Shown here piece by piece: positions 1-64,000 of a DNA stretch of 64,000 nt (positions are counted from its first letter, which is position 1; every line of letters starts with the position of its first letter). The position numbers and the translations under genes are program-made. The notes below the pieces were generated by a model. That model was not told the DNA's origin. It worked only from the letters and a program-made list of their open reading frames with translations, and did not search any database. Location: the sequence record MT944117.1; one strand, written 5' to 3'. The DNA comes from Escherichia phage PNJ1809-36.

Positions 1-160
1 GGAAGTCGCCGTAGGCTGAATCAATCTTACCTGTAATTGGGTTCTCTCGTGAACGAGGATCGTATTCTAATGTGATATGCGTTACACCAGGTAAAGTAAC
101 AAACTGACAACGGATGTTGACACGTGGTGCAATTGACACGCTAAACAGGCTGTTTGACAT
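1..160 (-). CDS. hypothetical protein, N-terminal part (gene runs off window start)
   Basis: ATG at 158-160 preceded by GGAGG on minus strand; open frame to position 1 (MSNSLFSVSIAPRVNIRCQF...). Confidence 0.4.
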   Translation of the reverse strand, partial: MSNSLFSVSIAPRVNIRCQFVTLPGVTHITLEYDPRSRENPITGKIDSAYGDF

Positions 161-307
161 TTAAACCTCCTCGTAGTAAGGCAAAGCTTTAATCAATTGT
201 TCTGAAGTACCATTCTCTATCCACGTAGCCCCGTTGTCAAGAGAAACATACCCTTTCTTATCGATAAATTTACGGAGACAGCCAGTGAACTTGTTTTTGT
301 AGATCAT
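161..307 (-). CDS. small hypothetical protein (48 aa)
   Basis: ATG at 307 overlaps stop of upstream gene (ATGA); stop abuts SD+ATG of next gene; MIYKNKFTGCLRKFIDKKGY... Confidence 0.4.
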   Translation of the reverse strand: MIYKNKFTGCLRKFIDKKGYVSLDNGATWIENGTSEQLIKALPYYEEV

Positions 308-747
308 TTCTTCTTTCCTTTCTTTAATTTGTTGTGACCTTTACCCTTATAAAGCTTGTGATTACGAGCAGACGGGTTATTTTGGTTCTCCAGTCGGCTA
401 ACAGGTGTATTCCAAAGGTTTCCTGCTACAAAAGATGCTGCCACAAGTTCTTCCAGGTATACAAAATCCAAAGCAGGTATCTTTGTTTCCCTCATCTCGC
501 GTTCTACATTAGACAACACGCCTTCTTCCTTACTATCTTCTTTTTCAATTACAGACCAACCCTCTTCCTGCCAAGCTTCCCCTCTGAACCAAGTTTCCAT
601 GTTATAACCTTGTTCGTCGAGAATAACACCATCTCGCATCTCAAACCATTCGCCACCACAAAAATGGCGGTGCTCAACACGTCTACCTTCCTTCATTGCT
701 TCTTTAGCTTCGAGCCAAGTCAGTTTGATGTTTTGGATGTTTTGCAT
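304..747 (-). CDS. DUF2829-like small protein (Tad2-like candidate) with Lys-rich C-terminal tail
   Basis: ORF 147 aa; SD AAGGAG upstream; N-terminal region WLEAKEAMKEGRRVEHRHF..GEWFEM...ETWF..EAWQEEGWSVIE resembles DUF2829 pattern (recalled, not searched). Confidence 0.45.
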   Translation of the reverse strand: MQNIQNIKLTWLEAKEAMKEGRRVEHRHFCGGEWFEMRDGVILDEQGYNMETWFRGEAWQEEGWSVIEKEDSKEEGVLSNVEREMRETKIPALDFVYLEELVAASFVAGNLWNTPVSRLENQNNPSARNHKLYKGKGHNKLKKGKKK

Positions 748-861
748 TTGTTTTCTCCTTTTGTTTGGTAGGAGTTGATCTTAACAAGATTAAAAAGTAT
801 GTCAATACTTGATCTGAAATTATTTTCAGGTATCATGTATGAACATTAACAAGAGAGGTAG

Positions 862-1155
862 ATGATGAACATTACTTTAGCAACTAAGAATATTTCTGAA
901 ACAATTAACGGTTTTGGTGTTATTGTAGCCTTGCACGGTAACAACGAGAAATGGTTGGCTTCTTTTGAAGAGGATCGTCAACACAATATCATTTTAGACG
1001 CTCCTATAAAAGTTATGCATATCCTTGGTGAAAACAAAGTGCTCACTTCCTCCCGTTCAAAGGAACAAATTACAAACGAATTAGTAAAACTGCTTGACAA
1101 TGTTCTTAACATGTTCGATAATGCACCTATCGACACAAAACGTGTCTTAATGTGA
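862..1155 (+). CDS. hypothetical protein (97 aa)
   Basis: ORF with SD AGAGAGG just upstream. Confidence 0.6.
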   Translation: MMNITLATKNISETINGFGVIVALHGNNEKWLASFEEDRQHNIILDAPIKVMHILGENKVLTSSRSKEQITNELVKLLDNVLNMFDNAPIDTKRVLM

Positions 1156-1167
1156 AAGGAGAATATA

Positions 1168-1659
1168 ATGGCTTACCCTGATTACATTGACGAACGTGCT
1201 ATGGGTTTCTTCCGTAACTTCTTGGTTGGTCGTTCTCACGGAGACAACGGTTCCAGTTATAAAACAAGCTGGGATAGTCAATGTGGCGCTAAGGCTACCA
1301 AAACTTTGAAAATGCCAGGTCGTCCGTTGTGCGCGTATTGTGGTAATGAAGCCTTAGCTCTTCAACCTGGTATTGAACATGGTGATTATACTATTAAAGG
1401 TTACACTTGTGTCTGCAAAGGTGCAATGGACGAGGCGGATTGGGTAAAAGAAAAAGCAGAGATGGAGGAACGCCATAAACGAGAAGTTTATGAAATGGAA
1501 AAACGTATGCCTGTTCCAGATTTGCAAGTTAAGAAAAATATTGTTGCGAAAATGATGGAAAAAGTCCAGAAAGCAGAGACGGAAGAAGACCTAAACCGTG
1601 CACTGGAAAACTTGCGTAATTTTAAAGAAGAAAAAGAGTTGCGCGAGATTATGTGGTAA
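1168..1659 (+). CDS. hypothetical protein, Cys-rich N-terminal region and charged helical C-terminus
   Basis: ORF 163 aa; SD AAAGGAG; CAYCGN...CVCKG cysteine pairs. Confidence 0.65.
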   Translation: MAYPDYIDERAMGFFRNFLVGRSHGDNGSSYKTSWDSQCGAKATKTLKMPGRPLCAYCGNEALALQPGIEHGDYTIKGYTCVCKGAMDEADWVKEKAEMEERHKREVYEMEKRMPVPDLQVKKNIVAKMMEKVQKAETEEDLNRALENLRNFKEEKELREIMW

Positions 1660-1696
1660 GGTATACTATTTCCATCAATTAAGAGAGGAGAACCAA

Positions 1697-1984
1697 ATGT
1701 ATTATTCACAAGATGAAGTAGCAAACATTAAACTGGCAGTGGGCGATCTTATTGTGTCACCTAACTACTATTGGGATAACACAGATTTGGTTGAAGTAGT
1801 AACCTATGTTGGAGTTGAAGGTATTGTGCTCTACACACTAGGTGGAGGTGTTGTTGGGGAAATGGAACGTTATACGACAACGAAGAAACTGGTAAGCTCT
1901 TATCACATGTTTTTACACCAAGGTTCGGAAGAGTATACAGCTTTCTTGTTGAAATTAGATGCAGATCGGGAGAAGGCACGATGA
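1697..1984 (+). CDS. hypothetical protein (95 aa)
   Basis: ATG 1697 after SD AGAGAGGAG; listed ORF 1598 start is an upstream alternative. Confidence 0.6.
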   Translation: MYYSQDEVANIKLAVGDLIVSPNYYWDNTDLVEVVTYVGVEGIVLYTLGGGVVGEMERYTTTKKLVSSYHMFLHQGSEEYTAFLLKLDADREKAR

Positions 1985-2337
1985 AAATTGTACACGATGA
2001 AATTCAAATAGAAGAAAGTGACCTGATGGATTTGGATGCAGCTTTGGGGAAGGTAATCTATGCAGGAATTAAAGCCTTCCGTGAGAAGGCAAACAATAGC
2101 ACGTTTGTCATGATCCCCACTAAACTGATGCGTGTTTTGTATCCAAATAGAAGTGCGCCGTATACAGATGAAGAAGAGGAGACAGGTAGAAGAGAGTGGT
2201 TAAATATTTTAGAAAAGATGGAGAATGCTTTTATTGATAGTGGTAATCCAGAAATCGTGTATGCTGAAGATCAAAGGAAGGCACGGTTAGAGGGCCGTCT
2301 TTTATTCGCTAGTTATTTTGATAATCTTTGGAGCTAA
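1981..2337 (+). CDS. hypothetical protein (118 aa)
   Basis: ORF; ATGA overlap with upstream stop. Confidence 0.6.
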   Translation: MKIVHDEIQIEESDLMDLDAALGKVIYAGIKAFREKANNSTFVMIPTKLMRVLYPNRSAPYTDEEEETGRREWLNILEKMENAFIDSGNPEIVYAEDQRKARLEGRLLFASYFDNLWS

Positions 2338-2339
2338 AT

Positions 2340-2516
2340 ATGTCTGAATTCTTCACAATGGCTTTCTTAGGGATCTATCTGATTATTAGTGCTGTTGGCT
2401 TAATCATGTCTCTAATAGAGGAAATGGGGATTAAGTGGAATTGTGCATTCGGTATAGCTCTTATGCTCACTCCAGTTTGGATTTACATTTGCAAATCGGT
2501 TGAACTAATTGGTTAA
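2340..2516 (+). CDS. small membrane protein (58 aa)
   Basis: internal ATG of listed ORF 2328; hydrophobic helix FLGIYLIISAVGLIMSLI. Confidence 0.5.
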   Translation: MSEFFTMAFLGIYLIISAVGLIMSLIEEMGIKWNCAFGIALMLTPVWIYICKSVELIG

Positions 2517-2526
2517 TGGAGGTAAT

Positions 2527-2865
2527 ATGTTTAGTAAAGAAATGAGAGAGGTAATCGCTACTCTGGTAGTTGATCATGGTGTTGAAGTTGAGCGTCACGT
2601 TTGGAAAGACGAGCCTCCTTTCTTTGATTTGGCATCACGGGCTAAAAGTCACATGTATCTCCTTGAAGATGATAAGGATTTTATTCTGCGTATGCGTTAT
2701 GATCGAGAGTTTAGAATTCCTCTTGACACAGATCCTGATGATGTAGTATTGTGGTTGGCAGAGCATTTCGCATTTAACGCTCTACATGGAAGAAGTTTTG
2801 GTAATGAACGTTGGGATACCATTTGTCGTAAACATAATATTGAACCAGAATACGGGAGTATGTAA
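2527..2865 (+). CDS. hypothetical protein (112 aa)
   Basis: ATG 2527 after SD GGAGG. Confidence 0.6.
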   Translation: MFSKEMREVIATLVVDHGVEVERHVWKDEPPFFDLASRAKSHMYLLEDDKDFILRMRYDREFRIPLDTDPDDVVLWLAEHFAFNALHGRSFGNERWDTICRKHNIEPEYGSM

Positions 2866-3116
2866 TGTTAAGTATCAAACCTAAAATGATTACTGAAGAT
2901 CAAAAAGATTACATTTATAAATGTGGTCGGGTGTGGAAAGAATACACTAAAGGTAATGAAGTTATTGTAGTTACGGAACATGCTATTTCTTTATCAGATC
3001 TTTTTGGTGATTATTTGCAAGTCATTAAAATTGGTATTGACAGAGGTTTGGTGCAGGTGTTAACATTATCCCAAGTTGAAGCAGAACACTTAGACAAAAT
3101 CATTGTCGAGTTCTAA
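2865..3116 (+). CDS. hypothetical protein (83 aa)
   Basis: ORF, start overlaps upstream stop. Confidence 0.55.
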   Translation: MLSIKPKMITEDQKDYIYKCGRVWKEYTKGNEVIVVTEHAISLSDLFGDYLQVIKIGIDRGLVQVLTLSQVEAEHLDKIIVEF

Positions 3117-3129
3117 GAGGAGAAAGAAT

Positions 3130-3294
3130 ATGATCTCTTTAGAATCAATAGCTTTTAAGAAAGGGTATACCGCAGGGTTCAAGTTTGGTATGTTTAATAA
3201 AGTAAATCCATATTGTCCAATGACACACAAAAAGGAATTCGAAGAATGGGAAGATGGATTTTCTAAAGGCTATCAGGCAAAAGGTTGGTTGTAA
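3130..3294 (+). CDS. hypothetical protein (54 aa)
   Basis: ATG 3130 after SD AAGAGGAG. Confidence 0.5.
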   Translation: MISLESIAFKKGYTAGFKFGMFNKVNPYCPMTHKKEFEEWEDGFSKGYQAKGWL

Positions 3295-3303
3295 GGAGAG
3301 AAT

Positions 3304-3468
3304 ATGATTTTAAACTTCATCATCAACTTGTGTTTGACATTGGGATTACTCTGTGCAATAGTATCCCCTCTGGTTGGTGAATATTGTTCTGAACTGGCGA
3401 TGTTTATAGTTCTTGGTGCGGCTATTGCTAATATGTTTATCGCTGCGATTTGTATGTTGTGGGAATAG
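3304..3468 (+). CDS. small membrane peptide (54 aa)
   Basis: SD AAGGAG + ATG 3304; two hydrophobic segments; below 60 aa so absent from ORF track. Confidence 0.45.
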   Translation: MILNFIINLCLTLGLLCAIVSPLVGEYCSELAMFIVLGAAIANMFIAAICMLWE

Positions 3469-3479
3469 GAGGGAAGTTT

Positions 3480-3836
3480 ATGAAAAAACTAATCTTAGCC
3501 ACATTGCTGGCTACCGTAAGCTTCACCACTTACGCTCAAAAATTTGTAGCAGTTAAAACGGATATTGGTAAAGATGTTGTGATCACAGGCAACAAATTTT
3601 ACTATACACCTGGGAATGGTGTTCTAGAAGAGTGCCAAGATGTTGAGGCATATACAGGAAAAGAAGATAACACGGAACGTCCTTTTTATTCGATTATAGC
3701 TACTTGCAAAAATGAAATAGTAGCTATTAAACAATACAAAGATGCCCCTGGAGGAGAGTACTTGTTAGTCAAGAATATTAAGAGTGAAAAAACTGCAAAG
3801 TTTACAGTAATTATTTTAAAAGGAGAAACGTTCTAA
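3480..3836 (+). CDS. secreted small protein with N-terminal signal peptide
   Basis: SD AGGAGGG + ATG 3480; MKKLILATLLATVSFTTYAQ signal-like N-terminus. Confidence 0.65.
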   Translation: MKKLILATLLATVSFTTYAQKFVAVKTDIGKDVVITGNKFYYTPGNGVLEECQDVEAYTGKEDNTERPFYSIIATCKNEIVAIKQYKDAPGGEYLLVKNIKSEKTAKFTVIILKGETF

Positions 3837-4975
3837 TGAAATACACTATTTTTGGAGATGTAGCTGTTGTAAATAAGGAATATGGCGTTGAAGCTAATAA
3901 ACTTCCTGCTGGAGTTTGGGTTGTCAACTGCGATCCGCACGGTAACTACTCTTTAGTGCGTGGCGAAAGTTTCTCTCTTCCGAACACTCTTTATGGGGAA
4001 ACTAAAGATCGCGCCGCACATGTTATTAAAACATTTGCTCGTCGTAGTAAAGAAGGTAAAAATACTGGGGTGTTACTGACAGGGACAAAAGGCAGTGGTA
4101 AGACGATGTTAGCTAAACTGATTAGCATGTCTCTAATGTCCACAGAAGGTTTAGGTATTCCAACCATTTTGGTTACACAGCCTTACACAGATGCTGGATT
4201 CTTAGAATTTATGAGTAAAATTACAGATCGTGCTGTTGTTTTATTTGACGAATTTGATAAAGTGTATGCTAAGAAAGAAGATCAGGAAGCACTGTTGACC
4301 TTGTTGGATGGAACAGGAAGTGGGAATAAACTTTACATCCTCACTAAAAATAGTGGTTATATCTCGGAATATTTTGTAAACCGTCCTAGTCGTATCTACT
4401 ACAGTTTCAATTACGATAAACTGTCTAGTGAAACTATGTTAGATTACTTGGATAAGAACTTGGTAAATAAAAAACACGTAGATAACTTCCAACGTTTATG
4501 GGATGTTAGCACAGAGTTGTCTTTCGATGTTATTCAAGGCATTGTAGAAGAATTGAATTTCTATCCAAAAATGACTTTTAAAGAATGTCTTGAAATGATG
4601 GGTATTTCTTTAGGCAATGATGCTAAATGGAATGTGGTTTCTATTGTAGCTAATGGCAAAACCTTGAAGGTGAATTGGATCAATAACTGGCACGACTTTA
4701 CCCCTACTAAGTTTTTGTCGGGTGCTTGTTCCTTGAACATCTATCTACAAAGCTTGAAAGATGATGAAGTGGAAGCAATGGAAACCAATAGTTATGTTAT
4801 CCTAGACGAAGATGGCGACCCACATATTGATCTATGTGCAACTGCTGATGGTCTAACTTGTGATCTGATTGAAGGTGGTAAGATCCTGGTGATGAGCACT
4901 ACACCAGGAAACACTCTGCGAGTGGTGCTGGAGCCTGTAACGCAGCGATCTACCACACTGGGTAGCGTATTCTGA
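3836..4975 (+). CDS. AAA+ family ATPase
   Basis: Walker A GTKGSGKT, Walker B VVLFDEFD, sensor ILTKN; 379 aa. Confidence 0.75.
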   Translation: MKYTIFGDVAVVNKEYGVEANKLPAGVWVVNCDPHGNYSLVRGESFSLPNTLYGETKDRAAHVIKTFARRSKEGKNTGVLLTGTKGSGKTMLAKLISMSLMSTEGLGIPTILVTQPYTDAGFLEFMSKITDRAVVLFDEFDKVYAKKEDQEALLTLLDGTGSGNKLYILTKNSGYISEYFVNRPSRIYYSFNYDKLSSETMLDYLDKNLVNKKHVDNFQRLWDVSTELSFDVIQGIVEELNFYPKMTFKECLEMMGISLGNDAKWNVVSIVANGKTLKVNWINNWHDFTPTKFLSGACSLNIYLQSLKDDEVEAMETNSYVILDEDGDPHIDLCATADGLTCDLIEGGKILVMSTTPGNTLRVVLEPVTQRSTTLGSVF

Positions 4976-4992
4976 TACAGCACAAATAGCTA

Positions 4993-5016
4993 AACCCGCT
5001 TCGGCGGGTTTTGTTA
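4993..5016 (+). terminator. rho-independent terminator (UUCG tetraloop)
   Basis: AACCCGC-TTCG-GCGGGTT followed by TTTGTT. Confidence 0.7.
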
Positions 5017-5044
5017 TATTGATTTCAGTTTAATAGGAAGAGAA

Positions 5045-6052
5045 TTGTTAGATATGCCAGTAAAGAAGAGTATTGAAACATATATGGAAGAATGTAAGCC
5101 GATAGCTGAGGCTAAAGGGATTACCATTCTCGGCACGTATGGAGAAGATAAAGGTGTGCATACGAAGATGATCAATCGTTGTGAGCATGGTCATGAATGG
5201 AATACTACAACGTTTCACAGTTTTAAAGATGGTCGAGGTTGTCCTAAGTGCGCCTACAGGGAACGTTCGAAAAAGAGAAGCAAAGCTATCACTATTCCAG
5301 ACCAGCAACACATACAAGATTTTATGAAGGTAGGTAAATTTAAGGAAGGCACTATTTTCACCAATACAGGAGAACGTAAAGGGTGTGATATAGTATGGAT
5401 GGTTGAATGTCCTGTTTGCTCTCATGATGAATATGTGGAAGCTGGGGTGTGTGATGGTAAATTCTATGCTACCGGAAGTCATCTTAAACGTGGGTGTCTC
5501 CCTTGCCGCTGTTCTACAAGTTACAAATACACAGAGGATCAGACCACCTATAGAACAAGAAAGGAAGTAGAAAGGAGAGGATATATATGGGTAGGATGGA
5601 TCGGTAAACCTTCAACAATGGGTAAGTTTAAATATGGATGTAAGGAGCACGGGGAACAGATAGGGCGTGCAGATGGTTTGCTACATAAGGGGAGTGGGTG
5701 TCCGCAGTGCGGGGGCCAAAACCAACAACAATGTTACATTAATCATATTTATGATGAAGATGGTATTCTTTGTGCACTGAAGTTTGGTATTGCCAATAGT
5801 AGTGATCGCCGTATCAAAGAACAGAATAGCCGCAATGTGTTTACTATGAGACAAGTTCAAGTGTGGCAGTTCCCCACTGTGAAGCAGTGCAAAAATTCAG
5901 AAAAGTATTGCAAAAAGGTGTTAGACACAGAAGCAGTGAGCAAATATGCTATGCCAGACGGCTACACAGAAACAGTGGAGCTATCTTGTCTGGCATCAAT
6001 ACAAAACATTTATAAACTTTATGGTGGAATATTACAGGAGGAAACATGTTAG
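5045..6052 (+). CDS. T5orf172/GIY-YIG-like domain protein with Cys-rich N-terminal repeats (homing-endonuclease-like)
   Basis: three GCPxC-type repeats; C-terminal KFGIANSSDRRIKEQNS resembles T5orf172 core; start may be TTG 5045 or ATG 5054. Confidence 0.55.
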   Translation: MLDMPVKKSIETYMEECKPIAEAKGITILGTYGEDKGVHTKMINRCEHGHEWNTTTFHSFKDGRGCPKCAYRERSKKRSKAITIPDQQHIQDFMKVGKFKEGTIFTNTGERKGCDIVWMVECPVCSHDEYVEAGVCDGKFYATGSHLKRGCLPCRCSTSYKYTEDQTTYRTRKEVERRGYIWVGWIGKPSTMGKFKYGCKEHGEQIGRADGLLHKGSGCPQCGGQNQQQCYINHIYDEDGILCALKFGIANSSDRRIKEQNSRNVFTMRQVQVWQFPTVKQCKNSEKYCKKVLDTEAVSKYAMPDGYTETVELSCLASIQNIYKLYGGILQEETC

Positions 6053-6411
6053 TTGACGTTCAAATTATGCGCAACGAAAGAATGGACTTCTTTGAAGCAG
6101 TAGAGAAACATCTGATCAGATGGGACTATGAATTTGTTCCTGCTGGATGTGGACCAGTAGAGCATTTAGCGGAAGACGATGATGTATACATGATCATTCG
6201 TCAAGTGTACCAGACAGACCAGTGTGAAGAAACTCCCGAACTGATTTTGTTTGAGTGTAAAGATCTTGCAAAATATTTTGACTATGGCGGAAAAGAGGGT
6301 CATAATCTCTCCAGATACAATAAACGTCTACTTATCTTAGACTACATGCGGAACAACAAACACAAACTCATCGACGCAGACGCAGTTTATGGCTACTGGT
6401 GGATGGATTAA
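6046..6411 (+). CDS. hypothetical protein (121 aa)
   Basis: SD CAGGAGG + ATG 6046. Confidence 0.6.
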   Translation: MLVDVQIMRNERMDFFEAVEKHLIRWDYEFVPAGCGPVEHLAEDDDVYMIIRQVYQTDQCEETPELILFECKDLAKYFDYGGKEGHNLSRYNKRLLILDYMRNNKHKLIDADAVYGYWWMD

Positions 6412-6424
6412 CAAAGGAGAAACT

Positions 6425-6613
6425 ATGGCACGTTTAGCAGATAACCCTGTATTCTACCCCGTTCTTGATCTTTATGATGAATTGACATATGTTGTGGAGC
6501 GGTATAATTACAATGAAGACCTCTTGGAGACAAACCTTAAAGTAGTTCTGATGAAAGCCTATCAGCAAGGGCAACGTGAAATTTTGGAGAGTATGAAAAA
6601 TGCGAATAACTGA
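6425..6613 (+). CDS. hypothetical protein (62 aa)
   Basis: ATG 6425 after SD AAAGGAG. Confidence 0.5.
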   Translation: MARLADNPVFYPVLDLYDELTYVVERYNYNEDLLETNLKVVLMKAYQQGQREILESMKNANN

Positions 6614-7142
6614 TGATTATGTATTCTTCTTTTCACATAAAGATGTTTTTAGTAATTGGTATATTGCACCCTTTACAGAAACCGAACCAAGTTACAATCA
6701 GACATTTAATTGTGTCGAACAATACATGATGTGGCGTAAAGCTTTGCTTTTTAATGATCACAACACTGCACAGGCTATTCTGACTCATAGCTTAAAACGA
6801 GAAGATGAGAAGATACAAGCTTATTACAAACGTATGGGTAGGGCAGTAGCAGGTTTCGATAACAAAATATGGGAAGAGAATCGTGAGCGTATTGTTATGC
6901 GAGGTTTATGCTTGAAGTATGTACAGAATCCAGACTTGTATGCCGATTTACGTCTATATCAATACAAAACATTTGTTGAAGCAAGTCCTTACGATAAGGT
7001 ATACGGAATTGGAATGGGGATGTATGAACCAGGGGTGCTAAACCCTGCCACCTGGAAAGGGCAGAATCTTTTAGGCAAATATCATAACAAACTGATCGAA
7101 ATACTTTTCCCAGACAAAATACCGCAAAGACGATATTTGTGA
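6600..7142 (+). CDS. NADAR-domain (YbiA/DUF1768-like) protein
   Basis: FSNWYIAPF, EQYMMWRKALLF, RMGRAV...W..NRE..VMRG...KY, YGIGMG...G.NLLGK blocks match the YbiA-family pattern. Confidence 0.75.
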   Translation: MRITDDYVFFFSHKDVFSNWYIAPFTETEPSYNQTFNCVEQYMMWRKALLFNDHNTAQAILTHSLKREDEKIQAYYKRMGRAVAGFDNKIWEENRERIVMRGLCLKYVQNPDLYADLRLYQYKTFVEASPYDKVYGIGMGMYEPGVLNPATWKGQNLLGKYHNKLIEILFPDKIPQRRYL

Positions 7143-7383
7143 TATTTTAACTTTTTTCATTTTTAGAACAAAGGTGTCACTTTGTAGCACAGAAATAAGG
7201 CTCCTACAGCACCGTAGAGAGCCTGTTATTTTGTCCTATACAAACCCTTATCTTTTTCAGTTTGCATCACTAGGATTCGATCTAAGTGGGTTCCTGAAGG
7301 TTTACCAATAAGATTAAAGGTTATCTCAAATTCCCACTACCTATTATCTCAAAAATCCCTCAAATTATTTAAACTTTTTAAGA

Positions 7384-7570
7384 ATTTACAAAAGTGAAAG
7401 TTGAAAACCAAAATTTAAAGTTTAGGAAAATTATCTTAAAATGTTAGATACAAAACAAAACTCAAAAGTCAAGGAAAATTTTAAAAATTTTGCGCGCCCA
7501 CAGTATTTAAAGTTTTTTTGCTTTTACAAAAATGAAAGTACAAAAGCAAAATTTAAAGTTTACAAAAATT
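7384..7570. repeat. two copies of a ~48-bp direct repeat (iteron-like)
   Basis: tttacaaaagtgaaagttgaaaaccaaaatttaaagtttaggaaaatt at ~7384 and a near-copy at ~7521. Confidence 0.7.
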
Positions 7571-7583
7571 TATGCAGATGGGA

Positions 7584-7698
7584 ATGAGAAGAGTTCTCAT
7601 ATGGAAATGCAAATGATAATGATTCGCATTTAGGTTTATAAATGAGATTGATTCTTATTTGATAAGGTAAATGATAATCATTCTCATTTAGAGAATGA
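7584..7698. promoter_or_regulatory. cluster of dyad-symmetric operator-like sites, Fur-box-like
   Basis: ATGAGAAgagTTCTCAT (7584-7600), AATGATAATGATTCGCATT (~7612), AATGATAATCATTCTCATT (~7669, 13-nt core identical to Fur box core AATGATAATCATT), CATTCTC-N5-GAGAATG (7679-7697). Confidence 0.4.
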
Positions 7699-7946
7699 CG
7701 CGCAGGGGCGGTGTTTGTCTCGCGCTCCCGTGTCCCCTCGCCATGTAATAAGAATAACAGATCCAGCCAGGAAAGCAAGCGATTATTTTATCTTTACATT
7801 TCTTTACAAATATATAGCGCCCAGCCTACCGGCGATCAACCTTCCAACCAGCGCCCTGGTATGTTAGCCCCGCCTTTACGCCGTGGGGTGGCGCTTCCTC
7901 TTCTGTATGTAAAACAGTATAAGCCCGATCCCTGGGCTTGTCAAGA

Positions 7947-8213
7947 TTATTTTTTGTTTTCTTGCCAGGAAAGGACACCTAACCAAAAATGCATATCGCC
8001 CCGCGCCCCTGGTGGGATCTTGCTTTCCCCGCCGCCACTGCAAGCCCATAAATAACCATCAGCAAACGGATCAAAATGGTCTATCTCTTCCACCTTATGA
8101 TCGCCCAGGTTGAGAACGGTTTCAACCTTTAAGCCCGTTGCGCTTGCTACCTGGTGCACCGTGCCGCCTTGCCAGCCCAATGAGTGCATAAGGTGTAATG
8201 TAGTATTTGTCAT
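7947..8213 (-). CDS. hypothetical protein (88 aa) inside a GC-rich island
   Basis: only clean ORF in 7700-8300; weak SD. Confidence 0.35.
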   Translation of the reverse strand: MTNTTLHLMHSLGWQGGTVHQVASATGLKVETVLNLGDHKVEEIDHFDPFADGYLWACSGGGESKIPPGARGDMHFWLGVLSWQENKK

Positions 8214-8322
8214 GGTGTCGCCCTTTCTTTGTTGTGCGCCCTGGTTGGCGCGGTAGAAAGATGATAGCCCTTTCTTTTATATATAGCAAGCAAAAAGAAA
8301 ATAAAAAAGATTGAAAAAGTGA

Positions 8323-8381
8323 TTGACGTTCGCCAGGTGGCGGCATAATATTTACCACGTAGGGCGGCAATGGTGCCGCTC
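8323..8381 (+). promoter_or_regulatory. early cassette promoter E1 with 5'-proximal stem-loop
   Basis: -35 TTGACG 8323-8328, -10 CATAAT/TAATAT ~8344-8351, stem-loop GGCGGCA-ATGG-TGCCGCT 8362-8379. Confidence 0.65.
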
Positions 8382-8400
8382 ATTATTTGGAGTTAAGATC

Positions 8401-8598
8401 ATGGCAACATTGCACATTGTGGCGAAAGCTGGACAAATCAACGTAATAGTAAACGGTTTTACTGAGTTCAGTCATCCCCAGGATGATCATGAAACGGTTT
8501 TATCTTTCATTGATTCACTGTTAGAAATGGGAGTAATTACAGAAGATCAGCATACTGCAAAATGCAAGCGCGTTAAGCAGATTGCAGGAATAGAATAA
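8401..8598 (+). CDS. hypothetical early protein (65 aa)
   Basis: ATG 8401 after SD GGAG; listed ORF 8323 start lies in promoter. Confidence 0.6.
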   Translation: MATLHIVAKAGQINVIVNGFTEFSHPQDDHETVLSFIDSLLEMGVITEDQHTAKCKRVKQIAGIE

Positions 8599-8603
8599 AA
8601 GTC

Positions 8604-8666
8604 TTGACAACAAGCCACAACCTGATAAGATGTATCACATAGGGCGGCGGAATGGTCCAGCCGCTC
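8604..8666 (+). promoter_or_regulatory. early cassette promoter E2 with 5'-proximal stem-loop
   Basis: -35 TTGACA 8604-8609, TGaTAAGAT ext -10 8623-8631, stem-loop GGCGGCGGA-ATGG-TCCAGCCGC 8642-8666. Confidence 0.65.
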
Positions 8667-8689
8667 ACAACAGAAGAGAGATTATAATC

Positions 8690-8962
8690 ATGGCATCATA
8701 TAGCGCAACAATGATCGTAGCTGGCACAACTGGTAAACCTATGAGCGGTGGCGGATCTTTCGCTAATATCAATATTGACGGGCGTTTATCCCTGGACGCA
8801 GCGATTGCCATTGCACGGGAAACATTTAAGAAAGAATGTAATTTCAACAAGCAAGATTATCTCGGTTTCGCTATTGAAAAAACCGCGCGCTTTGTTGATT
8901 ATAAAAGCCCGAAAATGGTTGATACTACACTAAAAGCGCAAGATGTAGCGTTTTTGCTTTAA
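8690..8962 (+). CDS. hypothetical early protein (90 aa)
   Basis: ATG 8690 after AGAAGAGAG SD-like leader. Confidence 0.6.
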   Translation: MASYSATMIVAGTTGKPMSGGGSFANINIDGRLSLDAAIAIARETFKKECNFNKQDYLGFAIEKTARFVDYKSPKMVDTTLKAQDVAFLL

Positions 8963-8965
8963 GGC

Positions 8966-9020
8966 TTGACATTAACGAATAATTTGTTAATATGTTACAT
9001 AAAGCGGGAATAGTTCCCGC
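8966..9020 (+). promoter_or_regulatory. early cassette promoter E3 with 5'-proximal stem-loop
   Basis: -35 TTGACA 8966-8971, TGtTAATAT 8985-8993, stem-loop GCGGGAA-TAG-TTCCCGC 9004-9020. Confidence 0.65.
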
Positions 9021-9038
9021 TATTTGTAAGGTGGTAGA

Positions 9039-9296
9039 ATGTTTTACATCAAATTAAAAGGTCACGTGATCGCGTTCAAAGATAACGCTTTTTACAGATT
9101 AGCAAAATATGCGTTAATACATCCCCACTATGTTTATATAAGGGGGCGTGATGAAATAAATATCTTTGATCAAACAACATGCGAGAACATCGAGATCCGC
9201 AAGGTTGGCGTACGTGATTATCGTACATCTTTCTACCCTTGCAAGGATTCAGCAAGTCTTTTTAAAGTATGCCAATTGTTGAAAAAAGGTGGTTAA
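9039..9296 (+). CDS. hypothetical early protein (85 aa)
   Basis: ORF; SD GGTGG. Confidence 0.6.
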   Translation: MFYIKLKGHVIAFKDNAFYRLAKYALIHPHYVYIRGRDEINIFDQTTCENIEIRKVGVRDYRTSFYPCKDSASLFKVCQLLKKGG

Positions 9297-9297
9297 T

Positions 9298-9855
9298 ATG
9301 GGCCGCGAATATGTGATCCAGTCTTGGGTAAAACATGAAGCAGATGATCCGCGCATCATTCCCGATCATCTTATCGATGAATCCACGGGATATAGCGGTG
9401 AGCAAATAGGTAACAGATTAGCACGTAGTAACGGCAACGTAAAAGCGCGTTATGTGCGCCCTGGCTGGCTGGCAAATGGTAACGCTGATTTATCCAGTGC
9501 GGAAGATGCGAGCGACGGCGCGAAAGATAATCCTTTGTACAAAGTTGATCCGGCTTTTCGTGTCCTGGATGAATACCCCAGCAAGATAGCGGCGCTTGAT
9601 GAAGCATTAGAAAGTAAGCGCATAACCTGGACCGCTTACAACATGGCAAAAAACGTACTTGATGGTAAATTGATTCAAGCCGAAAGAAAATTAGCCAAAA
9701 TTGCAGCCATAGCCCAGGAGGAAGACGAGGAGACAACGGAAGAGGAAGAGTACGAAGAGATCCCGCCGTTGTTGTGTATTGATGCTTTTCCTGATTATCA
9801 GCCGACAGAGGAAGAAAAAAGGATCGCACTAGAAAACTTTGAAAATAGTCTTTGA
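9298..9855 (+). CDS. hypothetical early protein with acidic C-terminus
   Basis: ATG 9298 after SD AAAGGTGG; listed 9289 start is GTG in same frame. Confidence 0.6.
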   Translation: MGREYVIQSWVKHEADDPRIIPDHLIDESTGYSGEQIGNRLARSNGNVKARYVRPGWLANGNADLSSAEDASDGAKDNPLYKVDPAFRVLDEYPSKIAALDEALESKRITWTAYNMAKNVLDGKLIQAERKLAKIAAIAQEEDEETTEEEEYEEIPPLLCIDAFPDYQPTEEEKRIALENFENSL

Positions 9856-9910
9856 CATATCGCCGCCACTGGTATAATATTTACCACGTAGGGCGGCAAT
9901 GGTGCCGCTC
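9852..9910 (+). promoter_or_regulatory. early cassette promoter E4 with 5'-proximal stem-loop
   Basis: -35 TTGACA 9852-9857, TGgTATAAT 9870-9878, stem-loop GGCGGCA-ATGG-TGCCGCT 9892-9909. Confidence 0.65.
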
Positions 9911-9937
9911 ATAGTGAAATTATGCAAGAGGTTTACA

Positions 9938-10033
9938 ATGATTAATAAAGAAAATAGCTTGACGGTTGGAACGATTAACGCTATCATTTTCGCCGTTCCA
10001 TTTTGGGTTGTAGTAGCGGCTATTATTTTCTAA
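9938..10033 (+). CDS. small hydrophobic peptide (31 aa)
   Basis: first ATG after E4 with SD AAGAGG; single hydrophobic helix. Confidence 0.4.
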   Translation: MINKENSLTVGTINAIIFAVPFWVVVAAIIF

Positions 10034-10041
10034 AAATATTC

Positions 10042-10102
10042 TTGACAACGTTTTTTAATCTGATAAGATGTATCACATAGGGCGGCGGAATACTTCCCCG
10101 CC
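10042..10102 (+). promoter_or_regulatory. early cassette promoter E5 with 5'-proximal stem-loop
   Basis: -35 TTGACA 10042-10047, TGaTAAGAT 10061-10069, stem-loop GGCGGCGGAA-TAC-TTCCCCGCC ~10080-10102. Confidence 0.65.
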
Positions 10103-10123
10103 AAAACAAAAAAGGGTAACACA

Positions 10124-10486
10124 ATGAGCAAGCAAATCAATACTATCATGTTTAATCTGGTATCTTTCCGCGATGATATGAAAAATTTACCACGTGAAAC
10201 GGTTGATATTCATGTTTCAGCTTATCGCGCCCTTATTGATATGTTACCGCTAAAACGTGATCAACATGCCGCTAATATGATGCTTAATGCTATGCTTAAA
10301 AAGATGATTCAAACGGATCTTACTCTGGCGTATGAGTATCAAGGGCGCTTATATGCTACTTACAACAAGGCGGTACCTGGTCTGGGAAGTACCGAAGAGT
10401 TGCACGGCTTAAACTTGGATCAGAACACTTGGGATAGTATGCGCCGCGTTATGGTATGGGCCGAAAGCGGTAAAATTTACGAATAA
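10124..10486 (+). CDS. hypothetical early protein (120 aa)
   Basis: ORF; SD AAAGGG. Confidence 0.65.
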   Translation: MSKQINTIMFNLVSFRDDMKNLPRETVDIHVSAYRALIDMLPLKRDQHAANMMLNAMLKKMIQTDLTLAYEYQGRLYATYNKAVPGLGSTEELHGLNLDQNTWDSMRRVMVWAESGKIYE

Positions 10487-10492
10487 AAACGG

Positions 10493-10552
10493 TTGACACT
10501 GTTTAAAATTCCGGTATAGTTTACCACATAGGGCGGGAAGTGGTTTCCCGCC
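10493..10552 (+). promoter_or_regulatory. early cassette promoter E6 with 5'-proximal stem-loop
   Basis: -35 TTGACA 10493-10498, -10 TATAGT 10515-10520, stem-loop GGCGGGAA-GTGGT-TTCCCGCC 10532-10552. Confidence 0.65.
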
Positions 10553-10574
10553 AACAATGAAAAAGGTTATCATC

Positions 10575-10940
10575 ATGGCTATTAATATTAATGTTTCCTC
10601 TTATGCTACCCTGGCTAACACGGCTAAAATTGAATTATCCAGCATTGAGGCGGTGCATATTAGCGCCCGTCGCTGGTTTCAACAGTCCTACGGTAACACA
10701 TATTTTTCTTTAATGGTTGACGTTGAGATCGGCGGTAAACTGATCGAGGTGGTTAACGTTCCGTTTCAATATGGCTATGGTGATCATTTTGATACCGTCG
10801 CCCTGGAAGAATTTAGCAAGGTTATCAACCTTGAGGGCAAGGAATTTTCACGCGGCGCGTATCTTTCCCGTTTTTGCCGTGACAATGGGATCACTGTATA
10901 CAGTCATGCAAGCGATGTTAAACGTAAAAAAGATCTATAA
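10575..10940 (+). CDS. hypothetical early protein (121 aa)
   Basis: ATG 10575 with SD AAAAGG; listed 10557 start abuts the hairpin with no SD. Confidence 0.6.
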   Translation: MAININVSSYATLANTAKIELSSIEAVHISARRWFQQSYGNTYFSLMVDVEIGGKLIEVVNVPFQYGYGDHFDTVALEEFSKVINLEGKEFSRGAYLSRFCRDNGITVYSHASDVKRKKDL

Positions 10941-10946
10941 AAAGCA

Positions 10947-11005
10947 TTGACAGCACGAATAAAAAGAGTAAACTGTATTACATAGAGAGCGGGAACACTT
11001 CCCGC
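10947..11005 (+). promoter_or_regulatory. early cassette promoter E7 with 5'-proximal stem-loop
   Basis: -35 TTGACA 10947-10952, -10 TAAACT 10969-10974, stem-loop GCGGGAA-CAC-TTCCCGC 10989-11005. Confidence 0.65.
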
Positions 11006-11029
11006 CTCACTGAAAAAGAGAGAAAAATC

Positions 11030-11269
11030 ATGGCTAAATCTAAAATGTACAACGGTCACAAAAACAAAACTCATTGGAATGTAAGCCTGTGGATTAATAA
11101 CGATGAGGGATTGTATCGGTTTGCATTGGGATTGATCAATGAGTGCGGTAATAAAGATCAGGCGGCTGATTTAATGTGCTACCGTTTGAAACAGGATGGA
11201 ATCACTACAACGCCAGACGGCTTTAAGTATAGTAAAACTGCAATCCGCGCCGCTATGGTTGGAATGTAA
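11030..11269 (+). CDS. hypothetical early protein (79 aa)
   Basis: ORF; SD AAGAGAG. Confidence 0.6.
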   Translation: MAKSKMYNGHKNKTHWNVSLWINNDEGLYRFALGLINECGNKDQAADLMCYRLKQDGITTTPDGFKYSKTAIRAAMVGM

Positions 11270-11282
11270 AGGAGACATAAAA

Positions 11283-11363
11283 ATGAAACATCGTTCGACC
11301 TATCTCACAAAACGTTTTAGCTTAGATCATAAATTGGGCTATTACGGAAGAAATAGAAAATAA
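11283..11363 (+). CDS. small basic peptide (26 aa)
   Basis: SD AAAGGAG + ATG 11283. Confidence 0.3.
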   Translation: MKHRSTYLTKRFSLDHKLGYYGRNRK

Positions 11364-11364
11364 T

Positions 11365-11424
11365 TTGACAACGTTTAAAATTAGTGTAAGATGTATCACA
11401 TAGGGCGGGAAGTGGTTTCCCGCC
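11365..11424 (+). promoter_or_regulatory. early cassette promoter E8 with 5'-proximal stem-loop
   Basis: -35 TTGACA 11365-11370, -10 TAAGAT 11387-11392, stem-loop GGCGGGAA-GTGGT-TTCCCGCC 11404-11424. Confidence 0.65.
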
Positions 11425-11446
11425 AACAACAGAGAGATTAAAGATT

Positions 11447-11674
11447 ATGGCTATCAATATTGTTCGTGTATCCGGCACCGTTGGCAGTTCCCAGGTTGTA
11501 GCAGTTGTAACAAACAAAAAGATTAATGATGTATGTGAGATCTTGAATAAGTGGGCTATTGCTAATTTTGGAGAATATGCGAGCGTCGAGTACATCGAAT
11601 CCTACCAGGTGCCAACCATCAGCCTAACCGATCTCAACGTTGATCGCCTGTTATGCCTGGATGAATTAATCTGA
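11447..11674 (+). CDS. hypothetical early protein (75 aa)
   Basis: ORF; leader AACAGAGAGATTAAAG. Confidence 0.6.
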   Translation: MAINIVRVSGTVGSSQVVAVVTNKKINDVCEILNKWAIANFGEYASVEYIESYQVPTISLTDLNVDRLLCLDELI

Positions 11675-11683
11675 AAAAGATTG

Positions 11684-11740
11684 TTGACACGGGAAAGAAA
11701 AAGAGTAAACTGTATTACGTAGGGCGGCAATGGTGCCGCT
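11684..11740 (+). promoter_or_regulatory. early cassette promoter E9 with 5'-proximal stem-loop
   Basis: -35 TTGACA 11684-11689, -10 TAAACT 11706-11711, stem-loop GGCGGCA-ATGG-TGCCGCT 11723-11740. Confidence 0.65.
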
Positions 11741-11764
11741 CACAACAGAAGAGAGATTATCACG

Positions 11765-11980
11765 ATGGCTAATATCCGCACACTGTTAAAAAATGCAAGT
11801 CAAGTTTTATTTTCAGATGACGAGTATTTCAATAAAGACATTACGGGCGTAAAAAGTCTTAAAGATGTAAAGGATGTAATAGGTATTCGCGGATCTTTAC
11901 GTAAGGGCGATTACTACGGTAACAAGGTGCAATATAAACTGTCAAAAGATTATGATTTTACTTTGACAATTATCAACTAA
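11765..11980 (+). CDS. hypothetical early protein (71 aa)
   Basis: ORF; leader CACAACAGAAGAGAGATTAT. Confidence 0.6.
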   Translation: MANIRTLLKNASQVLFSDDEYFNKDITGVKSLKDVKDVIGIRGSLRKGDYYGNKVQYKLSKDYDFTLTIIN

Positions 11981-11991
11981 GGGATCACAAA

Positions 11992-12150
11992 ATGAAAACT
12001 TGCCAATGTGGTAAAAAGTCTATCTCTGGTTTAAAACGTGGCGTTGCTCTTTGTCAATACCACTATAACGCTCAAACGTGGGGTAAGCAGTGGGCGGATC
12101 AGGTGGAAGAGGCAAAGAAAGAAAATATAAAAGTAGTTGCAAAGAAATAA
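11992..12150 (+). CDS. small Cys-containing protein (52 aa), possible zinc ribbon
   Basis: SD AAGGGA + ATG 11992; CQCG...LCQYHY. Confidence 0.4.
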   Translation: MKTCQCGKKSISGLKRGVALCQYHYNAQTWGKQWADQVEEAKKENIKVVAKK

Positions 12151-12198
12151 AAATAGAGTAAACTGTATTACATCAAGGCGGCGGAATGGTCCACCGCC
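12137..12198 (+). promoter_or_regulatory. early cassette promoter E10 with 5'-proximal stem-loop
   Basis: -35 TTGCAA 12137-12142, -10 TAAACT 12159-12164, two-helix stem-loop GGCGG-c-GGA-ATGG-TCC-a-CCGCC 12177-12198. Confidence 0.55.
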
Positions 12199-12222
12199 TA
12201 ACAAAGAGAAGAGGAAAATATC

Positions 12223-12390
12223 ATGATCACTTTCGCTACCCGTGAAGCCGCTCGCAACGTTGCACGTAAAGTTAACGCCGCCAACTTGGGCGCTACGCTT
12301 AAAGCCCCTGTAAAAGATGAATCAGGAAAATGGATCTTACCTGGTCTGCGTCATGCTGACAAGTTAGGTACTTTAAGCCTTAAAAAATAA
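12223..12390 (+). CDS. hypothetical early protein (55 aa)
   Basis: ATG 12223 after AGAGAAGAGG leader; N-terminus MITFA shared with next gene. Confidence 0.5.
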   Translation: MITFATREAARNVARKVNAANLGATLKAPVKDESGKWILPGLRHADKLGTLSLKK

Positions 12391-12393
12391 TCG

Positions 12394-12430
12394 TTGACTT
12401 TTCGTTATAGCGCCTTATAATGGGCGCTAT
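12394..12430 (+). promoter_or_regulatory. promoter E11 with perfect 8-bp inverted repeat flanking the -10
   Basis: -35 TTGACT 12394-12399, -10 TATAAT 12416-12421, IR ATAGCGCC (12406-12413) / GGCGCTAT (12423-12430). Confidence 0.6.
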
Positions 12431-12464
12431 AGAGAAGAGAAACCACTATTAACAAGGAAACATC

Positions 12465-12686
12465 ATGATTACTTTTGCTATTGTCGCCGTTGTTGCTGGT
12501 CAGGTTTACGTAAACGAGACATTTACTACAGAAGACAAGGCCGCAGGAGATATAACCGCCGTTTACAATGAGTGCAAGGCAGTAGAAAGGATGTTATCGC
12601 CTTGTATGCTAATGAGTGAACGTCAGGATGGGATAACAGTATTTACTAACATTGAAACAGGGTACCAAATGGTAGTAACAAAATAA
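12465..12686 (+). CDS. hypothetical early protein (73 aa)
   Basis: ORF; SD AAGGAAAC. Confidence 0.6.
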   Translation: MITFAIVAVVAGQVYVNETFTTEDKAAGDITAVYNECKAVERMLSPCMLMSERQDGITVFTNIETGYQMVVTK

Positions 12687-12689
12687 AGC

Positions 12690-12746
12690 TTGACACGTAT
12701 TTAATTTTCAGTAAACTGTTACACGTAGGGCGGGAATAGTTCCCGC
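12690..12746 (+). promoter_or_regulatory. early cassette promoter E12 with 5'-proximal stem-loop
   Basis: -35 TTGACA 12690-12695, -10 TAAACT 12712-12717, stem-loop GCGGGAA-TAG-TTCCCGC 12730-12746. Confidence 0.65.
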
Positions 12747-12764
12747 TAAAAAGAGAGAAAGACC

Positions 12765-13118
12765 ATGAAAGCACAAAATGCAATTAAAGAGTACATCCTT
12801 GCCGCTATCGATTTTAATGATTATGGTATTACAACCGAAAAAGAGAAGATCGCGGAATTGATGCGCCGTTTTAATTCCGAGTACTGGTACCCTGATAACC
12901 AATCACGTTTTAATTATAGTATTGTTAAAGCACTTGCATCATGGTTACAAGGTTTGCCATCAGATATTAATATCGCTTTCGAATATTGGGAAATTGATCG
13001 CTTGTTAACATCCTGGGGATACATTAAAGAGAATAGCAGCGATGATAAAATCCAACGAGAAAGGGAAAATTATTGGCTTTATATTGCAGGCGTGATCCTT
13101 GCTTGCTCTTATGAATGA
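12765..13118 (+). CDS. hypothetical early protein (117 aa)
   Basis: ORF; leader AAAGAGAGAAAGACC. Confidence 0.65.
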   Translation: MKAQNAIKEYILAAIDFNDYGITTEKEKIAELMRRFNSEYWYPDNQSRFNYSIVKALASWLQGLPSDINIAFEYWEIDRLLTSWGYIKENSSDDKIQRERENYWLYIAGVILACSYE

Positions 13119-13124
13119 TAAACC

Positions 13125-13178
13125 TTGACAATTTTACAAAACAGTTTAAATTAATAATATAGCGGCAATGGTGCCGCT
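13125..13178 (+). promoter_or_regulatory. early cassette promoter E13 with 5'-proximal stem-loop
   Basis: -35 TTGACA 13125-13130, -10 TAAATT ~13148-13153, stem-loop AGCGGCA-ATGG-TGCCGCT 13161-13178. Confidence 0.55.
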
Positions 13179-13197
13179 CATATAAAGAGGAAACAAA

Positions 13198-13344
13198 ATG
13201 AATACATCTAATCGCGCAGAAAAAATTCAATCTTCCAAGATCCGCAAGGCCTGGAATGAGGAAGTGATCCGCAAAGGCGACAAGCGCAATAAAACAAAGC
13301 GCGGGAAGAGTGACAAATATAATTGGATGGATTTAGAGAATTAA
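13198..13344 (+). CDS. small basic protein (48 aa), Lys/Arg-rich
   Basis: SD AAAGAGG + ATG 13198; KIRKAWNEEVIRKGDKRNKTKRGK. Confidence 0.45.
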   Translation: MNTSNRAEKIQSSKIRKAWNEEVIRKGDKRNKTKRGKSDKYNWMDLEN

Positions 13345-13352
13345 CATAACAA

Positions 13353-13378
13353 GGGCGCACCAAGCGCCCTTTCTTTTT
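13353..13378 (+). terminator. rho-independent terminator
   Basis: GGGCGC-ACCAA-GCGCCC followed by TTTCTTTTT; identical copy at 18808. Confidence 0.75.
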
Positions 13379-13399
13379 ACATGTAGAGGATAAACAAAA

Positions 13400-13585
13400 A
13401 TGACTTTAAACGAGCTTAAAACAGCCTATAACGCAACATTAAAAATAGCCGTGCGTTACCGTGACGAATACGGTTTTATTGCGCAGGGCGTGATCCTGGG
13501 CTTTTCTGACGATGGTTTGATCTATGTTGATGCACATCACAACAAGGTTAAACTTGAAAACGTCATTAGCATAAAATATCTTTAA
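13400..13585 (+). CDS. hypothetical early protein (61 aa)
   Basis: ORF; SD GAGGA. Confidence 0.55.
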   Translation: MTLNELKTAYNATLKIAVRYRDEYGFIAQGVILGFSDDGLIYVDAHHNKVKLENVISIKYL

Positions 13586-13591
13586 AAGTGG

Positions 13592-13650
13592 TTGACACCA
13601 TAACCGGACCTGTTAAACTGTATTACATCAGGCGGGGAATAGTTCCCCAC
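13592..13650 (+). promoter_or_regulatory. early cassette promoter E14 with 5'-proximal stem-loop
   Basis: -35 TTGACA 13592-13597, TGtTAAACT 13611-13619, stem-loop GGGGAA-TAG-TTCCCC 13634-13648. Confidence 0.65.
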
Positions 13651-13670
13651 CATACAAAAAGGTAAATATT

Positions 13671-13877
13671 ATGATCACCGCAAAACAAGAAAAAATCATT
13701 ATCGACGTTGCAGCCGTTGCCGCTATTGCTATTATCGGTACCTACTATGACACCGCGCGTCCTTCCTCCTTGCATGAGATCGCCGCCGTTGCATCAGTTG
13801 GCGTGCTGTTTTACGTTGGTAAACGTTATTTATCACCAATGATTAACAAGCTGACACCGTGGAAAAATAAAGGTTGA
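13671..13877 (+). CDS. small membrane protein (68 aa)
   Basis: ORF; two hydrophobic segments (VAAVAAIAIIGTYY, IAAVASVGVLFYVG). Confidence 0.6.
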   Translation: MITAKQEKIIIDVAAVAAIAIIGTYYDTARPSSLHEIAAVASVGVLFYVGKRYLSPMINKLTPWKNKG

Positions 13878-13929
13878 TCCTGTTTTATATTGTGTTATAG
13901 TTATCGTGTAGGGCGGCAATGGTGCCGCG
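13874..13929 (+). promoter_or_regulatory. early cassette promoter E15 with 5'-proximal stem-loop
   Basis: -35 TTGATC 13874-13879, TGtTATAGT 13893-13901, stem-loop GGCGGCA-ATGG-TGCCGC 13912-13929. Confidence 0.6.
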
Positions 13930-13948
13930 CCCCTTTGAGGATGCAATC

Positions 13949-14233
13949 ATGAGTAAAGCTAACACCGTGCTAATGTTTTCCCTGATTAATGATCCCGCTT
14001 ACTTGTCCAACATGACGCAGGAGGGTAACACATTAACGGCAACATTCACCAATAAGCTTGACCGAGTGATCATCATCTCACTGAAAACAGTTAGTAAAGG
14101 CTTTTACTCGTTAGCTTATCATTGGATCACTGATACCGATGAGACAAGCCAGGACTATAGCGCCCCTTTCCCTGAATCAATGGCACGGGAGATCATCGCC
14201 GCCGTTGTAAATGATGGTTTGTTTACTGCATAA
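13949..14233 (+). CDS. hypothetical early protein (94 aa)
   Basis: ATG 13949 after SD GAGGA; listed 13919 start lies within the hairpin. Confidence 0.6.
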   Translation: MSKANTVLMFSLINDPAYLSNMTQEGNTLTATFTNKLDRVIIISLKTVSKGFYSLAYHWITDTDETSQDYSAPFPESMAREIIAAVVNDGLFTA

Positions 14234-14251
14234 AATAATTTAGAAAAAGGC

Positions 14252-14308
14252 TTGCAATCATTTTGAGATAGTGTATATTTAATTCATAGGGCGGCGGGAA
14301 TAGTTCCC
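14252..14308 (+). promoter_or_regulatory. early cassette promoter E16 with short 5'-proximal stem-loop
   Basis: -35 TTGCAA 14252-14257, -10 TATATT 14274-14279, stem-loop GGGAA-TAG-TTCCC 14296-14308. Confidence 0.5.
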
Positions 14309-14331
14309 AAAGCAAACGAGAGGATTACACG

Positions 14332-14451
14332 ATGAGCAAGTACACAGTAGAATACACGGTAGAGAATCCGGTAGTATCCGAAGGTAAAAAGATGACATTT
14401 GCCATCAGTATAATCGCTTTCGTTGTCACTATCTTATCAATCATCTTATAA
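14332..14451 (+). CDS. small membrane peptide (39 aa)
   Basis: SD GAGAGGA + ATG 14332; C-terminal hydrophobic helix. Confidence 0.4.
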   Translation: MSKYTVEYTVENPVVSEGKKMTFAISIIAFVVTILSIIL

Positions 14452-14461
14452 GGTGCACACC

Positions 14462-14623
14462 ATGAAAATAACAGACATTATCAAAGAGATCGCCCTTGCC
14501 GCTGGCGTTGAAGTCGAGGAAGTGATCGCGCTCAATCTTACAGAAAACGATCTGCGCAACTATGAAGCGGAAAGCGTGAAAGCAAGCGGCGCGGTCCTGG
14601 TATATGATCCGGCTAACAAGTAA
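14462..14623 (+). CDS. hypothetical early protein (53 aa)
   Basis: ATG 14462 after SD AAGGTG; listed ORF 14423 start is upstream alternative. Confidence 0.5.
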   Translation: MKITDIIKEIALAAGVEVEEVIALNLTENDLRNYEAESVKASGAVLVYDPANK

Positions 14624-14632
14624 GGGGATAAC

Positions 14633-14743
14633 ATGAATCCGAAAGATATGCAAGCATGGAAAGGGTACGACGATCTAAGCGCCTTGCGCAATAAGTCAAG
14701 CCGTAACCTTAGACGGTTGGAAGCAAAGAAAAAGAAAAAATAG
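14633..14743 (+). CDS. small basic peptide (36 aa)
   Basis: SD AAGGGGA + ATG 14633; Lys-rich C-terminus. Confidence 0.35.
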   Translation: MNPKDMQAWKGYDDLSALRNKSSRNLRRLEAKKKKK

Positions 14744-14744
14744 T

Positions 14745-14801
14745 TTGACAAGTCCGCGTAGTCTGATAATATGTATCTTGTAGCGCGGCAATGGTGCCGC
14801 T
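14745..14801 (+). promoter_or_regulatory. early cassette promoter E17 with 5'-proximal stem-loop
   Basis: -35 TTGACA 14745-14750, TGaTAATAT 14764-14772, stem-loop GCGGCA-ATGG-TGCCGC 14785-14800. Confidence 0.65.
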
Positions 14802-14821
14802 CACAAGAAGAGAGAAAAATC

Positions 14822-15106
14822 ATGAAAATTACAAAAAGCCTAACTAATTATGCAGCACGTCGCGGATTATGCTTAACCGTTGAAAACTTAGGGAAAGAAG
14901 ACTTTTTGTGTTTTTGGGAGCTTGAGAATGATTGCGAGTGGATGTTTTCTTATTCTATCTGCGAAGATCAAAACGGTTGTTTGTTAACCTGGCGCGGTAA
15001 TATCTATTTACCGGAAGAAATTAAAGAAGAGTTACCAGGTACGATCATGACAGAGAGACAGCTTAAGGAAGTGATCAATTTTGTAGGGCAAAACATTAAA
15101 AAATAA
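14822..15106 (+). CDS. hypothetical early protein (94 aa)
   Basis: ATG 14822 after leader CACAAGAAGAGAGAAAAATC. Confidence 0.6.
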   Translation: MKITKSLTNYAARRGLCLTVENLGKEDFLCFWELENDCEWMFSYSICEDQNGCLLTWRGNIYLPEEIKEELPGTIMTERQLKEVINFVGQNIKK

Positions 15107-15107
15107 T

Positions 15108-15169
15108 TTGACAGTAGGCAAACAACGTAGTAAAGTTTATTACATAGAGCGGCGGAATGGTCCACCGCT
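15108..15169 (+). promoter_or_regulatory. early cassette promoter E18 with 5'-proximal stem-loop
   Basis: -35 TTGACA 15108-15113, -10 TAAAGT 15131-15136, two-helix stem-loop GCGG-c-GGA-ATGG-TCC-a-CCGC 15148-15169. Confidence 0.6.
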
Positions 15170-15191
15170 CACAACAGAAGAGAAACAAATC

Positions 15192-15362
15192 ATGATCCCG
15201 ACTATGTTTTATGTATCGCGCAAAGGTCACAATATTTTTTGGTCTGAAGATTTAAATGAAGCTATGACGTTTGCCCGTGATCGTGTTGCTATCGGTGGCG
15301 TTAACATCACCGTAACCGATGAAAATGGCATTGAATACTATAACGGCGACGATGAAGAATAA
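15192..15362 (+). CDS. hypothetical early protein (56 aa)
   Basis: ATG 15192 after conserved leader CACAACAGAAGAGAAACAAATC. Confidence 0.5.
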   Translation: MIPTMFYVSRKGHNIFWSEDLNEAMTFARDRVAIGGVNITVTDENGIEYYNGDDEE

Positions 15363-15369
15363 TTAATGA

Positions 15370-15390
15370 GGCGGGGGAGTATTCCCCGCC
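15370..15390 (+). ncRNA. promoter-less intercistronic GC stem-loop (same family as cassette hairpins)
   Basis: GGCGGGGGA-GTA-TTCCCCGCC, no T-run, no upstream -35/-10. Confidence 0.45.
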
Positions 15391-15409
15391 GTCAATAAAG
15401 AGGTAAATC

Positions 15410-15679
15410 ATGAAAATATCATTAGACGTTGCAATCAAGGCCATCGAATCTGGTTACATCCTGGTAAAAGATGATAAGGCTAAAATAGTGCATCATGTTA
15501 ACAAGGAAACAGGTGAAAGCATGATCACATATAAAGCCGCCTACTTTCTCCAATCAGTAGCAGATCCGCGCGTACAACGCCAGGTTACGGCGGCTATTGC
15601 TAAAAAATTATGTGCTTTACAGGGTACAAGTTTTAACGAGATCGCCCCGTGTTTTGAGTGGTCAAGCTTGAAAAAATAA
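15410..15679 (+). CDS. hypothetical early protein (89 aa)
   Basis: ORF; SD AAAGAGG. Confidence 0.6.
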   Translation: MKISLDVAIKAIESGYILVKDDKAKIVHHVNKETGESMITYKAAYFLQSVADPRVQRQVTAAIAKKLCALQGTSFNEIAPCFEWSSLKK

Positions 15680-15680
15680 T

Positions 15681-15742
15681 TTGACAACAATTATAAATCG
15701 GGTAGAATGTATTTCGTAGGGCGGGGCAATAAGGCAACGCCC
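15681..15742 (+). promoter_or_regulatory. early cassette promoter E19 with degenerate 5'-proximal stem-loop
   Basis: -35 TTGACA 15681-15686, -10 TAGAAT 15703-15708, GGGCG...CGCCC 15719-15742. Confidence 0.55.
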
Positions 15743-15760
15743 ATTAATGAGGGTAGAATC

Positions 15761-15865
15761 ATGTTAGAGAAAATTTTCACGGTCGTAGTAGTGGGCCTGG
15801 CGTTATCGGTTGGAGTGGTTGCGACTATGGCTAACATGATCCTATCTTCCCACGGTATCGGCTAA
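15761..15865 (+). CDS. small membrane peptide (34 aa)
   Basis: SD GAGGG + ATG 15761; hydrophobic helix. Confidence 0.4.
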   Translation: MLEKIFTVVVVGLALSVGVVATMANMILSSHGIG

Positions 15866-15879
15866 AAGAGAGACACAAC

Positions 15880-16266
15880 ATGAAAACAGAAATCATTATT
15901 GAAATCATCAACGGCTATAAAGAAGCCTTTATTTTTGCTGAATCAGCAAGGGATCATGAAGGTAATTTTATTGATAACTTAGACGATTATGATTTTTCTC
16001 CTAGCGCGGACGAACGGATCGCCCAGGATGTAACAGCCTTTATTAATGCTAATCTTGCCGCTATCTCTGAGGCAATGAGCGACGGCGCAACAGCCAACCA
16101 GATCGGGAATGATTTACATTTTACCCGTAACAGTCACGGCGTAGGCTTTTGGGATCGCCCTGAAATATACACCACTAACACAGCCAACCGCCTAACCAAT
16201 GCAGCTAAGTTTATGCCGAACGTGTCGGCTTACATTGGTGAAGATAATTTGATTTATATTGAATAA
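15880..16266 (+). CDS. hypothetical early protein (128 aa)
   Basis: ORF; SD AAAAGAGAG. Confidence 0.65.
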   Translation: MKTEIIIEIINGYKEAFIFAESARDHEGNFIDNLDDYDFSPSADERIAQDVTAFINANLAAISEAMSDGATANQIGNDLHFTRNSHGVGFWDRPEIYTTNTANRLTNAAKFMPNVSAYIGEDNLIYIE

Positions 16267-16272
16267 AAAGTA

Positions 16273-16329
16273 TTGACACAGATCGCCAGTGTGCTAATAT
16301 TTACCACGTAGGGCGGCAATGGTGCCGCC
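16273..16329 (+). promoter_or_regulatory. early cassette promoter E20 with 5'-proximal stem-loop
   Basis: -35 TTGACA 16273-16278, TGcTAATAT 16292-16300, perfect stem-loop GGCGGCA-ATGG-TGCCGCC 16312-16329. Confidence 0.65.
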
Positions 16330-16347
16330 GATAATGAGGAAAGTAAA

Positions 16348-16647
16348 ATGGAAACTATCGCTATTGTTACCGTAGAAAAACTGGTTGTTGGTGATGTATT
16401 CGCGTTAATGGTGCCTAACAGCAGCAAGCTGGGCGCTTATGAAGTAATGGATCATAAAAATGAATCATTTGGCGACGGTTGCACAATGGCGGTAAAATCC
16501 TTAAAGGATGGAATCATCCGTCAAGCTAATTGGCACAAAGGGAATCAAGTCGGATTAATATCAGCTAATTTCTTGCCAGAAGAGCAAACGTTAGACCAAC
16601 TATCAGGCGGTAAGACGTTAGCCGAACTACTGGAAACAGCGATCTAA
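16348..16647 (+). CDS. hypothetical early protein (99 aa)
   Basis: ORF; SD GAGGAAAG. Confidence 0.65.
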   Translation: METIAIVTVEKLVVGDVFALMVPNSSKLGAYEVMDHKNESFGDGCTMAVKSLKDGIIRQANWHKGNQVGLISANFLPEEQTLDQLSGGKTLAELLETAI

Positions 16648-16655
16648 TCAACAAA

Positions 16656-16669
16656 GGGCGGCAACGCCC
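16656..16669 (+). ncRNA. promoter-less intercistronic GNRA-tetraloop hairpin
   Basis: GGGCG-GCAA-CGCCC, no T-run. Confidence 0.4.
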
Positions 16670-16690
16670 CACATCAGAAAGGAAAAGATT

Positions 16691-16927
16691 ATGAGTATTG
16701 CAACAGTATTAACCGCCGTTAAAACCGCTGAATCATCCGGCTTGCATGTTGAGCTTATAGATCAACCAGGTGGCGATCTCCTTGTCCAGGTTTACCCGCC
16801 GAAAGTAGGAGATGATTATTATTGGTGCTATTCTGATACGTTCGAACAAGTAGACACGAAAGCGATCACGGCTTTTATTTTAAAAGCTGTTGAAGAAAAT
16901 AACTTTCATTATAACATCAATCAATAA
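16691..16927 (+). CDS. hypothetical early protein (78 aa)
   Basis: ORF; SD AAAGGAAAAG. Confidence 0.6.
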   Translation: MSIATVLTAVKTAESSGLHVELIDQPGGDLLVQVYPPKVGDDYYWCYSDTFEQVDTKAITAFILKAVEENNFHYNINQ

Positions 16928-16936
16928 ACTTTAAGC

Positions 16937-16952
16937 AGGGCGGTAACGCCCT
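16937..16952 (+). ncRNA. promoter-less intercistronic GNRA-tetraloop hairpin
   Basis: AGGGCG-GTAA-CGCCCT, no T-run. Confidence 0.4.
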
Positions 16953-16982
16953 ATTAAACGCAATAGGAAGAGGATAGAAAGC

Positions 16983-17273
16983 ATGAAAAAGATGATCGCA
17001 GTAGTTGCCCTGGTTGTTGGTATTAACGCGCCTGCAATGGCTAATGATTTGCCTGAATCCATCACGTTAACCGATATCAACGCGGTAAACCGGATCGGTG
17101 TTAATTATCGCCTATGCCTTGCCGCTAAAACTTTCCAGGACGGCACGACAGAATACCACGGATTCGAGGGTATCCGCTGCGGTGAGCTTGCACGCGACCT
17201 TAAGGAAGATCCAGACCTTGAGGCCATACCGATGACCGTAAACGGTAAAGCTTACGTAAACCGCCAACAATGA
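16983..17273 (+). CDS. secreted/periplasmic small protein with signal peptide
   Basis: MKKMIAVVALVVGINAPAMA signal-like N-terminus; SD GGAAGAGG. Confidence 0.65.
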   Translation: MKKMIAVVALVVGINAPAMANDLPESITLTDINAVNRIGVNYRLCLAAKTFQDGTTEYHGFEGIRCGELARDLKEDPDLEAIPMTVNGKAYVNRQQ

Positions 17274-17284
17274 GAAAGGTAATC

Positions 17285-17404
17285 ATGACAATGGGGATCA
17301 TAGTAGCAACGCTGGCGCTGATCCCCTTCCTGGTTGAATATGTGCTGATTAGTGTTGTCCTGGTAGTCAGTGACTTATTGGAAACGGTTGGCACCTGGTT
17401 TTAA
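17285..17404 (+). CDS. small membrane peptide (39 aa)
   Basis: SD GAGAAAGG + ATG 17285; hydrophobic throughout. Confidence 0.4.
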   Translation: MTMGIIVATLALIPFLVEYVLISVVLVVSDLLETVGTWF

Positions 17405-17416
17405 GGAGTAATAAAA

Positions 17417-17608
17417 ATGAATGCAGAACAAGTTAGAAAGGTATTAGCAGCGTTGCGGTATCACAACCATAGCAAGGTAAAGAATGATCCTGATTATGTG
17501 GATTCAAGCCTGGAAGAAGACACATTGCAAGCTATAAGCCATATGCAAGAATTGTTTAAGCGTATGACAGAGAAAAACAGATCTGATTATATAGGTGACG
17601 AGATCTAA
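17417..17608 (+). CDS. hypothetical early protein (63 aa)
   Basis: ORF; SD AAGGAG. Confidence 0.6.
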   Translation: MNAEQVRKVLAALRYHNHSKVKNDPDYVDSSLEEDTLQAISHMQELFKRMTEKNRSDYIGDEI

Positions 17609-17620
17609 TCCTTACAAAAA

Positions 17621-17646
17621 CAGGGCTTGCTTTTGTCCTGTTTTTT
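17621..17646 (+). terminator. putative rho-independent terminator
   Basis: CAGGGC-loop-GTCCTG (one G-U) followed by TTTTTT. Confidence 0.45.
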
Positions 17647-17785
17647 GTTATACTTATTGAACGGGCGGCACCTGGTAGCAGGGGAAGATAATCACCGGAC
17701 GACCCCGCTATATATTGATAGCTAACATCTATCAAACAACAAAACATCAAAGAAATAAACTATCAAATCTTTACAATGCTACCTA

Positions 17786-17846
17786 TTGACACCGGATCAC
17801 GCTTACATTATTATTTATCACGTAGGGCGAGCAATACAGCAAGCCC
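17786..17846 (+). promoter_or_regulatory. early cassette promoter E21 with degenerate 5' stem-loop
   Basis: -35 TTGACA 17786-17791, -10 TATTAT 17809-17814, conserved TTATCACGTAGGGCG initial sequence. Confidence 0.55.
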
Positions 17847-17863
17847 ACAAAGAGGAAAATAAA

Positions 17864-18232
17864 ATGAGCAAATCAGCAATTAAAGCACTTGAAAAAGCAC
17901 AAGAAGTGATCGCAACGTCAACCACTGGCGCAAAGGTTAATCTCGTTGGTTATCTGACAGATGAAACTATCCGTAAAAATTGGCGTAATGCTGATTTACT
18001 GGCTTGCTTATTGATTAATAGTGTCGCTAATGCTTTCCAGTGTGAAACAGCCGAGAGCCTGGAGGCAAACTTGTTCGACAGTATGGATCAAGCCATTGAA
18101 ACCTATATTCAATCAAATTTAGATAGCTGGAACAATAAAACATGGCCCGACAACTTACGCGATACAACTGATCAACTGATCCGCCTTGCCGTGATGGTTG
18201 AACGCGATAACGTTCACAACCGCACAAAGTAA
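17864..18232 (+). CDS. hypothetical early protein (122 aa)
   Basis: ATG 17864 after SD AAAGAGGAAAA. Confidence 0.65.
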   Translation: MSKSAIKALEKAQEVIATSTTGAKVNLVGYLTDETIRKNWRNADLLACLLINSVANAFQCETAESLEANLFDSMDQAIETYIQSNLDSWNNKTWPDNLRDTTDQLIRLAVMVERDNVHNRTK

Positions 18233-18243
18233 GATTATACAAG

Positions 18244-18263
18244 GGGCGCACTAAGCGCCCTTT
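18244..18263 (+). terminator. putative terminator hairpin (short T-tract)
   Basis: GGGCGC-ACTAA-GCGCCC followed by TTT. Confidence 0.4.
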
Positions 18264-18290
18264 AACGTAAAGAAATGTAAATAATGCGCT

Positions 18291-18327
18291 ATCCCCTATT
18301 GACAGGGGATCGGCGTTATATTATATT
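18291..18327 (+). promoter_or_regulatory. promoter E22 with 7-bp inverted repeat straddling the -35
   Basis: IR ATCCCCT (18291-18297) / AGGGGAT (18305-18311) around TTGACA 18299-18304; -10 TATATT 18322-18327. Confidence 0.55.
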
Positions 18328-18372
18328 TAACTCACTGGCAGCAAACAACGAAACGAAACAAAGGACAACACC

Positions 18373-18792
18373 ATGAACATTAAATCAAATAATCCAGCTT
18401 ACTCCTTCGATAACGCTTTTTGTCACGGTAGCGCCGCCAAAGGCTTCGAAATCGATGGTAAATTGGTTATCGTGAACGTTGACGGGGAAGAGGTTGCAGT
18501 ATATCCGGTAAACGATGTTAAAAGCCGTTTACAATGCCGCATGGATGTTACCGCATATCAGCTTGATCCGGTCCGTGTAGTTGCCCTGGTATTAGAGGAA
18601 GAGATCAAAGCAATGCATCATAGTAATAAGTTTATTGGTGACGCGCAGGATAATATGAACGTTTGCCGCCATAAAGTTAATGAAGCCTTGAAAGAATGCG
18701 GTTTTAAGGATCTGATGATTAAACGTGATGAAAAATTCCGCTTTCGTAATGACCTGGCAAACCGGATCTACTCAATCTATGAAGCGTTATAA
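18373..18792 (+). CDS. hypothetical protein (139 aa)
   Basis: ORF; SD AAAGGA. Confidence 0.65.
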   Translation: MNIKSNNPAYSFDNAFCHGSAAKGFEIDGKLVIVNVDGEEVAVYPVNDVKSRLQCRMDVTAYQLDPVRVVALVLEEEIKAMHHSNKFIGDAQDNMNVCRHKVNEALKECGFKDLMIKRDEKFRFRNDLANRIYSIYEAL

Positions 18793-18807
18793 TTGACAAC
18801 AAAACAA

Positions 18808-18833
18808 GGGCGCACCAAGCGCCCTTTCTTTTT
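18808..18833 (+). terminator. rho-independent terminator closing the early array
   Basis: GGGCGC-ACCAA-GCGCCC followed by TTTCTTTTT. Confidence 0.75.
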
Positions 18834-20366
18834 GCCCGAATAATGTTGATAGATTCCGCCTATGAAAAACCGACACAGAACAAAACTGAATAGATCGCGG
18901 TATCGAGCTAATCAACCATTAAACGAATAACCATACCTCCCAGGGTAACAGGTTGTTAGAGAGCCATTTAGAGCGGTTAAAATCGATCAACAACCAACAA
19001 CAAACCATCAAAAACACCCTTTTACCTCCTTTCTAGTGCAATGATAACCATTATCATCTATCCATGTTTATCTATGCAATATAAGTGCATAACTATAATG
19101 TTGATAATAGTTCGCAACAACTAACTAACCAACAACCTAAAACAATAAGCAAACTAATCATAATCAAAGGAATAATAGCAAGATGATTGATAACGACAAA
19201 CAATCAAACCATGATGAATACTAAGCAAGATAACGATAACACGACAAAACAACCAACTAACGAACAATAACAAACGAAACCATTAAAATAACAACTATTA
19301 GCAAAATAGTGCCTGAATGAAATCATTACAAAACGAATCATTCACAGGATCATCATTAGCACGCTATGCCGGACACATAGCGAGCTAATAATAAGCCAAC
19401 TACACCCCAACAATCATAACCATCGGTGATGGTTATTTCTTGTTACTGCGTAGCTTGCAATAATTGCAAGCGTAATGACGCTTACACTTATTGCGCTGGC
19501 TTATTATTAGCATTATATGTAATTACCAAGATCATAACATTAGCGCAATAACAATAATCATTGTGGTAATTACAAGATGAAATAATCGCTATCGCTCAAA
19601 GATTATTAGCAAGATGAATAATTGCACGTAGCAACATGAGCGAATAGCGACAGGTTGCATAGTGTGCACATAGATGTACACGCAGTGTATAAACATACAG
19701 GAAAATAAAGGCTAATCTTTTGGGGGCGAATACTATCGCGTAGCGATATGTTGAGCATCTTCTCTTAAACGTAAATAAAATCAGAAAATTCTTGATTTAT
19801 TTTAATTTTTATGTTAATAAACGTTTAAATAATAATCATTCTCATATGAATAATAGTCTGCTTGTCATGAGCGGGATTAGTTGACAATGTTCCGTCATAT
19901 GATGAGGTTGCCAAACCATTGATAAATAAGTGTTTGTGTGATTTATAATCAAGCGGCCCACCTTGTCGCTATGTTGGCATGAGCCTTGCATAAGTCATTG
20001 AATACGAATGATAATTATTCTCATTCGCATGATATTTGGGAATTGTCGCTGCGTGGACCTGACGGCCCGAAAATTCGCGTTAAGCACTTCTTACGTATGT
20101 GCCATGATTTTTGCCATATGATATTGATTCTACTAGATATTCTTGCCATGATTGCCATGAAACAGGGTGTCCCGAAATAATCTCTCCCTGTAGATATTTT
20201 GGGTTACTTTTTATACAAGAGTGGGGTGTCAAAAATAATTGGTATATATGGGATAATTGATAGGAATCCCCTATGATAATTCGATTGTAATTCCCTAAGA
20301 TTGATCGTATGATGTTGGTGATTGATGATTGCCATGAAAGATGGCTAACGATGAGAGGAGATTATC
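18834..20366. other. gene-free 1.5-kb region, strand-skewed A+C-rich (CAA/AAC-rich, G/T-poor on plus strand)
   Basis: no credible ORF; long tracts such as aaccaacaacaaaccatcaaaaacaccc and acaaaacaaccaactaacgaacaataacaaacg. Confidence 0.7.
20100..20337. repeat. five copies of TTGCCATGA-type motif including a perfect tandem pair
   Basis: TGCCATGA at ~20100, TTGCCATATGA ~20111, TTGCCATGATTGCCATGA 20143-20160, TTGCCATGA 20329-20337. Confidence 0.6.
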
Positions 20367-20741
20367 ATGCAAGAGAGTAAAAATGTTCCGTTGAGTAGTG
20401 CAACATTGCTTCGCTTCTATAAAGCATGGATTGCCAACTATCCTGCAATGAATCGCACAACGAGTGGCTTATGTGGTTGTCTGGTAGATTATGTAGATGA
20501 TTTTGTTGGTGAGACAACTAGAGAAGAAGATAGAAGATGGCGTGATCATTTGTTGGACCGTTTGAAATATGAAATGAGGAAACAATTTACATGTGCAGGG
20601 CTGGACTACAATCTTCCGTTCAATGCAGATTGCATGGATTACCTTTCAGAGTGTATAAACTTGGCGTGTCATACCAACACGTTACGTCTTCAATGGGTGA
20701 AAGACAGAATCGAAGATGCAAATAATGCTTGCATTGAATAA
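20367..20741 (+). CDS. paralog family member 1 (GLC...PF...WVKDR family)
   Basis: SD GAGAGGAG; FYKAWIANYP..SGLCGCL...LPFN...LRLQWVKDRIED. Confidence 0.65.
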   Translation: MQESKNVPLSSATLLRFYKAWIANYPAMNRTTSGLCGCLVDYVDDFVGETTREEDRRWRDHLLDRLKYEMRKQFTCAGLDYNLPFNADCMDYLSECINLACHTNTLRLQWVKDRIEDANNACIE

Positions 20742-20812
20742 AAATGTCTGTATGATGGTTTGCATGAGAGGTGCGATATCGCGCATAACAAACAGCTAAT
20801 GAGGAGATTGGA

Positions 20813-21025
20813 ATGCATAGCATGAAACGCATGAAAATTCGTATTGAGAATGATGGTGGTTATAAAGGATTGGCACATGCAAAATTTCCACTTGTGCTGG
20901 AAGCTACGGTGGAATACAGTGGGCTTGCTCATGTGCGATTCTCGAAGATGATGGAAGTGCAGGAGTGGTTTTGGGACGAGATAGATGCACGAGAAGGGGG
21001 AAGATTATGTTTTCTTTCCTCATGA
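20813..21025 (+). CDS. hypothetical protein (70 aa)
   Basis: SD GAGGAG + ATG. Confidence 0.6.
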   Translation: MHSMKRMKIRIENDGGYKGLAHAKFPLVLEATVEYSGLAHVRFSKMMEVQEWFWDEIDAREGGRLCFLSS

Positions 21026-21056
21026 ATATGAAATCGTTTATTAAAGGTTGTGTGCA

Positions 21057-21296
21057 ATGATCACACCACAACAGAATGAAGCAGCAATGGATCTTCTTGA
21101 TAGTTTGTATTTCGATAATTGGTACTCTGAATGTGAATGGATGAATATGCAAACTCTGAAAGAGAAGACAGAAGCGTTGATTACCGTAGATCAATTTCTT
21201 GCAGAGACGGAAAGAATGAATTATGATATGGCATCTCGCGCACGACGCGTTTCCATTTTCAATAAAATGTTAGCATTATGGGGAGGTAGAAAATGA
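21057..21296 (+). CDS. hypothetical protein (79 aa)
   Basis: first ATG in listed ORF 21048 (TTG start). Confidence 0.55.
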   Translation: MITPQQNEAAMDLLDSLYFDNWYSECEWMNMQTLKEKTEALITVDQFLAETERMNYDMASRARRVSIFNKMLALWGGRK

Positions 21297-21754
21297 GACA
21301 ATTCACTATACTGGCAGCTTATGTGCAATGTGTTCACGATTATGTTAGTGCTCATACAGGTTTGCTGGAAGTTAATAGTAAAATTGAAGGCAATATGGGT
21401 ACTGTCTATGTGCAACATACTTTATCTAACGTGCCGTATAAAGTGTTCACTGTTGTAGCTGCCGATTACAATCGTGTAGATGTGCGTTTCTTGGATCATA
21501 ATTTTCGTAACGCACTAGATAATATCGAAGATTATCTTCCCGTGAAACCTTTGTCATTTCCACCGAGTCGTGCAAATAATGTAGTGACAAACCTTAATGA
21601 AAGGAATGTGGCTATGCACAAAAAAGTCCGTCAACTGAAAACGCTGATGGAAATGCAAGAAGAGATTGAAAAAGAACTGAAAGAAGATTTTGGTATGCTT
21701 CCAAAAGACGCTTTGAAATGGTATGATGAACTAGGAGGAGAAAGTTATGAATAA
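21293..21754 (+). CDS. hypothetical protein (153 aa)
   Basis: SD GGGGAGG; ATGA overlap. Confidence 0.65.
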   Translation: MRQFTILAAYVQCVHDYVSAHTGLLEVNSKIEGNMGTVYVQHTLSNVPYKVFTVVAADYNRVDVRFLDHNFRNALDNIEDYLPVKPLSFPPSRANNVVTNLNERNVAMHKKVRQLKTLMEMQEEIEKELKEDFGMLPKDALKWYDELGGESYE

Positions 21755-21777
21755 AGAGACTACTGTATATTTAGTGA

Positions 21778-21921
21778 CTAAGAACACCCCAGGTTGGAAT
21801 CAGTGCTCAACACCTCGAAAAAATTCTCTCCAATGATAGCAGCAATACTGTTATCAAAGGTAGAATATAGTCGCATATAATCTTCATCCTGGAAACGGTA
21901 GACATGACCTTCTTTAAACAT
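21778..21921 (-). CDS. small antisense-oriented hypothetical protein (47 aa)
   Basis: internal ATG of listed ORF with strong SD AAGGAG 6 nt upstream. Confidence 0.45.
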   Translation of the reverse strand: MFKEGHVYRFQDEDYMRLYSTFDNSIAAIIGENFFEVLSTDSNLGCS

Positions 21922-22035
21922 TGTATGCTCCTTCTTGTTCAAGAGTGAAAGGAATGATTTCACCATAGCTGTATCGCATAGCATCAACTTCTGCTTCTGC
22001 ACGTTGTGCTAGTTCTAGTGTTGCACAGATTTTAT

Positions 22036-22389
22036 ATGGGGTTGTTGAGCACTGATGCAAATGGTAATATCTTGTCAATTGTTGTGATAGGGAGAGACGG
22101 TATTATCACTGCTAGTGATGGGGATCGTTACATAATCAATTCTGCTCATATAGATTATTTTGTTGACGGTGGTATTCGTGGTGGTCGTGGAAAACCCCAA
22201 GAAGAACCTGTTGATACAACAAAAGAAGAGTGGTATGTTGTAATGACTGATGACACCTGTATTTCTGGATTTGAAAGTTATGAAGAAGCTTTGAAAGAAG
22301 CAGCAGAGCATAAAATGGCTAATCCTACAGAAGAGGTTGAAGTTTATAAACGTTTGGTTGTTGCTACCATCGGCGTATCTTTTGTTTAA
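22036..22389 (+). CDS. hypothetical protein (117 aa)
   Basis: first ATG in listed ORF 22006; no clear SD, start uncertain. Confidence 0.45.
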   Translation: MGLLSTDANGNILSIVVIGRDGIITASDGDRYIINSAHIDYFVDGGIRGGRGKPQEEPVDTTKEEWYVVMTDDTCISGFESYEEALKEAAEHKMANPTEEVEVYKRLVVATIGVSFV

Positions 22390-22401
22390 AAGGGGAATGT
22401 T

Positions 22402-22839
22402 ATGTTTAAAGTTAATGCTGTTTACTGTTTCAAAACTAAAGCTGCCCGTGAAGCTTTCTCTATGATCTCTGATGAAAATTTCAAAATGGCAGCTTTGATT
22501 GAAGGGTCTTGTTTCCGCGTCGAAGATGTTAGTGAATCAGGCTCTGTTTGCTCATTGACTTTATTGGACAGCGGGGATATTATTGAAGCTGGACAGTATC
22601 CGTTCAGAAGTTGGGGGATATTGTTAGCTCGCGGAGAGCGTAACTTTTTTATGTGCGTGTCTGCGGGGGAAGTTGTGAAAGAAACTAAGGATGTTTCTGT
22701 TTACAATTCTGAATTTATAAGTTATAGTGAGTATCAACATCTGGAAGGCATTGTTGGTCACTTGTTATCTCTGATTAATATTGAATGTGACTTGCCTGAA
22801 TCATTGAAAGAAGAGTTGAAAGCATTAGATCTGCTATAA
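22402..22839 (+). CDS. hypothetical protein (145 aa)
   Basis: SD AAAGGGGA. Confidence 0.65.
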   Translation: MFKVNAVYCFKTKAAREAFSMISDENFKMAALIEGSCFRVEDVSESGSVCSLTLLDSGDIIEAGQYPFRSWGILLARGERNFFMCVSAGEVVKETKDVSVYNSEFISYSEYQHLEGIVGHLLSLINIECDLPESLKEELKALDLL

Positions 22840-22866
22840 TGTTTCACACAACGAAAGGAGAATAAG

Positions 22867-23166
22867 ATGAATCTGACTGAACAGTTACGCCGTATTGCAA
22901 AAGAAGCTTCCTTCAACTTCCCTGTTGAAGAAGTGATCGAGACATGTTTTGCTGAAGCACGAGCGGGAAACTCTTCAAGAAATTTCACGCCATCTGATTT
23001 TGGTTTGGATAATTCTCCTACTCACCCAGGGGAAATCTACAATCAGGTGAAATGGATGGATGAAGCAGTAGCAATTCTTCGTGAGCGTGGGCTTATTGTT
23101 TATAAAGAAATGGATCTGAACGGGGCATACGAGTGGATCACTATTGATTGGTCGGAGGTGAAATAA
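22867..23166 (+). CDS. hypothetical protein (99 aa)
   Basis: SD AAAGGAGA. Confidence 0.65.
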   Translation: MNLTEQLRRIAKEASFNFPVEEVIETCFAEARAGNSSRNFTPSDFGLDNSPTHPGEIYNQVKWMDEAVAILRERGLIVYKEMDLNGAYEWITIDWSEVK

Positions 23167-23375
23167 TGGTTACTATCACGTTGACAGTTACACAAGAGCA
23201 AGCAGAAGAATTACGTGATGCACTGGCATATATGGGACGCGCTTATTATATGCCTCACAAATCTCAAGATGTTTTTGCTACAGCCGTTGAGAAAGCTTTA
23301 AACAAATACCGAGAAACTCATGCCGTTCCTAAAGTATCAGCGGAAGAGTTTGGCACTTGGCACGAAGTTCACTGA
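23166..23375 (+). CDS. hypothetical protein (69 aa)
   Basis: ATG 23166 after GGAGGTG. Confidence 0.55.
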   Translation: MVTITLTVTQEQAEELRDALAYMGRAYYMPHKSQDVFATAVEKALNKYRETHAVPKVSAEEFGTWHEVH

Positions 23376-23385
23376 GGAGGTTTCG

Positions 23386-23619
23386 ATGAAAGGTAACAAG
23401 ATGAAAGTTAATCAAGTGCCGAGCGCATACACTTTGTGGCTTGCGCGAGCGTTACACCAGACGATCAAAAACCCTAAGAAGCCAATGAAGAGCGGGAAGA
23501 AGTTTATGTCTAAGGGCAAAACAACCTTTGGCTTCACTCGTATGTCTGTTAAGATGAAAAGACTGGGGTACAAGCCAAACTACGCTCGTTACCCTTCTGA
23601 ATACAACTGGTTTGACTAA
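23386..23619 (+). CDS. small basic protein (77 aa)
   Basis: ATG 23386 after GAGGAGG; Lys-rich. Confidence 0.55.
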   Translation: MKGNKMKVNQVPSAYTLWLARALHQTIKNPKKPMKSGKKFMSKGKTTFGFTRMSVKMKRLGYKPNYARYPSEYNWFD

Positions 23620-23631
23620 AAGGAGAAAGCA

Positions 23632-24105
23632 ATGGCAGGTTTGAAACTGGAGATGTTGACAAAGCAAGAATTTGTTCCCGAACACGGTGAAACTTACATT
23701 GCTTTCTTGATTAGTGATTTTTATGGGGATTTAGAGTATGTTGAACTGGAGTGTGAGTTTCACTACCAAATGATTGACGCAGAAACTGGTTATTGTTTGG
23801 GTACGTCTGCGGTGTATAATGGTGATAATGGCATTCCTTTTCATACCCCAATGAGGTACGAAGCGAAAAGCCGATTCAAACTTCTCACAGAAGAAGAAAA
23901 AGAGACATATAAATATCACGAAGAGGAGGATCAACGCTTCTGGTGGGAGAAAACTTGGTTCCTGTCTGATCGCCGTAATCTTCAGATTCACCCAGAAGAA
24001 CTGGATGAAATGTCCATCGGGATTATGAAGAAGAAAGACTTCATGTACCAGGTGAGAGAAGCTAATAAGTTCCGTGTTGCAACTAAAGAGGAGAACAAAA
24101 CATGA
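23632..24105 (+). CDS. hypothetical protein (157 aa)
   Basis: SD AAAGGAGAAAG. Confidence 0.65.
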   Translation: MAGLKLEMLTKQEFVPEHGETYIAFLISDFYGDLEYVELECEFHYQMIDAETGYCLGTSAVYNGDNGIPFHTPMRYEAKSRFKLLTEEEKETYKYHEEEDQRFWWEKTWFLSDRRNLQIHPEELDEMSIGIMKKKDFMYQVREANKFRVATKEENKT

Positions 24106-24320
24106 AAACATTTATTCGCGTAAAACATGATCCAAACAGCAGTTACCCATACGCGTATGTTGAACGTCATGAAGGAGCCTATTACACCATAAAACGTAAA
24201 GTCCCAACTGATACAGGGTTTAACTTTGATGTTATTGCGCTGGATGATCAAGGTGTTGATAATCTGGTGAATGCATTACTCGCATTGAAGGAAGTACGAT
24301 ATGAAAATCAGACTAATTGA
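24102..24320 (+). CDS. hypothetical protein (72 aa)
   Basis: SD AGAGGAG; ATGA overlap. Confidence 0.6.
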   Translation: MKTFIRVKHDPNSSYPYAYVERHEGAYYTIKRKVPTDTGFNFDVIALDDQGVDNLVNALLALKEVRYENQTN

Positions 24321-24492
24321 AAAGGGTGATACCATCTTCGAAACCCGTAAAGGTGAAATCACAGAGATTCCAGAAGAAAGATCAACAATCCTTGTCGATG
24401 GTGTTTTGAAATATTGCTGTAGTGTCTATAAATCTTACGAGAAGGATCAGTATGGCGATCCAGAAATCTGGTTTGTAGGAGATGTGTATTAA
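24301..24492 (+). CDS. hypothetical protein (63 aa)
   Basis: ORF overlapping upstream gene end. Confidence 0.5.
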   Translation: MKIRLIEKGDTIFETRKGEITEIPEERSTILVDGVLKYCCSVYKSYEKDQYGDPEIWFVGDVY

Positions 24493-24501
24493 GGGGGTAA
24501 A

Positions 24502-24861
24502 ATGAGCGGAGAATTTCGTAAAGTAAAAGATATCTCCTTGTTTGAAGGAGATGTTGTTAGGATGAACGGAAGATTGTTAAAATTTCACCAGTTGATGCAT
24601 CCAAGCACAACACGTAACGTGATGGTCATCTTCCAGGATGCTTTTGCTGCCAGCGATTACACTCCATATTCAGCAGAAACTGAAGTATATTTTGAAGGAT
24701 ATGTTGATCGACCACTTGCAAAAGAGATGTGGGACAAGTATCATATAAACATTACAGATTCACGGGGTGTCTTCTGGAACTACCCTAGTGAAGGTAAAGT
24801 GGCTTTCGATTCTTGTGATCGTTTAGCCGAAGAGATTGCCGAATGGCGCGATACTCACTAA
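24502..24861 (+). CDS. hypothetical protein (119 aa)
   Basis: SD AAGGGGG. Confidence 0.65.
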   Translation: MSGEFRKVKDISLFEGDVVRMNGRLLKFHQLMHPSTTRNVMVIFQDAFAASDYTPYSAETEVYFEGYVDRPLAKEMWDKYHINITDSRGVFWNYPSEGKVAFDSCDRLAEEIAEWRDTH

Positions 24862-24876
24862 AACAGGAGAAAGATT

Positions 24877-25053
24877 ATGGCTACTTTTCAACAACTGAAA
24901 GATGTTTCACGTTTAGTAAGAAAAATCCGAGAAGCAGACGCTGCTGTGCGGAATGCATTAACGCCAGCAGAGCGTGAAGATCTTGAAGAGGAGGTGAAAA
25001 CAGCCGAGAATGCTTTTGCTGCGTATCTTTCAACACTGTACACAGGAGGTTAA
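24877..25053 (+). CDS. hypothetical protein (58 aa)
   Basis: SD ACAGGAGAAAG + ATG; stop abuts next ATG. Confidence 0.5.
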   Translation: MATFQQLKDVSRLVRKIREADAAVRNALTPAEREDLEEEVKTAENAFAAYLSTLYTGG

Positions 25054-25368
25054 ATGTCAGAAGAACTAAAAGAATTTTATCAGGCATATCATAACTGGCT
25101 GTTAGCTGGCGCTCCAGATAATAATCCTTTCTGGCACGATAAAGGATTATGTAGTTGCCTCTACCTTTGGACTGGTGGTTACGATGATCTAAATTATGAA
25201 ATGCAAATGCAATTTCGAGAAGCAGGGTTGTCTGAAGAATACCCGTTTGATGACGGAGACTGGTTTAAATATGATTTTGCACAAAGAAACGGGCTATTGC
25301 ATTTGAATGCTGCCCGTATAAAATGGGTAAAAGATCATGCTACACAGGAGGATGTGCAATGCCAATAG
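25054..25368 (+). CDS. paralog family member 2 (GLC...PF...WVKDR family)
   Basis: SD CAGGAGG; FYQAYHNWLLAGAP..KGLCSCL...YPFD...ARIKWVKDH. Confidence 0.7.
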   Translation: MSEELKEFYQAYHNWLLAGAPDNNPFWHDKGLCSCLYLWTGGYDDLNYEMQMQFREAGLSEEYPFDDGDWFKYDFAQRNGLLHLNAARIKWVKDHATQEDVQCQ

Positions 25369-25559
25369 TGTTTAGTTTCTTGGTAATTGTTATGGTTGTT
25401 CTTTTCGCGGCATGGCTTTGGGATTTTGACCCAGGAGCAGCGCAGCAAAGAGCTACAGACTGGAAAGAACAGTGTATTGTGCTCAAACATGAACGAAATG
25501 CGGAGAAATTTCTTGACCTGGAGTGTGATCGCCTTGTAAGATACAAGCAAGATAAATAA
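25359..25559 (+). CDS. small membrane protein (66 aa)
   Basis: ATG 25359 after CAGGAGG; N-terminal hydrophobic helix. Confidence 0.55.
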   Translation: MPIVFSFLVIVMVVLFAAWLWDFDPGAAQQRATDWKEQCIVLKHERNAEKFLDLECDRLVRYKQDK

Positions 25560-25573
25560 CCTTGAGGTGCAAA

Positions 25574-25762
25574 ATGGTAATTGAGATTAAACTTGAATAT
25601 GCTGGGGCTGTTGCCCTGATCGCACAAATGTTGGGAGCAAAGATTGAAGAAGTGTATATCAATGCCTGGAGTGTAGAGATTGATGTTCCTATGGATAACA
25701 TTGCTAATCGCTTGCTGGTGGCAGAGTGTGAACGCACCAACATAATCTACAAAGGAGCATAA
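25574..25762 (+). CDS. hypothetical protein (62 aa)
   Basis: ATG 25574 after GAGGTG. Confidence 0.5.
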   Translation: MVIEIKLEYAGAVALIAQMLGAKIEEVYINAWSVEIDVPMDNIANRLLVAECERTNIIYKGA

Positions 25763-25763
25763 T

Positions 25764-25985
25764 ATGAAAATCAGAGTTTGTGATGTATTGGGTTATGTTG
25801 GTTTTAAGAATGTTCAGATTCCTTTTGTTGTTGAAGCACATCTTGTTAGCGATGATATGACAACATTCTTTGTTACGATAGAAGAAATGTCCAAAGTTGA
25901 GGGATGGGAGTGGTTTGAAGAAGATGTTTGGGAAGGTTGTGATTACGTATTTTTCTCTGATGAAGTGAATGTTCTTTCGGAGTAG
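25764..25985 (+). CDS. hypothetical protein (73 aa)
   Basis: SD AAAGGAG. Confidence 0.6.
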   Translation: MKIRVCDVLGYVGFKNVQIPFVVEAHLVSDDMTTFFVTIEEMSKVEGWEWFEEDVWEGCDYVFFSDEVNVLSE

Positions 25986-25987
25986 GT

Positions 25988-26194
25988 ATGTCTTGTTTTA
26001 CAAAAGCAGTATCCATATGTAAGAAACAGTATGAAAGTGATTACGGGATATTTAATATTCCAGCGGATCATACGGAGTATTGTTCATGTGGTGGCAGAAT
26101 GAAGAAAACAGTGATTTATGCGGATAATGAAGATGAACTTGTTCCGGTTATGGTTTGCAAAGCTTGTCATTCTGTTAAAACATTAAAAGCGTAA
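25988..26194 (+). CDS. small zinc-ribbon-like protein (68 aa)
   Basis: CSCGG...CKAC cysteine pairs; SD GGAG. Confidence 0.55.
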   Translation: MSCFTKAVSICKKQYESDYGIFNIPADHTEYCSCGGRMKKTVIYADNEDELVPVMVCKACHSVKTLKA

Positions 26195-26289
26195 GGAGTC
26201 GGGACACCCGACGATTGGAGCTAAAAATTTTGCGTACAACCCTTTCCGCCCAACAGGGGCGCGTCGGGTAAATAAAGAGGAGAGTTTAT
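26195..26289 (+). ncRNA. GC-rich structured intergenic element with alternative helices
   Basis: GTCGGG-ACA-CCCGAC (26198-26212); CCCGACG (26207-26213) can instead pair CGTCGGG (26262-26268); CCGCCC/GGGCG hairpin ~26246-26261. Confidence 0.35.
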
Positions 26290-26688
26290 ATGAAAAAGAT
26301 CATCGTAGGTTTATTGTTACTCATTGCATCACTCGGAACAGCAAATGCGTCTCAAGTTTATGAGTGTGTGTCAGATGTGGTTGTTAAAAATCTGAAAGGT
26401 GAAGTGATTTCTGGTCCTAAGAAAATGGCTTCTGTTGTCATTAATAAAGATAACTCCTTTATCCTTAAAAATTCAGGTGGTGCTTTGATGAGTGGCATTC
26501 TGCAATACACAGGAGAAAAAAGTAAAGATGGTAGTGCTATGTATGGTTCACAACAGTTTATTGGCACTACTGAAGTTGTGATGATGCGCACAGAGTATCG
26601 AGACACTTTAGCTTGGTTTGCATTTCTAAAAAATGATAAAACAATAACGAATGTTCTTACTCTAGAAGCTGATTGTACGCAACGATAA
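26290..26688 (+). CDS. secreted protein with signal peptide (132 aa)
   Basis: MKKIIVGLLLLIASLGTANA signal-like N-terminus; SD AAGAGGAG. Confidence 0.7.
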   Translation: MKKIIVGLLLLIASLGTANASQVYECVSDVVVKNLKGEVISGPKKMASVVINKDNSFILKNSGGALMSGILQYTGEKSKDGSAMYGSQQFIGTTEVVMMRTEYRDTLAWFAFLKNDKTITNVLTLEADCTQR

Positions 26689-26697
26689 GGGGGATTT

Positions 26698-27153
26698 ATG
26701 ACTAAAATGAGACATTACGCTGTAAACTGCAACGATGCTTGGCGTTTGTGTCCTGATGATCCGACAGAAGGTACATTTGTAAGATATGAGGATTATAAAG
26801 AGTTATCGGATGCTGTAATCGCATTGTTAACTGATATCCGTTCACGTTATCCAGGACAAGATTTCACTTGCCCTCACATCAAACTTCTTGCTTGCCTGGT
26901 AGAAGGTGAGAAAGAAGTGGAAGATGGCTTCAAGCGTGTAGAGTATCAAGGTGAAACTTTAGATGTTCCTGAATTTGTTAATTATATTGCAACAGATTCA
27001 AGTGGCGAGCGTTATGGTTACACTCATAAACCGGAGATTCCAGATTTCGCTTATGCGTGGCGTATTCCTTATGAAGTTTTTAATGTTGCAGATTGCTGGT
27101 ATTTAGGAGAAGGAAACAACCTTAATTGGCGTGATTCCTTGGTTCAGGTTTAA
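26698..27153 (+). CDS. hypothetical protein (151 aa)
   Basis: SD AAGGGGG. Confidence 0.65.
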   Translation: MTKMRHYAVNCNDAWRLCPDDPTEGTFVRYEDYKELSDAVIALLTDIRSRYPGQDFTCPHIKLLACLVEGEKEVEDGFKRVEYQGETLDVPEFVNYIATDSSGERYGYTHKPEIPDFAYAWRIPYEVFNVADCWYLGEGNNLNWRDSLVQV

Positions 27154-27157
27154 CAAT

Positions 27158-27421
27158 ATGAAAGAGACATTGCCAGCAGCATACCGTTTGAATGATGAAC
27201 GTATTTGGGAGTGGACCGACGTTTCTTGTTTTTACCCTGAAATAGTTCAATATTGGCGAGCAAAAGGGTGTGTTGTAGTTATCAACCCATGTGGACCAGT
27301 GGATGAAGATTGCTTGTATCTCGATGGAAAGTGGCACAGTTATTGTCGCTGGCCTTTTGAGTGGATGTGTAAAGAAGATCTCCCAGAGGGTTGGGAGTAT
27401 CCAAAAGCAAATAGGAGATAA
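27158..27421 (+). CDS. hypothetical protein (87 aa)
   Basis: first ATG within listed ORF 27131. Confidence 0.5.
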   Translation: MKETLPAAYRLNDERIWEWTDVSCFYPEIVQYWRAKGCVVVINPCGPVDEDCLYLDGKWHSYCRWPFEWMCKEDLPEGWEYPKANRR

Positions 27422-27422
27422 T

Positions 27423-27785
27423 ATGTCTGAAGATTTTGTTGAAGTGTTTGTCAAAGACGAAGAAACTGGTTTAGGCACAGGTTTCATTTGTGAAGAAACC
27501 TTTAAACGTGAACAAGAAAAAGCTATTCTTATGCGAAACTATGATCACGCATTAGAACAATGGAAAAATGCAGAACAAAAATGCAAAAACCTTTATGCAG
27601 AAAATAGAAAACTACAAGATCAAATGGAGTTGTTAGCTATCAGTTTACGATCTCTCATTTTGGCTGTAGAAGATGGTTTTAAAAATCCAGATGGTTTTCC
27701 TGTGAGCGATATTGAACATGATTTGTATCTTGCTCGTGGTGCTTACTTCTATGTTAAACAGAAGTCTGTAGAAGGAGAGAAGTGA
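27423..27785 (+). CDS. hypothetical protein (120 aa), coiled-coil-like
   Basis: ATG 27423 after SD AATAGGAGA; listed 27291 start overlaps upstream gene. Confidence 0.6.
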   Translation: MSEDFVEVFVKDEETGLGTGFICEETFKREQEKAILMRNYDHALEQWKNAEQKCKNLYAENRKLQDQMELLAISLRSLILAVEDGFKNPDGFPVSDIEHDLYLARGAYFYVKQKSVEGEK

Positions 27786-27982
27786 TGGAAGAAAAACTGG
27801 AACGTATTATCGAGTTAGCCATGTCTATTGGCTACGACGATTGTTTTCTCCAAACTATTGGAGAAACAGAGAACGATTACGACTCTTGGGTGAAAGAGTT
27901 GGAAGAACTTAAAACTTCCTTGATTGCTGACTTTGCTGAAGCAGAGGATAAAGCAGATCGTTACAACTATCTGTGTCGATAA
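27782..27982 (+). CDS. hypothetical acidic protein (66 aa)
   Basis: SD GAAGGAGAG; ATGA overlap. Confidence 0.6.
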   Translation: MMEEKLERIIELAMSIGYDDCFLQTIGETENDYDSWVKELEELKTSLIADFAEAEDKADRYNYLCR

Positions 27983-27985
27983 GCC

Positions 27986-28013
27986 TTGACATTTATTTTA
28001 TGTATGGTATACA
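27986..28013 (+). promoter_or_regulatory. sigma70-type promoter
   Basis: TTGACA 27986-27991, 16-nt spacer, TGgTATACA 28005-28013. Confidence 0.6.
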
Positions 28014-28044
28014 TACATTATCAACGTGAGCAAGGTGGTGTAAT

Positions 28045-28317
28045 ATGAATAAAGATCGGTTTCTTTCTTTAGTCGCGGAAGCTCCTTTTGATGTTCTTGG
28101 GGTGAGATTATGGAAAGACAGAAACTATGGGTTAGATGTTCAAACATACTCTCTTTGGTTGGTTGGGGAGCACAGTTTAGATGAAAGCTTGTGCATGGGT
28201 AGGGATTCTCGTTCCCTCTGTTTAAAGTTCAGAAGCTTAGAACGCGCAAACAAAGAGCAAGAAAAACTAACGAGGTGGCTAAATGAAAACAAGCGCAAGG
28301 TTGATGGAGTTTTATAA
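28045..28317 (+). CDS. hypothetical protein (90 aa)
   Basis: SD AAGGTGG. Confidence 0.6.
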   Translation: MNKDRFLSLVAEAPFDVLGVRLWKDRNYGLDVQTYSLWLVGEHSLDESLCMGRDSRSLCLKFRSLERANKEQEKLTRWLNENKRKVDGVL

Positions 28318-28609
28318 AATTTATTTAGCATGGATTGATGTTGGTGCTCCTGATGGTAAACCTTTTCGGCGGGATTGCGGTTTGTGTGCCAACTTATTCG
28401 ACTATGTGCACGCGGATGGCTACAATCCCCTTATAACAACCTTGTCAGATGAAATGCACGCACAGTTTTACCACAAAGGGTTGAGTCAAGAATTACCCTT
28501 CAATGAGAACTACGATGCATATGTCTTAGAATCAGATGCAGAGGTATGTCACCTGAATGTGGACAGGATTAATTGGGTAAGAGATCGTATTGCAGAGGAG
28601 GATGAATAA
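28283..28609 (+). CDS. paralog family member 3 (GLC...PF...WVKDR family)
   Basis: FYKIYLAWIDVGAP..CGLCANL...LPFN...DRINWVRDR; start 28283 or 28304. Confidence 0.65.
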   Translation: MKTSARLMEFYKIYLAWIDVGAPDGKPFRRDCGLCANLFDYVHADGYNPLITTLSDEMHAQFYHKGLSQELPFNENYDAYVLESDAEVCHLNVDRINWVRDRIAEEDE

Positions 28610-28836
28610 TGTCGGATTATAACTGGTATGAACTTGAGGCTGTTTGTCAGTTTTATGACTCAATAGTTCTGCGTGATCCAATCTGTCAAGAATTGAGTCG
28701 CCGTGCAAGTGCATTGGCAATCCGTGTTAAAATAAACGGTTGGAACGCAGATTTGGAAAAAGAGTTGGAATTTCTCTTAGAAAACACGCGGGTCTTCCGC
28801 AAAGTGTTCCCTGAATGGTTTGAGATGGAAGAATGA
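28609..28836 (+). CDS. hypothetical protein (75 aa)
   Basis: SD GAGGAGG; ATGA overlap. Confidence 0.6.
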   Translation: MSDYNWYELEAVCQFYDSIVLRDPICQELSRRASALAIRVKINGWNADLEKELEFLLENTRVFRKVFPEWFEMEE

Positions 28837-29051
28837 TCATGTGGATTGTGCGTCTTAAGTATGATGGCAAGTTTCCGTGGGAGAAAGATGTTTGTGCTTG
28901 TGATTCGGCAGCACATGCCAAAGCAGCGGGTCAGGCAGTAGTTGACATGTATAACAACACTTCCGTTGATCCAGAAATGGCAGGTGTTACAATGAGCATG
29001 TTCACTTACTATTCTTTTGAGGTTTACTATCATGAAGGAGAGTGGAAATGA
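28833..29051 (+). CDS. hypothetical protein (72 aa)
   Basis: ORF; ATGA overlap both ends. Confidence 0.55.
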   Translation: MIMWIVRLKYDGKFPWEKDVCACDSAAHAKAAGQAVVDMYNNTSVDPEMAGVTMSMFTYYSFEVYYHEGEWK

Positions 29052-29368
29052 GCGAAGAACTATTAACATTTTACCGCACGTATTTGGCATGGTTGGAAGC
29101 TGGTGCTCCTGAAGGCGAACCGTTCACCCGTTGCACAGGTTTGTGCTCGAACCTCTATCATTTTTACGATATGGGTGAAAGCGAACGATACGAACCCGTA
29201 CTGGATGAAATGCATGAGCAGTTCTACCGCAAAGGTTTGGTTATGGTGTTGCCTTTCAACAGTAATTTTGGAAAGTACACCTTAGAAGCGGAAAAAAGCC
29301 GCTGTCACTTGAATGTGGATCGTGTGAACTGGGTAAAAGAACGTGTAGCAGAAGAAATAATTGGTTGA
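29048..29368 (+). CDS. paralog family member 4 (GLC...PF...WVKDR family)
   Basis: ATG 29048 after AAGGAGAG; FYRTYLAWLEAGAP..TGLCSNL...LPFN...DRVNWVKER. Confidence 0.7.
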   Translation: MSEELLTFYRTYLAWLEAGAPEGEPFTRCTGLCSNLYHFYDMGESERYEPVLDEMHEQFYRKGLVMVLPFNSNFGKYTLEAEKSRCHLNVDRVNWVKERVAEEIIG

Positions 29369-29422
29369 CAGAGGGATCTGTCTTTGTCATAATCATCTCA
29401 TCGAAACAGAGAGGAGAGAATC

Positions 29423-29836
29423 ATGAAAAAGTTTATTTGCACCCGTTCCACTAACAGTGATATCCTTGTAGGTAAGGTTATCAAAGGAGAACTCTTCCAT
29501 GCAAACGGTAAGAAATATATTCTGCTGAAAGATTCTTTCAACGGGGAATATCCGCGCTGCACTTTCTTCAATTACAACACTCCATTTGCTTTAGAAGGAG
29601 ATGCTTGGGACTGGGCTGAACTCAATCCTTGTTGTGAGGAAGAAGAATCTATGTTCTTAGGTTTAAACGTTTACCGTGTAGATTACACCATGTGCGGAGC
29701 GGAACATTCTGTTCGCGTAGAAGCCGAATCCAAGCTACAAGCACCTTTCAAGGCGGGATTGCCTTTGGGTCATTGTTTGGCAAACATTGAAGATGTTGTG
29801 ATCCAAAGAGTTGTTTTAGAGAAAGGGGCTATTTGA
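29423..29836 (+). CDS. hypothetical protein (137 aa)
   Basis: SD AGAGGAGAG. Confidence 0.65.
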   Translation: MKKFICTRSTNSDILVGKVIKGELFHANGKKYILLKDSFNGEYPRCTFFNYNTPFALEGDAWDWAELNPCCEEEESMFLGLNVYRVDYTMCGAEHSVRVEAESKLQAPFKAGLPLGHCLANIEDVVIQRVVLEKGAI

Positions 29837-29889
29837 CAGAAAACGGTACAATATTTAAAATATAAAGATTAACCACAAAAGGAGAGAAA

Positions 29890-30189
29890 ATGCAAGTTGA
29901 AGACCTGATCCAGATTCTGAATAGAGCCAAAGAGAAGGGTGCTATCAAAGACTGGAAACGTGAAACGAGTGAAGACCTATCTCACTGTTGCCGAGAATTT
30001 TACATCGAAGGTATTGCTGACGATCATTATACTATCGAATGGTATATCAACTTAATGACCCTTAAGCACGGTTCATTTGAGATTTGGTTTGATGACATTG
30101 ATGTAAATGGTTTTCATCCTGGCTATAAAATCGCTATGCAGTTATCTTATCGTAGAGAAGTTGTAGCACATTTGGGTTTACATAACTAA
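29890..30189 (+). CDS. hypothetical protein (99 aa)
   Basis: SD AAAAGGAGAG. Confidence 0.65.
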   Translation: MQVEDLIQILNRAKEKGAIKDWKRETSEDLSHCCREFYIEGIADDHYTIEWYINLMTLKHGSFEIWFDDIDVNGFHPGYKIAMQLSYRREVVAHLGLHN

Positions 30190-30199
30190 GGAGAAAAGA

Positions 30200-30523
30200 A
30201 TGCAAGCAGTTGTTAACGAAGCTATTATGAACTTATCCTTCTTGTTAGCTGGTTTAGGAGGTGTTCTCATAGGTTTGGGTCTTATCTGGTGTATTCGTCG
30301 ATTAATCGGGTACCGACAAAAAGGTGTTTCATGTTTTGTATCTTACAATTTTACAACTGCTTACAGCAATGAAGTTGGATCTGGTAATGCTCAAGCATTT
30401 TTACCAACATATCCTCCTACGGTGGAAGATATTCGAAACTTGGAAGTACAACTTATGGGACTAGGTGATAACTATACATCTCTAGTTATTCAAAATATTT
30501 TTCGACTAAAACAGGGGGCGTGA
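30200..30523 (+). CDS. membrane protein (107 aa)
   Basis: SD AAGGAG; N-terminal hydrophobic helix LAGLGGVLIGLGLIWCI. Confidence 0.6.
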   Translation: MQAVVNEAIMNLSFLLAGLGGVLIGLGLIWCIRRLIGYRQKGVSCFVSYNFTTAYSNEVGSGNAQAFLPTYPPTVEDIRNLEVQLMGLGDNYTSLVIQNIFRLKQGA

Positions 30524-30736
30524 ATGAAGGTACATTACCCTCATCCCTTTGATCCTAAAAACAAAGCCGTAATTCTTCGTCAGTGGCAACGGGTTTGTCG
30601 TACTAAATGTCCAATCAATAGCCCACACAATGTAGACAAGGACTATCTTGGTACATTTGTTGAATACACTTACATAGACAAAAACAAGCGTAAACAACAT
30701 GTCGAGGAATACTGCTTAAGAGTAGAATGGCTGTAA
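30524..30736 (+). CDS. hypothetical protein (70 aa)
   Basis: SD AGGGGG; ATGA overlap. Confidence 0.55.
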   Translation: MKVHYPHPFDPKNKAVILRQWQRVCRTKCPINSPHNVDKDYLGTFVEYTYIDKNKRKQHVEEYCLRVEWL

Positions 30737-30748
30737 ATAATAAATACC

Positions 30749-30777
30749 TTGACAAGTGTTTATTCGTTTTGTAAAGT
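30749..30777 (+). promoter_or_regulatory. sigma70-type promoter upstream of recombinase gene
   Basis: TTGACA 30749-30754, 17-nt spacer, TAAAGT 30772-30777. Confidence 0.55.
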
Positions 30778-30806
30778 GGGAATACAGCAATGGTTTAGGA
30801 GTGGTT

Positions 30807-31478
30807 ATGAAAAAGTTTGTTGTTTACAGTCGTCTTTCTAAACAGAAAAAAGGTGAGGCACAATATGGTATGGAGAGCCAAGAGAATGATATCCGTTACT
30901 TCTTAGACTCTGTGCCTGATGCGGAAGTTATTGGTCAATTTTCTGAATACTATTCGGGTAAGGGCGATTGGAAGCAACGTAAGGAACTGGTTAAAGCGGT
31001 TGAAATGTGTAAAGCTACCGGAGCAACTTTATTGGTAGCTAAAGTTGACCGCTTGGGTCGTAACAACGCCTCTGTAGCAACTCTTCTAGAGATGATCGAT
31101 GTTAAGATAGCCATCATGCCAGACGCAGATAAAATGGTTATACAGCTTCTGTCTGTTCTGGCTGAACAAGAAGTTAGAGGTATTGCTGATCGTATTAAAA
31201 AGGGTCTTGCTGTAGCAAAAAGCAAAGGTGTTTTATTAGGCAGTGCTAATCCTAAAACTGCCGCTGCACGTAGAAAAGGGAAAATGGAATACAACTCTGT
31301 TAAAGCAGACGCTTTTGCAGAGACATTCCGTGAACGCTTGGAGATCCTTAGAGATTTAAATACACCTTACAAAACTATTGCTGAAAAATTCAATAGTAAG
31401 AAAATAGCAACAGCACGTGGTGGTAAATGGGATGCTAAAACTGTTTCTCGTTTGTGTGCCAGACTGAACATTAAATAG
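30807..31478 (+). CDS. serine recombinase (resolvase/invertase family)
   Basis: VVYSRLSKQ (catalytic Ser region), LLVAKVDRLGRN, QLLSVLAEQEVRGIADRIKKGL match resolvase catalytic domain; C-terminal HTH-like tail; ATG 30807 after GGAGTGG. Confidence 0.8.
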   Translation: MKKFVVYSRLSKQKKGEAQYGMESQENDIRYFLDSVPDAEVIGQFSEYYSGKGDWKQRKELVKAVEMCKATGATLLVAKVDRLGRNNASVATLLEMIDVKIAIMPDADKMVIQLLSVLAEQEVRGIADRIKKGLAVAKSKGVLLGSANPKTAAARRKGKMEYNSVKADAFAETFRERLEILRDLNTPYKTIAEKFNSKKIATARGGKWDAKTVSRLCARLNIK

Positions 31479-31486
31479 GAGAGGAT

Positions 31487-31909
31487 ATGAAACAAGAAAA
31501 TGAATCTGTAGATCACTTAATCATGCTGTCAGCCCTTTTTGCCGGATGGGACGTATTTTTTGAAAATTTGTTCAATTCTTCTACAGATGGTTCCGATTTT
31601 ATGCGCCAGTTTAAACGACGAACTGTTGAGGACTATGCTTTCTATTCAGGTCGGATTGAAAAAGGTTACGAAGATACAAATACAACACTCACCATTAAAG
31701 TTTTAGATGTGATGTTTAGTGTTATAGATGCTATCGACGAAAGTCTTCCGATCCTAGACAATTGTAATACGAAAGCCTATGTTTACAAAATAGCTCGTGC
31801 TTATGTGTCTGCAAACAGTTGTCTTCTTTCCACCCAGATTGCCGTGAACAATCTTGCCAACTTGTTTGATGAAGGAGAAACTTTTTATGACAATCGATTT
31901 GAAGTGTAA
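31487..31909 (+). CDS. hypothetical protein (140 aa)
   Basis: SD AATAGGAGAGG. Confidence 0.65.
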   Translation: MKQENESVDHLIMLSALFAGWDVFFENLFNSSTDGSDFMRQFKRRTVEDYAFYSGRIEKGYEDTNTTLTIKVLDVMFSVIDAIDESLPILDNCNTKAYVYKIARAYVSANSCLLSTQIAVNNLANLFDEGETFYDNRFEV

Positions 31910-32252
31910 GAGGATTCTTTTAGATTTCTATAATAATTGGTTAGAACACCTCCGTCTCTTTCCAAGAGAAAGTGGTTACGCTGATGTTGGCTTATGCCGA
32001 GGTCTGCGTATGTATATAAGTGATGAATTTCGGGCAGAGCATTCTTTAGCATATTCTGTTTATGGTATGCAATTAGCCAGTTTTGAAAACGCTGGCTTAG
32101 ATACAACTTTCCCATTTAACACAGCAAAATCTTTTGATCAAGAGTGTAAGGAAAAACGTTGCATGTTTAATGAAAAACGTGTACAGTGGGTTAAGGATCG
32201 AGTTAAACAACTGGAACAAGAGTTGGATTTCTTCTATGATGAGGCAGAATAA
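31887..32252 (+). CDS. paralog family member 5 (GLC...PF...WVKDR family)
   Basis: ATG 31887 after GAAGGAGAAA; FYNNWLEHL..VGLCRGL...FPFN...KRVQWVKDR. Confidence 0.6.
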   Translation: MTIDLKCKRILLDFYNNWLEHLRLFPRESGYADVGLCRGLRMYISDEFRAEHSLAYSVYGMQLASFENAGLDTTFPFNTAKSFDQECKEKRCMFNEKRVQWVKDRVKQLEQELDFFYDEAE

Positions 32253-32524
32253 TGGATAGACAAACCTTAAAAACAATGGCAGATGCCACTAATTCCCCGT
32301 ACTTTGAAAAAGTAAGTAAATTGGTAGCTCAAGCCGCAGAGGAAGGATATTATAACATAAACATCCATAACCCAAGTCTTATACTAGAAATGCCAAGTGA
32401 TAAGAAGATACAAGAGAGTATCTGTGAAGGTATTGTTAGTTACTGGCGCGAGCGTGGGTGTGGTGCAAACATGGCTTTAGACAGTGCAAACATTGTAAGA
32501 TATATAAATATTTCTTGGGGGTGA
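32252..32524 (+). CDS. hypothetical protein (90 aa)
   Basis: SD GAGGCAG. Confidence 0.6.
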   Translation: MDRQTLKTMADATNSPYFEKVSKLVAQAAEEGYYNINIHNPSLILEMPSDKKIQESICEGIVSYWRERGCGANMALDSANIVRYINISWG

Positions 32525-32528
32525 TTTT

Positions 32529-33140
32529 ATGATTCAATGCACTCATATCCAAATTACTTGGAGAGATGAACTTTACCATTTGGGACAATTTACTGTAGGG
32601 GAAACATACCCTGTCATTAAACATAATCCTAACATCGCAAACTTTGATAGGATGGTTCTTGTTGAGGACGATCTGGGTCAAACTTATTCTTTAGATCTAA
32701 AATATCCGTTTTCTTACGGCTACGATTGGATCGTTACTTTTGAAGACGTGGAGGAAAATAAAACAATGAACGAAAAAAATTCTTGGTATTATCGTTGTGA
32801 ACTGCCGCCAGTAGGTGAAAAGGTTATCTTTGTTCCTGATTTGGAAAGATATTCTTGGGACAGTTCTTATTCTATTCCTAAAGAAGGCACCGAAGTTGAA
32901 GTTATTGCACATCGCACAACTTCGCATGGTAACGATGTAGCAGTTGTTTTCTGGGATGATGAAGGCGCTGCTTGTGCAGGTGGCTTTGTTGCAGGTAATT
33001 TTGAACCCCTGCCAGATCCTTTGAAGGAGGCAATTTTAGGCGTAGCTTCTTTTGGACTCTCTTACACATCTGCACAAGAGATCGTAGAAGGTATTTTAAA
33101 CGGTACCGTTCCAAACGAAATTTTTAAACAGATTAAATAA
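32529..33140 (+). CDS. hypothetical protein (203 aa)
   Basis: SD GGGGGTG. Confidence 0.65.
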   Translation: MIQCTHIQITWRDELYHLGQFTVGETYPVIKHNPNIANFDRMVLVEDDLGQTYSLDLKYPFSYGYDWIVTFEDVEENKTMNEKNSWYYRCELPPVGEKVIFVPDLERYSWDSSYSIPKEGTEVEVIAHRTTSHGNDVAVVFWDDEGAACAGGFVAGNFEPLPDPLKEAILGVASFGLSYTSAQEIVEGILNGTVPNEIFKQIK

Positions 33141-33147
33141 TAGTTGC

Positions 33148-33175
33148 ACCCCGTTCTGCGGGGTGTTATTGTATA
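33148..33175 (+). terminator. putative rho-independent terminator
   Basis: CACCCCG-TTCTG-CGGGGTG followed by TTATTGTAT. Confidence 0.55.
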
Positions 33176-33191
33176 TGTAAAGGAGGCGCTA

Positions 33192-33530
33192 ATGTATTAC
33201 ACTGAAGACTACATATTGTATAACTTTTTTAAAGGTTGGTTGAAATGGGCGGAACAAGCTCCTGTCGGAGATTGTGTTTTTCCTTGGGATTCTCGTCAAG
33301 GCTTGTGTCGTTGTTTGGAAGATTGGCTTATAACCACAAACTACAATTCAGAAACTAAGAAATCTACATCAAACAGATTAAAAATGTTGTTTGAAGAAGA
33401 TGGTTTAGATCCAATTTATCCTTTCGGTGAGGAAAGTTTCCACAATGGTCTTTTCCTTGGCACTCAACATTATGATAAAGATCGTGTAGATTGGGTAAAA
33501 GAAAAGGTAGCACAGTATGAATGGGGTTAA
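33192..33530 (+). CDS. paralog family member 6 (GLC...PF...WVKDR family)
   Basis: ATG 33192 after AGGAGG; FFKGWLKWAEQAP..QGLCRCL...YPFG...DRVDWVKEK. Confidence 0.65.
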   Translation: MYYTEDYILYNFFKGWLKWAEQAPVGDCVFPWDSRQGLCRCLEDWLITTNYNSETKKSTSNRLKMLFEEDGLDPIYPFGEESFHNGLFLGTQHYDKDRVDWVKEKVAQYEWG

Positions 33531-33720
33531 GAATTATCACCGCTGGTTAGAAAGCTATCTTAAGAAATGTGAACTTGGTGTTCCAGGTTATACTTACGAC
33601 ACGGACGAGATCCTTGATGAAATGGAAGTTTGGTTTAAAGAGCCTCGTGAACTATTGGAAAACATTCTAATGGCTTGGGATGGTACGGCACAAAGCATTG
33701 AAGGAGGTAGAAATGAGTAA
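33517..33720 (+). CDS. hypothetical protein (67 aa)
   Basis: ORF overlapping upstream gene end. Confidence 0.5.
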   Translation: MNGVKNYHRWLESYLKKCELGVPGYTYDTDEILDEMEVWFKEPRELLENILMAWDGTAQSIEGGRNE

Positions 33721-33847
33721 GAAATTGTTTAATATTCGTGAGAATCGTGATGGATCGTTCTCTGTAGTCAATGAGTTTAATGTTTCGGTTGGGACTTTTA
33801 TTACTAAACGTCAAGCAGAACAAGTAAGAGATACTTTAAACAAGTAA
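33713..33847 (+). CDS. small hypothetical protein (44 aa)
   Basis: strong SD GAAGGAGG + ATG 33713. Confidence 0.45.
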   Translation: MSKKLFNIRENRDGSFSVVNEFNVSVGTFITKRQAEQVRDTLNK

Positions 33848-33864
33848 ATTTTTAAGGGGGACTT

Positions 33865-34284
33865 ATGTTAGGTAAGATCAAAGCTTTTTTCAAACGTATT
33901 GTTGAAGGAAGTCCAACAGAAGGTGCATTAGGAAGATCTCTAACAGGAGAACCGCTTGCCATAATTTCTATCAGTCGGTATGGTGGATATTCAATTAAAC
34001 AAACACCTTTAGGTATAGAAGGTAGTATGCTTTCTTGGACAATATCTCAAGTTGGTGATAACAGGCTTGCAGCTATAGCATTGCTTCGTGGGGAGTATGA
34101 CTATTGTTTATCAGCGCCTTGTAAAAAGCATCTCATAGAGCACATTAGAGACAGAGTAGAAAGAGAAGGCGGATACTTCTTCGAAACTAAGAGAAACGAA
34201 CAAGGAACTCTTGACTTCACTAAGGTTTACTGGGACAATCATACTCGTCAAACTGTTGAACAACTTCTGGAGGAAAGATGTTAA
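33865..34284 (+). CDS. hypothetical protein (139 aa)
   Basis: SD AAGGGGG. Confidence 0.65.
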   Translation: MLGKIKAFFKRIVEGSPTEGALGRSLTGEPLAIISISRYGGYSIKQTPLGIEGSMLSWTISQVGDNRLAAIALLRGEYDYCLSAPCKKHLIEHIRDRVEREGGYFFETKRNEQGTLDFTKVYWDNHTRQTVEQLLEERC

Positions 34285-34487
34285 AAGCTTTTGCTGTATA
34301 CTCTACTGTAGGATTCTTTTATTGGATTATAGTTGTTGTTGGATGTTGGTTGGGTTCTTCTGTTGTGATGGGAGAATGGTTAACATACAATGTATTTGAA
34401 TGGGATGTAGTTTGTAGATCATTACTTGTTATATGGACTGCTATTGTTTGTTGGATAACTGTTAGTCTAACATTAGATCTATATTGA
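34278..34487 (+). CDS. small membrane protein (69 aa)
   Basis: two hydrophobic helices; start overlaps upstream stop. Confidence 0.5.
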   Translation: MLKAFAVYSTVGFFYWIIVVVGCWLGSSVVMGEWLTYNVFEWDVVCRSLLVIWTAIVCWITVSLTLDLY

Positions 34488-34496
34488 TTAATAGAT

Positions 34497-34573
34497 GGTA
34501 GATAGATGATCATAGTTTATCTACCTTCACTTACGTTTCATACCTCACTATCGTGAGTAACATGAAACATTAT
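34497..34573. repeat. nested inverted repeats in 360-bp intergenic gap
   Basis: GGTAGATA-N13-TATCTACC (34497-34525) and GTTTCAT-N15-ATGAAAC (~34545-34573). Confidence 0.5.
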
Positions 34574-34847
34574 TATATAGAAATCTACTACTCGCTATCG
34601 CTCGTAAACATATGTTTAGGGTACCATATTTTTTTGAAAAAGTCAATGCTGATTCACCTATCAATTATCTGTTTAAGATAAATCTTACCTATCAATCTAA
34701 CTCTTAACTAGTATTGCACCTATAGTAAGACTATTCCTATAGTTATTAACCCTCTTCTTCTGTAGAATGTAATTAGATCCTTGACAAACTCACAAAGCTT
34801 GTGTTACATTGTGTCTCACAAGTGAATAATACTGAACAGGAGGAAGA

Positions 34848-35063
34848 ATGAGTTCCAATTTTCTATACAAAGCAAAAGATTCACGAGATGGAGAGAACCA
34901 TTGGTGGTTGATCACAGAAGATGGTGTTATCATCCTACCGTGGGACGGAGAGACGAAAGTTCAAATACTAGAGAAAGTAAAAGGTGTTAGTTTTAATATT
35001 AGTCATGATATAACAACTTTCAAAGCTTTTGCTATGAATCCTAGTCTTGTTGCTGAATGGTAA
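34848..35063 (+). CDS. hypothetical protein (71 aa)
   Basis: SD ACAGGAGGAAG; possible TTGACA promoter ~34781. Confidence 0.6.
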   Translation: MSSNFLYKAKDSRDGENHWWLITEDGVIILPWDGETKVQILEKVKGVSFNISHDITTFKAFAMNPSLVAEW

Positions 35064-35076
35064 TCCAGGAGAAGAT

Positions 35077-35295
35077 ATGACTAAAATGTATGCAGCCGTT
35101 GATAAGCTGGATGGGTCTGATTCTGTTTTTATTTTGAATAAAATGGGTGTCTTAGTTTATGCCCGAACTTCTCAAAACATAGAGCACCAAGTGGAAGCAG
35201 CGCAAATTTTAGAGCAAATAACCCCTCCATACCTATATTCAAATGTTGAGCGTTTTAACGATGCACTTGGTCTGACATTAATAGCGGAGTGGTAA
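35077..35295 (+). CDS. hypothetical protein (72 aa)
   Basis: ATG 35077 after CAGGAGAAG. Confidence 0.55.
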   Translation: MTKMYAAVDKLDGSDSVFILNKMGVLVYARTSQNIEHQVEAAQILEQITPPYLYSNVERFNDALGLTLIAEW

Positions 35296-35297
35296 TA

Positions 35298-35495
35298 ATG
35301 GCGAAAATGTTAGCAATTGATGATGTTGTAACAATTACTACGTCCATACCTTGTCCTCCTATGCCTTGCCCCTATTGTGGTGGTTCAGGGTATGTTATGG
35401 CGGATGTAGGTCAAATCTACGAGTGTAATCCGTGCAAAACCACGGGTTATATCCAAATAGAATCAGAGGAGAAACACTATGAGCCAAAACGCTAA
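35298..35495 (+). CDS. small Cys-rich protein (65 aa)
   Basis: CPPMPCPYCGG...CNPC; ATG 35298. Confidence 0.55.
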   Translation: MAKMLAIDDVVTITTSIPCPPMPCPYCGGSGYVMADVGQIYECNPCKTTGYIQIESEEKHYEPKR

Positions 35496-35928
35496 AGAAA
35501 AAGAAGTAATCACGGTAATCCGTCAGATGGAAGGTGCCGAAAACAATGCTTTTGTTACTAAGATTCTTCTTAATATCTTTGAAGATGTTATTTTAAACAA
35601 TCCTGGTCATAAAGATTATCAGTATGATGTTATGATGGGTGCTTTGCTTGAGATTAACAAAAACACTTTTGCTGAATATGAGCAACACATGCTTTTACCA
35701 GAGGAAGATCAGGATTATTTGTTATCTGGTGCTTTAAGTGCACAAGAAAATTTCTACCACGTTCTTAATATGGCTTATGCAGATGAACTTGCTGTCTCCC
35801 TTGAAGAGCGGATTCAAATGGTTCGTGACGTAATGAATGAACAAATCCAAGAAGTTGAAGATCTGGTAGCAGAGCCTTTAGCAGAAATTCGTGCAGCTAT
35901 TGAAAAACAAAAAGGAACTCAATCATGA
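35479..35928 (+). CDS. hypothetical protein (149 aa)
   Basis: SD CAGAGGAGAAA. Confidence 0.65.
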   Translation: MSQNAKEKEVITVIRQMEGAENNAFVTKILLNIFEDVILNNPGHKDYQYDVMMGALLEINKNTFAEYEQHMLLPEEDQDYLLSGALSAQENFYHVLNMAYADELAVSLEERIQMVRDVMNEQIQEVEDLVAEPLAEIRAAIEKQKGTQS

Positions 35929-36092
35929 TGCAAGTAGGTGATGTGGTTTGTCTTAAAGGTGCAAACAAACAAATGACAGTAATAGAAAGTTATGGTGAAT
36001 CTTGTAAAGTAACTTGGTTTGATGAAAACGGCGAGTTGCAACACGCTATATTCGATCAAAAAGCTTTGAGGAAGGTTGAAGAAAAAGAATGA
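35925..36092 (+). CDS. small protein (55 aa), DUF2158-like
   Basis: VGDVVCLKGANKQMTV motif; ATGA overlaps on both sides. Confidence 0.45.
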   Translation: MMQVGDVVCLKGANKQMTVIESYGESCKVTWFDENGELQHAIFDQKALRKVEEKE

Positions 36093-36352
36093 GCCATCCG
36101 TCAATATTTTTCTGTTTTGTAGATCTTGAAAACGAGTCTTTAATCGTTGATAGTGAGGGTTACTTCACTTATTGGGAATCCGAGCACGAAACTATAAGTG
36201 TAGTGAAAGAAATTATGCAAACCAATCCAAACCTACCAGCACATAAGTACGGTATTGCAAAAGTGTTTGTTACTAAAACAGAGTACACAAAAGAGCGAAG
36301 CACTTTGTACCATAATATTGAAGTGATTCACTATTTCAAAGATGTTATTTAG
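36089..36352 (+). CDS. hypothetical protein (87 aa)
   Basis: ORF; ATGA overlap. Confidence 0.6.
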   Translation: MSHPSIFFCFVDLENESLIVDSEGYFTYWESEHETISVVKEIMQTNPNLPAHKYGIAKVFVTKTEYTKERSTLYHNIEVIHYFKDVI

Positions 36353-36360
36353 GAGGTTAT

Positions 36361-36969
36361 ATGGAAGAGAAGATTTGGGATGGTAAAGATCCTTTAGAAG
36401 TTGGACACGTAGCACGTGTCAAAAAATCTACTACAGGTCCTGGTTTTTCTGGTTTGTATCATATACCAGAAGAAGGTCAGCACGTTACAATTTTGGCTCG
36501 TGACAAACAAAACGGAGCAACGCCTGTGTGGATTGTTCGCTGGTATGACAAAGATCTTAACATTTGCTTGTCACCTATTATGGCTCATTTGCTGGAAGCC
36601 CCTTGCTCTGAAGAAGCTCTAATTTTTGTTTCGGCTTTTCAGAAAGCCACAGGTTTAACATTAGATGCAAAAGATGTGCAAAAAGCATTTGACATTATTC
36701 AGGAAGACAACGATACTACATCTAACGACGAACTGGTTGAAGTTACAATCTTATCTTCAGCAGATATCCGAGAGATTGATAATTGTGATTTTCCAATCAC
36801 ATTTAAAATGTCGCAGAAAGACATGCAGTCATCTGGAAGTTGTTTTGGTATACCTCGTTGGTTTTTTGATTCTATCAAAAATTCTACTACAGAGGGATCA
36901 GACTATGATCAAGATGACATGCTTTGGTTCTTAAAAAACCGAGAGATTGTTCTCTCACCACTTAAATAA
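36361..36969 (+). CDS. hypothetical protein (202 aa)
   Basis: SD AGGAGG. Confidence 0.7.
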   Translation: MEEKIWDGKDPLEVGHVARVKKSTTGPGFSGLYHIPEEGQHVTILARDKQNGATPVWIVRWYDKDLNICLSPIMAHLLEAPCSEEALIFVSAFQKATGLTLDAKDVQKAFDIIQEDNDTTSNDELVEVTILSSADIREIDNCDFPITFKMSQKDMQSSGSCFGIPRWFFDSIKNSTTEGSDYDQDDMLWFLKNREIVLSPLK

Positions 36970-36978
36970 GGAGAAATA

Positions 36979-37080
36979 ATGGTTTCATTTATCGTAGGTG
37001 TAGTTGTAGGCTATCTGATTAACAAATATCAAGACGTTATCACGGCAAAAGTAAAAGACATTTTAGACTCATCTAAATAA
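36979..37080 (+). CDS. small membrane peptide (33 aa)
   Basis: SD AAGGAGAAA + ATG 36979. Confidence 0.4.
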   Translation: MVSFIVGVVVGYLINKYQDVITAKVKDILDSSK

Positions 37081-37132
37081 TCTATCAAAGCTGCATCTTC
37101 AATAGGTGCAGCCTTTTAAAAGGAGATATGGC

Positions 37133-37306
37133 ATGACTAAACGCACTGATTTTAAATGTATGCATTGTGGGAAATCTTTTGGGGATCATCAAGCTCGCAC
37201 ATTCAACTGTCCACGTAAAGGTCGCGGAAATTTTAAAGGTTTTAATCCCGCACATGTTTATTCTCCAGATTACGATAAGCCAGAAGAAGAAAAATTTGTT
37301 ATTTAA
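37133..37306 (+). CDS. small zinc-ribbon-like protein (57 aa)
   Basis: CMHCG...CPRKG; SD AAAGGAG. Confidence 0.5.
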   Translation: MTKRTDFKCMHCGKSFGDHQARTFNCPRKGRGNFKGFNPAHVYSPDYDKPEEEKFVI

Positions 37307-37318
37307 TAAGGAGGTCAT

Positions 37319-37600
37319 ATGGAACTCGTTCAAGAATTGTATAATGCTTTAGGAGCAAAAGGAAAAGATTGGCCCGAACATGCGCTTATTGCTATAAGAG
37401 ACTCCGATGGTGAGATTAAGTTTTCAAGCGTAAGTAAAGAGCACATCGTAGAAACAAAACTGGGTATTTACATGCGTGGAACTTATTGCTTATTCAACAC
37501 CAGAATGGTAGAAGCTCCTGTTATTGAAAATGGGACAAAAGATTGCCCCACAATCGTAACAAAAGCTGAATATGAGAAGTTTTTCTACGCTAAGGCTTGA
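37319..37600 (+). CDS. hypothetical protein (93 aa)
   Basis: SD AAGGAGG. Confidence 0.65.
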   Translation: MELVQELYNALGAKGKDWPEHALIAIRDSDGEIKFSSVSKEHIVETKLGIYMRGTYCLFNTRMVEAPVIENGTKDCPTIVTKAEYEKFFYAKA

Positions 37601-37644
37601 CACAGGAACAATACTATAGGATAGTGATCCTATCGTAGCAATAG

Positions 37645-37667
37645 AACCCGCTTCGGCGGGTTTTTTC
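37645..37667 (+). terminator. rho-independent terminator (UUCG tetraloop)
   Basis: AACCCGC-TTCG-GCGGGTT followed by TTTTTT; same stem as 4993. Confidence 0.75.
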
Positions 37668-37691
37668 ATATCTGTAGCAATAGGAGGTCGT

Positions 37692-37922
37692 GTGTTAAAT
37701 AAAATCGAAGAAGGTTGTATGGCATTTTTGGTAGATAACCCGTTTCCCTTTATGGTTAAGGTCCATGTAGGAGAGTATTTAGGTTATGACGAATGGGATT
37801 GTAGTATCAATAGTGAAATGCACCACTACCAACCAACAATACTTAAGACGGATCAAATGGCGCGTATTACAGTAGAGGATGAATTGATCATCGAGTTATA
37901 CGAGAGAGCACTGCACAAGTAA
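37692..37922 (+). CDS. hypothetical protein (76 aa), GTG start
   Basis: AGGAGG 4 nt upstream of GTG 37692. Confidence 0.55.
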   Translation: MLNKIEEGCMAFLVDNPFPFMVKVHVGEYLGYDEWDCSINSEMHHYQPTILKTDQMARITVEDELIIELYERALHK

Positions 37923-37965
37923 GCTAGAACCCACCTAAATCGAACAGAGACGCTCTAAAATAGAA

Positions 37966-37995
37966 AAGGCACCCACTTGGGTGCCTTTGTTTTAT
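37966..37995. terminator. bidirectional terminator at convergence of plus and minus blocks
   Basis: GGCACCCA-CTT-TGGGTGCC flanked by A-run upstream and T-run downstream. Confidence 0.7.
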
Positions 37996-38264
37996 TCTTC
38001 GTTAGATTGCGTCTCAGACGCGTTAAATTCGGTTTCAGTACAACTTGCTAGGTAACTTATATTTTGCATCACTACAACTACAGGTGTTTGAAGTTTATCT
38101 TCTAGCCCCGCAGCCACTTGAGCCAAGGCATTATCAATATTTGATTTCCTAACGCCTGTTCCATGTCCTGTTGCCAAGTAAAGATTACCTTCCCCTTTTT
38201 GTGTAGCATTAGCAAAGTAGTAAACGTAATGTGCAAGGTAGTAATCACGGATTTCTTCAGTCAT
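37992..38264 (-). CDS. hypothetical protein (90 aa)
   Basis: ORF; last gene of minus-strand block. Confidence 0.6.
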   Translation of the reverse strand: MTEEIRDYYLAHYVYYFANATQKGEGNLYLATGHGTGVRKSNIDNALAQVAAGLEDKLQTPVVVVMQNISYLASCTETEFNASETQSNEE

Positions 38265-38281
38265 TTTATTCTCCTAATAAG

Positions 38282-38300
38282 AAAGGGGCCGAAGCCCCTT
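38282..38300 (-). terminator. UUCG-tetraloop hairpin (partial terminator or mRNA stabiliser)
   Basis: minus strand GGGGC-TTCG-GCCCC followed by TTTCTTATT. Confidence 0.5.
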
Positions 38301-38307
38301 GAGTGGT

Positions 38308-39108
38308 TTATTTGTTTAAGTGGTCTTCGACCATTTTAATGAAACCTTCATTGCTGAAGGCTGTTGCAGCTTTTTCTCGGTAAACAAAAACTCCACGATC
38401 TTCATAGAGAAGTGTTTCTTCGTAATTAACTCCAGGGTTAACTACAACCATTTTTGTCCCGATATTAAGAGCAGGAAAAAGCTCCCAGTTAAAATTGATA
38501 ACTTGATTAGAGCAACCCACTACAATCACCATATCTTGAGCCGTCAAGCCGTCTAAGATGTGGTACATATCGTTATACAATGGGGCAGTCTCCCCAAAGA
38601 ACACTACATTGGGCTTCACATACTTGTAATCATCCACATCGATAGCAGCATAGCCAACATCTTTGATGATTCTATTGTCTACGATCACTTCAGGCAGGAA
38701 GCCGTGAACATGTAGAACATCTTCATGAACAACACCCGCTTGTTCCAGAAGATCATCTACGTTTGTCGTGATGTTGATAACACGATCACAGCCGTACTCT
38801 TGAAACCATTCCGCGATCTGGTAATGCGCAGCGTTAGGAGACACACTATCCATCTCTACGCGACGTTTATTGTAGAAGTCATGAGTTTTACGGTAGAGGT
38901 TGTATCCCTCTGCATCTAATCCACCAACAGCGCCAGGAACACACTGTTCTTGCTGGTAGCCAGCACGGAAATTGAAAATGTCACACACTTCAGAAAGGTC
39001 GTATTCATCCCACAAAGCTTTACCACTTTCTGTGTCAGTGCGGAAAGTACGAATACCGCTATCGGCGCTTAAGCCAGCGCCGCTAATCACTATTAATCGT
39101 CTTGGCAT
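38308..39108 (-). CDS. Sir2-family (sirtuin-like) NAD-dependent protein
   Basis: GAGLSADSGIRTFR, TTNVDDL, HVHG, VVFFGE, GCS motifs; no CxxC zinc-ribbon pairs; SD GAGGAGG. Confidence 0.8.
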   Translation of the reverse strand: MPRRLIVISGAGLSADSGIRTFRTDTESGKALWDEYDLSEVCDIFNFRAGYQQEQCVPGAVGGLDAEGYNLYRKTHDFYNKRRVEMDSVSPNAAHYQIAEWFQEYGCDRVINITTNVDDLLEQAGVVHEDVLHVHGFLPEVIVDNRIIKDVGYAAIDVDDYKYVKPNVVFFGETAPLYNDMYHILDGLTAQDMVIVVGCSNQVINFNWELFPALNIGTKMVVVNPGVNYEETLLYEDRGVFVYREKAATAFSNEGFIKMVEDHLNK

Positions 39109-39578
39109 TCTTCCTCCTCAAATGGATCATAAGAATCGTACTCGTAAGTATCATCTTCTGAAAATTCTACTTCGAAATAAATATCAAACTCTGCAAACAG
39201 ACGTAGGATGTTAGACATGCTGTAATAATTATCGCAGGCAGATTCAGCTTCATAGTAAACATAAAGCAAATGGTTAGCCTTATCATCTTCCAAATATTTC
39301 CCGTCTGCATACGCATAGTCTGCATATGCTTTACCTGCATCTTCCACAAGAGAACGATCAAGCAGAGTAGGAAATGGTTTCTCTTTTTCTTTTAGTTTGC
39401 TCACCAACCAATGTGCAATATCATTCCATTCTGCATCCATACCACTAAAGCAACTTGCTTCTTCTCCAAAAGAAGCTTCTCCTAAATCGCCACTAATACG
39501 AACAACATTAGATGAACTATAGCCACACGTTTCACAATCAGAGTAACTATTATGCACATTGACATTTACTTGAAACAT
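39093..39578 (-). CDS. hypothetical acidic protein (161 aa)
   Basis: SD AGGAGGG; Asp/Glu/Tyr-rich; overlaps Sir2-like start by 16 nt. Confidence 0.65.
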   Translation of the reverse strand: MFQVNVNVHNSYSDCETCGYSSSNVVRISGDLGEASFGEEASCFSGMDAEWNDIAHWLVSKLKEKEKPFPTLLDRSLVEDAGKAYADYAYADGKYLEDDKANHLLYVYYEAESACDNYYSMSNILRLFAEFDIYFEVEFSEDDTYEYDSYDPFEEEECQDD

Positions 39579-39596
39579 ATTCCCTCCTATAAAAGA

Positions 39597-39627
39597 AAAG
39601 CCCCCTGAAACAGGAGGCTTTGTTCAG
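39597..39627 (-). terminator. putative terminator hairpin
   Basis: minus strand GCCTCCTG-TTTC-CAGGGGGC followed by TTTTCTTTT. Confidence 0.45.
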
Positions 39628-39636
39628 ATATCTGCA

Positions 39637-40290
39637 CTATACCAGACTTTGAAGGTATTTGTCAAGTGCTTCTTGATCACCTTGACAAACATAGCAACGG
39701 AAGTCTTGAGCAGAAGGTTCTTTGTCCTCGTCCCAATCCCAATAGACAGTACCTTTATAGCGTGAGCCTGGGAACTCGAAGTATGCCACATGAGTAATAT
39801 GGTGTGGGCCACCCCAAAACTCTGTAAAAGTAAATTGAGGATACGCTGCTTTAACTGTATTTTCAAACCAAGTTTTACGATCTAATGCTTCGTTTATAAA
39901 ATAAGCATGGCGTTCCATTTCATCCCACGTTTTCCAGACACTTCTCTCATCAGGAGAAAAGACAAGCCATTCTGGAAGGTAGAGAGTGTCATAGTAATCA
40001 TCATATTCGATCTCGGAGACGCACGAAGCTGACTCCTCCAGTTTTGAGTAATCAAAAGCAGAATATACCCACCAACCATCTTCCAGTAACGCTTTGATAG
40101 GGACGAAGCCTTTATCAGCATATTGATCGAATTGTTTGACACGGTGGCTTGTGCAGTCTTCAAACTCACATTCTAAACGATATGCACCTTTTCGACGAGC
40201 CTCAAGACCGTGTGCACTGAAAATAACAACACTTCCTTCACCATCATTACGATCTACTTGATAAGCAACTACTTGTTTTGAATTTGACAT
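39637..40290 (-). CDS. hypothetical protein (217 aa)
   Basis: SD AAGGAG; TAATG overlap with upstream gene. Confidence 0.7.
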   Translation of the reverse strand: MSNSKQVVAYQVDRNDGEGSVVIFSAHGLEARRKGAYRLECEFEDCTSHRVKQFDQYADKGFVPIKALLEDGWWVYSAFDYSKLEESASCVSEIEYDDYYDTLYLPEWLVFSPDERSVWKTWDEMERHAYFINEALDRKTWFENTVKAAYPQFTFTEFWGGPHHITHVAYFEFPGSRYKGTVYWDWDEDKEPSAQDFRCYVCQGDQEALDKYLQSLV

Positions 40291-40973
40291 TATTTCTCCT
40301 TATCTAGAAGATTGTTAGACAAAAACACTGCACGAGCAAAACCACGTGCGGTTAAGGATCTAAGTTGTTTTGTTTTTGCACTAGCTCCACCTAAGCTTTT
40401 CCAACCCCAGAAGCAGCCTATATGATCTACTGGTTTCTTCACTGGTTGAACAAAACCATTGCCGTGCCAAATACAAGTTTTCTTTGTATACCCATCACGG
40501 GTAGGCATTTTAGGATGAAAGCTTCCTTCCTCTTCAAACAAATACCCACCATACTCATAAGGATCAAAGTAAAAATCGGGTTTACGCCATAAGGTTGAAA
40601 GTTTACCTACTGGGTTCTCAATCATCCAAGGAACATTATATTTGTTACCCAAAGATTCCACTACACGAATATTAGCTAAAGCTTCATCTAGTTCCTCTGT
40701 GCTACGTTCGTGTTTGCTACCACTACCTGCTAACATAGTGCAAGGTGGAAATCCAAAAATAATATCGGGTTTAGGTATCCCATGATCTTCAGGGTTGAAT
40801 GTAGAATCTATCCAGGCATTCACATAGGTTATGTTTGGGTGCTCCATCCTAACCTCGTATTTACCGTGATCCCCTTCATCAGCGTTTACACAAAAACACT
40901 TGTGACCTGCTTCGGCATAACGTAACACCATAATCCCAGATCCGTCAAACATAGACAAAACTGTTTTACTCAT
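40290..40973 (-). CDS. minimal C5-cytosine methyltransferase-like protein
   Basis: motif I SMFDGSG, motif IV GFPPC, motif VI ENPVG in canonical order and spacing; only 227 aa; ATG 40973 after GGAGGGG. Confidence 0.55.
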   Translation of the reverse strand: MSKTVLSMFDGSGIMVLRYAEAGHKCFCVNADEGDHGKYEVRMEHPNITYVNAWIDSTFNPEDHGIPKPDIIFGFPPCTMLAGSGSKHERSTEELDEALANIRVVESLGNKYNVPWMIENPVGKLSTLWRKPDFYFDPYEYGGYLFEEEGSFHPKMPTRDGYTKKTCIWHGNGFVQPVKKPVDHIGCFWGWKSLGGASAKTKQLRSLTARGFARAVFLSNNLLDKEK

Positions 40974-41361
40974 TACCCCTCCATTCAAGACAAGCCATAA
41001 CTTTACGCCAATCACTTTCTGTAAGAAAAATCTCGTTTGCTTTCTTCCACAAATCTAAATCGTGAAGGGTTGGAATACGATATGTTAGTTCACAGAATCT
41101 ATGCTCTTCTTCTGTAATATAACCAAAATGCAGAGCCACATCGTGAAACCAACACCAACCATGCATCTCTCGAACAACATGGTCATGCTGAGACATTGTT
41201 TTATGCCGTAAACCTAACCAACAAGGAACAGATACTTTAGTAGTCTTTAATCTGTGATCAACAGTATTAGAGTATTCAATAATAGCTGTCAGTTTCAATC
41301 GTGCTTTTTCTAAATCCTCATGGGTCACTTTGAAATAACTTTCTGAAAGATATCCACACAT
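40966..41361 (-). CDS. hypothetical protein (131 aa)
   Basis: ATG 41361 after AAGGAGG; listed 41379 start is TTG. Confidence 0.6.
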   Translation of the reverse strand: MCGYLSESYFKVTHEDLEKARLKLTAIIEYSNTVDHRLKTTKVSVPCWLGLRHKTMSQHDHVVREMHGWCWFHDVALHFGYITEEEHRFCELTYRIPTLHDLDLWKKANEIFLTESDWRKVMACLEWRGNE

Positions 41362-41362
41362 A

Positions 41363-42304
41363 TTAATAACCTCCTTCAAAACGCTTAACTACATGTTGAT
41401 TAGCTTTAAAACGTTCAACATAGTCGTTTTCGCCCATGTTTTCATATAGCTTAGTAACAACATAAAAGTTTTCCCAAGCATATTCCCTAAACCAACCACT
41501 AGTGATGGATGTGCAGACTTTAGATAAAGCCATTATAAAACTTTGCTTAGGGGTTGGACCTCCGATCTCTTCACCGAAAGGAATTTGTGAACGTTCCAAA
41601 GCCAAAACACACGCTTCTTCATAAACACCTAACAGGCGCACATGTTTTGGTTGAGCAAAAAACTTTTCTTTGCTGGTCATAACTTCACTTCCATCTTTCA
41701 TATAAGATTTATATGCTGGAGCATCCATTAACGCGATTGCTTCATGGATAGAATCATGATCATAAACATACGGAACCTCGTCACCTTTAAAGAAGTCTTT
41801 ACTTTTTACGTTTAAGTTCGGATGAGAGTAAGTGTATGTTTCTTTCTCACGTAACTCATAAATACTCTTAAGATTTTCTGGGATCTTTGCGCCCAGTGAC
41901 CGCATGAAATGAATATCTTTCATAGTTTTAAAGAAGTGAGGACTATCCTTTTTAAAACGATGACTCATTTTAAGAAGGTAGAGCACATCTAAAGGAGCAA
42001 CAACATGTCCAGCGTAAGTTCGACGAACATCATCAGAATCTTCACAATAACTAATCAAAGCTTCTGTGCTATCTCCTTGAGAAGCAATATCATATTCCAA
42101 ATGTGCACCAGCTATCATTTTGACGTGGCCTTTGTTCCCTTTACGTTCTACAAGTTCAACAAACTCGTCTTGAGAGAACATTTTTGATAATTCTTCCCAC
42201 TCTTGTTCTGTACACAGGTAATCTAAATCTACACAAGGGCGATACAAGTCTTTTCCCATGTCCATAGCATGAATTTGTAATGCACGGCTACCAATTAACA
42301 CCAT
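41363..42304 (-). CDS. hypothetical protein (313 aa), possible nucleotidyltransferase-like N-terminus
   Basis: SD AGAGGAG; IGSRAL...VDLDY resembles a GS...DxD NTase motif with atypical spacing. Confidence 0.7.
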   Translation of the reverse strand: MVLIGSRALQIHAMDMGKDLYRPCVDLDYLCTEQEWEELSKMFSQDEFVELVERKGNKGHVKMIAGAHLEYDIASQGDSTEALISYCEDSDDVRRTYAGHVVAPLDVLYLLKMSHRFKKDSPHFFKTMKDIHFMRSLGAKIPENLKSIYELREKETYTYSHPNLNVKSKDFFKGDEVPYVYDHDSIHEAIALMDAPAYKSYMKDGSEVMTSKEKFFAQPKHVRLLGVYEEACVLALERSQIPFGEEIGGPTPKQSFIMALSKVCTSITSGWFREYAWENFYVVTKLYENMGENDYVERFKANQHVVKRFEGGY

Positions 42305-42334
42305 AATATTTCTCCTCTATTGGTTGATAGGTTA

Positions 42335-42363
42335 AGTTTATCAAGCTTCCAGATTCCTGTCAA
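42335..42363 (-). promoter_or_regulatory. sigma70-type promoter on minus strand
   Basis: minus strand TTGACA (42358-42363), 17-nt spacer, TAAACT (42335-42340). Confidence 0.6.
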
Positions 42364-42388
42364 TAAAAAACCCGCCGAAGCGGGTTAT
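42364..42388 (-). terminator. rho-independent terminator (UUCG tetraloop)
   Basis: minus strand AACCCGC-TTCG-GCGGGTT followed by TTTTTTATT. Confidence 0.7.
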
Positions 42389-42394
42389 TATTTA

Positions 42395-42667
42395 CTAACA
42401 CATTGAGGAAGAAGAGATCCAAACACCTCTTGTGGTTAAACCATTTTCATCCAACTCTACACCATAATCTTCACAAATGAAATCAATATAGTGATCTGCG
42501 GCTGGCGTTCCTGTAGGGTAATAAGTTTCTCCGTTACCGTAGTCACCTATCCAAGCTTGTTCCTGAAACTGTTCACAGAGTTCTTCAATTTCCTTACGAA
42601 ACTTTCTTTGTGCTTGTTCCATCTCTTTAACTTTCTTTTTTATCAGCAGTTCGCCTTCAGACTCCAC
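42395..42667 (-). CDS. hypothetical protein (90 aa), GTG start
   Basis: AAGGAG 5 nt upstream of GTG. Confidence 0.6.
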   Translation of the reverse strand: MESEGELLIKKKVKEMEQAQRKFRKEIEELCEQFQEQAWIGDYGNGETYYPTGTPAADHYIDFICEDYGVELDENGLTTRGVWISSSSMC

Positions 42668-42676
42668 AATCTCTCC

Positions 42677-42895
42677 TTAACAGCTACTACTGTGCCAAAC
42701 GCCTTGAGAATTAACGACGAAACCATCATCACCTTCACCATAACAAGAAGAGGATTGCCAATCTTCAAAACAGATTGCGTCATCTTCTAAGCTAAGACCA
42801 AAACCAGCATCTTCGGCTTCTTTTGTAAGTTCGTCCACTAAAGCCATAATAGCTTGGGCTTTTTCAGTTAATTCTTCAATGTTACGATAACTCAT
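42677..42895 (-). CDS. hypothetical acidic protein (72 aa)
   Basis: ATG 42895 after GAGGAG; TAATG overlap. Confidence 0.55.
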   Translation of the reverse strand: MSYRNIEELTEKAQAIMALVDELTKEAEDAGFGLSLEDDAICFEDWQSSSCYGEGDDGFVVNSQGVWHSSSC

Positions 42896-43164
42896 TAGTA
42901 TTTCTCCTCTGGTTGGAAAACGGAACGACAGGCCCACATAGAAGCTTCTTTCAACTTAGTCTTTGCTATTGAAATTTGGTCAAGGCGGGTGGATATATTG
43001 GTAGACTCTTCCAAATCTTCACAATCATCCAGTTCAGCCCACAATTCAGACATTAGAGCATCAAAGATTAATCCTAATCGAACTTCAGCATCTTTAATAG
43101 CATTCACTTTACCAATTTTGTCATCGGTATGCGGTTTATAACCTTTGATATCTTCGATTCCCAC
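42895..43164 (-). CDS. hypothetical protein (89 aa), GTG start
   Basis: AGGAGG 4 nt upstream of GTG 43164; listed 43203 TTG start lacks SD. Confidence 0.5.
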   Translation of the reverse strand: MGIEDIKGYKPHTDDKIGKVNAIKDAEVRLGLIFDALMSELWAELDDCEDLEESTNISTRLDQISIAKTKLKEASMWACRSVFQPEEKY

Positions 43165-43175
43165 TTTACCTCCTA

Positions 43176-43373
43176 TTAACAACTTAAAGAAGATGGATGC
43201 CAATTTGTTCCAGTATTCTCATTTTCATCTTCTGGATCATAATAACCACCCATCCCATATTCAGGAGAGAAACTGAAACCTTCACCAGTCTCGTCTGCTA
43301 ACTGTTCTGCTTCCGCTAAAGCCTCATAAGCTGCTTTTACGGCTTCTTCTACTGTTTTAAACTTGGTCGTCAT
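43176..43373 (-). CDS. hypothetical acidic protein (65 aa)
   Basis: SD GGAGAGGAG. Confidence 0.6.
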   Translation of the reverse strand: MTTKFKTVEEAVKAAYEALAEAEQLADETGEGFSFSPEYGMGGYYDPEDENENTGTNWHPSSLSC

Positions 43374-43647
43374 AAAATTTCTCCTCTCCTAAAGACATGT
43401 TGACATGAAATGCGCGGTATGTAAATTCGTTGTCCGTTGTGTTAGAATAAAACTCAAATTGAACAACACCGTCTTGAGAAGACAAATACATGCCAATTTG
43501 AACTGTTCCTTCTGGTACCAGGTAAGCATACTCTGGACGTAGTGTTACATTGTAAAAATAAAGTTCCCCAACACCCATTTCATCCCAAGCTTCCCAAGCG
43601 GTAACGAAGTTACTTTCAAAACTTGTTACTGATCCGAACTCTGCCAT
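43357..43647 (-). CDS. hypothetical protein (96 aa)
   Basis: SD GAGGAGG. Confidence 0.65.
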   Translation of the reverse strand: MAEFGSVTSFESNFVTAWEAWDEMGVGELYFYNVTLRPEYAYLVPEGTVQIGMYLSSQDGVVQFEFYSNTTDNEFTYRAFHVNMSLGEEKFYDDQV

Positions 43648-44138
43648 AAAACCTCCTCAATCTTGTAGTTTGACTCCATCTCCAACACATTTCCACGAAC
43701 ATCTCTCCGAAGAAAGGCATAAGCTTTATTAGGTATTGTAGACTCATATTTAACCATATCTGGCACAGCAAAAGATACTACTACTCCTGCTGGGCTTCTG
43801 TCAAGAGCCTTATTAATATTTCTAAGGATATCGTTAGCCAAGATTTCTGCCAATTCTCCAAGAACAGTTTCGGTTATATCTTTATATCCCATTAAATATT
43901 TGTTGATATCTTTCATCTCTGTATTGTTCAGAGTATAGTCTAAAGGATAAAAATTCAAAGAGGAGTCACTTTTATGTGTCCACATGAAATGCACCCGATC
44001 CGAGCAGAATCGTAACCCTCTACGAAGAATATCTTCTACAACAGGGAGAATTTCTTTTGTCACATCATTAACCATGTTGTAATCTAAGATTTCTGCCAAG
44101 TTTGTTCTTTGTTCACCACGTTTACGTCTAGGAATCAC
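43626..44138 (-). CDS. hypothetical protein (170 aa)
   Basis: ORF; start codon uncertain (GTG 44138 or ATG 44075). Confidence 0.55.
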   Translation of the reverse strand: MIPRRKRGEQRTNLAEILDYNMVNDVTKEILPVVEDILRRGLRFCSDRVHFMWTHKSDSSLNFYPLDYTLNNTEMKDINKYLMGYKDITETVLGELAEILANDILRNINKALDRSPAGVVVSFAVPDMVKYESTIPNKAYAFLRRDVRGNVLEMESNYKIEEVLWQSSDQ

Positions 44139-44709
44139 TTGTTATTGCCCTCATTACCAAAGGTCGTAGAAAATCGTAAATCTCTTGTTTTGTTTTCCCA
44201 CGAATGTTTAAACAAGGAACATTATTGGCTTTAGCTATCTTCCAAGCCGTAGCTGTTCCACCTTTTGCATCTCCATGTTTATCAGTATTAGCACAAGCCA
44301 ACAAGAAACATGATGGAGCAGGATTCTCCAAATCTCTGCCTAACACTTGATGCACATTACGTTGGTGCAATTTTCTAGCACCCTGCTTAAGCTTTTCATA
44401 AGCTGGGTGAACATCTTTGATCCATTGCACAGAGATAGCATAGTTCATTGTATCTGGTTTTGCAAGAACAATAACATCACCTGGAATCTGATTACCTTTG
44501 AAATTTTCCCAAGGAACATAAATTTCCTTGTTAGTAGGATTTTCAGACTCTTGGACACCTGTTTCAAAAGCAGAATCACTACCCTCTGCCTTACCAGACC
44601 GTAATTTAAACCCAAGGTTTGAAAGCCATTTCCCTATGCCTACCATCAAAGCCCACTCTTCTTCAGATATGTCCCTACTTCCAACTCCCGTATAGAACAG
44701 TTCTGCCAT
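44128..44709 (-). CDS. Rossmann-fold protein, SLOG/DprA-like (tentative)
   Basis: YTGVGSR and SGKAEGSDSAFETG motifs; ATG 44709 after GAGGTGA. Confidence 0.4.
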   Translation of the reverse strand: MAELFYTGVGSRDISEEEWALMVGIGKWLSNLGFKLRSGKAEGSDSAFETGVQESENPTNKEIYVPWENFKGNQIPGDVIVLAKPDTMNYAISVQWIKDVHPAYEKLKQGARKLHQRNVHQVLGRDLENPAPSCFLLACANTDKHGDAKGGTATAWKIAKANNVPCLNIRGKTKQEIYDFLRPLVMRAITSDS

Positions 44710-44716
44710 AATCACC

Positions 44717-45025
44717 TCAACAAGTAATTTCAAAAGGTGTATAGGGTTCCGTATTTCTCATAATCCAAGGACTGCTAGGATTGCTCGGATCATAAGGACC
44801 AAAAGGTTTTATGGTAGGTTGTGTTTCTTTCTTCTGAATCTCTTCAAAAATACGACGAAGTTCAGAATATTCTTGATCCACCATAAGATTCGGTGCATCT
44901 GATTCTACAGTTTGCAGGTTATCTTCCTTAAGAACAATCTCACGAACAAGATTAACATCTTCTGTTTCTAAGATAACTTCTTTACGGATATTACCTACAC
45001 TTTGAATAATTGTAATTTTATACAT
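44717..45025 (-). CDS. hypothetical protein (102 aa)
   Basis: SD GAGGAGG. Confidence 0.65.
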   Translation of the reverse strand: MYKITIIQSVGNIRKEVILETEDVNLVREIVLKEDNLQTVESDAPNLMVDQEYSELRRIFEEIQKKETQPTIKPFGPYDPSNPSSPWIMRNTEPYTPFEITC

Positions 45026-45768
45026 TAATCCTCCTCAAGAGTTGAATAAAATTGAAGACCACCATCCATATCGAAATAAGCAAATGTTAAGTTATTATTG
45101 AACACAGATCCAGTATCCATATAAACACGATTCGCATTGATAATAGGTGTTTTTACATAAGAGTGTCCATGAAACACATAATCCACACCCATCACAACAG
45201 GAAGTTTCATTCCCTCTTTAGCACAGTCTACCATATCTCTGTCCCACATAAGTGCTTCAGCAAAACGGTTTTCCTGTGTTTTTGTCATCTTCGAAATGTA
45301 TTCTGGAAGATCTGTTACAGGGAGATATTCCAAAGAAGATGGATACCCACCATGAATAAACGCAAGTTTCATGCCTCTGTAGTTAACAATGAGAACAACA
45401 GGTAAATCTTCTGTCATCATTGCTAAGGCTGTAGCTCCTTCTTCACCACATTCTTCAAATACCGTATATCCTCCATTTTGATACCAACACTCGTAGTAGC
45501 TACGATCTCCTTCCAGCATACCTTTAATCATCATGTCTTCATGATTGCCACGAATAGCGTAGCGATTGTGTTTACGAGTAAATTCTAAAACACAACGAAA
45601 GTTTTGCTTTCCACGATCAGTAAGATCTCCTAAAGATACAACCACATCTGTATCTCGGATACCTAACTTTGCCTTTCCTTTTTCATACAGATTATAACAA
45701 CCATGTAGATCTCCAATTATAAAAAGATCTTGATCGCTTTTAACAGTAATTTCTCTATGTATGATCAC
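45025..45768 (-). CDS. PPP-family metallophosphatase (Ser/Thr protein phosphatase-like)
   Basis: GDLHGCY, GDLTDRG, RGNHE motifs; GTG start after GAGGAGG. Confidence 0.8.
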   Translation of the reverse strand: MIIHREITVKSDQDLFIIGDLHGCYNLYEKGKAKLGIRDTDVVVSLGDLTDRGKQNFRCVLEFTRKHNRYAIRGNHEDMMIKGMLEGDRSYYECWYQNGGYTVFEECGEEGATALAMMTEDLPVVLIVNYRGMKLAFIHGGYPSSLEYLPVTDLPEYISKMTKTQENRFAEALMWDRDMVDCAKEGMKLPVVMGVDYVFHGHSYVKTPIINANRVYMDTGSVFNNNLTFAYFDMDGGLQFYSTLEED

Positions 45769-46094
45769 TTATCCTCCTCAAAATCTAAGAAAATAAAAAT
45801 ATTCACCTTTCCTTCAATCTCTTGTTCTAAAACAAGATCGGCAAATTCTGCATAAGCTTTCTCTTCAACTTTTTCAATATGCTCTGCGGCATCTTTAAAA
45901 GGCGTATCCCCATCCACCTTTACTAATAAGAAAAGAGATCGCATTTCTACGCTTTTACTGTTACGAGGAAGGAAATCTACAGCTTCAACAATTCTCCAAC
46001 CCAAATAGCCAGGGGTTTTATGAATCTCTCCTAAATACTTTTCTAATATTTTACGACCCTCGTCGATAAGGGCTTGTTCTGTAGTAATTTCCAT
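45765..46094 (-). CDS. hypothetical protein (109 aa)
   Basis: SD GAGGAGGAAGG. Confidence 0.65.
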   Translation of the reverse strand: MEITTEQALIDEGRKILEKYLGEIHKTPGYLGWRIVEAVDFLPRNSKSVEMRSLFLLVKVDGDTPFKDAAEHIEKVEEKAYAEFADLVLEQEIEGKVNIFIFLDFEEDK

Positions 46095-46104
46095 TCCTTC
46101 CTCC

Positions 46105-46677
46105 TCAAATTATTAACGAAACCGCATGACTAAATCTTGGTTCAGATATAACCTCTGCTACAGTAACATATGTATCGTGCAGCCAAAAAGATTCTACTCT
46201 ACAAACACAAATACCGTTGATAATGAAATCTACACAGGCTTTATTATTTTCGCACACTTGTTGACTATAAACAACCCCTAAAGAGTCATAAAGTGATCTC
46301 ACTGTTGCTACCATTTCATCTGTTTCGTCTTCCTGTGAAACAAAGAAAACGAATACAGACAAGTTATTAGCGAAAGTATTGCTATTCTCTACCTCAACCG
46401 ACTTACAAGGTAAAAAGGAGTAATATTTACCATTAGGTATCAATTTCGCCTCAACCTGGTTAAGTATGCTTTGAGATGGTTTTGTTACATAAAAAAGATT
46501 TTCTGTTGGGTTTTCAACATTACTCCTTACTATGCAACGAGTGGGGTTCGAAGAATCAAAAACATGATCGAAATCGACACACACAGGTAAGTTAACAACT
46601 TTAAACTTTTTGCTAAGAATGCTTACTGCTGTAAAAATCAAACCAGCATTTATTTTGCCAGTGAAAGTTGAACGCAT
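46105..46677 (-). CDS. hypothetical protein (190 aa)
   Basis: ATG 46677 after GAGGAG; listed 46695 start has no SD. Confidence 0.6.
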   Translation of the reverse strand: MRSTFTGKINAGLIFTAVSILSKKFKVVNLPVCVDFDHVFDSSNPTRCIVRSNVENPTENLFYVTKPSQSILNQVEAKLIPNGKYYSFLPCKSVEVENSNTFANNLSVFVFFVSQEDETDEMVATVRSLYDSLGVVYSQQVCENNKACVDFIINGICVCRVESFWLHDTYVTVAEVISEPRFSHAVSLII

Positions 46678-46691
46678 AACTACTCCTCGGA

Positions 46692-46886
46692 TCATTCTAC
46701 CAAAGAGAATTCCGCCTCTTCCAGGTAGATTACAGACCTTGTTGCATGATATTTAACGCTCCAGAAATTACCTTCGCGCCGTAAAAGTATCTCATTCACA
46801 TCAAGATTGCTTAGAAAAACCATATAACTTAAAGCTTGTTGACGCGTTGAGAATTGTTTCTCTAAAAGTTCTTCTCCGCTCTGCAT
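46692..46886 (-). CDS. hypothetical protein (64 aa)
   Basis: SD AAGGAGGG. Confidence 0.6.
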   Translation of the reverse strand: MQSGEELLEKQFSTRQQALSYMVFLSNLDVNEILLRREGNFWSVKYHATRSVIYLEEAEFSLVE

Positions 46887-46931
46887 AATCCCTCCTTAAA
46901 ATACTCCCTCCGAAAAGGGAGTATAAGTATA

Positions 46932-47135
46932 TCACGTAGTTGTTATGTTGTCTTCTTGGATTCTAGAATCCACTTCTGCAAACATATCTTCTGCACTGTA
47001 ATTATTTCCAGTCCAGCGTGATAAAAGGATAGCACCAATCTCTTTTGCATGAGATTCGGACTCCGCATAAACGTTAGTCCCAGTGTCACCTTTTTTCTTT
47101 TCATGTGCATAAATGCAGTAATAATTGTAAGCCAT
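46932..47135 (-). CDS. hypothetical protein (67 aa)
   Basis: TAATG overlap with upstream gene. Confidence 0.55.
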   Translation of the reverse strand: MAYNYYCIYAHEKKKGDTGTNVYAESESHAKEIGAILLSRWTGNNYSAEDMFAEVDSRIQEDNITTT

Positions 47136-47371
47136 TAGTCTTCCCAGTCATTGCCCTCGGTAGAGTGAACCAAAGCTCGCACGATACCGCCGTAATCTAC
47201 TGCCTGATTTGCAGCATGTTCGGCATAAACTTCAATGGCTTTTTTGAAGAAAAGAGCAGTAGCTGCTTCAATATTATCCATTTCGCCATCTACGTCAGTA
47301 GAAAGTGAAAGGTTGAGGCTTTCATCTACTTCATCAAAATCAATAGCCACTGTCATAATTAGTTTACCCAT
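47135..47371 (-). CDS. hypothetical acidic protein (78 aa)
   Basis: SD AAGGAG. Confidence 0.65.
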   Translation of the reverse strand: MGKLIMTVAIDFDEVDESLNLSLSTDVDGEMDNIEAATALFFKKAIEVYAEHAANQAVDYGGIVRALVHSTEGNDWED

Positions 47372-47383
47372 AGTTCACACTCC

Positions 47384-47893
47384 TTAAACAAAATAAAATG
47401 GTTGAGAGAGGCCCAAACGATTCTTTGGGTCGTATACATACCAAGCGTATGCTGTCTTATCTGTTCCACCTGCAACAAACGAAGGCCGTTCTGAAAGGAC
47501 TATAAGGTTTGTTGGTGGATTCTTTTGATGGAACTCTCGTCGTTTCTTTGACTCCAAGAAGCCCAACCGAAGAAGATAAATACAAACATCCGCCTCTTTT
47601 AAGCTCTTTTCCAAGAACTCCATTGCTAACTTAAATGGAGGATTTGTGATTATAATATCGGGACGATTTTCCCATTTATGACTAAAATAATCTTTACCTT
47701 CTTCAAGTTCGCAATATTCTGAACCTTCAGGAAAATGGCGATAAATCGCTTCAGCTTCACCTCTACAAGGTTCTGCAAAAACCCAACCTTCTTCCTTTAG
47801 ATTTTTGAAATCTATAACACTAAACAAACTATTGATTGCTTTTTGCGGTGTCGGATAATAATCGCTCGTTGGGCGATCATAATCTAATGCCAT
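47384..47893 (-). CDS. small amino-methyltransferase-like protein (NPPF motif), candidate phage Dam-type N6-adenine MTase
   Basis: DYYPTP near N-terminus and IIITNPPF catalytic-like motif; SD AGAGGAG. Confidence 0.5.
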   Translation of the reverse strand: MALDYDRPTSDYYPTPQKAINSLFSVIDFKNLKEEGWVFAEPCRGEAEAIYRHFPEGSEYCELEEGKDYFSHKWENRPDIIITNPPFKLAMEFLEKSLKEADVCIYLLRLGFLESKKRREFHQKNPPTNLIVLSERPSFVAGGTDKTAYAWYVYDPKNRLGLSQPFYFV

Positions 47894-48311
47894 CTAAAAT
47901 CTCCTCTTTTGTAATATTATCCAACTCTTTAAAGGATGAAATCTCGTTTAATAATCCTATTTGATCAGCCTCTAGAGGATAAGTGTTTTTATCTGTTTTT
48001 CTAGACAGAATATCTTCAACAAACTTATCAATAGCCAAAGAAGAATCATAAAATTTTAAAAGTTGGTAATCCATAGGAGATATTTTGTCATCTCTTAGAA
48101 ATATTTCTAACATGTTTTCAGTAGTATCGTGGTTTAGTGTATGTTCACCAAAAATATTAACTTCGTAAACATCTTTGCCAAACCAACGTTTCTTCTTTTC
48201 AACAGTATAGGTTTTTGCCACCAGACCATCTAAACAGTTTCTTGCCCTCTTACATGTTTGACGGTAAGAGTGGATAGCGCCTTCAACAAACTTAGCAGGA
48301 ACTTGTAACAT
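47877..48311 (-). CDS. hypothetical protein (144 aa)
   Basis: SD ATAGGAG. Confidence 0.65.
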   Translation of the reverse strand: MLQVPAKFVEGAIHSYRQTCKRARNCLDGLVAKTYTVEKKKRWFGKDVYEVNIFGEHTLNHDTTENMLEIFLRDDKISPMDYQLLKFYDSSLAIDKFVEDILSRKTDKNTYPLEADQIGLLNEISSFKELDNITKEEILDGIRL

Positions 48312-48329
48312 TATTAATCTCCTATGTTT

Positions 48330-48352
48330 AAGAAATGCCCCCGAAGGGGCAG
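48330..48352 (-). terminator. UUCG-tetraloop hairpin (partial terminator)
   Basis: minus strand GCCCC-TTCG-GGGGC followed by ATTTCTT. Confidence 0.5.
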
Positions 48353-48356
48353 TTTG

Positions 48357-49049
48357 TTAAATAGCGGTTCCTTCGAAATCCGCCACATTTACGAGATTAA
48401 TATTTTCAGATTTAGAAGTCAAGTTGTTTTCTGCAACAGATTTTTCTTCAGTATCCGCCTCGTTACCTGCCACGTTACGAGGTTCTTCTTCACCGTAGGG
48501 ATTACCGAATTTCAAAAGATTGATCAATTCTTCTTTGGAGAAGTTTTCTAAATCATCGTCTGTTAATTCAATAATCTCGTCTTGTTCTTCAATAAATGTT
48601 TCACCACCAGAAAAAGCATCTCGCTTTTTAGCTACTTCCATAGCTTGTTCTGGTGTTGCCCCTGCGTCAAGAGCAGCTAAAGCAAAGTCTGACCCACTTC
48701 CTACTGCATAATATTCTTCATCAATCGGATATGCACGTGTTGGGTTGTTACCTTCGTGCAAGAAAATACGTCCGTCTGGATGAACAACAAGTGCAATAAA
48801 CTCTTCATCTTCTTTATCTGGATCAGAGTGAATCATCAAACCAGGGACAGCATCACGTGCTGCTTCGCACTGTAGATTTTGTTCAAACCATTGAAAGAAA
48901 GAAAGCACGGAGGTCAGACGACCAGCACCACCTACAAGGTAATCTCCAATTTTTCGGACCTTTTTGAAATTAATAGAATCTACACGTCCACCAAAAGTTA
49001 CCTTACCGTCACTCAAAATCTTATTTTTGGTTGCAATAATTGTCGTCAC
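48357..49049 (-). CDS. HslV-like Ntn-hydrolase peptidase with acidic C-terminal extension
   Basis: MTTII N-terminus (Thr after Met), GGRVDS...KKVRKIGDYLVGGAG, AVGSGS; C-terminal 90 aa Glu/Asp-rich; GTG start after GAGGAGG. Confidence 0.7.
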   Translation of the reverse strand: MTTIIATKNKILSDGKVTFGGRVDSINFKKVRKIGDYLVGGAGRLTSVLSFFQWFEQNLQCEAARDAVPGLMIHSDPDKEDEEFIALVVHPDGRIFLHEGNNPTRAYPIDEEYYAVGSGSDFALAALDAGATPEQAMEVAKKRDAFSGGETFIEEQDEIIELTDDDLENFSKEELINLLKFGNPYGEEEPRNVAGNEADTEEKSVAENNLTSKSENINLVNVADFEGTAI

Positions 49050-49549
49050 TATTCTTCCTCCTCTGTTAATGTTTTAAGAACCGCTTTCCCGCCATTCACA
49101 TATTTGCAGATGTATTCTATCGCACGTAGTGTCTCTTTGTCAACAAAAATTTGATCAGACGTTGCGAGCGGGTTATTAAGAAGATCACTGCAATCACGAA
49201 CAAGCAGTGCTTTCTTATTAAACAAATTACTTAAGAACAGTAACTTCGCCTCTTCTTCTGTTATGTGCAGAAGGCTAGGATCGGAGCCAGCTATTCCTAT
49301 TATACAATCAAACAAGCTTTCTTTACTATCAGAAAGTTCTTGAAAATGGTTTAAAAGCCAATCTTCTCCTAGACACCAACATTTAAACATTTCCAGTTTA
49401 TCTCGGAGGGTCATATTCTCTAAAGTAAGAGCAATCTCTTTTTCAATATGGTTTACACAAATTTGACGAAATTCGTTAGGTTTTACGAGTCCCGTTTGAT
49501 AGCACTCATCTATACCGCTTCTTCCGATAGCTATTGTTGCTACACCCAT
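49049..49549 (-). CDS. hypothetical protein (166 aa)
   Basis: ATG 49549 after AAGGAGG. Confidence 0.65.
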   Translation of the reverse strand: MGVATIAIGRSGIDECYQTGLVKPNEFRQICVNHIEKEIALTLENMTLRDKLEMFKCWCLGEDWLLNHFQELSDSKESLFDCIIGIAGSDPSLLHITEEEAKLLFLSNLFNKKALLVRDCSDLLNNPLATSDQIFVDKETLRAIEYICKYVNGGKAVLKTLTEEEE

Positions 49550-49584
49550 CAATCCTCCTTATAAATGGCTTCCCTGCCATGTCA

Positions 49585-50343
49585 TTAAATAAACACTTCA
49601 GTAATCAGTTTAGACAAACGTCCACGTTTATTATCGTCCGTTGTCAGTTCAACGTATCCAATAAAATCTACAATTGGCTCACGAACACCTTCTTCATTTT
49701 CTGGATATAAAAGTTCCAAAATTTGATGCAGACCATTGCTACGTTTTTTAATTGCATATGTCTGGCGAACATCGCCTAATACAATAACATGCGTATTAAT
49801 ACCTGCACGTTCAATAAGAAGTTTAAGTGTTTCTGTTGACATAAGTTGTGCTTCGTCAATAATGACGATTGTATTATCCAGGGTGGCCCCCAACAAATAG
49901 TTAGGAATATTCAATTCGATCTTACCTGATCCAATATCGTTTTCCAATTTGTTGGCTGTCATGAATTGCTGGAAAATACGTTTTGTAGATTCATAGTGTG
50001 CTGCTAGTTTATCTGTTTTATCTCCAGACAAGAAACCAATCTGGTCATCTCCGACTTCAGTAGGGTTCTTGATAAAAAGTAGTTTACGGAAGTCTCCTGA
50101 ACGAAGCATCTGCAAAGCTTTCCATAAAGCAACAGAGGTTTTACCAGTCCCTGCCGGAGCATTTACAACAGTCAGATCATTCCAAATCATGCTTTGAACA
50201 ATCTTATTTTGGTCCCCTTCAGGCATAAATTCATCTAAACGGTAATCGTCATTACCTACCGCTTTTGCTGCATAACGGCTTTCAATCTTTGCTGAATTAG
50301 CCAGTTTCTGCCGTTGTGTTTTAGCTGCGGTTTTATTTCCCAT
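49585..50343 (-). CDS. phoH: PhoH-like ATPase
   Basis: Walker A APAGTGKT; PhoH-like body; ATG 50343 after AAGGAG. Confidence 0.85.
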   Translation of the reverse strand: MGNKTAAKTQRQKLANSAKIESRYAAKAVGNDDYRLDEFMPEGDQNKIVQSMIWNDLTVVNAPAGTGKTSVALWKALQMLRSGDFRKLLFIKNPTEVGDDQIGFLSGDKTDKLAAHYESTKRIFQQFMTANKLENDIGSGKIELNIPNYLLGATLDNTIVIIDEAQLMSTETLKLLIERAGINTHVIVLGDVRQTYAIKKRSNGLHQILELLYPENEEGVREPIVDFIGYVELTTDDNKRGRLSKLITEVFI

Positions 50344-50360
50344 AGTAGCACTCCTTTTAG

Positions 50361-50378
50361 AAGGGGCCGAAGCCCCTT
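50361..50378 (-). other. intercistronic UUCG-tetraloop hairpin without T-run
   Basis: minus strand GGGGC-TTCG-GCCCC between lysozyme stop and phoH SD. Confidence 0.5.
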
Positions 50379-50380
50379 TA

Positions 50381-50881
50381 TTAGTTGTAAGCATCTAAAG
50401 TTCCAGAAGTCAGAACTTTAATTACTCGTTCAGCACGGTTTGGCGTCTGGCTATACCATCGGCTTTTACGCATGTTTTTACCTGCTTGAGTATAATATGC
50501 ATTGCTGATTAAAGTCAAGCTATTTTGAAACCCTTCAGCACCTTTTAACCCCAACTGGAAAACCATGTTGATTATTCCCAATTTACGAGTATCACTAACC
50601 TTATCATAGATTGGTGATAAGATAGCACTGTTTTTTATGTCTCTCTTCACTTTTGCAACATCGTCAGCAAAGATTTGACGGGCTTCTTTTTCTGTGATAA
50701 CTCCATTAGTCTTACGACCAAGAAGATTATCTAAGATTTGAATAGCCTTTGCTTTATCTTTTATTTTAGTCAGAAGGTGTCCTATGCCGACTGTCCAATA
50801 ACCAAGATGGTCTTGATAAACAGTAAGCTTCAGTCCTTCATCGACTCGTAGCATATCAAACTCATCTACTACTTTAGCCAT
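50381..50881 (-). CDS. T4-type lysozyme (endolysin, muramidase)
   Basis: MLRVDEGLKLTVYQDHLGYWTVGIGHLL closely parallels T4 lysozyme N-terminus incl. catalytic Glu/Asp/Thr region. Confidence 0.9.
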   Translation of the reverse strand: MAKVVDEFDMLRVDEGLKLTVYQDHLGYWTVGIGHLLTKIKDKAKAIQILDNLLGRKTNGVITEKEARQIFADDVAKVKRDIKNSAILSPIYDKVSDTRKLGIINMVFQLGLKGAEGFQNSLTLISNAYYTQAGKNMRKSRWYSQTPNRAERVIKVLTSGTLDAYN

Positions 50882-50888
50882 TTACTTC

Positions 50889-51038
50889 CTATTCGTCGTC
50901 TCCTACTCCGTGATCCAACTCGTTAAACAACAGATGTTCTGGAGAAGTTTCACGTTTTGGTTTCGTTTTCTTTATGTTGGACTTCAGCTCATTTGCCAAA
51001 GCACGAGAAAAGATCTTACGTTTCTGTTTACTTTTCAT
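50889..51038 (-). CDS. small hypothetical protein (49 aa), basic N-term and acidic C-term
   Basis: ORF between glutaredoxin and lysozyme genes, stop 4 nt before lysozyme SD. Confidence 0.4.
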   Translation of the reverse strand: MKSKQKRKIFSRALANELKSNIKKTKPKRETSPEHLLFNELDHGVGDDE

Positions 51039-51043
51039 AATTG

Positions 51044-51304
51044 TTACTCCGCAATTTGAGCCATGAGATCACGCAGTTCGGTAAAACCGCCTACGTATGT
51101 TACCTCCCCGTTCACTTCGGACAGAATTTGTGGAAATGTGCGTGGAGGAACTCCGGTAAGATCAACAACTGTTTTAGTCATTGATTCTAAATCATAGTCT
51201 TGATCAAGACTTAAATATTCAAACTGTTTATTGCGCATGGTTAATAGTTGTTTTGACATTTCACAAAATTGACAGTTAGGTTTACCAAAAATTACAAATT
51301 CCAT
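51044..51304 (-). CDS. glutaredoxin/NrdH-like redoxin
   Basis: 86 aa with CQFC (CxxC) active site near N-terminus; adjacent to nrd genes. Confidence 0.7.
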   Translation of the reverse strand: MEFVIFGKPNCQFCEMSKQLLTMRNKQFEYLSLDQDYDLESMTKTVVDLTGVPPRTFPQILSEVNGEVTYVGGFTELRDLMAQIAE

Positions 51305-52146
51305 TACCTCTCCTTATTAAGTAATACTGCTAAAGACTGTTCAATACCTTTATTTAAATCTGATTTTGTAAGATAGTGACTGGTTACTAGTTGTGACTTC
51401 ACCGGACGTGCTGCTGGAGCATTATAGGTTGAAGCTGATACCGCCGATATCTTAACAGGTTCTGGCATCTGTGTCAAGATCTTTTCCGCAAACTCCGCCC
51501 AAGAAATAAGATGGCTTCCTGCAAAATGGTAAGTCTTAACAGACCTTGACCAACCTGTTTTTAATACTTCAAAAATAGCTTCTGCTAAATCTGGAGCATA
51601 TGTTGGACAAGAGAACTGATCAGCAACAATAATAAAATCACGTTGTCCATCATTATAGCGAGACAACATGGTTTTTAGAAAGTTATTTCCAAATTCGCTA
51701 TATACCGAGGCTGTTCGAATAATATATGCATTTGGGTTAACTCCTCGCACCATTTTTTCACCAAGTTCTTTCGTATACCCATAATTGTTTATTGGGTTAG
51801 GTGTAGTATCTTCAAAAATAGGATGAGAATAATTAAAAATATAGTCTGTAGAAATATGCACAAAATCAATTTTAAGTTTGCTGCACACTGCCGCAATATT
51901 TGCAGGTCCATACGCATTAACAGCCAAAGCAGTAGCAAAATCATGTTCTGCTTTATCTACAGCCGTATAAGCGGCGCAATTAATAACACCATCTACATAA
52001 TCTTCAATAATAGCGTTTCGCACAGCTTCAAAATTTGTAATATCTACACGTTCTTTAGGATAAATTAAAGATACATTTGAAGGAGCCACTTTACGTAAAG
52101 CTTGTCCCAGTTGTCCATTACCGCCCAATACCAGATATGTTAGCAT
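51304..52146 (-). CDS. rmlD: dTDP-4-dehydrorhamnose reductase
   Basis: N-terminal GGNGQLG Rossmann motif; 280 aa; operon with rmlC/A/B. Confidence 0.85.
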   Translation of the reverse strand: MLTYLVLGGNGQLGQALRKVAPSNVSLIYPKERVDITNFEAVRNAIIEDYVDGVINCAAYTAVDKAEHDFATALAVNAYGPANIAAVCSKLKIDFVHISTDYIFNYSHPIFEDTTPNPINNYGYTKELGEKMVRGVNPNAYIIRTASVYSEFGNNFLKTMLSRYNDGQRDFIIVADQFSCPTYAPDLAEAIFEVLKTGWSRSVKTYHFAGSHLISWAEFAEKILTQMPEPVKISAVSASTYNAPAARPVKSQLVTSHYLTKSDLNKGIEQSLAVLLNKER

Positions 52147-52706
52147 ACACCCTCGCTACGTAACTGTTGAAAAGATTTAGCCATTGCATCTTTTGTTGAT
52201 AGAATAGGTTTAAAACCTTCGTCAAAAATCATATCGAAGCCCCAATCGATCCCTATATCAGGATCATCCCAACGTAAACTTTGTTCACTAGAAGGGTCGT
52301 ATGGAGTTGTGCATTTGTATTCAAAGATAGCATCCATACTCAAAACTATAAAACCATGAGCCAAACCAGGCGGAAGCCAAAACTGCGTATGGTGTCGTGC
52401 ACGAAGAACAACACCGTCCCAAGCACCGTAAGTTGGACTATCTTTACGTAAATCTACAGCGAAATCCAATACTTCCCCACTTACACAACGAACTAGCTTA
52501 CCTTGCGGGTTATTTGTTTGAAAGTGCATTCCTCGCAAAACACCGAAGTTTGATTTAGACATGTTATCTTGAACGAAAGTTTGTCTACCAATAATATCTT
52601 CGTATTTTTGTTCATTATATGTTTCTAGAAAGAAACCACGATCATCTTTATAAACGTCTGGTTTGATAATTACCGCACCTTCAATTTTTGTTTTTTCTAC
52701 TTTCAT
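52140..52706 (-). CDS. rmlC: dTDP-4-dehydrorhamnose 3,5-epimerase
   Basis: RGMHFQ motif region; ATG 52706 forms ATGA overlap with rmlA stop. Confidence 0.85.
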
Positions 52707-53581
52707 TTTCTCTCCGCTAATTTGAGTAGGTATTGCCCGTACTCTGTTTTCTTCAGTGAGTTTCCATGATACACCAAAGTCTCTAAAGAAATCCACCCTT
52801 TTTTGAAAGCAATTTCTTCCAGGCACGCAATCTTCAATCCTTGACAGTTCTCAATAGTCTGCACGAATTGACCGGCTTCCATCAGACTGGCGTGTGTTCC
52901 TGTGTCAAGCCAAGTAAATCCTCGTCCGAGAACTTCCACTTGTAACTTCCTGTCTTCTAGGTAGCTGCGATTGATATCAGTGATCTCCAGTTCTCCACGC
53001 GCGGAAGGGGTTACTTCTAATGCACGTTGAATAACAGAGTTATCATAGAAATACAAACCTGTGACAGCATAATCTGATTTAGGATTTTCAGGTTTCTCTT
53101 CAATAGAAATAGCTTGACGATTACTCCCAAATTCAACCACACCGAATCGTTCAGGATCTTTCACCAAATACCCGAAAATACAAGCTCCGCCCCAAACATC
53201 TACCATCTCACTGGCGTTAATCAGTAGTTTACCAAAGCTTTGTCCGAAGAATAGGTTGTCACCTAAAATAAGAGCAACAGAGTCTTCTCCGATAAAATCT
53301 TTACCTATGATGAAAGCTTCCGCAAGACCTCGTGGCTCGGATTGGATTGCGTAAGTGAGTTTTATCCCAAACATAGACCCATCTCCGAGAAGATACTCAA
53401 AGTCTTCCTGATCACCTGGTGTGGTGATGATTAAAATATCCTTAATGTCAGCCAACATCAATACCGATAAAGGGTAGTAGATCATGGGTTTGTCATACAC
53501 AGGGAGCAATTGCTTGCTCACACTGCGTGTTACCGGATGAAGGCGGGTTCCACTTCCTCCCGCCAAAATAATACCTTTCAT
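52703..53581 (-). CDS. rmlA: glucose-1-phosphate thymidylyltransferase
   Basis: [19 protein letters not shown]-terminus; SD AAGGAGGG. Confidence 0.9.
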
Positions 53582-53589
53582 AACCCTCC

Positions 53590-54582
53590 TTAAATTTTCT
53601 CACTCCACCATTGAGGGTTGTTTAAGTACCATTCAATCGTTGAGTAGAGATCTTGTTCAAATGTAGAGTTTGCACTCCAGCCCAGTTCAGACTCTATCTT
53701 AGAAGGATTGATTTCATAACGCAAGTCATGTCCTTTACGATCTTCAACAAAAGTTATCAAGTTGGAAGAAGGGTAGGTTACTGCTTCTGGATGTACAGTA
53801 TCCATATAGTCACAAACCATATAGATGATCTCCATATTGGTTTTGGGATTACGTGTTCCAACATTATACGTTTGACCTGGTTCTCCACCTGTTGCCACTT
53901 GAAGAATAGCTCGCGCATGATCCTCAACAAAAAGCCAGTCTCGCACCTGGTCGCCTTTACCATACACCGGAATCTCTTTATTCGTCAAGATACTTGTGAT
54001 GATTTTTGGGATCAGCTTTTCTGGATGTTGATAAGGCCCAAAGTTATTGGAGCAGTTGGTTATCACAACAGGCAAATCGTAGGTGCGGTGCCAAGCTTTC
54101 ACAAGATGGTCAGATGCCGCCTTAGACGCACTGTATGGGCTTGAAGGGGCATAAGCTGTCTCTTCGGTAAAAGGAACGCCAGAGTCTGCCATATCGCCGT
54201 ACACTTCGTCTGTGGAGACGTGTACGAACATCTTCAGTTTATTTTTTGGGAGGAGCCTTGCAGCTTCCAATAAATTGTATGTACCAATAATATTGGAGTC
54301 AATGAAAACTCGTGGATTCTTGATAGAATTATCCACATGACTCTCTGCCGCTAAGTGAATGATGAAATCGGGATTGCACTCTACTACTAAACTTTTGACC
54401 TGGGTTTCGTTTGCCAAATCTGTCATGCTTAGTTTAATGTGAGTGATATCGCCTACATTCTCAATATCTGCTGCATAGCCCATCTTATCAACGACAAAAA
54501 CTTCGTTATTAGGATCTTGACAAAGAGAGCGCACCACGGCACTCCCAATAAAACCAAGACCACCTGTTACCAGATAGCGCAT
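53590..54582 (-). CDS. rmlB: dTDP-glucose 4,6-dehydratase
   Basis: [17 protein letters not shown] Rossmann N-terminus; SDR dehydratase length; SD AAGGAG. Confidence 0.9.
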
Positions 54583-54591
54583 CAGTTCTCC

Positions 54592-54918
54592 TTACCAGAC
54601 ATGTTGAGAAATAATAGTTTCCGTTTTAATGTTATATTTTTCAAGTAGTTTTGCATAGGCTTCTTTTGCATTCTCATTCAATTGCTCAAGATCTACAGCT
54701 ATGCTTCCTTCTCCGCCTTCTAAATCAAGGCCATATATGCAATAAGACTCATCCGCATCGTAGAAAGGAGAGATGCGGCTTAAGTCAAGACCTTCTTGTA
54801 AGAACCAGTTAAAATCTCCGTCAAATTCTTCTTCAATTCTAGGGTCTTCTCCTACAGCCTCTTCCCACTTATTAAAAGGTGCACCCTGTAACATACGCCA
54901 TTCGATATCAATACCCAT
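54592..54918 (-). CDS. hypothetical acidic protein (108 aa)
   Basis: ORF; overlaps upstream small gene. Confidence 0.6.
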   Translation of the reverse strand: MGIDIEWRMLQGAPFNKWEEAVGEDPRIEEEFDGDFNWFLQEGLDLSRISPFYDADESYCIYGLDLEGGEGSIAVDLEQLNENAKEAYAKLLEKYNIKTETIISQHVW

Positions 54919-55072
54919 TTTTCATCTCCTCCTCTTCTTGAGCAGCTTTAATAATTGCTTCATAAATATCGTAAGCAATGCCTCCACAACATCTAGCTTC
55001 GAAAGCTATTGCTTCTGCAATGTGATCTGTTAATTCTCGTGGAATGCGGACATATTCTTTTTCACTCTCCAT
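54908..55072 (-). CDS. small hypothetical protein (54 aa)
   Basis: SD GGAGG + ATG 55072. Confidence 0.4.
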   Translation of the reverse strand: MESEKEYVRIPRELTDHIAEAIAFEARCCGGIAYDIYEAIIKAAQEEEEMKNGY

Positions 55073-55214
55073 CTTCTACCTCCAACCCTTCTTTTTCAAA
55101 GATTACTACTCGTCCCTCACCATGACAATTCAGGCAAGGAAATGTTACCATAATTTCCACTTCCATCTGTCCAGTCCCACCGCACACAGGACAAAAAATA
55201 AGTTTTTCAGCCAT
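55062..55214 (-). CDS. small zinc-ribbon protein (50 aa)
   Basis: CPVCGG...CLNCHG; TAATG overlap with upstream stop. Confidence 0.45.
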   Translation of the reverse strand: MAEKLIFCPVCGGTGQMEVEIMVTFPCLNCHGEGRVVIFEKEGLEVEDGE

Positions 55215-55423
55215 TATTCCTCCTTAATTATTTCAAACTTGGCAACACCATTTACAATAATATGACCACAAGACATAACTCCTAGCCAAGGATCGCCGTT
55301 TTTCTTCAGGCGTTTACCGAATACATCACAAAAACCATTCTTCATTTCGGAGGCTTCATAAGAAGCCCCTTTGTCAAAAACGTCTTTGAATGTGTCGATT
55401 ATACCAACACATCTCAAAATCAT
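55214..55423 (-). CDS. hypothetical protein (69 aa)
   Basis: TAATG overlap with nrdB stop. Confidence 0.55.
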   Translation of the reverse strand: MILRCVGIIDTFKDVFDKGASYEASEMKNGFCDVFGKRLKKNGDPWLGVMSCGHIIVNGVAKFEIIKEE

Positions 55424-56508
55424 TAGAAGTCAAGCTCCTCATCATCAGAGAGATCTTTGTTAGCTGAATTCAATTTGTAATTAGTTAACTGAATCTCTTG
55501 GGCTGCTGACTGAATCAAATCAGGATTCAACCATTTTTCCATCCAAGCTAAAGGACTATGTTTAGGTGCTTTAAACTTGGCTTTCATTTTCAATCGACGA
55601 TAAATAGGAGCAGCATTGAAATAAACCCACTGTTTAGACAATTCAGCGTTAAGACCTACAATAAAACGACCTTCACTAAACAGGTAGTCACACCACTGTT
55701 CCTCTTGTTCAACAACAGTGTCGAGGATCAAAGTCAACTCTTCAATATTGTCTTCGTAAATTTTACGCCAAATTGGGTCATGCATCAATGCATCAATTAC
55801 AGCATAATCCATCTTAACATGCAAGATTTCATCTAGCATAATTTTCTGGATCAGTTTACAAGCCCCAACAAACAGTTGTTGTTCTGCCATAGCAAAAGTA
55901 GCAGAGAAGGAAGATATAAACTGAATACCTTCTAATCCAATCAGGGCTACCATCCCTTTAAGAATCAGCAGTCGAAGTTCATCGTTAGCTTCAATCAATC
56001 CTAGAGCATACTTATGACCAGCTTCTTCCAACTGACCCATGATATCAGCAATGATACCCATACGATTGAAAATTTTATCATTAATCATAATCTGATTGAT
56101 GACTTCAATTGGATCTGGAGTACATTGACGGATTATTTCAGAATACGTTAACGCATGGAGAACTTCCATTTCACTCTGCTTCATCATCATAGCACAGGCT
56201 TCATTGTTACTCAAGAATGGAGAGAACAAAGTGATGATTGATTTTGCAAGAGAATCATTTTCCCATTGGAACGATAAGTTTTTAATCATAACATCATAGT
56301 TGTTTTTAGAACAAGCTACGAAATCTTTACGTGTCTGATCCAGATTAACTTCGTTTTCATCCCAATCTTGTGCTTTTTGAAGTTTGTAGAGTTTGTGCAT
56401 TTCAGGGTAAGTCACGTTGATAGAATCAAAAATCCCCAACTGTTCCCCCATGAAAACTGGATATTTACCTGTTTTGTAAGTCTCGTTATGTAAATTAATT
56501 GCTGCCAT
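55423..56508 (-). CDS. nrdB: ribonucleotide reductase class Ia beta subunit
   Basis: 361 aa; NrdB-like ferritin-fold protein next to nrdA; SD GGAGG. Confidence 0.9.
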   Translation of the reverse strand: MAAINLHNETYKTGKYPVFMGEQLGIFDSINVTYPEMHKLYKLQKAQDWDENEVNLDQTRKDFVACSKNNYDVMIKNLSFQWENDSLAKSIITLFSPFLSNNEACAMMMKQSEMEVLHALTYSEIIRQCTPDPIEVINQIMINDKIFNRMGIIADIMGQLEEAGHKYALGLIEANDELRLLILKGMVALIGLEGIQFISSFSATFAMAEQQLFVGACKLIQKIMLDEILHVKMDYAVIDALMHDPIWRKIYEDNIEELTLILDTVVEQEEQWCDYLFSEGRFIVGLNAELSKQWVYFNAAPIYRRLKMKAKFKAPKHSPLAWMEKWLNPDLIQSAAQEIQLTNYKLNSANKDLSDDEELDF

Positions 56509-56833
56509 TTAAATCCTCCACTATTTCACAAAAACCTCTTAAGCTTAAAATATCTTCTTCCTCAAAATCATTGCTCCGGTAGAAAGCTTCCAGTGCTTCC
56601 CATACGCTTCTACCAAGTATAACAGTCACTGTTTCTTCACTTCTTGCCCTTGTTATTGCGTAAGCCGTGGCTTCTGGATAAAAAGATTCCCAAATCTGCA
56701 TGTTAGCTATTTCAAGACCGCCAAGATAATGGTGACACCAAGTAGGGGTAAAATCTTCAGGGCGAATCAACAGAGGCTTAAACCCAGGTCGGTAGATTGG
56801 GGTTACTCCAGGTAAAACTATAAGTGTGCTCAT
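56495..56833 (-). CDS. hypothetical protein (112 aa) between nrdA and nrdB
   Basis: internal ATG of listed ORF (avoids overlap with nrdA and terminator hairpin). Confidence 0.5.
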   Translation of the reverse strand: MSTLIVLPGVTPIYRPGFKPLLIRPEDFTPTWCHHYLGGLEIANMQIWESFYPEATAYAITRARSEETVTVILGRSVWEALEAFYRSNDFEEEDILSLRGFCEIVEDLNGSN

Positions 56834-56846
56834 AATCCTCCTCAAT

Positions 56847-56872
56847 AAAAAGGGGCTGAAGCCCCTAGTTTC
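56847..56872 (-). terminator. hairpin terminator/attenuator after nrdA
   Basis: minus strand GGGGC-TTCA-GCCCC followed by TTTTTATT. Confidence 0.55.
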
Positions 56873-56873
56873 A

Positions 56874-59114
56874 TCACATTTTGCAAGCTTCACAACCACC
56901 ATCAGAATCTTCTTGTGCTAAAGAGTCTGCTGATTTTGTTCTACTGTTAAGGTAATACAATGACTTGCCACCCAGTCTAGCAAAATTCAGAATAAACTGC
57001 ATCTCAGCTTTCACTGATAAACGTCCACCTACCAATTTAGAATAATCTAGCCAAGAATCACAAGAAATTCCTTGGTCCGTAAACTTGGTAAAGATACCAT
57101 ACATTTCTGCAAGATCTTTAGCCGGAGTGTCCCAGGCAGACTGGTAGAACATTTTCAGTTTTTCATAGTCTGGAACAATAAATAATACACTACCTTTCTG
57201 ACTTTGTTTATACATAATAGTATCACGAACAGGATACAGAGAGTTAGTAGTATTGCTTACCAAACTGCTGGACTCATTAGGTGCAATAGCAGCCAAGACA
57301 CTGTTACGGATACCACCTTGTTCAATGATTTCAGCACGTAAGCCTTCCCAGTCCATTTTAAGATCAAAATTACCGATACTATCTACTGTTTTAGCATAAG
57401 TGTCAATTGGTAGCCAACCTTGAGGCCATTTGGTCTTATCGATCCATTCTGCATTACCTTTTTCCTTAGCCAGACGCAGAGAGGCTTTTGCCAACCAAAA
57501 GTAATGACGTTCTGCAAGTTCATGCATTAATTTTTTAGCATAAGCGTCTGAATAATTTACAAAATTACTTGCCAAATAATGCGCTAAGTTTGTAATGCCT
57601 ACACCAATAGATCTACGTGCTTTAGCAGTTATTTCGTTATGTTTAAATGGATAATCCATTGTTTCAATAACGTTGTCAATTGTCAATACAGTGTAGTATG
57701 CAACATCCTCATATTCTTCAGGTAAGACACGACCAGCAACAATAGAAGATAAGAAGCATAAAGCCAATTCTTGATTTTCTGTATTCTCACCAGTAAAGAG
57801 ATCCGGCATACTGTGGAAAGCTTTAGTTGGTAAGAAGATCTCTTGACACAGGTTTGATTGATACACCGTATCCAGGAAAGGTGTATGGTTGTTAACGTTG
57901 TCAGCAAAGAACATGTAAATACGTCCTGTTTCTGCACGTTGAACAATAATCTCTGTCAGAAGATCACGAGCCTTAACAAATTTTTTCTTAATGCGACGAC
58001 GGCTTACTTTGTCATAAACTGCATCAAACTCTTCTTCACTTTTATACAAAGCTTCATAAAGTTCAGGAGCATCATCACAACTAACTAACATCCAATCTTC
58101 GTTTTTTGCTGCTCGACGCAAGAACGAACGGTTAACAACAATAGAATAATCCAGTTTGTCTACTCGTTTATCTATAGGTGTTGTTGGATTCTTCAGTCGA
58201 ATCAGATCGTCGAAGTCTGGTTCAAGTATGGTAAAGGTAACTGTAGCACTACCTCCACGGCTTGCTTGCTTCGAAGCTCCAACACTATCTTCCATCCATT
58301 TCAGATACGGAAGAAGACCACCATGAATAATACGATTATTCTTAACACCTTGACCTGTGGCACGAGTTTGAAGATTAACACCAATACCTGCGTTATTCAA
58401 CGTATACTCATGAGCTAAGTAATTAGCAATGGCTAAAGACTCTGCCGTATCGTCTGCACGGAACAAACAACAAGACGCACTTCCTTTGATTGGAGTTCGT
58501 AGAGTTGTCAGATACGGCGATGGCAGATTAATCTTAAGATCGCTAACATAAGTATAAAGTTTTTTAATATCTTCTATACGGCGTTCTTTTGGTTGGATCT
58601 CCATAACCTTCATTGCGATACCAATGAAAAGAAACTGTGGAGACTCATGCACCACATCGTTTACTGCATCTCGAATAAGATATTTATCTACCATCTGACG
58701 TAAAACAGAATAACCATAAGTTAGATTTTTATTATGCTTTACAATCTTACCGATTTCTTTGATCTCTTCATCAGTATAATCCATTTTAGCCCAATGTCCA
58801 CGTTCTACCATATCATGATAAAAGGTATTCAGTGAAGGGATACTGTGGTATCCCCCATGAGCCTGTTTGTAAATCATACCCAGAAGAAGTCTTCCTGCCA
58901 TATCACTGTAAGCTTGTGTTTTCTTGTCAATACACGCTGCAATCATTGCTTTATGCAGATCACGTGTAGACACACCGTCATAACACCGCTTCACAGCTTC
59001 TAATTCAATTTCAGACCAGTTTAGTTTACCTGCTGCAAATTCAGACCACTTGCGAAGTTTTTCTGGATTAAACTCCTCTGTCTTACCGTTAGATTTAGTT
59101 ACAAAACGAATCAA
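56874..59114 (-). CDS. nrdA: ribonucleotide reductase class Ia alpha subunit
   Basis: 746 aa; ATP-cone N-terminus similar to T4 NrdA; C-terminal Cys pair CEACKM; TTG start after GGAGGAG. Confidence 0.95.
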   Translation of the reverse strand: MIRFVTKSNGKTEEFNPEKLRKWSEFAAGKLNWSEIELEAVKRCYDGVSTRDLHKAMIAACIDKKTQAYSDMAGRLLLGMIYKQAHGGYHSIPSLNTFYHDMVERGHWAKMDYTDEEIKEIGKIVKHNKNLTYGYSVLRQMVDKYLIRDAVNDVVHESPQFLFIGIAMKVMEIQPKERRIEDIKKLYTYVSDLKINLPSPYLTTLRTPIKGSASCCLFRADDTAESLAIANYLAHEYTLNNAGIGVNLQTRATGQGVKNNRIIHGGLLPYLKWMEDSVGASKQASRGGSATVTFTILEPDFDDLIRLKNPTTPIDKRVDKLDYSIVVNRSFLRRAAKNEDWMLVSCDDAPELYEALYKSEEEFDAVYDKVSRRRIKKKFVKARDLLTEIIVQRAETGRIYMFFADNVNNHTPFLDTVYQSNLCQEIFLPTKAFHSMPDLFTGENTENQELALCFLSSIVAGRVLPEEYEDVAYYTVLTIDNVIETMDYPFKHNEITAKARRSIGVGITNLAHYLASNFVNYSDAYAKKLMHELAERHYFWLAKASLRLAKEKGNAEWIDKTKWPQGWLPIDTYAKTVDSIGNFDLKMDWEGLRAEIIEQGGIRNSVLAAIAPNESSSLVSNTTNSLYPVRDTIMYKQSQKGSVLFIVPDYEKLKMFYQSAWDTPAKDLAEMYGIFTKFTDQGISCDSWLDYSKLVGGRLSVKAEMQFILNFARLGGKSLYYLNSRTKSADSLAQEDSDGGCEACKM

Positions 59115-59130
59115 CTTCTCCTCCCTATTA

Positions 59131-59373
59131 TTAATGCATATTCAAAACATCTACATCATAACCGAACTTCATTTCATTAAAAAGTCCATTAGCATATAGA
59201 AAACCTTCAAAATGAGTTATGTCATCAAACCCTTTTGCTTTTGCTCGACGGTCTGCTTCTTGTCTTTTAGGAGATAAACGTTTTGAAGTGTCTAGAATTA
59301 CAGTTACATTACAACCAACAGTTTCATCAAAATAGACTTCGATTTCACAGCCTTCATATTTATTATCAGTCAT
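59131..59373 (-). CDS. hypothetical protein (80 aa)
   Basis: ORF; ATG 59373 preferred over 59385. Confidence 0.55.
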   Translation of the reverse strand: MTDNKYEGCEIEVYFDETVGCNVTVILDTSKRLSPKRQEADRRAKAKGFDDITHFEGFLYANGLFNEMKFGYDVDVLNMH

Positions 59374-59381
59374 TGTCCCTC

Positions 59382-59792
59382 TCATTGATTAGTATCATCT
59401 GCTTTCGCAGGATCATAAGAGTTACCGAAATCATCCATCTTAATATGTGACGCACCCCAACCTGTAAATTCTTCATCACCAAAATGAAAAATATCATTTT
59501 CTTGATAGATTCGTTTAAAACCACAATTAGGTGAAACAGGGAAAGTGAAAAGCGTTGTATTTGAAAACACTACTCGCTTATCGTTATTGCTTCGGATATT
59601 CACATTACGCTCAACAGAATAGTGTGAATCTTCAGCCATACCCAGCATTACAAGCGACGCTCTAATAACAGCATTTTGTTTCTCGTGTGGGATATTGCCA
59701 TTGTGTTTATTTGATTCTAGTTTCCAGATAGGGGTAGACATTACAGTAGACATGCTTACGGTAGCCCAAGTTGTAGTATTTACTAATGACAT
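59382..59792 (-). CDS. hypothetical protein (136 aa)
   Basis: ATG 59792 after AAGGAG; listed 59825 start falls in upstream hairpin. Confidence 0.6.
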   Translation of the reverse strand: MSLVNTTTWATVSMSTVMSTPIWKLESNKHNGNIPHEKQNAVIRASLVMLGMAEDSHYSVERNVNIRSNNDKRVVFSNTTLFTFPVSPNCGFKRIYQENDIFHFGDEEFTGWGASHIKMDDFGNSYDPAKADDTNQ

Positions 59793-59813
59793 ATTTTCTC
59801 CTTCATTTTGAAT

Positions 59814-59874
59814 GGGAGGACTCACCTCCTCCCAGTATTGTGCTATATTATACTAAAACTAATACTAAAGTCAA
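59814..59874 (-). promoter_or_regulatory. sigma70-type promoter with 5'-UTR hairpin (minus strand)
   Basis: minus strand TTGACT (59869-59874), 16-nt spacer, TATAAT (59847-59852), then GGGAGGA-loop-TCCTCCC hairpin 59814-59833. Confidence 0.6.
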
Positions 59875-59890
59875 TAACTATTTAAACAGA

Positions 59891-60889
59891 TCACCATTTA
59901 GTATGATTTGTTAAAAGTTGACGATGTTGAATCCAGCCTTTGAAATTGCCAGACCAAAACTTACCATTACGATCTACATGGGTAATACCTGGTTCCCAAG
60001 AGTTAAAATCCCAAGGAGCATTGATAAACAAATCTTCAAAACAGTTCTCTCCATATTGTTCGCATGTTTCTTGAATTGGAGTGGCTTGATGTTCAAACGG
60101 AGAAGCATGAACCTTGCGCCCAGTCAGCAAACGACCATAGATATCTAAAGCTTTATCTTTAGTTGCATTTAAACGACGATAGCTAACCTGTGCACAACAT
60201 GAAGCTGAAATAGCTTTAGCTTCTTCCAAAGTAAGCACAACAACTTCTCCAGATTCATCTTGAACGTAGTATCCACCAAAAACAAAATGATCGTCACCTT
60301 CTGTGCCAATATTATCGTAGAAATGGTCTACATAAGGTGTGTGCCATTGCCCTGGTTTCAGCACTTCTGGTGTAGATCCTTCATACTCTTTGTGCATCTC
60401 TTTAGCCAAAGCTTCGATAGTAGGATCGGCTTCTTTGTCATCACGTAGCCACCAGAAATTTTCATATTCTGTTGCTGTCAGAACTGTTTTAATTCGTTGG
60501 AAAGGTTCCAGAAGACGGTTTGCAACTTGTTTGTGGTACCCTGCCAAAGAGAATTCTTCTGCAAAACGTGCTGCACTAAGCGCGGCAAGATCCCACCACT
60601 CTTGAGCAGTATAACCTGCATCAATAAGAGCGTCATGATCAACACCTTTATCCTGCATACCAGGTTGGTTAGCCCCAAAACGATAAGGACGAGCAGGTTG
60701 ATTTCGCACCATTTCAATCAGTGTTTTAACAGGTATAGCACGGCTAGAAGCAGCATTACGACTGAACAGGCGGTGAGTCATCAATTCTGAATGAATAATA
60801 CGTGGATATTCTAGTTCAAAAGTTACAATCTCTTTTCCGTCTTCAGTGATGGAATGCGCAATAATACTAGCCGAAATCTGTTTTGTCAT
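59891..60889 (-). CDS. thyX: flavin-dependent thymidylate synthase-like protein (ThyX family, divergent)
   Basis: THRLFSRNAASSRAIP resembles the ThyX RHR-x7-S signature with Thr for first Arg; 332 aa, longer than typical ThyX. Confidence 0.7.
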   Translation of the reverse strand: MTKQISASIIAHSITEDGKEIVTFELEYPRIIHSELMTHRLFSRNAASSRAIPVKTLIEMVRNQPARPYRFGANQPGMQDKGVDHDALIDAGYTAQEWWDLAALSAARFAEEFSLAGYHKQVANRLLEPFQRIKTVLTATEYENFWWLRDDKEADPTIEALAKEMHKEYEGSTPEVLKPGQWHTPYVDHFYDNIGTEGDDHFVFGGYYVQDESGEVVVLTLEEAKAISASCCAQVSYRRLNATKDKALDIYGRLLTGRKVHASPFEHQATPIQETCEQYGENCFEDLFINAPWDFNSWEPGITHVDRNGKFWSGNFKGWIQHRQLLTNHTKW

Positions 60890-60898
60890 TTTTTCTCC

Positions 60899-61507
60899 TT
60901 AGTTTTTAAAATTGTTCAAAGTGTTAAAAACATCCAAACATGTTAGCCACTGATCTTCTAAACCTGTGATCACAACATTTGGTTTTTTCTTTAGTTCTTC
61001 TAGATGGTTATCTTTATAAGGCGTATTAAAATATATTTTAACCACTTCATCTGGAAAATATAGTAGGTTATCAGCCCTGTCATCTATTGCTATATCACAA
61101 GGCAATAAGTATTTTTCTTTCGTAGCAAAAAAGCCGTTACCAGATCCTTTGCTAAAATCAATCGTATCTAACGTTCTTAAAACATGCTTATGTTTAGAAC
61201 TTAAGTGACCACCTTTTGTCACACTTGCGATCAAAAGATTGCTACCTTTCCTTGAAACATACTTTAAGAAATCTGGCATACCTGGAACAAAACCCATTGT
61301 ATCATAGAGATGAGGATTATCCAGAAATCCGTAAGGATCTATATTGAACTCCTCCCTGAAACCAGGAAAGTAGTTGGTAAGATCATAGTCTGCATTTTTT
61401 GTGAATGTGTCTATCTTAACACCAAGTCCACTAATCTTATTCAACCATTCTAACCAAGCAACATCTAATGGAGCCACAACTAAATCCCAATCACATACTA
61501 TCTGCAT
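60899..61507 (-). CDS. HAD-family 5'-deoxyribonucleotidase (T5 Dmp-like)
   Basis: N-terminal IVCDWDLV (DxD), later SVTKGG and AIDDRADN. Confidence 0.65.
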   Translation of the reverse strand: MQIVCDWDLVVAPLDVAWLEWLNKISGLGVKIDTFTKNADYDLTNYFPGFREEFNIDPYGFLDNPHLYDTMGFVPGMPDFLKYVSRKGSNLLIASVTKGGHLSSKHKHVLRTLDTIDFSKGSGNGFFATKEKYLLPCDIAIDDRADNLLYFPDEVVKIYFNTPYKDNHLEELKKKPNVVITGLEDQWLTCLDVFNTLNNFKN

Positions 61508-61526
61508 AAAACCTCCTCTCTCTTTT

Positions 61527-61554
61527 AGTATAGTTATCTTATACTAACTTTCAA
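61527..61554 (-). promoter_or_regulatory. putative sigma70-type promoter for nucleotidase-thyX unit
   Basis: minus strand TTGAAA-N16-TATACT; overlaps 3' end of HNH ORF. Confidence 0.45.
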
Positions 61555-62119
61555 TTTCCTGCAATAGGATTTTGACTATTTGTTTGCGGCGTTTCGCTAC
61601 TGTGCTTTCAGGTTCTATTTTACGCTTCTTCAACCAAGCTTTATCTTTCTTAGCTCTACACAAAGCTATTGCTTCTTTTTCAGCTTTCGCTTCTTCAAAA
61701 GATATACCTTGTTTATCTGCATAAGCAAGAATAGAGTTGCACAATTTACAAACCATTCGCAAATCTTCTTCTTTCACATAGATCAAACGGAAAACAAAAA
61801 GGGGAATATCCTCAAAACATTGAAGTTGTTTTGCTGCGTGAATATGATCCACTTGGAAGTCTTTCATTCCTCCTCTGTGTCCACATATTTCGCACTCACA
61901 ATTCCAAACTTGTTTTGGTTTTCCAGTTTTCTTGTCTATCATCACATTGCCGTCTTTATCTACACGATCAACTTTAAAACGCCTTGCATTGATAACCTTA
62001 ATTTTATTAGGGTGTCTCATCCATGCTTTTCTAAAACATCCCCTAAGATAAGTATAAAATTCAGCTTGTGTTTTCCAGGGTGTTCCTTCACCCCACATTA
62101 TTTTTGGTTCACCTGCCAA
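61544..62119 (-). CDS. HNH homing endonuclease
   Basis: CECEICGH...FQVDHIHA...CKLCN (HNH-type His/Cys/Asn motif); basic C-terminus. Confidence 0.7.
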   Translation of the reverse strand: MAGEPKIMWGEGTPWKTQAEFYTYLRGCFRKAWMRHPNKIKVINARRFKVDRVDKDGNVMIDKKTGKPKQVWNCECEICGHRGGMKDFQVDHIHAAKQLQCFEDIPLFVFRLIYVKEEDLRMVCKLCNSILAYADKQGISFEEAKAEKEAIALCRAKKDKAWLKKRKIEPESTVAKRRKQIVKILLQEIES

Positions 62120-62164
62120 TATTGCTCACCTTTTTAGCTGTATATTCCCCTGGTGGGATATTGT

Positions 62165-62198
62165 GTTTAAAAAACAAAAGGCGGTCTAACCCCGCCTT
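62165..62198 (-). terminator. rho-independent terminator upstream of HNH gene
   Basis: minus strand AAGGCGG-loop-CCGCCTT followed by TTTTGTTTTTT. Confidence 0.6.
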
Positions 62199-62286
62199 GC
62201 ACATTGTTTCTGGAATAGTCAAAGTTAGTAAAAGTTTATCACCTTTTCGGTTGAATATTTTATAAACTTCTCCTGCTCCATATTGT

Positions 62287-62688
62287 TTAGTATTGCTCGC
62301 CACTAATACGTTCCTTAAGTTGTTTAATAGCTTCGATTGCATCTACATAAGAAGAGTTATACATGTGTTTCAGTGCTACTCGTACTAAAGGATCTTTTGT
62401 GAAGAAATCAATAAGAAGCATAGCTTGATCATGTTTAGCTGCATTTGTCATAGATGGATAATTTTCACGAACCATATACGTGCTATTTTGCATAAGGGTT
62501 CTTTCTAGTTCAATACAATGAATAGCTTTATCTAGGTTAATCTGACGTTCACCTTTAATACGTGTTGCGTATTTTGCCAATTTGCAAAAACAAGGTGTGC
62601 CACCAACCAAATAAGCTAGTTCAATAGGTTGCATTGCCATTTTTGTGTAGTGATCACCGTCAACCTGATTATCAAAAGCATTAGACAT
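62287..62688 (-). CDS. hypothetical protein, DUF3310-like (tentative)
   Basis: 133 aa; N-terminal VDGDHY motif; next to nucleotide-metabolism genes. Confidence 0.35.
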   Translation of the reverse strand: MSNAFDNQVDGDHYTKMAMQPIELAYLVGGTPCFCKLAKYATRIKGERQINLDKAIHCIELERTLMQNSTYMVRENYPSMTNAAKHDQAMLLIDFFTKDPLVRVALKHMYNSSYVDAIEAIKQLKERISGEQY

Positions 62689-62908
62689 AATTTTCCTCCT
62701 GAATTCCTACTGCACCTTCTTCTGGGTAGTCTGCATAATAAGCTACCCTACCTTGATAGATAACATCACCATCATTATTGTAGATTGCTGTATCTTCTTG
62801 AATTGTTATTTCAACATCAAGTAAATCTGGGTCTTTCTCGATGGTATAGTTCAAACCTAACATTTCAAACAGTTCGAAAATTTCGTTACCTGTTAATGTA
62901 ATGCTCAT
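62681..62908 (-). CDS. hypothetical protein (75 aa)
   Basis: ATG 62908 after AAAAGGAGG; listed 62944 GTG start lies in promoter. Confidence 0.6.
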   Translation of the reverse strand: MSITLTGNEIFELFEMLGLNYTIEKDPDLLDVEITIQEDTAIYNNDGDVIYQGRVAYYADYPEEGAVGIQEENYV

Positions 62909-62935
62909 ATTTCCTCCTTTTATTGTGGTTAGCAG

Positions 62936-62964
62936 AGTATACACTAATATAAAATTTTTGTCAA
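62936..62964 (-). promoter_or_regulatory. sigma70-type promoter (minus strand)
   Basis: minus strand TTGACA (62959-62964), 17-nt spacer, TATACT (62936-62941). Confidence 0.7.
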
Positions 62965-62990
62965 TAAAAAAGGGAGCAATAAGCTCCCTG
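62963..62990 (-). terminator. rho-independent terminator after exonuclease gene
   Basis: minus strand AGGGAGC-TTATT-GCTCCCT followed by TTTTTTATT. Confidence 0.7.
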
Positions 62991-62994
62991 ATTA

Positions 62995-63954
62995 TTAGAT
63001 TCCAATAATAGTTGCTGCTCGTTTATCCTTGGATCTGGTGTTTGCTCTACTACGTGACAAACCGCCGCAAGATTCACAACGAATGATATCGAAAGAACTT
63101 ACCGCAGTGTGGTATTGTTTACCAGTAACAACGTGAACGTGATCACTGCCACAACGAGAACAACGGACCTTCTCATCTGGGTAATAAGCGGATAAGTTAG
63201 GATGCTGTGGAATCCACGGAAGGATTTTCATATACAAATCACGGAGTGAAACAACATCACCATCATTGTAAATCTGCATACGTTCAAAAGCATCACGATC
63301 ACCTTCACAACATGCTTTCCATAAAGGGAATCCCTCGTTATCCAGTTTTTCACTTTCTGTTTCGAAATATGCTCCCATTTCTTTAAGGGAGTTGGAAGGA
63401 AGTGCAAATTGTTTCTTAGCTGCCTTCAATGTATCAACAACTACATAATTAGAAGGAGGAGCCATATCGTGATATGCAAATCGTTGGTTAATGTATGCAC
63501 GGTCAAACTTATACCCGTTGTGTGCCACAACTACATCTGCCTCATTCAGAAGGTTCCAAAGATCTTGGCAAAGCTCCCAATCATCTGTATGATCAATATC
63601 AAAAAGAGGATAAGAAGACAAGTTCTTACCTTCCACTTCACCAGTATACAGGTCAGCAGAAGAGTAAGATAACAAATAACCCCTACGAATTACTTGATCT
63701 GGAGAAATGAAGGCTTTGAATCGACGGAAAGTATATGCAATCTCTGGTGCAGTTTCAACATCAATAATTTTAATAACGGGTTGTTTCTTTTTAACTGGCT
63801 CTTGTTTACTTGCTCCAAATCGTGCAAGGAAATCGTTCACTGTGCTTTTTCTTGTTGGACTACCTAAAACAATTGCTGCAATATTACGAGAAGACATACC
63901 CTCTGCACTCATACTAAGGATATCTGCTTTCTGCTCTTCTGTTAATCTGCTCAC
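62995..63954 (-). CDS. DnaQ-like 3'-5' exonuclease (DEDD family) with N-terminal HTH and C-terminal Cys pairs
   Basis: IDVETAPE (Exo I), VVAHNGYKFD (Exo II), YNDGD (Exo III-like); N-terminal HTH-like segment; CSRCG...CESCGG. Confidence 0.65.
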   Translation of the reverse strand: MSRLTEEQKADILSMSAEGMSSRNIAAIVLGSPTRKSTVNDFLARFGASKQEPVKKKQPVIKIIDVETAPEIAYTFRRFKAFISPDQVIRRGYLLSYSSADLYTGEVEGKNLSSYPLFDIDHTDDWELCQDLWNLLNEADVVVAHNGYKFDRAYINQRFAYHDMAPPSNYVVVDTLKAAKKQFALPSNSLKEMGAYFETESEKLDNEGFPLWKACCEGDRDAFERMQIYNDGDVVSLRDLYMKILPWIPQHPNLSAYYPDEKVRCSRCGSDHVHVVTGKQYHTAVSSFDIIRCESCGGLSRSRANTRSKDKRAATIIGI

Positions 63955-64000
63955 TCTGCCTCCTGTTGTGAGATGTATGACTGAAGCATACTCTCAAATG

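What the first reader, a model, noticed from the sequence alone, without database searches (positions are those of the whole stretch)
30749..31478. Serine recombinase with its own promoter inside the small-gene block
A clear resolvase/invertase-family catalytic domain with an HTH tail in what otherwise looks like a virulent-phage early region. It could drive a DNA inversion switch, resolve replication multimers, or mark a former mobile insertion. I did not find gix/hix-like crossover sites nearby.
Basis: partly seen in the sequence, partly recalled or inferred. Interest (0 to 1): 0.6.

Follow-up and report, generated by a model that had tools for sequence, protein, structure and literature searches.

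The report
Orphan serine recombinase in virulent coliphage
This is a real, apparently active site-specific DNA recombinase gene kept by nearly all phAPEC8/phi92-type virulent E. coli phages; databases already annotate it, no inversion switch or integration was found, and it most likely resolves replicating phage DNA at a target that is still unknown.

Summary
Window 30807-31478 (+) encodes a 223-aa serine recombinase (Pfam Resolvase, E=5e-18). It has an AGGAG ribosome-binding site and a TTGACA-17-TAAAGT promoter at 30749-30777. The window is a Phapecoctavirus, about 99.5% identical to phAPEC8.

All catalytic residues are invariant across 64 diverse homologues. Among five phapecoctaviruses every codon difference is synonymous. 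The tail is not a Hin-type HTH. It is a five-helix domain resembling the start of the "Recombinase" domain of large serine integrases.

The gene is core in Stephanstirmvirinae (about 131 of 133 records) and absent from rV5-like relatives. It sits at two alternative loci, each with its own promoter.

- **Inversion switch: not supported.** There are no paired sites genome-wide, and about 60 genomes are collinear in the regions tested.
- **Integrase: not supported.** There is no match in 5,426 E. coli genomes.
- **Mobile remnant: not supported.**
- **Best reading (about 0.35): an early-expressed resolvase acting on replicating phage DNA.** Full-length homologues lie on 6-kb Rep/Par plasmids and in phage exonuclease/RecT/primase modules. 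No target site was identified.

GenBank and one paper already call it a putative recombinase or resolvase. It is a new member of a known kind, of modest interest.

One thing noticed in passing: this genome alone carries a 258-bp inversion (21799-22056) between 14-bp inverted repeats.

The parts
30749..30777 (+). Sigma-70-type promoter candidate: TTGACA, 17 nt, TAAAGT
   Evidence: scores it 10 of 12 with a perfect -35 hexamer. It lies in the 70-bp gap between the upstream stop (30736) and the ATG. Homologues in Justusliebigvirus, KP13-26 and Tr1 also carry a TTGAC(A/T/C)-type promoter directly upstream although they sit elsewhere in the genome. Function is not tested, and promoter-like matches are not enriched in this region overall.
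30739..30764 (.). Weak imperfect palindrome AATAAATAC-N8-GTGTTTATT overlapping the -35 hexamer; a speculative binding or autoregulatory site only
   Evidence: It occurs once in the window, but 28 of 100 shuffles give at least one match. A dyad this good occurs in about 30% of random 90-nt pieces of the window. No other half-site copies lie nearby. Listed only because promoter-overlapping dyads are about 2.4-fold enriched upstream of family members.
30797..30801 (+). Ribosome-binding site AGGAG, 5 nt before the ATG
   Evidence: Read directly from the sequence.
30807..31478 (+). Serine recombinase gene, 223 aa plus stop
   Evidence: It is 100% identical in protein to phAPEC8 G377_gp216, whose GenBank note reads 'putative site-specific recombinase'.
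30807..31232 (+). Catalytic domain plus helix E (residues 1-142); the nucleophile Ser11 codon TCT is at 30837-30839
   Evidence: Pfam match covers residues 5-142. Y7, R9, S11, Q25, R58, D81, R82 and R85 are invariant, and E122 and R129 are at least 90% conserved, in 64 homologues of 29-81% identity. These correspond to gamma-delta resolvase Y6, R8, S10, R45, D67, R68, R71, E118 and R125. Residues 45-146 are mapped by the alignment; the N-terminal YxRxS motif is mapped from established knowledge.
31251..31463 (+). C-terminal five-helix putative DNA-binding domain (residues 149-219)
   Evidence: Model helices are 149-156, 161-172, 175-183, 188-197 and 210-219, with block-mean pLDDT 64-79 over residues 141-170 and 87-95 from residue 171 on. 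There is a sub-threshold PF07508 match at residues 187-216. The same family is recorded for homologues P0073, P0074, P0076, P0082 and P0087. Foldseek aligns the model with Bxb1 integrase beyond the catalytic domain.

Best explanation
The gene encodes a catalytically active small serine recombinase. Its build is a resolvase-type catalytic domain, then helix E, then a short helical DNA-binding domain related to the start of the large-serine-integrase 'Recombinase' domain.

Proposed working:
- Host RNA polymerase transcribes the gene from its own sigma-70-type promoter soon after infection.
- The protein binds a dyad-symmetric site in phage DNA.
- Through Ser11 it makes concerted double-strand breaks, rotates subunits and religates, recombining two directly repeated copies of that site.
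- Only one site per genome is needed, because the two copies arise by replication or by terminal redundancy. This would keep early circular replication templates monomeric, or help circularise the incoming genome.

What is shown:
- fold, and intact catalytic residues under strong purifying selection;
- core status in the subfamily;
- no paired inversion sites, and no integration in 5,426 complete E. coli genomes.

What is inferred:
- early timing;
- resolvase rather than another activity;
- that the target lies on phage DNA.

The site itself is unknown.
For: 1. Active enzyme.
- Catalytic residues are invariant in 64 homologues.
- Five phapecoctaviruses differ at up to 12 codons per pair, all synonymous and none non-synonymous.
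- The fold matches Sin, gamma-delta, TP901-1 and Bxb1 catalytic domains.

2. Useful to the phage rather than a passenger.
- Present in about 131 of about 133 Stephanstirmvirinae records.
- In Justusliebigvirus, KP13-26, an unnamed 49%-identity contig and Shewanella phages 1/4 and 1/40 (35% identity) it lies in the same neighbourhood, between HslV-like and DprA-like genes.

3. A single-site role fits the negative evidence.
- No inverted or direct site pairs genome-wide.
- No orientation variants in about 60 genomes.
- No copy in 5,426 complete E. coli genomes.

4. Family context points to replicon maintenance and replication.
- 110 plasmid records carry full-length homologues of up to about 40% identity. 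They include 5.8-6.4 kb non-mobilizable plasmids where it is the only annotated recombinase; one of these, pMaD11, has RepA and a ParA-like gene.
- Across 169 viral and bacterial loci the commonest neighbours are a YqaJ exonuclease (48 loci, just downstream on the same strand), a phage PDDEXK endonuclease (26), RecT (17), a primase-helicase (13) and a Dcm methylase. A 593-aa neighbour present in 31 loci looks like a tyrosine integrase by its H-x-x-R ... Y pattern, but has no Pfam match.

5. Promoter-overlapping dyads, as in autoregulated resolvases, are enriched upstream of family members: 24 of 82 against 125 of 1045 controls.
Against: - No res-like site was found. The palindrome at this gene's own promoter is no better than chance, and the 70-bp upstream gap is too short for a Tn3-type three-subsite res.
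- The family-wide dyad enrichment is modest, and the loci are not independent.
- The function of the plasmid and prophage homologues is itself only inferred.
- Phages that package from concatemers do not obviously need multimer resolution, and the related rV5-like phages lack the gene.
- One isolate, Schickermooser, has at least six small indels in the 5' half of the gene. If real, the gene is dispensable in culture.
- Expression timing has not been measured.
Confidence: 0.35

Rival explanations
1. It acts in trans on DNA that is not the phage's own, either the host chromosome or phage satellites. It might excise, invert or sabotage an element as part of takeover or phage-satellite conflict.
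For: - No cognate site is detectable in the phage genome.
- Stephanstirmvirinae phages (Inny, Muut, Mt1B1_P17) are reported to carry Odn-like anti-satellite nucleases, and 224 putative E. coli satellites were described. This parallels ICP1 and its PLE satellites (PMC10055350).
- A 30%-identity homologue with an intact YSRKS...DRAAR motif sits in a stretch of ICP1 isolate 2017_DRC_48 whose genes carry no legacy GP numbers in the record, which suggests a variable region.
- One bacterial homologue (P0082) lies in a small element with a primase and a small-terminase-like gene.
Against: - This is purely circumstantial. No target was identified.
- No DNA-level relative of the gene exists in 5,426 E. 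coli genomes.
- The closest bacterial homologues are at most 41% identical and mostly alphaproteobacterial.
- A counter-defence gene would be expected to be variable. This one is 100% conserved in protein across about 60 isolates.
Confidence: 0.15
2. It is a DNA invertase that flips a segment of the phage genome as an on/off or variant switch. The 258-bp inversion at 21799-22056 could then be its product.
For: - The PHROG label is 'DNA invertase'.
- This genome carries a clean 258-bp inversion, 9 kb upstream, bounded by a perfect 14-bp inverted repeat. No other sequenced relative shows it.
- In Shewanella phages 1/4 and 1/40 a 34-bp palindrome at the homologue's promoter is exactly flipped between the two genomes.
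- Prophage homologue P0071 sits next to a baseplate gene.
Against: - Apart from terminator hairpins, no inverted-repeat pair of 20 bp or more exists in the 148-kb genome.
- The best inverted pair, 22-bp terminators 4.7 kb apart, is never seen flipped.
- The 24-kb tail/baseplate/tail-fibre region is collinear in all 45 listed records, and 65 records align over at least 80% of it in one place. Window 40-64 kb is collinear in all 60 listed records.
- The 14-bp repeat at 21799/22043 is absent or imperfect in relatives, matching 7 of 14 or 12 of 14 positions. It lies inside two unrelated coding sequences, and the flipped state truncates both genes. That looks like a one-off homology- or replication-mediated accident.
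- There is no HTH_7 domain. Whether a Fis-type enhancer exists cannot be tested with these tools.
Confidence: 0.07
3. It is a selfish or relic mobile gene, for example the leftover of a transposon or cassette, or a self-mobilising recombinase. On this view it has no role for the phage.
For: - It occupies two different loci within the subfamily. In Phapecoctavirus and Citrobacter phage Tr1 it lies in the + strand small-gene block. In Justusliebigvirus, KP13-26 and others it lies between the HslV-like and DprA-like genes.
- At each locus it is a compact promoter-plus-gene unit.
- The ICP1 homologue lies in an apparently variable region of one isolate.
- The Schickermooser copy looks disrupted.
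Against: - It is single-copy, present in about 131 of 133 genomes, and syntenic across very distant phages.
- There are no non-synonymous changes among five genomes.
- There are no flanking repeats and no transposase. The empty site in the window (46886-46932) shows only a terminator hairpin.
- Catalytic residues are invariant over deep divergence.
Confidence: 0.08
4. It is an integrase that allows lysogeny or pseudolysogeny.
For: Safety screens flag 'recombinase' genes. The second PHROG hit is 'integrase', and the C-terminal domain resembles part of the serine-integrase recombinase domain.
Against: - At 223 aa it lacks the zinc-ribbon and coiled-coil domains of serine integrases.
- blastn at 65-70% sensitivity found no match to the gene region in 5,426 complete E. 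coli genomes.
- Temperate relatives that carry a homologue also carry another candidate integrase: P0071 lies near a 448-aa large serine recombinase, and 31 loci have a 593-aa neighbour resembling a tyrosine integrase.
Confidence: 0.02

Closest known systems
Tn3 / gamma-delta resolvase and Sin (small serine resolvases)
   Same: Same catalytic-domain fold and the same catalytic residues: Ser nucleophile in a YxRxS motif, DRxxR, and the Glu/Arg of helix E. Sequence matches to PDB chains 5cy1, 1gdt and 2r0q range from E=2.8e-6 to 1.7e-4. The best Foldseek matches are Sin and gamma-delta. Size and N-to-C domain order are similar. The proposed activity, resolution at directly repeated sites, is the same.
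   Different: Only about 20-28% identity. The loop between beta-4 and helix E is about 7 residues shorter. The C-terminal domain is not HTH_7. There is no transposase partner and no adjacent multi-subsite res; the upstream gap is 70 bp. It is carried by a virulent phage.
Hin / Gin / Cin / Pin DNA invertases
   Same: Serine recombinase catalytic domain and a phage-borne gene. PHROG 125, which it matches, is labelled 'DNA invertase'.
   Different: There is no HTH_7, no pair of 26-bp inverted sites flanking a segment next to the gene, and no orientation polymorphism among about 60 genomes.
Large serine recombinases (Bxb1, phiC31, TP901-1 integrases)
   Same: Same catalytic domain. The C-terminal helices resemble the first part of their 'Recombinase' domain (PF07508, sub-threshold here and recorded in homologues). 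Foldseek aligns the model with Bxb1 over 259 columns.
   Different: 223 aa instead of 450-700 aa. The rest of the recombinase domain, the zinc ribbon and the coiled coil are missing. No att sites and no lysogens were found.
Uncharacterised 'recombinase family proteins' of small plasmids (e.g. Marinovum pMaD11, Klebsiella 5.8-6.5 kb plasmids, Synechococcus 6.4 kb plasmid) and of phage exonuclease/RecT modules
   Same: Full-length homology (94-99% coverage, roughly 35-40% identity), with the same length and architecture. These are the true family of the window gene. In the three small plasmids inspected it is the only annotated recombinase.
   Different: Their function is also untested. They sit on plasmids or temperate elements of other bacterial phyla, not in a virulent enterobacterial phage.
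P1 Cre-lox (functional analogy only)
   Same: A phage-encoded site-specific recombinase with one site per genome that circularises terminally redundant DNA and resolves dimers (established knowledge). This is the kind of job proposed here.
   Different: Cre is a tyrosine recombinase and P1 is temperate and plasmid-forming. No lox-like site has been identified here.

Membership tests
Serine recombinase superfamily (PF00239) | Resolvase-type catalytic domain fold | tested here: met
   Pfam E=5.2e-18 at 66 bits against a cutoff of 23.3. The AlphaFold model (pLDDT 88.7) has top Foldseek hits to Sin, gamma-delta, TP901-1 and Bxb1 with probability 1.00.
Serine recombinase superfamily (PF00239) | Nucleophilic Ser in an N-terminal YxRxS motif, plus conserved Arg/Asp/Arg (gamma-delta R8, R45, D67, R68, R71) and Glu/Arg of helix E | tested here: met
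   Y7, R9, S11, R58, D81, R82 and R85 are invariant, and E122 and R129 are at least 90% conserved, in 64 homologues.
Serine recombinase superfamily (PF00239) | Demonstrated recombination activity | not testable with these tools
   Needs biochemistry or genetics.
DNA invertases (Hin/Gin/Cin/Pin) | C-terminal HTH_7 DNA-binding domain | tested here: not met
   No HTH_7 hit at E up to 1. The tail is a five-helix domain with a weak PF07508 match.
DNA invertases (Hin/Gin/Cin/Pin) | Two inverted crossover sites of about 26 bp flanking an invertible segment, usually next to the gene | tested here: not met
   No such pair exists in the window or in the full phAPEC8 genome. The only long inverted pairs are terminator hairpins.
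DNA invertases (Hin/Gin/Cin/Pin) | Both orientations of the segment seen among isolates or within populations | tested here: not met
   Every listed record aligns in a single same-strand place over window 40-64 kb (60 records) and over the 24-kb tail/baseplate/tail-fibre region (45 records). Over window 20-45 kb the main place covers 87-97% in 51 of 60 listed records. The single exception is a one-off 258-bp inversion in this window at a non-conserved repeat. Within-population data are not available.
Tn3-type resolvases | Adjacent res with three dimer-binding subsites (about 115-120 bp), and a partner transposase | tested here: not met
   The upstream gap is 70 bp with one chance-level dyad and no further half-site copies within 1 kb on either side. 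Neighbouring genes are all of unknown function, with no transposase.
Large serine recombinases / integrases | Full recombinase domain plus zinc-ribbon and coiled-coil domains (over 400 aa) | tested here: not met
   The protein is 223 aa, and only about 30 residues match PF07508, below its cutoff.
Large serine recombinases / integrases | Integrated (prophage) copies in host genomes | tested here: not met
   No match to window 30700-31500 in 5,426 complete E. coli genomes.
IS607-type serine transposases | N-terminal MerR-like HTH followed by a C-terminal catalytic domain | tested here: not met
   The domain order is reversed here: the catalytic domain occupies residues 1-142.
Clade of about 215-240-aa recombinases with a catalytic domain plus a truncated Recombinase-domain tail (plasmids, prophages, large myoviruses) | Full-length homology with the same architecture | tested here: met
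   93 protein clusters at E of 1e-5 or better, mostly 98-100% coverage. 487 viral-contig relatives, 110 plasmid records and 234 bacterial-genome relatives.
Clade of about 215-240-aa recombinases with a catalytic domain plus a truncated Recombinase-domain tail (plasmids, prophages, large myoviruses) | Known biochemical role of the clade, i.e. multimer resolution | not testable with these tools
   No characterised member was found. NCBIfam gives no equivalog above its cutoff.

The most novel reading that the evidence does not exclude
A strictly virulent phage lineage has kept an active site-specific recombinase for a job other than housekeeping resolution. It might act in trans on host or satellite DNA as a weapon in phage-satellite conflict, in parallel with ICP1. 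Or it might be a promiscuous invertase that produced the 258-bp inversion at 21799-22056 and so reshuffles the early small-gene block.
Probability: 0.12. Interest if true: 0.65.

Novelty: new member of a known kind. Interest (0 to 1): 0.3.

Why it matters
Phapecoctaviruses and phi92-like phages are popular candidates for phage therapy. Safety screens treat 'recombinase' genes as lysogeny markers. Some genome papers state that these phages have no recombinase (PMC5374246, PMC10269720), while others guess 'resolvase' (PMC10282059).

This analysis shows three things:
- the gene is universal in the subfamily;
- it is very probably active;
- it is not an integrase, since no copy exists in 5,426 complete E. 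coli genomes.

That removes a false alarm and leaves a defined question: what does a core site-specific recombinase do in a virulent 150-kb phage?

The enzyme also belongs to a large, uncharacterised clade of compact 'mini-integrase-like' serine recombinases found on plasmids, prophages and marine myoviruses. Once target sites are found, members of this clade could be useful as tools.

None of this is surprising enough to rank high. The gene is already annotated as a putative recombinase, and the most likely role is ordinary.

Tried and rejected
1. **Own-promoter palindrome as a crossover site.** AATAAATAC-N8-GTGTTTATT at 30739-30764 is unique in the window, but 28 of 100 shuffles give a match. 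About 30% of random 90-mers hold an equally good dyad. There are no extra half-sites, and the sequence is not conserved in other genera. Kept only as a weak candidate.

2. **Paired sites genome-wide.** I assembled the complete phAPEC8 genome and listed all exact direct and inverted repeats of 13 bp or more.
   - The long inverted pairs are terminator hairpins.
   - The long direct repeats are the roughly 20-35-bp 'PHIRE promoter' hairpin motif of the early region.

3. **Orientation variants across about 60 genomes**. None were found except the window's own small inversion.
   - Window 1-20 kb and phAPEC8 50-76 kb and 100-133 kb were not surveyed this way.

4. **The 258-bp inversion as the recombinase's product**. 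Rejected as a programmed switch, for three reasons:
   - the 14-bp repeat is not conserved;
   - it lies in coding sequence;
   - the flipped state breaks two genes and is seen in one genome only.

5. **Literature searches.** Searches on phAPEC8 or Phapecoctavirus with recombinase or invertase, on ICP1 with serine recombinase, and on genome termini found no experimental work on this gene.

6. **Libraries that gave nothing.**
   - NCBIfam: no family above its cutoff.
   - PADLOC: no hit.
   - Pfam and PHROGs on nine neighbouring genes: unknown function only.

7. **Upstream regions of three small-plasmid homologues.** I looked for a shared res architecture and no common pattern emerged.

8. **nieznany 'repeat_region'.** I followed this annotation hoping for terminal repeats. 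It is a 44-bp repeat inside a gene.
Full report
**What is there**

The finding's coordinates hold a + strand ORF from 30756 to 31478. All homologues start at the internal ATG at 30807 (MKKFVVYSRLSK...), which is preceded by AGGAG at 30797-30801. The gene is therefore 30807-31478, 223 aa.

Pfam gives Resolvase PF00239 at E=5.2e-18 over residues 5-142. It also gives a sub-threshold match to the N-terminal part of PF07508 'Recombinase' at residues 187-216. PHROG 125 'DNA invertase' matches at 2.6e-32. No NCBIfam equivalog comes near its cutoff.

An AlphaFold model built on 64 homologues has mean pLDDT 88.7. It shows a resolvase-type alpha/beta domain, a long helix E (109-139) and five C-terminal helices (149-219). 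Its best PDB fold matches are Sin, gamma-delta, TP901-1 and Bxb1.

Promoter-like matches are not enriched in this 6-kb stretch (20 found against 15.0 +/- 4.3 expected). The case for it rests on three things: its perfect -35 hexamer, its position in the 70-bp gap before the gene, and the presence of an equivalent promoter before the homologues of other genera.

**Which genome**

The 1.5 kb around the gene is 95-99.6% identical to 64 phage records, with phAPEC8 the best match. The window is a Phapecoctavirus (Stephanstirmvirinae), a roughly 150-kb virulent myovirus. It is collinear with phAPEC8 133.6-147.7 kb plus 1-49.8 kb.

GenBank already notes phAPEC8 G377_gp216 as a 'putative site-specific recombinase'. 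Other records call it resolvase, DNA invertase, serine recombinase or hypothetical. One paper guesses that it is a resolvase 'keeping concatemers as single molecules' (PMC10282059). Two others state that these phages encode no recombinase. I found no experimental work.

**Is it a working enzyme?**

In an alignment of 64 homologues at 29-81% identity, Y7, R9, S11, Q25, R58, D81, R82 and R85 are invariant. E122 and R129 are at least 90% conserved. By the alignment to gamma-delta and Tn3 resolvase and the known YxRxS motif, these are the nucleophile and the catalytic Arg, Asp and Glu residues.

Among the window, phAPEC8, UP17, DE16 and nieznany, the gene differs at up to 12 codons per pair. Every difference is synonymous. 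The enzyme is therefore very likely active and under strong purifying selection.

One exception is phage Schickermooser. Its copy has at least six small indels in the 5' half while its flanks are clean. This is either a real pseudogene or poor sequence.

**Distribution and position**

A tblastn search of phage records finds the protein in 197 records:
- 62 at 99% identity or more;
- relatives at 67-80% (Schickermooser, phiWec186, Citrobacter Tr1);
- about 57% in Justusliebigvirus (phi92 gp053);
- 51-55% in Klebsiella KP13-16 and KP13-26;
- 35-38% in Vibrio 1.063.O and Shewanella 1/4 and 1/40;
- 30% in some ICP1 isolates.

A conserved methyltransferase used as a marker counts about 133 Stephanstirmvirinae records, plus 241 more distant records, rV5-like phages among them. 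The recombinase is in about 131 of the former and in essentially none of the latter. It is a core gene of the subfamily.

Its position differs between lineages:
- In Justusliebigvirus, KP13-26, an unnamed 49%-identity phage contig and the Shewanella phages, it lies in the minus-strand cluster between the HslV-like and DprA-like genes.
- In Phapecoctavirus and Tr1, it lies in the + strand small-gene block.
- The old site in the window (46886-46932) holds only a terminator hairpin.

So the compact promoter-plus-gene unit moved once, but otherwise it has been inherited vertically for a long time. That argues against a recent or decaying mobile insertion.

The nine neighbouring genes have no known function. 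One is DUF7202.

**Test of the inversion-switch idea**

The window's inverted repeats are chance-level except a 22-bp terminator hairpin pair at 37645 and 42365. In the full phAPEC8 genome, no inverted pair of 20 bp or more exists besides such hairpins.

Across about 60 phapecoctavirus records:
- window 40-64 kb aligns in a single place on one strand at 89-100% coverage;
- the 24-kb tail/baseplate/tail-fibre region does the same at 88-100%, the shortfall being swapped tailspike modules;
- window 20-45 kb aligns at 87-97% on one strand in 51 of the 60 listed records; the others fall to 65-82% through record ends or missing segments, and most records show one small second place.

That second place led to the one inversion found (described below), which is peculiar to this window. 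There is thus no sign of a gix/hix-type system. The protein also lacks the HTH_7 domain of invertases.

**Test of integration**

blastn at 65-70% sensitivity finds no match to the gene region in 5,426 complete E. coli genomes. The closest homologues in 185,579 species-representative genomes are at most 41% identical and mostly alphaproteobacterial. Lysogeny through this enzyme is effectively excluded.

**What the wider family suggests**

Full-length homologues (roughly 35-40% identity, 94-99% coverage) occur on 110 plasmid records, 92 of them non-mobilizable. They include 5.8-6.4 kb plasmids where this is the only annotated recombinase; Marinovum pMaD11 pairs it with RepA and a ParA-like gene. 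That is the classic setting of a multimer-resolution enzyme.

I clustered the neighbours in 169 loci from viral contigs and bacterial genomes. The most frequent were:
- a YqaJ-type exonuclease just downstream on the same strand (48 loci);
- a phage PDDEXK endonuclease (26 loci);
- RecT (17 loci);
- a primase-helicase (13 loci);
- an HTH_36 protein;
- a Dcm methylase;
- a 593-aa protein (31 loci) that resembles a tyrosine integrase by its H-x-x-R ... Y pattern but has no Pfam match.

So in temperate relatives the gene belongs to the replication/recombination module, and a different gene looks like the integrase.

Two prophage homologues lie beside tail or baseplate genes, so the family may not be uniform.

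Dyad-symmetric sequences overlapping the promoter are about 2.4-fold enriched upstream of family members. They occur in 24 of 82 loci against 125 of 1045 controls (Fisher p=6e-5), but the loci are related to each other. Strong examples are in KP13-26 and the Shewanella phages. The window's own 9-8-9 dyad at 30739-30764 is no better than chance.

**Most likely mechanism**

Putting this together, I think the protein is an early-expressed resolvase-type enzyme acting on replicating phage DNA at a single site per genome. It would resolve dimers of early circular templates or help circularise terminally redundant DNA, by the standard serine-recombinase chemistry. My confidence is about 0.35.

Weak points:
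- No site has been identified.
- The function of the plasmid homologues is itself inferred.
- The rV5-like relatives do without the gene.
- Phages that package from concatemers do not obviously need resolution.

Rivals, in order:
- a trans-acting role on host or satellite DNA (0.15); these phages, like ICP1, are reported to fight satellites (PMC10055350);
- a selfish or relic gene (0.08);
- an invertase (0.07);
- an integrase (0.02).

The remainder is 'something else'.

**The inversion noticed on the way**

Relative to every database phapecoctavirus, window 21799-22056 is inverted. It is bounded by a perfect 14-bp inverted repeat, ATCAGTGCTCAACA, at 21799-21812 and 22043-22056.

In the usual orientation two small genes are intact:
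- a 64-aa gene beginning MNK(G/E)TTVYLV...;
- the roughly 150-aa homologue of phAPEC8 gp239, beginning MFKEGHVYRF....

In the window both are split. Flipping the segment in silico restores a contiguous match at 95.7% to tuntematon, ESCO37 and 3A1. Those relatives have only 12 of 14 matching positions in the repeat, and TSP7_1 and DE16 have 7 of 14.

The endpoints coincide with a lineage-specific perfect repeat inside coding sequence, and only one genome shows the flipped, gene-breaking state. I therefore read it as a one-off event. It could come from homologous recombination or replication template switching, or conceivably from an assembly error. I do not read it as the recombinase's programmed target, although enzyme involvement cannot be excluded.

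**Verdict**

This is an uncharacterised clade member of a well-known enzyme superfamily. Databases already flag it, and it has a plausible but unproven housekeeping role. Interest is about 0.3.

Noticed in passing
window 21799-22056: A 258-bp segment is inverted relative to every database phapecoctavirus. It is bounded by a perfect 14-bp inverted repeat, ATCAGTGCTCAACA (21799-21812; reverse complement at 22043-22056). The inversion splits a 64-aa gene and the homologue of phAPEC8 gp239. Relatives have only 12 of 14 or 7 of 14 matching repeat positions and keep the canonical orientation. It is probably a one-off recombination or template-switch event, or an assembly artefact.
   Followed up: yes
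window 8362-16328 (seven copies, all on the + strand): The motif GGGCGGCAATGGTGCCGC occurs seven times against 0.01 expected. It contains a GCGGCA/TGCCGC hairpin and is often extended to GTAGGGCGGCAATGGTGCCGCTCACAA. Copies lie before small early genes. phAPEC8 annotates them as 'PHIRE' phage promoters. They could equally be RNA-level elements.
   Followed up: partly
window 18793-20366: This roughly 1.6-kb stretch has no ORF of 65 aa or more. It is AT-rich (32-40% GC) and A-rich with AACCAT/ACAAAC-like repeats. GC skew changes sign near 19.5 kb, and an 11-bp perfect dyad (TGTAATTACCA...TGGTAATTACA) lies at 19518-19574. There is no Rfam match. Many GenBank records of the genus start inside it, at about window 19750-20007. 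It is a candidate origin or packaging/terminus region.
   Followed up: partly
L007 3947-3980 and L009 3949-3982 (Shewanella phages 1/40 and 1/4): A 34-bp near-perfect palindrome overlaps the promoter of the recombinase homologue. Its sequence in one phage is the exact reverse complement of its sequence in the other, through six coordinated differences. This could be a hairpin-loop inversion or a trace of activity at a candidate binding site.
   Followed up: partly
L083 3001-3650 (Escherichia phage Schickermooser): The recombinase copy carries at least six small indels within about 200 bp of its 5' half, while the flanks are 96-100% identical in protein and only the 3' part is annotated. It is either a real pseudogene or low-quality sequence.
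   Followed up: partly
window 30524-30736: This 70-aa gene just upstream of the recombinase is a full-length DUF7202 protein (E=2e-37). Many GenBank records label it 'methionine ABC transporter ATP-binding protein', which is an evident annotation error.
   Followed up: yes
window 37645-37666 and 42365-42386: An identical 22-nt terminator hairpin (AACCCGCTTCGGCGGGTTTTTT) occurs in opposite orientations 4.7 kb apart, with a third copy elsewhere in phAPEC8. It bounds the Sir2/methyltransferase block. It is the longest perfect inverted repeat in the genome, yet the block is never seen inverted in about 60 genomes.
   Followed up: yes
window 21000-22900 and the homologous region of relatives: A small family of paralogous early genes starts with MFK(E/V)G.... 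Their number varies between isolates, which carry one, two or three copies, through recombination at a shared RBS-and-start sequence.
   Followed up: partly

What the first reader, a model, noticed from the sequence alone, without database searches (positions are those of the whole stretch)
38308..39578. Sir2-like protein without zinc ribbon, overlapping an acidic partner gene
The ORF has the sirtuin NAD-binding and catalytic motifs but lacks the four-Cys zinc module. Its start overlaps by 16 nt the end of a highly acidic Tyr/Asp/Glu-rich protein, suggesting co-translation. Zinc-less sirtuin-like enzymes can act as ADP-ribosyltransferases or NADases, so this pair could modify host proteins or manipulate NAD+. 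With NADAR and the DUF2829 gene, the window carries three NAD/ADP-ribose-related functions.
Basis: partly seen in the sequence, partly recalled or inferred. Interest (0 to 1): 0.7.

Follow-up and report, generated by a model that had tools for sequence, protein, structure and literature searches.

The report
Zinc-less phage sirtuin with acidic neighbour
This is a real two-gene early operon of an E. coli phage: a small, very acidic protein of unknown function followed by a sirtuin of an already annotated phage family that never has the zinc module. It is a fairly ordinary find, because the enzyme's target is untested and the acidic protein is a lineage-specific neighbour rather than a proven subunit.

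Summary
On the minus strand, a 161-aa acidic protein (39093-39578; pI 4.05) overlaps by 16 nt a 266-aa Sir2-family protein (38308-39108). The Sir2 protein keeps GAGxS, N116/D118 and catalytic His135 and has no zinc-binding cysteines.

The window is a Phapecoctavirus, 99.9% identical to phage vB_EcoM_ASO2A, where the gene is already annotated "Sir2-like". It belongs to a phage sirtuin clade (PHROG 2162) found in 979 phage records. No aligned member has zinc ligands, a feature already noted in 2016 for Vibrio phage homologues.

Sequence and predicted fold are closest to the class III deacylases CobB and SIRT5, not to defence NADases. The class III anion pocket is invariant (C42/Y79/R82).

Orthologues in rV5-like and T5-like phages sit beside RNA-repair genes. 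This fits a 2022 prediction of KptA-like RNA 2'-phosphate removal. Here that module lies about 30 kb away.

The acidic protein has no known fold and belongs to a tiny family. It shares a promoter-to-terminator unit with Sir2 in two genera. However, its slot is empty or holds another gene in related phages, and its alleles reassort freely with Sir2 alleles.

NADAR is confirmed in the window; DUF2829 is not. Verdict: a new member of a known kind, of moderate interest.

The parts
39636..39665 (-). Sigma-70-type promoter-like site TTGACA-18-TATAGT (11/12 matches, TG-extended -10), inside the 3' end of the upstream gene
   Evidence: phi92 has a 12/12 promoter in the same position.
39597..39621 (-). 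G+C-rich hairpin plus U-tract. It is the terminator of the upstream unit. Because it lies downstream of the promoter, it is also a stem-loop in the 5' UTR of the partner-Sir2 mRNA.
   Evidence: Annotated as a terminator in ASO2A. Same order in phi92.
39582..39588 (-). Shine-Dalgarno AGGAGGG of the acidic-protein gene
   Evidence: read from the sequence.
39093..39578 (-). Acidic protein gene (161 aa, phrog_9509): pI 4.05. Predicted fold is an N-terminal beta-hairpin, four helices and one strand, followed by a disordered acidic tail.
   Evidence: No hit in Pfam, NCBIfam or PADLOC. No structural neighbour.
39522..39536 (-). Invariant C15-E-T-C18-G at the hairpin turn of the acidic protein. With invariant C43 it makes a possible Cys3 metal site (inference).
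   Evidence: Alignment A4 of 25 sequences. Hairpin strands 2-15 and 19-30 in the model.
39096..39161 (-). Acidic Asp/Glu/Tyr tail, residues 140-161 (12 acidic, 0 basic). Residues 146-161 are predicted disordered. The tail is also present in family members that have no Sir2 downstream.
39111..39119 (-). Shine-Dalgarno GAGGAGGAA of the Sir2 gene, embedded in the partner's Glu codons
38308..39108 (-). Sir2-family gene (266 aa) of the zinc-less phage sirtuin clade PHROG 2162 / pVOG1363
39067..39081 (-). G10-A-G-L-S14 NAD+ pyrophosphate-binding motif
   Evidence: G10, A11, G12 and S14 invariant.
38863..38874 (-). Y79-N-K-R82, the class III sirtuin YxxR anion-binding motif. It aligns with CobB Y92/R95. 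C42 aligns with CobB A76.
   Evidence: Invariant in the clade.
38755..38769 (-). T114-T-N116-V-D118, equivalent to the canonical TQNID motif. Asn and Asp are kept; Gln is replaced by an invariant Thr.
38704..38706 (-). Codon of His135, aligned with the catalytic His of CobB (HMHG)
38617..38703 (-). Residues 136-164: a short cysteine-free beta-hairpin segment in place of the zinc ribbon. It is one of the most variable blocks of the clade.
38283..38300 (-). Intrinsic terminator-like hairpin closing the two-gene unit
   Evidence: Annotated in ASO2A. Equivalent site in phi92.

Best explanation
SHOWN: the locus is a self-contained early two-gene transcription unit of a Phapecoctavirus, ordered promoter, 5' hairpin, acidic protein, sirtuin, terminator. 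The sirtuin belongs to a phage-specific clade descended from class III (CobB/SIRT5-like) sirtuins. The clade lost the zinc ribbon. It kept every core NAD+-binding and catalytic residue and the class III anion-binding pocket (C42 at the Ala position, Y79, R82).

INFERRED MECHANISM: the enzyme performs ordinary sirtuin chemistry. An oxygen of an anionic group on the substrate attacks C1' of NAD+ and nicotinamide leaves. His135 then activates the ribose 2'-OH, and the group leaves attached to ADP-ribose.

MOST LIKELY SUBSTRATE (inferred from gene context in orthologues, following Iyer et al. 2022): a 2'-phosphate left on RNA repaired after cleavage by host nucleases. This would be a KptA/Tpt1-like step yielding ADP-ribose 1''-2'' cyclic phosphate. 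The second candidate is an acidic acyl-lysine.

THE ACIDIC PROTEIN: a lineage-specific accessory gene that is co-transcribed and translationally coupled. It may be a regulator or a nucleic-acid-mimicking modulator (inference). It is not a universal or obligatory subunit.
For: Operon
- Promoter 11/12 plus flanking hairpins.
- The same architecture occurs in phi92, where the partner is only 37% identical.
- The partner is directly upstream of Sir2 in 10 of 10 Stephanstirmvirinae-type loci held; one later contig of this type, L030, lacks it.

Clade
- 979 phage records carry a homologue.
- Invariant GAGxS, FR, TNVD, H135-G, FFxE and GxS; no Cys in the zinc region in 36 sequences.

Class III ancestry and pocket
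- CobB is the best PDB hit by sequence (E 3e-24) and by fold (E 5e-17, TM 0.85), followed by Sir2Af1 and SIRT5.
- FYNKRR aligns with CobB FYNARR.
- C42 aligns with the CobB position mutated in the A76G entries.

RNA-repair context of orthologues
- rV5-like and PVP-SE1-like phages: Sir2 sits between RNA ligase 1, cREC, a PNK-like kinase, a MazG-like protein, a phosphoesterase and DNA ligase.
- T5-like phages: HAD_SAK_2 is two genes away.
- Of 56 IMG/VR loci with Sir2 at 47% identity or more, 27 have HAD_SAK_2 within 529 nt and 13 have the Rnl1/kinase module within about 3 kb.
- The prediction itself is published in PMC9503650.

Partner family context
- In jumbo-phage contigs it sits beside RNA ligase and NADAR genes.

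This lineage still owns the module
- ASO2A and MRostami-2023b carry Rnl1, the kinase, a metallophosphatase and cREC.
Against: - No biochemical data for any member were found in the searchable library.
- In this phage the RNA-repair module is about 30 kb away. The local neighbours are instead a C5-methyltransferase-like protein and unknowns.
- phAPEC8 has lost RNA ligase 1 and the kinase yet keeps Sir2 and the partner.
- The sirtuin is strongly acidic (pI 4.6, net -19), which is unusual for an RNA-binding enzyme.
- The cREC and HAD_SAK families were themselves named from context predictions by the same school, so the context support is partly circular.
- The contexts come from only about three phage lineages, so the locus counts are not independent.
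Confidence: 0.4

Rival explanations
1. The enzyme is a CobB-like protein lysine deacylase (deacetylase or desuccinylase). It resets acylation of host or phage proteins early in infection, and the acidic protein is irrelevant or only a modulator.
For: - The closest sequences and folds are CobB, Sir2Af1 and SIRT5.
- The class III pocket residues, the FGE peptide-binding motif and V168 (CobB V187) are kept.
- This is the annotation used in most records and is argued in silico for Vibrio phage homologues (PMC5107563).
Against: - It falls far below NCBIfam's curated CobB cut-offs (98 against 243 bits; 81 against 320 bits).
- The zinc ribbon, which forms one wall of the peptide cleft, is gone and its replacement is hypervariable.
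- The canonical loop after GTS is replaced by a clade-specific, nearly invariant NQVINFNWELFP.
- Gln of TQNID is replaced by Thr.
- The recurrent RNA-repair neighbourhoods are unexplained by this reading.
Confidence: 0.3
2. One reading: the zinc-less sirtuin is an ADP-ribosyltransferase or NADase that modifies host macromolecules or lowers NAD+. The acidic protein acts as its immunity or inhibitor partner, in the manner of a toxin-antitoxin pair.
For: - The gene order (small acidic gene first, overlapping the enzyme gene) resembles type II toxin-antitoxin pairs.
- Zinc-less SIR2 domains in defence systems are NADases, and some sirtuins ADP-ribosylate (reviewed in PMC9503650).
- The phage carries other NAD/ADP-ribose-related genes: NADAR and an Acb2/Tad1-like protein.
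Against: - PADLOC defence SIR2 models give only a 17.6-bit partial hit.
- All top 50 PDB fold matches are canonical deacylases.
- No macro domain was found among 130 ORFs.
- Most clade members have no such partner.
- One related contig has Sir2 with nothing in the slot, which is hard to reconcile with an essential antitoxin.
- NAD+ depletion would harm a lytic phage (inference).
Confidence: 0.15
3. The adjacency has no functional meaning. The acidic protein is an independent early host-takeover or anti-defence factor, for example a nucleic-acid mimic, that merely occupies a variable slot upstream of Sir2. This reading is compatible with any of the enzyme hypotheses above.
For: - The slot between phrog_8514 and Sir2 holds the partner in 5 loci, an unrelated ~90-aa ORF in L065, L070 and L077, and nothing in L030.
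- An HNH endonuclease is inserted between the two genes in FKP3, and muut has a ~0.78-kb gap.
- Alleles reassort. Sir2/partner identity to the window is 100/73% in MRostami, 99/85% in phAPEC8, 82/97.5% in nieznany and 71/97% in Ro121lw.
- Jumbo-phage family members are not next to Sir2.
- Gene overlap is commonplace here.
- It is very acidic and lies close to a methyltransferase-like gene.
Against: - A shared promoter-to-terminator unit is conserved across two genera despite 37% partner identity.
- Both gene families recur near RNA ligase or ADP-ribose-processing genes in other phages.
Confidence: 0.35

Closest known systems
Phage sirtuin clade (PHROG 2162 / pVOG1363; 'Sir2-like protein' of T5, rV5, PVP-SE1, phi92, KVP40-like and Rak2-like phages), predicted by Iyer, Burroughs and Aravind 2022 (PMC9503650) to act in RNA repair
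   Same: Full-length profile match (E 6.6e-102). 50-100% identity to annotated members. No zinc ligands, as noted for phiSt2 and KVP40 in PMC5107563. All clade-invariant residues are present.
   Different: Here the gene is not embedded in the RNA-repair cluster, which lies about 30 kb away in the nearest genome. Instead it is preceded by a lineage-specific acidic protein inside its own promoter-to-terminator unit.
E. coli CobB and human SIRT5 (class III sirtuins; NAD+-dependent deacetylase/desuccinylase)
   Same: Best sequence and fold matches. Shared features: GAGxS, SGIRTFR, catalytic His, FGE, the YxxR anion motif and a small residue at the Ala76/Ala86 position.
   Different: No zinc ribbon. 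Gln changed to Thr in TQNID. A different loop after GxS. An extra variable insertion at residues 50-70. Scores are far below the curated CobB family cut-offs.
Tpt1/KptA RNA 2'-phosphotransferase
   Same: Only the proposed reaction logic: an NAD+-dependent transfer that removes an anionic group as an ADP-ribose derivative. Like KptA-based systems, the orthologues sit beside RNA ligase and end-healing genes.
   Different: An unrelated fold (Tpt1/KptA belongs to the ADP-ribosyltransferase superfamily, per PMC9503650). No sequence similarity. The activity has never been shown for any sirtuin in the library I could search.
Defence-associated SIR2 NADases (ThsA, DSR1/2, SIR2-HerA, SIR2-APAZ)
   Same: SIR2 Rossmann domain without a zinc ribbon, in the setting of phage-host NAD+ conflict.
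   Different: Essentially no match to PADLOC models. None of these appears among the top 50 fold matches. It is encoded by a lytic phage and has no sensor or effector partner domain.
Acidic phage early proteins that mimic nucleic acid (Ocr, ArdA, Arn)
   Same: For the partner only: small, very acidic (pI 4.05), transcribed from a sigma-70-type promoter-like site next to a methyltransferase-like gene.
   Different: No sequence or fold similarity. It has a conserved CxxC...C motif and a Tyr-rich disordered tail.

Membership tests
Sirtuin / SIR2 superfamily (Pfam PF02146) | Profile match above the curated gathering score | tested here: met
   73.3 bits against a cut-off of 24, E 3e-20.
Sirtuin / SIR2 superfamily (Pfam PF02146) | Rossmann fold with the GAGxS and SGIxxFR NAD+-binding motifs | tested here: met
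   G10-A-G-L-S14 and S17-G-I-R-T-F-R23, invariant in the clade. AF2 model pLDDT 89, TM 0.85 to CobB.
Sirtuin / SIR2 superfamily (Pfam PF02146) | Catalytic His in the HG motif, plus Asn and Asp of the xQNxD motif | tested here: met
   H135-G136, N116 and D118 are invariant. The Gln is replaced by an invariant T115.
Sirtuin / SIR2 superfamily (Pfam PF02146) | Cys4 zinc ribbon in the small domain (present in canonical sirtuins) | tested here: not met
   No Cys between H135 and K165 in this protein or in the 35 relatives aligned with it.
Sirtuin / SIR2 superfamily (Pfam PF02146) | NAD+-dependent catalytic activity | not testable with these tools
   Needs an enzyme assay.
Class III sirtuin / CobB protein deacylase (NCBIfam NF001753, NF040867) | Curated whole-protein score cut-off | tested here: not met
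   98.3 against 243 bits and 81.2 against 320 bits.
Class III sirtuin / CobB protein deacylase (NCBIfam NF001753, NF040867) | YxxR motif and a small residue lining the acyl pocket (SIRT5 Ala86/Tyr102/Arg105; CobB A76/Y92/R95) | tested here: met
   C42, Y79 and R82 align to these positions and are invariant. The CobB positions were cross-checked against the mutant names in PDB entry titles.
Phage sirtuin clade (PHROG 2162), the RNA-repair clade of Iyer et al. 2022 | Full-length match to the clade profile and close identity to named members (T5-like, rV5-like, PVP-SE1) | tested here: met
   E 6.6e-102 over residues 2-266. 50-60% identity to rV5-like, PVP-SE1 and T5-like proteins.
Phage sirtuin clade (PHROG 2162), the RNA-repair clade of Iyer et al. 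2022 | Adjacent to RNA ligase, cREC, kinase, HAD or 2H genes | tested here: not met
   None lies within the window. In the nearest genome the module is about 30 kb away. The feature is met in orthologous loci of other phages.
Defence-type SIR2 NADases (PADLOC models) | Match to a defence SIR2 model, or a fused or adjacent sensor/effector (SLOG, HerA, pAgo, TIR) | tested here: not met
   Best PADLOC hit is 17.6 bits over 38 residues. The neighbours have no such domains.
SirTM-type macro-linked ADP-ribosylating sirtuins | Adjacent or fused macro domain | tested here: not met
   No macro-domain hit among 130 window ORFs or among the immediate neighbours.
Type II toxin-antitoxin-like pair | A small upstream gene overlapping the enzyme gene, always co-inherited with it | tested here: inconclusive
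   The overlap and shared operon are present. But Sir2 occurs without the partner in most phages and in the related contig L030. Toxicity is not testable here.
Nucleic-acid-mimic anti-restriction proteins (Ocr/ArdA), for the partner | Sequence or fold similarity to a known mimic | tested here: not met

The most novel reading that the evidence does not exclude
The acidic protein is a dedicated second subunit of the sirtuin. One version: its conserved Cys3 hairpin (C15, C18, C43) supplies in trans the metal-binding module the enzyme has lost. Another version: its Asp/Glu/Tyr tail occupies the anion pocket as a nucleic-acid-like gate. Together they would form a previously undescribed two-component, NAD+-dependent system that removes 2'-phosphates from, or ADP-ribosylates, damaged RNA to defeat host RNA-cleaving defences.
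Probability: 0.1. Interest if true: 0.7.

Novelty: new member of a known kind. Interest (0 to 1): 0.35.

Why it matters
Nearly a thousand sequenced phages, including T5-like and rV5-like therapeutic candidates, carry this zinc-less sirtuin, and I found no report of its activity. Showing that a sirtuin removes an RNA 2'-phosphate would add a new reaction class to a heavily studied enzyme family. Showing that it is a deacylase would reveal how phages reset the host acyl-proteome. The window itself adds little that is new about the enzyme. It does add a clean, portable two-gene unit with a small, confidently folded partner of unknown fold. That makes a convenient construct for testing activity with and without the partner.

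Tried and rejected
- PADLOC scan of both proteins: nothing meaningful.
- Pfam, NCBIfam and PHROG function for the partner: none.
- Searched for partner homologues next to Sir2 in rV5-, PVP-SE1- and T5-like loci with a family HMM: none.
- Followed 'Atd1', an anti-TIR gene reported in Phapecoctavirus, as a possible identity for either gene. It is a MazG-like pyrophosphatase and unrelated.
- Checked whether the gene annotated 'Sir2-like' just downstream in phage Ro121lw (window 37992-38264) is a second sirtuin. It is phrog_15991 of unknown function, so this is a mis-annotation.
- The 'second Sir2' genes of T5-like and rV5-like phages are really HAD_SAK_2 and MazG-like proteins.
- Literature searches for any characterised phage sirtuin: none found.
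- Tried to locate the Acb2/Tad1-like ORF with four 10-protein Pfam scans: not found among those 40 ORFs.
- Looked for DUF2829: absent from 130 ORFs.
Full report
**What is there.** The window is a Phapecoctavirus (Stephanstirmvirinae) genome segment. The 2.5 kb around the finding is 99.9% identical to Escherichia phage vB_EcoM_ASO2A and 93% identical to phAPEC8. Two minus-strand ORFs match the finding's coordinates exactly: a 161-aa protein (39093-39578) and a 266-aa protein (38308-39108) that overlap by 16 nt. In ASO2A they are annotated 'hypothetical protein' and 'Sir2-like protein'. Both are real genes. The Sir2 ORF matches Pfam SIR2 (73 bits against a cut-off of 24) and PHROG 2162 over its full length (E 6.6e-102). 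The upstream ORF matches phrog_9509 (E 4e-60).

- The sirtuin has GAGLS (residues 10-14), SGIRTFR (17-23), TTNVD (114-118), HVHG with His135, FGE (171-173), GCS (198-200) and N224-P.
- Its four cysteines are at 42, 56, 107 and 199. None lies between His135 and Lys165, where CobB carries its zinc-binding cysteines.
- The upstream protein has pI 4.05, net charge -28, 24% Asp+Glu and 9% Tyr.
- The Sir2 ribosome-binding site GAGGAGGAA lies inside the partner's Glu codons.
- The overlap is not special in this genome. In the curated annotation of the neighbourhood, 19 of 45 adjacent pairs overlap, 6 of them by 16 nt or more.

**The transcription unit.**
- More telling than the overlap is the signal layout. 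A sigma-70-type promoter-like site (TTGACA-18-TATAGT, TG-extended) lies at 39665-39636, a hairpin at 39621-39597, and a second terminator-like hairpin at 38300-38283.
- The two genes therefore form their own unit.
- phi92, in a different genus where the partner is only 37% identical, has the same layout: a 12/12 promoter, a hairpin, the partner, an overlapping Sir2 and a terminator.

**What kind of sirtuin.**
- tblastn finds homologues in 979 phage records. They include T5-like, rV5-like, PVP-SE1-like and phi92-like phages and Vibrio, Erwinia and Rak2-like jumbo phages.
- In an alignment of 36 diverse members all catalytic motifs are invariant, and no member has a cysteine in the zinc-ribbon region. 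Zinc loss is therefore a clade property, not a peculiarity of this gene.
- It was already noted for the phiSt2 and KVP40 proteins in 2016 (PMC5107563).
- The best PDB matches by sequence profile are E. coli CobB (E 3e-24), Sir2Af and SIRT5.
- The AlphaFold model (pLDDT 89.4) is closest to CobB (Foldseek E 5e-17, TM 0.85), then Sir2Af1 and SIRT5. No defence NADase SIR2 appears among the top 50 matches listed.
- PADLOC gives only a 17.6-bit fragment.

**The pocket.**
- The segment F78-Y79-N-K-R82-R83 aligns with CobB FYNARR, which is the class III YxxR motif that binds the carboxylate of succinyl-lysine in SIRT5 and CobB (established knowledge).
- Invariant C42 aligns with CobB Ala76, the small pocket residue. 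I cross-checked the numbering against the mutant names in the PDB entry titles.

**Departures from CobB.**
- The zinc ribbon is replaced by a short, variable hairpin (residues 136-164).
- Gln is replaced by Thr in TQNID.
- There is a variable insertion at residues 50-70.
- There is a clade-specific, nearly invariant loop NQVINFNWEL (201-210). It is also the least confident part of the model.
- NCBIfam CobB models score far below their curated cut-offs.

So this is a sirtuin of class III ancestry, but it is not a CobB equivalent.

**Context in other phages.**
- In rV5-like (naam) and PVP-SE1 phages the orthologue (50-59% identity) lies among RNA ligase 1, a cREC cyclic-phosphate-processing domain protein, a PNK-like P-loop kinase, a phosphoesterase, a MazG-like protein and DNA ligase.
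- In T5-like phages a HAD_SAK_2 ('Swiss Army Knife RNA repair') protein lies two genes downstream.
- Among 56 IMG/VR loci whose Sir2 is at least 47% identical to this one, 27 have HAD_SAK_2 within 529 nt and 13 have the Rnl1/kinase module within about 3 kb.
- This reproduces the observation behind the published prediction that this clade removes RNA 2'-phosphates in the manner of KptA (PMC9503650).
- My added point is an inference. An invariant anion-binding YxxR pocket is what such chemistry would need, and the sirtuin mechanism maps step for step onto the Tpt1 reaction.

**Context in this phage.**
- Here the RNA-repair module is not adjacent. ASO2A carries RNA ligase, the kinase-like gene, a metallophosphatase, cREC, DNA ligase and the MazG-like gene at 52-57 kb of its record, about 30 kb from Sir2 and just beyond the window's end.
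- phAPEC8 has lost RNA ligase 1 and the kinase but keeps Sir2 and the partner. Retention of Sir2 therefore does not depend on Rnl1.
- The locally conserved block is DUF7275/7277 protein, p137, a C5-methyltransferase-like protein (phrog_757), phrog_8514, a variable slot, then Sir2. It occurs in 11 of the 80 IMG/VR loci.

**The acidic protein.**
- Its family is tiny: 31 clusters at 50% identity among 1.84 billion proteins, 25 clusters in the 5.8-billion set and 131 phage records.
- A 25-sequence alignment shows invariant C15-E-x-C18-G, G33, G38, A41 and C43, and an acidic C-terminal tail in nearly all full-length members.
- The AlphaFold model is confident (pLDDT 87.6). It shows a long beta-hairpin with the CxxC at its turn, four helices, one strand and a disordered tail.

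*For a functional link with Sir2:*
- The shared unit is conserved in two genera.
- The partner was directly upstream of Sir2 in all 10 Stephanstirmvirinae-type loci examined at that stage.
- In jumbo-phage contigs the family sits in a block DUF5856, partner, unknown, NADAR. In one contig it is directly followed by an RNA ligase. That is the same functional theme.

*Against an obligatory link:*
- No homologue lies next to Sir2 in rV5-, PVP-SE1- or T5-like phages.
- The jumbo-phage members are not near Sir2.
- In related contigs the slot holds an unrelated ~90-aa ORF (L065, L070, L077) or nothing (L030).
- An HNH endonuclease separates the two genes in FKP3.
- Alleles reassort. Sir2/partner identities to the window are 100/99% (ASO2A), 100/73% (MRostami), 99/85% (phAPEC8), 82/97.5% (nieznany) and 71/97% (Ro121lw).

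**Mechanism, with shown and inferred steps.**
- Shown: an early-type promoter and a closed two-gene unit; an intact sirtuin catalytic core of class III ancestry without zinc; membership of a large phage clade; association of orthologues with RNA-repair genes.
- Inferred: the enzyme consumes NAD+ to remove an anionic group as an ADP-ribose derivative. I rank RNA 2'-phosphate removal first (about 0.4), protein deacylation second (about 0.3), and ADP-ribosyltransferase or NADase third (about 0.15).
- The partner is most simply a lineage-specific, co-expressed accessory. It could be a regulator or a mimic. It may equally be an independent early factor occupying a variable slot (about 0.35, compatible with any of the enzyme hypotheses).

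**Other claims in the finding.** NADAR is present at 6600-7142 (+). DUF2829 was not detected in 130 ORFs. An Acb2/Tad1-hairpin protein was detected but not located.

**Novelty and score.** The gene is already annotated, its clade is known, the zinc loss has been noted and a functional prediction is published. What is undescribed in the library I could search is the conserved promoter-to-terminator pairing with an acidic protein of unknown fold, and the invariance of the class III pocket in the clade. I found no experimental characterisation of any member, although subscription journals are not covered. I rate it a new member of a known kind, with interest 0.35.

Noticed in passing
window 6600-7142 (+): NADAR-domain protein (Pfam E 4e-36). 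It is 39-42% identical to the NADAR genes that sit two genes from partner-family members in jumbo-phage contigs (L023, L026). In this window it lies about 31 kb from Sir2.
   Followed up: partly
window, not located: one of 3836-4975, 5045-6052, 30756-31478, 31854-32252, 32529-33140, 35479-35928, 36361-36969, 37319-37600 (+), or a minus-strand ORF in 42895-63954: One ORF matches Pfam Acb2_Tad1_hairpin (E 1.9e-19), the family of phage sponges for cyclic-nucleotide and gcADPR immune signals. Forty other ORFs were scanned and excluded.
   Followed up: partly
window 39597-39665 (-); L004 2854-2920: The strong promoter lies upstream of the hairpin plus U-tract rather than after it. Transcripts of the partner-Sir2 unit would therefore begin with a terminator-like stem-loop about 8 nt from the start. 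The same order is conserved in phi92. It could be a 5' stabiliser or an attenuator.
   Followed up: partly
window 39637-42304 (-): A gene block is conserved upstream of Sir2 in 11 of 80 IMG/VR Sir2 loci, down to 50% Sir2 identity. It runs DUF7275/DUF7277 protein (41363-42304), p137 (40966-41379), a 241-aa C5-methyltransferase-like protein with FDGSG, FPPC and ENPVG motifs but no Pfam hit (40290-41015), and phrog_8514 (39637-40290, pI 4.6). This block is a more persistent neighbour of Sir2 than the acidic partner is.
   Followed up: partly
window 39290-39406 (-), partner residues ~58-96: Nucleotide identity to phage MRostami-2023b is about 99% on both sides but breaks across the central helices of the partner. 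This is a recombination patch. Two allele types of this segment circulate among Phapecoctavirus (alignment A2), while the N-terminal hairpin and residues 111-140 stay conserved.
   Followed up: partly
outside the window: MZ726793.1 51.8-57.4 kb (L022); NC_020079.1 52-55.4 kb (L018): The RNA-repair-type module (RNA ligase 1, PNK-like kinase, metallophosphatase, cREC, DNA ligase, MazG-like) is present in ASO2A and MRostami-2023b. phAPEC8 lacks RNA ligase 1 and the kinase and has a truncated phosphoesterase, so the module is variably present within the genus.
   Followed up: yes
L005 3480-4130 (Klebsiella phage FKP3); phage muut (NC_052657.1) 49995-50773: An HNH homing endonuclease gene is inserted exactly between the partner and Sir2 in FKP3. 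muut has a ~0.78-kb gap at the same place. Translational coupling of the pair is therefore dispensable.
   Followed up: partly
window 37992-38264 (-): The 90-aa gene downstream of Sir2 (phrog_15991, separated from Sir2 by a terminator) is annotated 'Sir2-like protein' in phage Ro121lw. This looks like an annotation slip, because it has no SIR2 match. Likewise, the 'second Sir2' genes of T5-like and rV5-like phages are HAD_SAK_2 and MazG-like proteins.
   Followed up: yes
window 38479-38508 (-), Sir2 residues 201-210: The loop NQVINFNWEL is the most conserved block of the whole phage clade (mean identity 0.94) yet has the lowest model confidence (pLDDT below 50 at residues 203-205). It replaces the canonical loop after GTS that lines the substrate cleft, so it is a candidate determinant of substrate specificity.
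   Followed up: no
window, other Pfam hits among 130 ORFs (862-1155 is DUF7325; the others were not located): CapR homology domain (E 1.5e-23), Resolvase N-terminal domain (E 7e-18), RNase_H_2, NT5C, DUF7202, DUF7249 and DUF2158. Expected families were also seen: PhoH, calcineurin-like phosphatase, lysozyme, an HslV-like peptidase and glutaredoxin.
   Followed up: no
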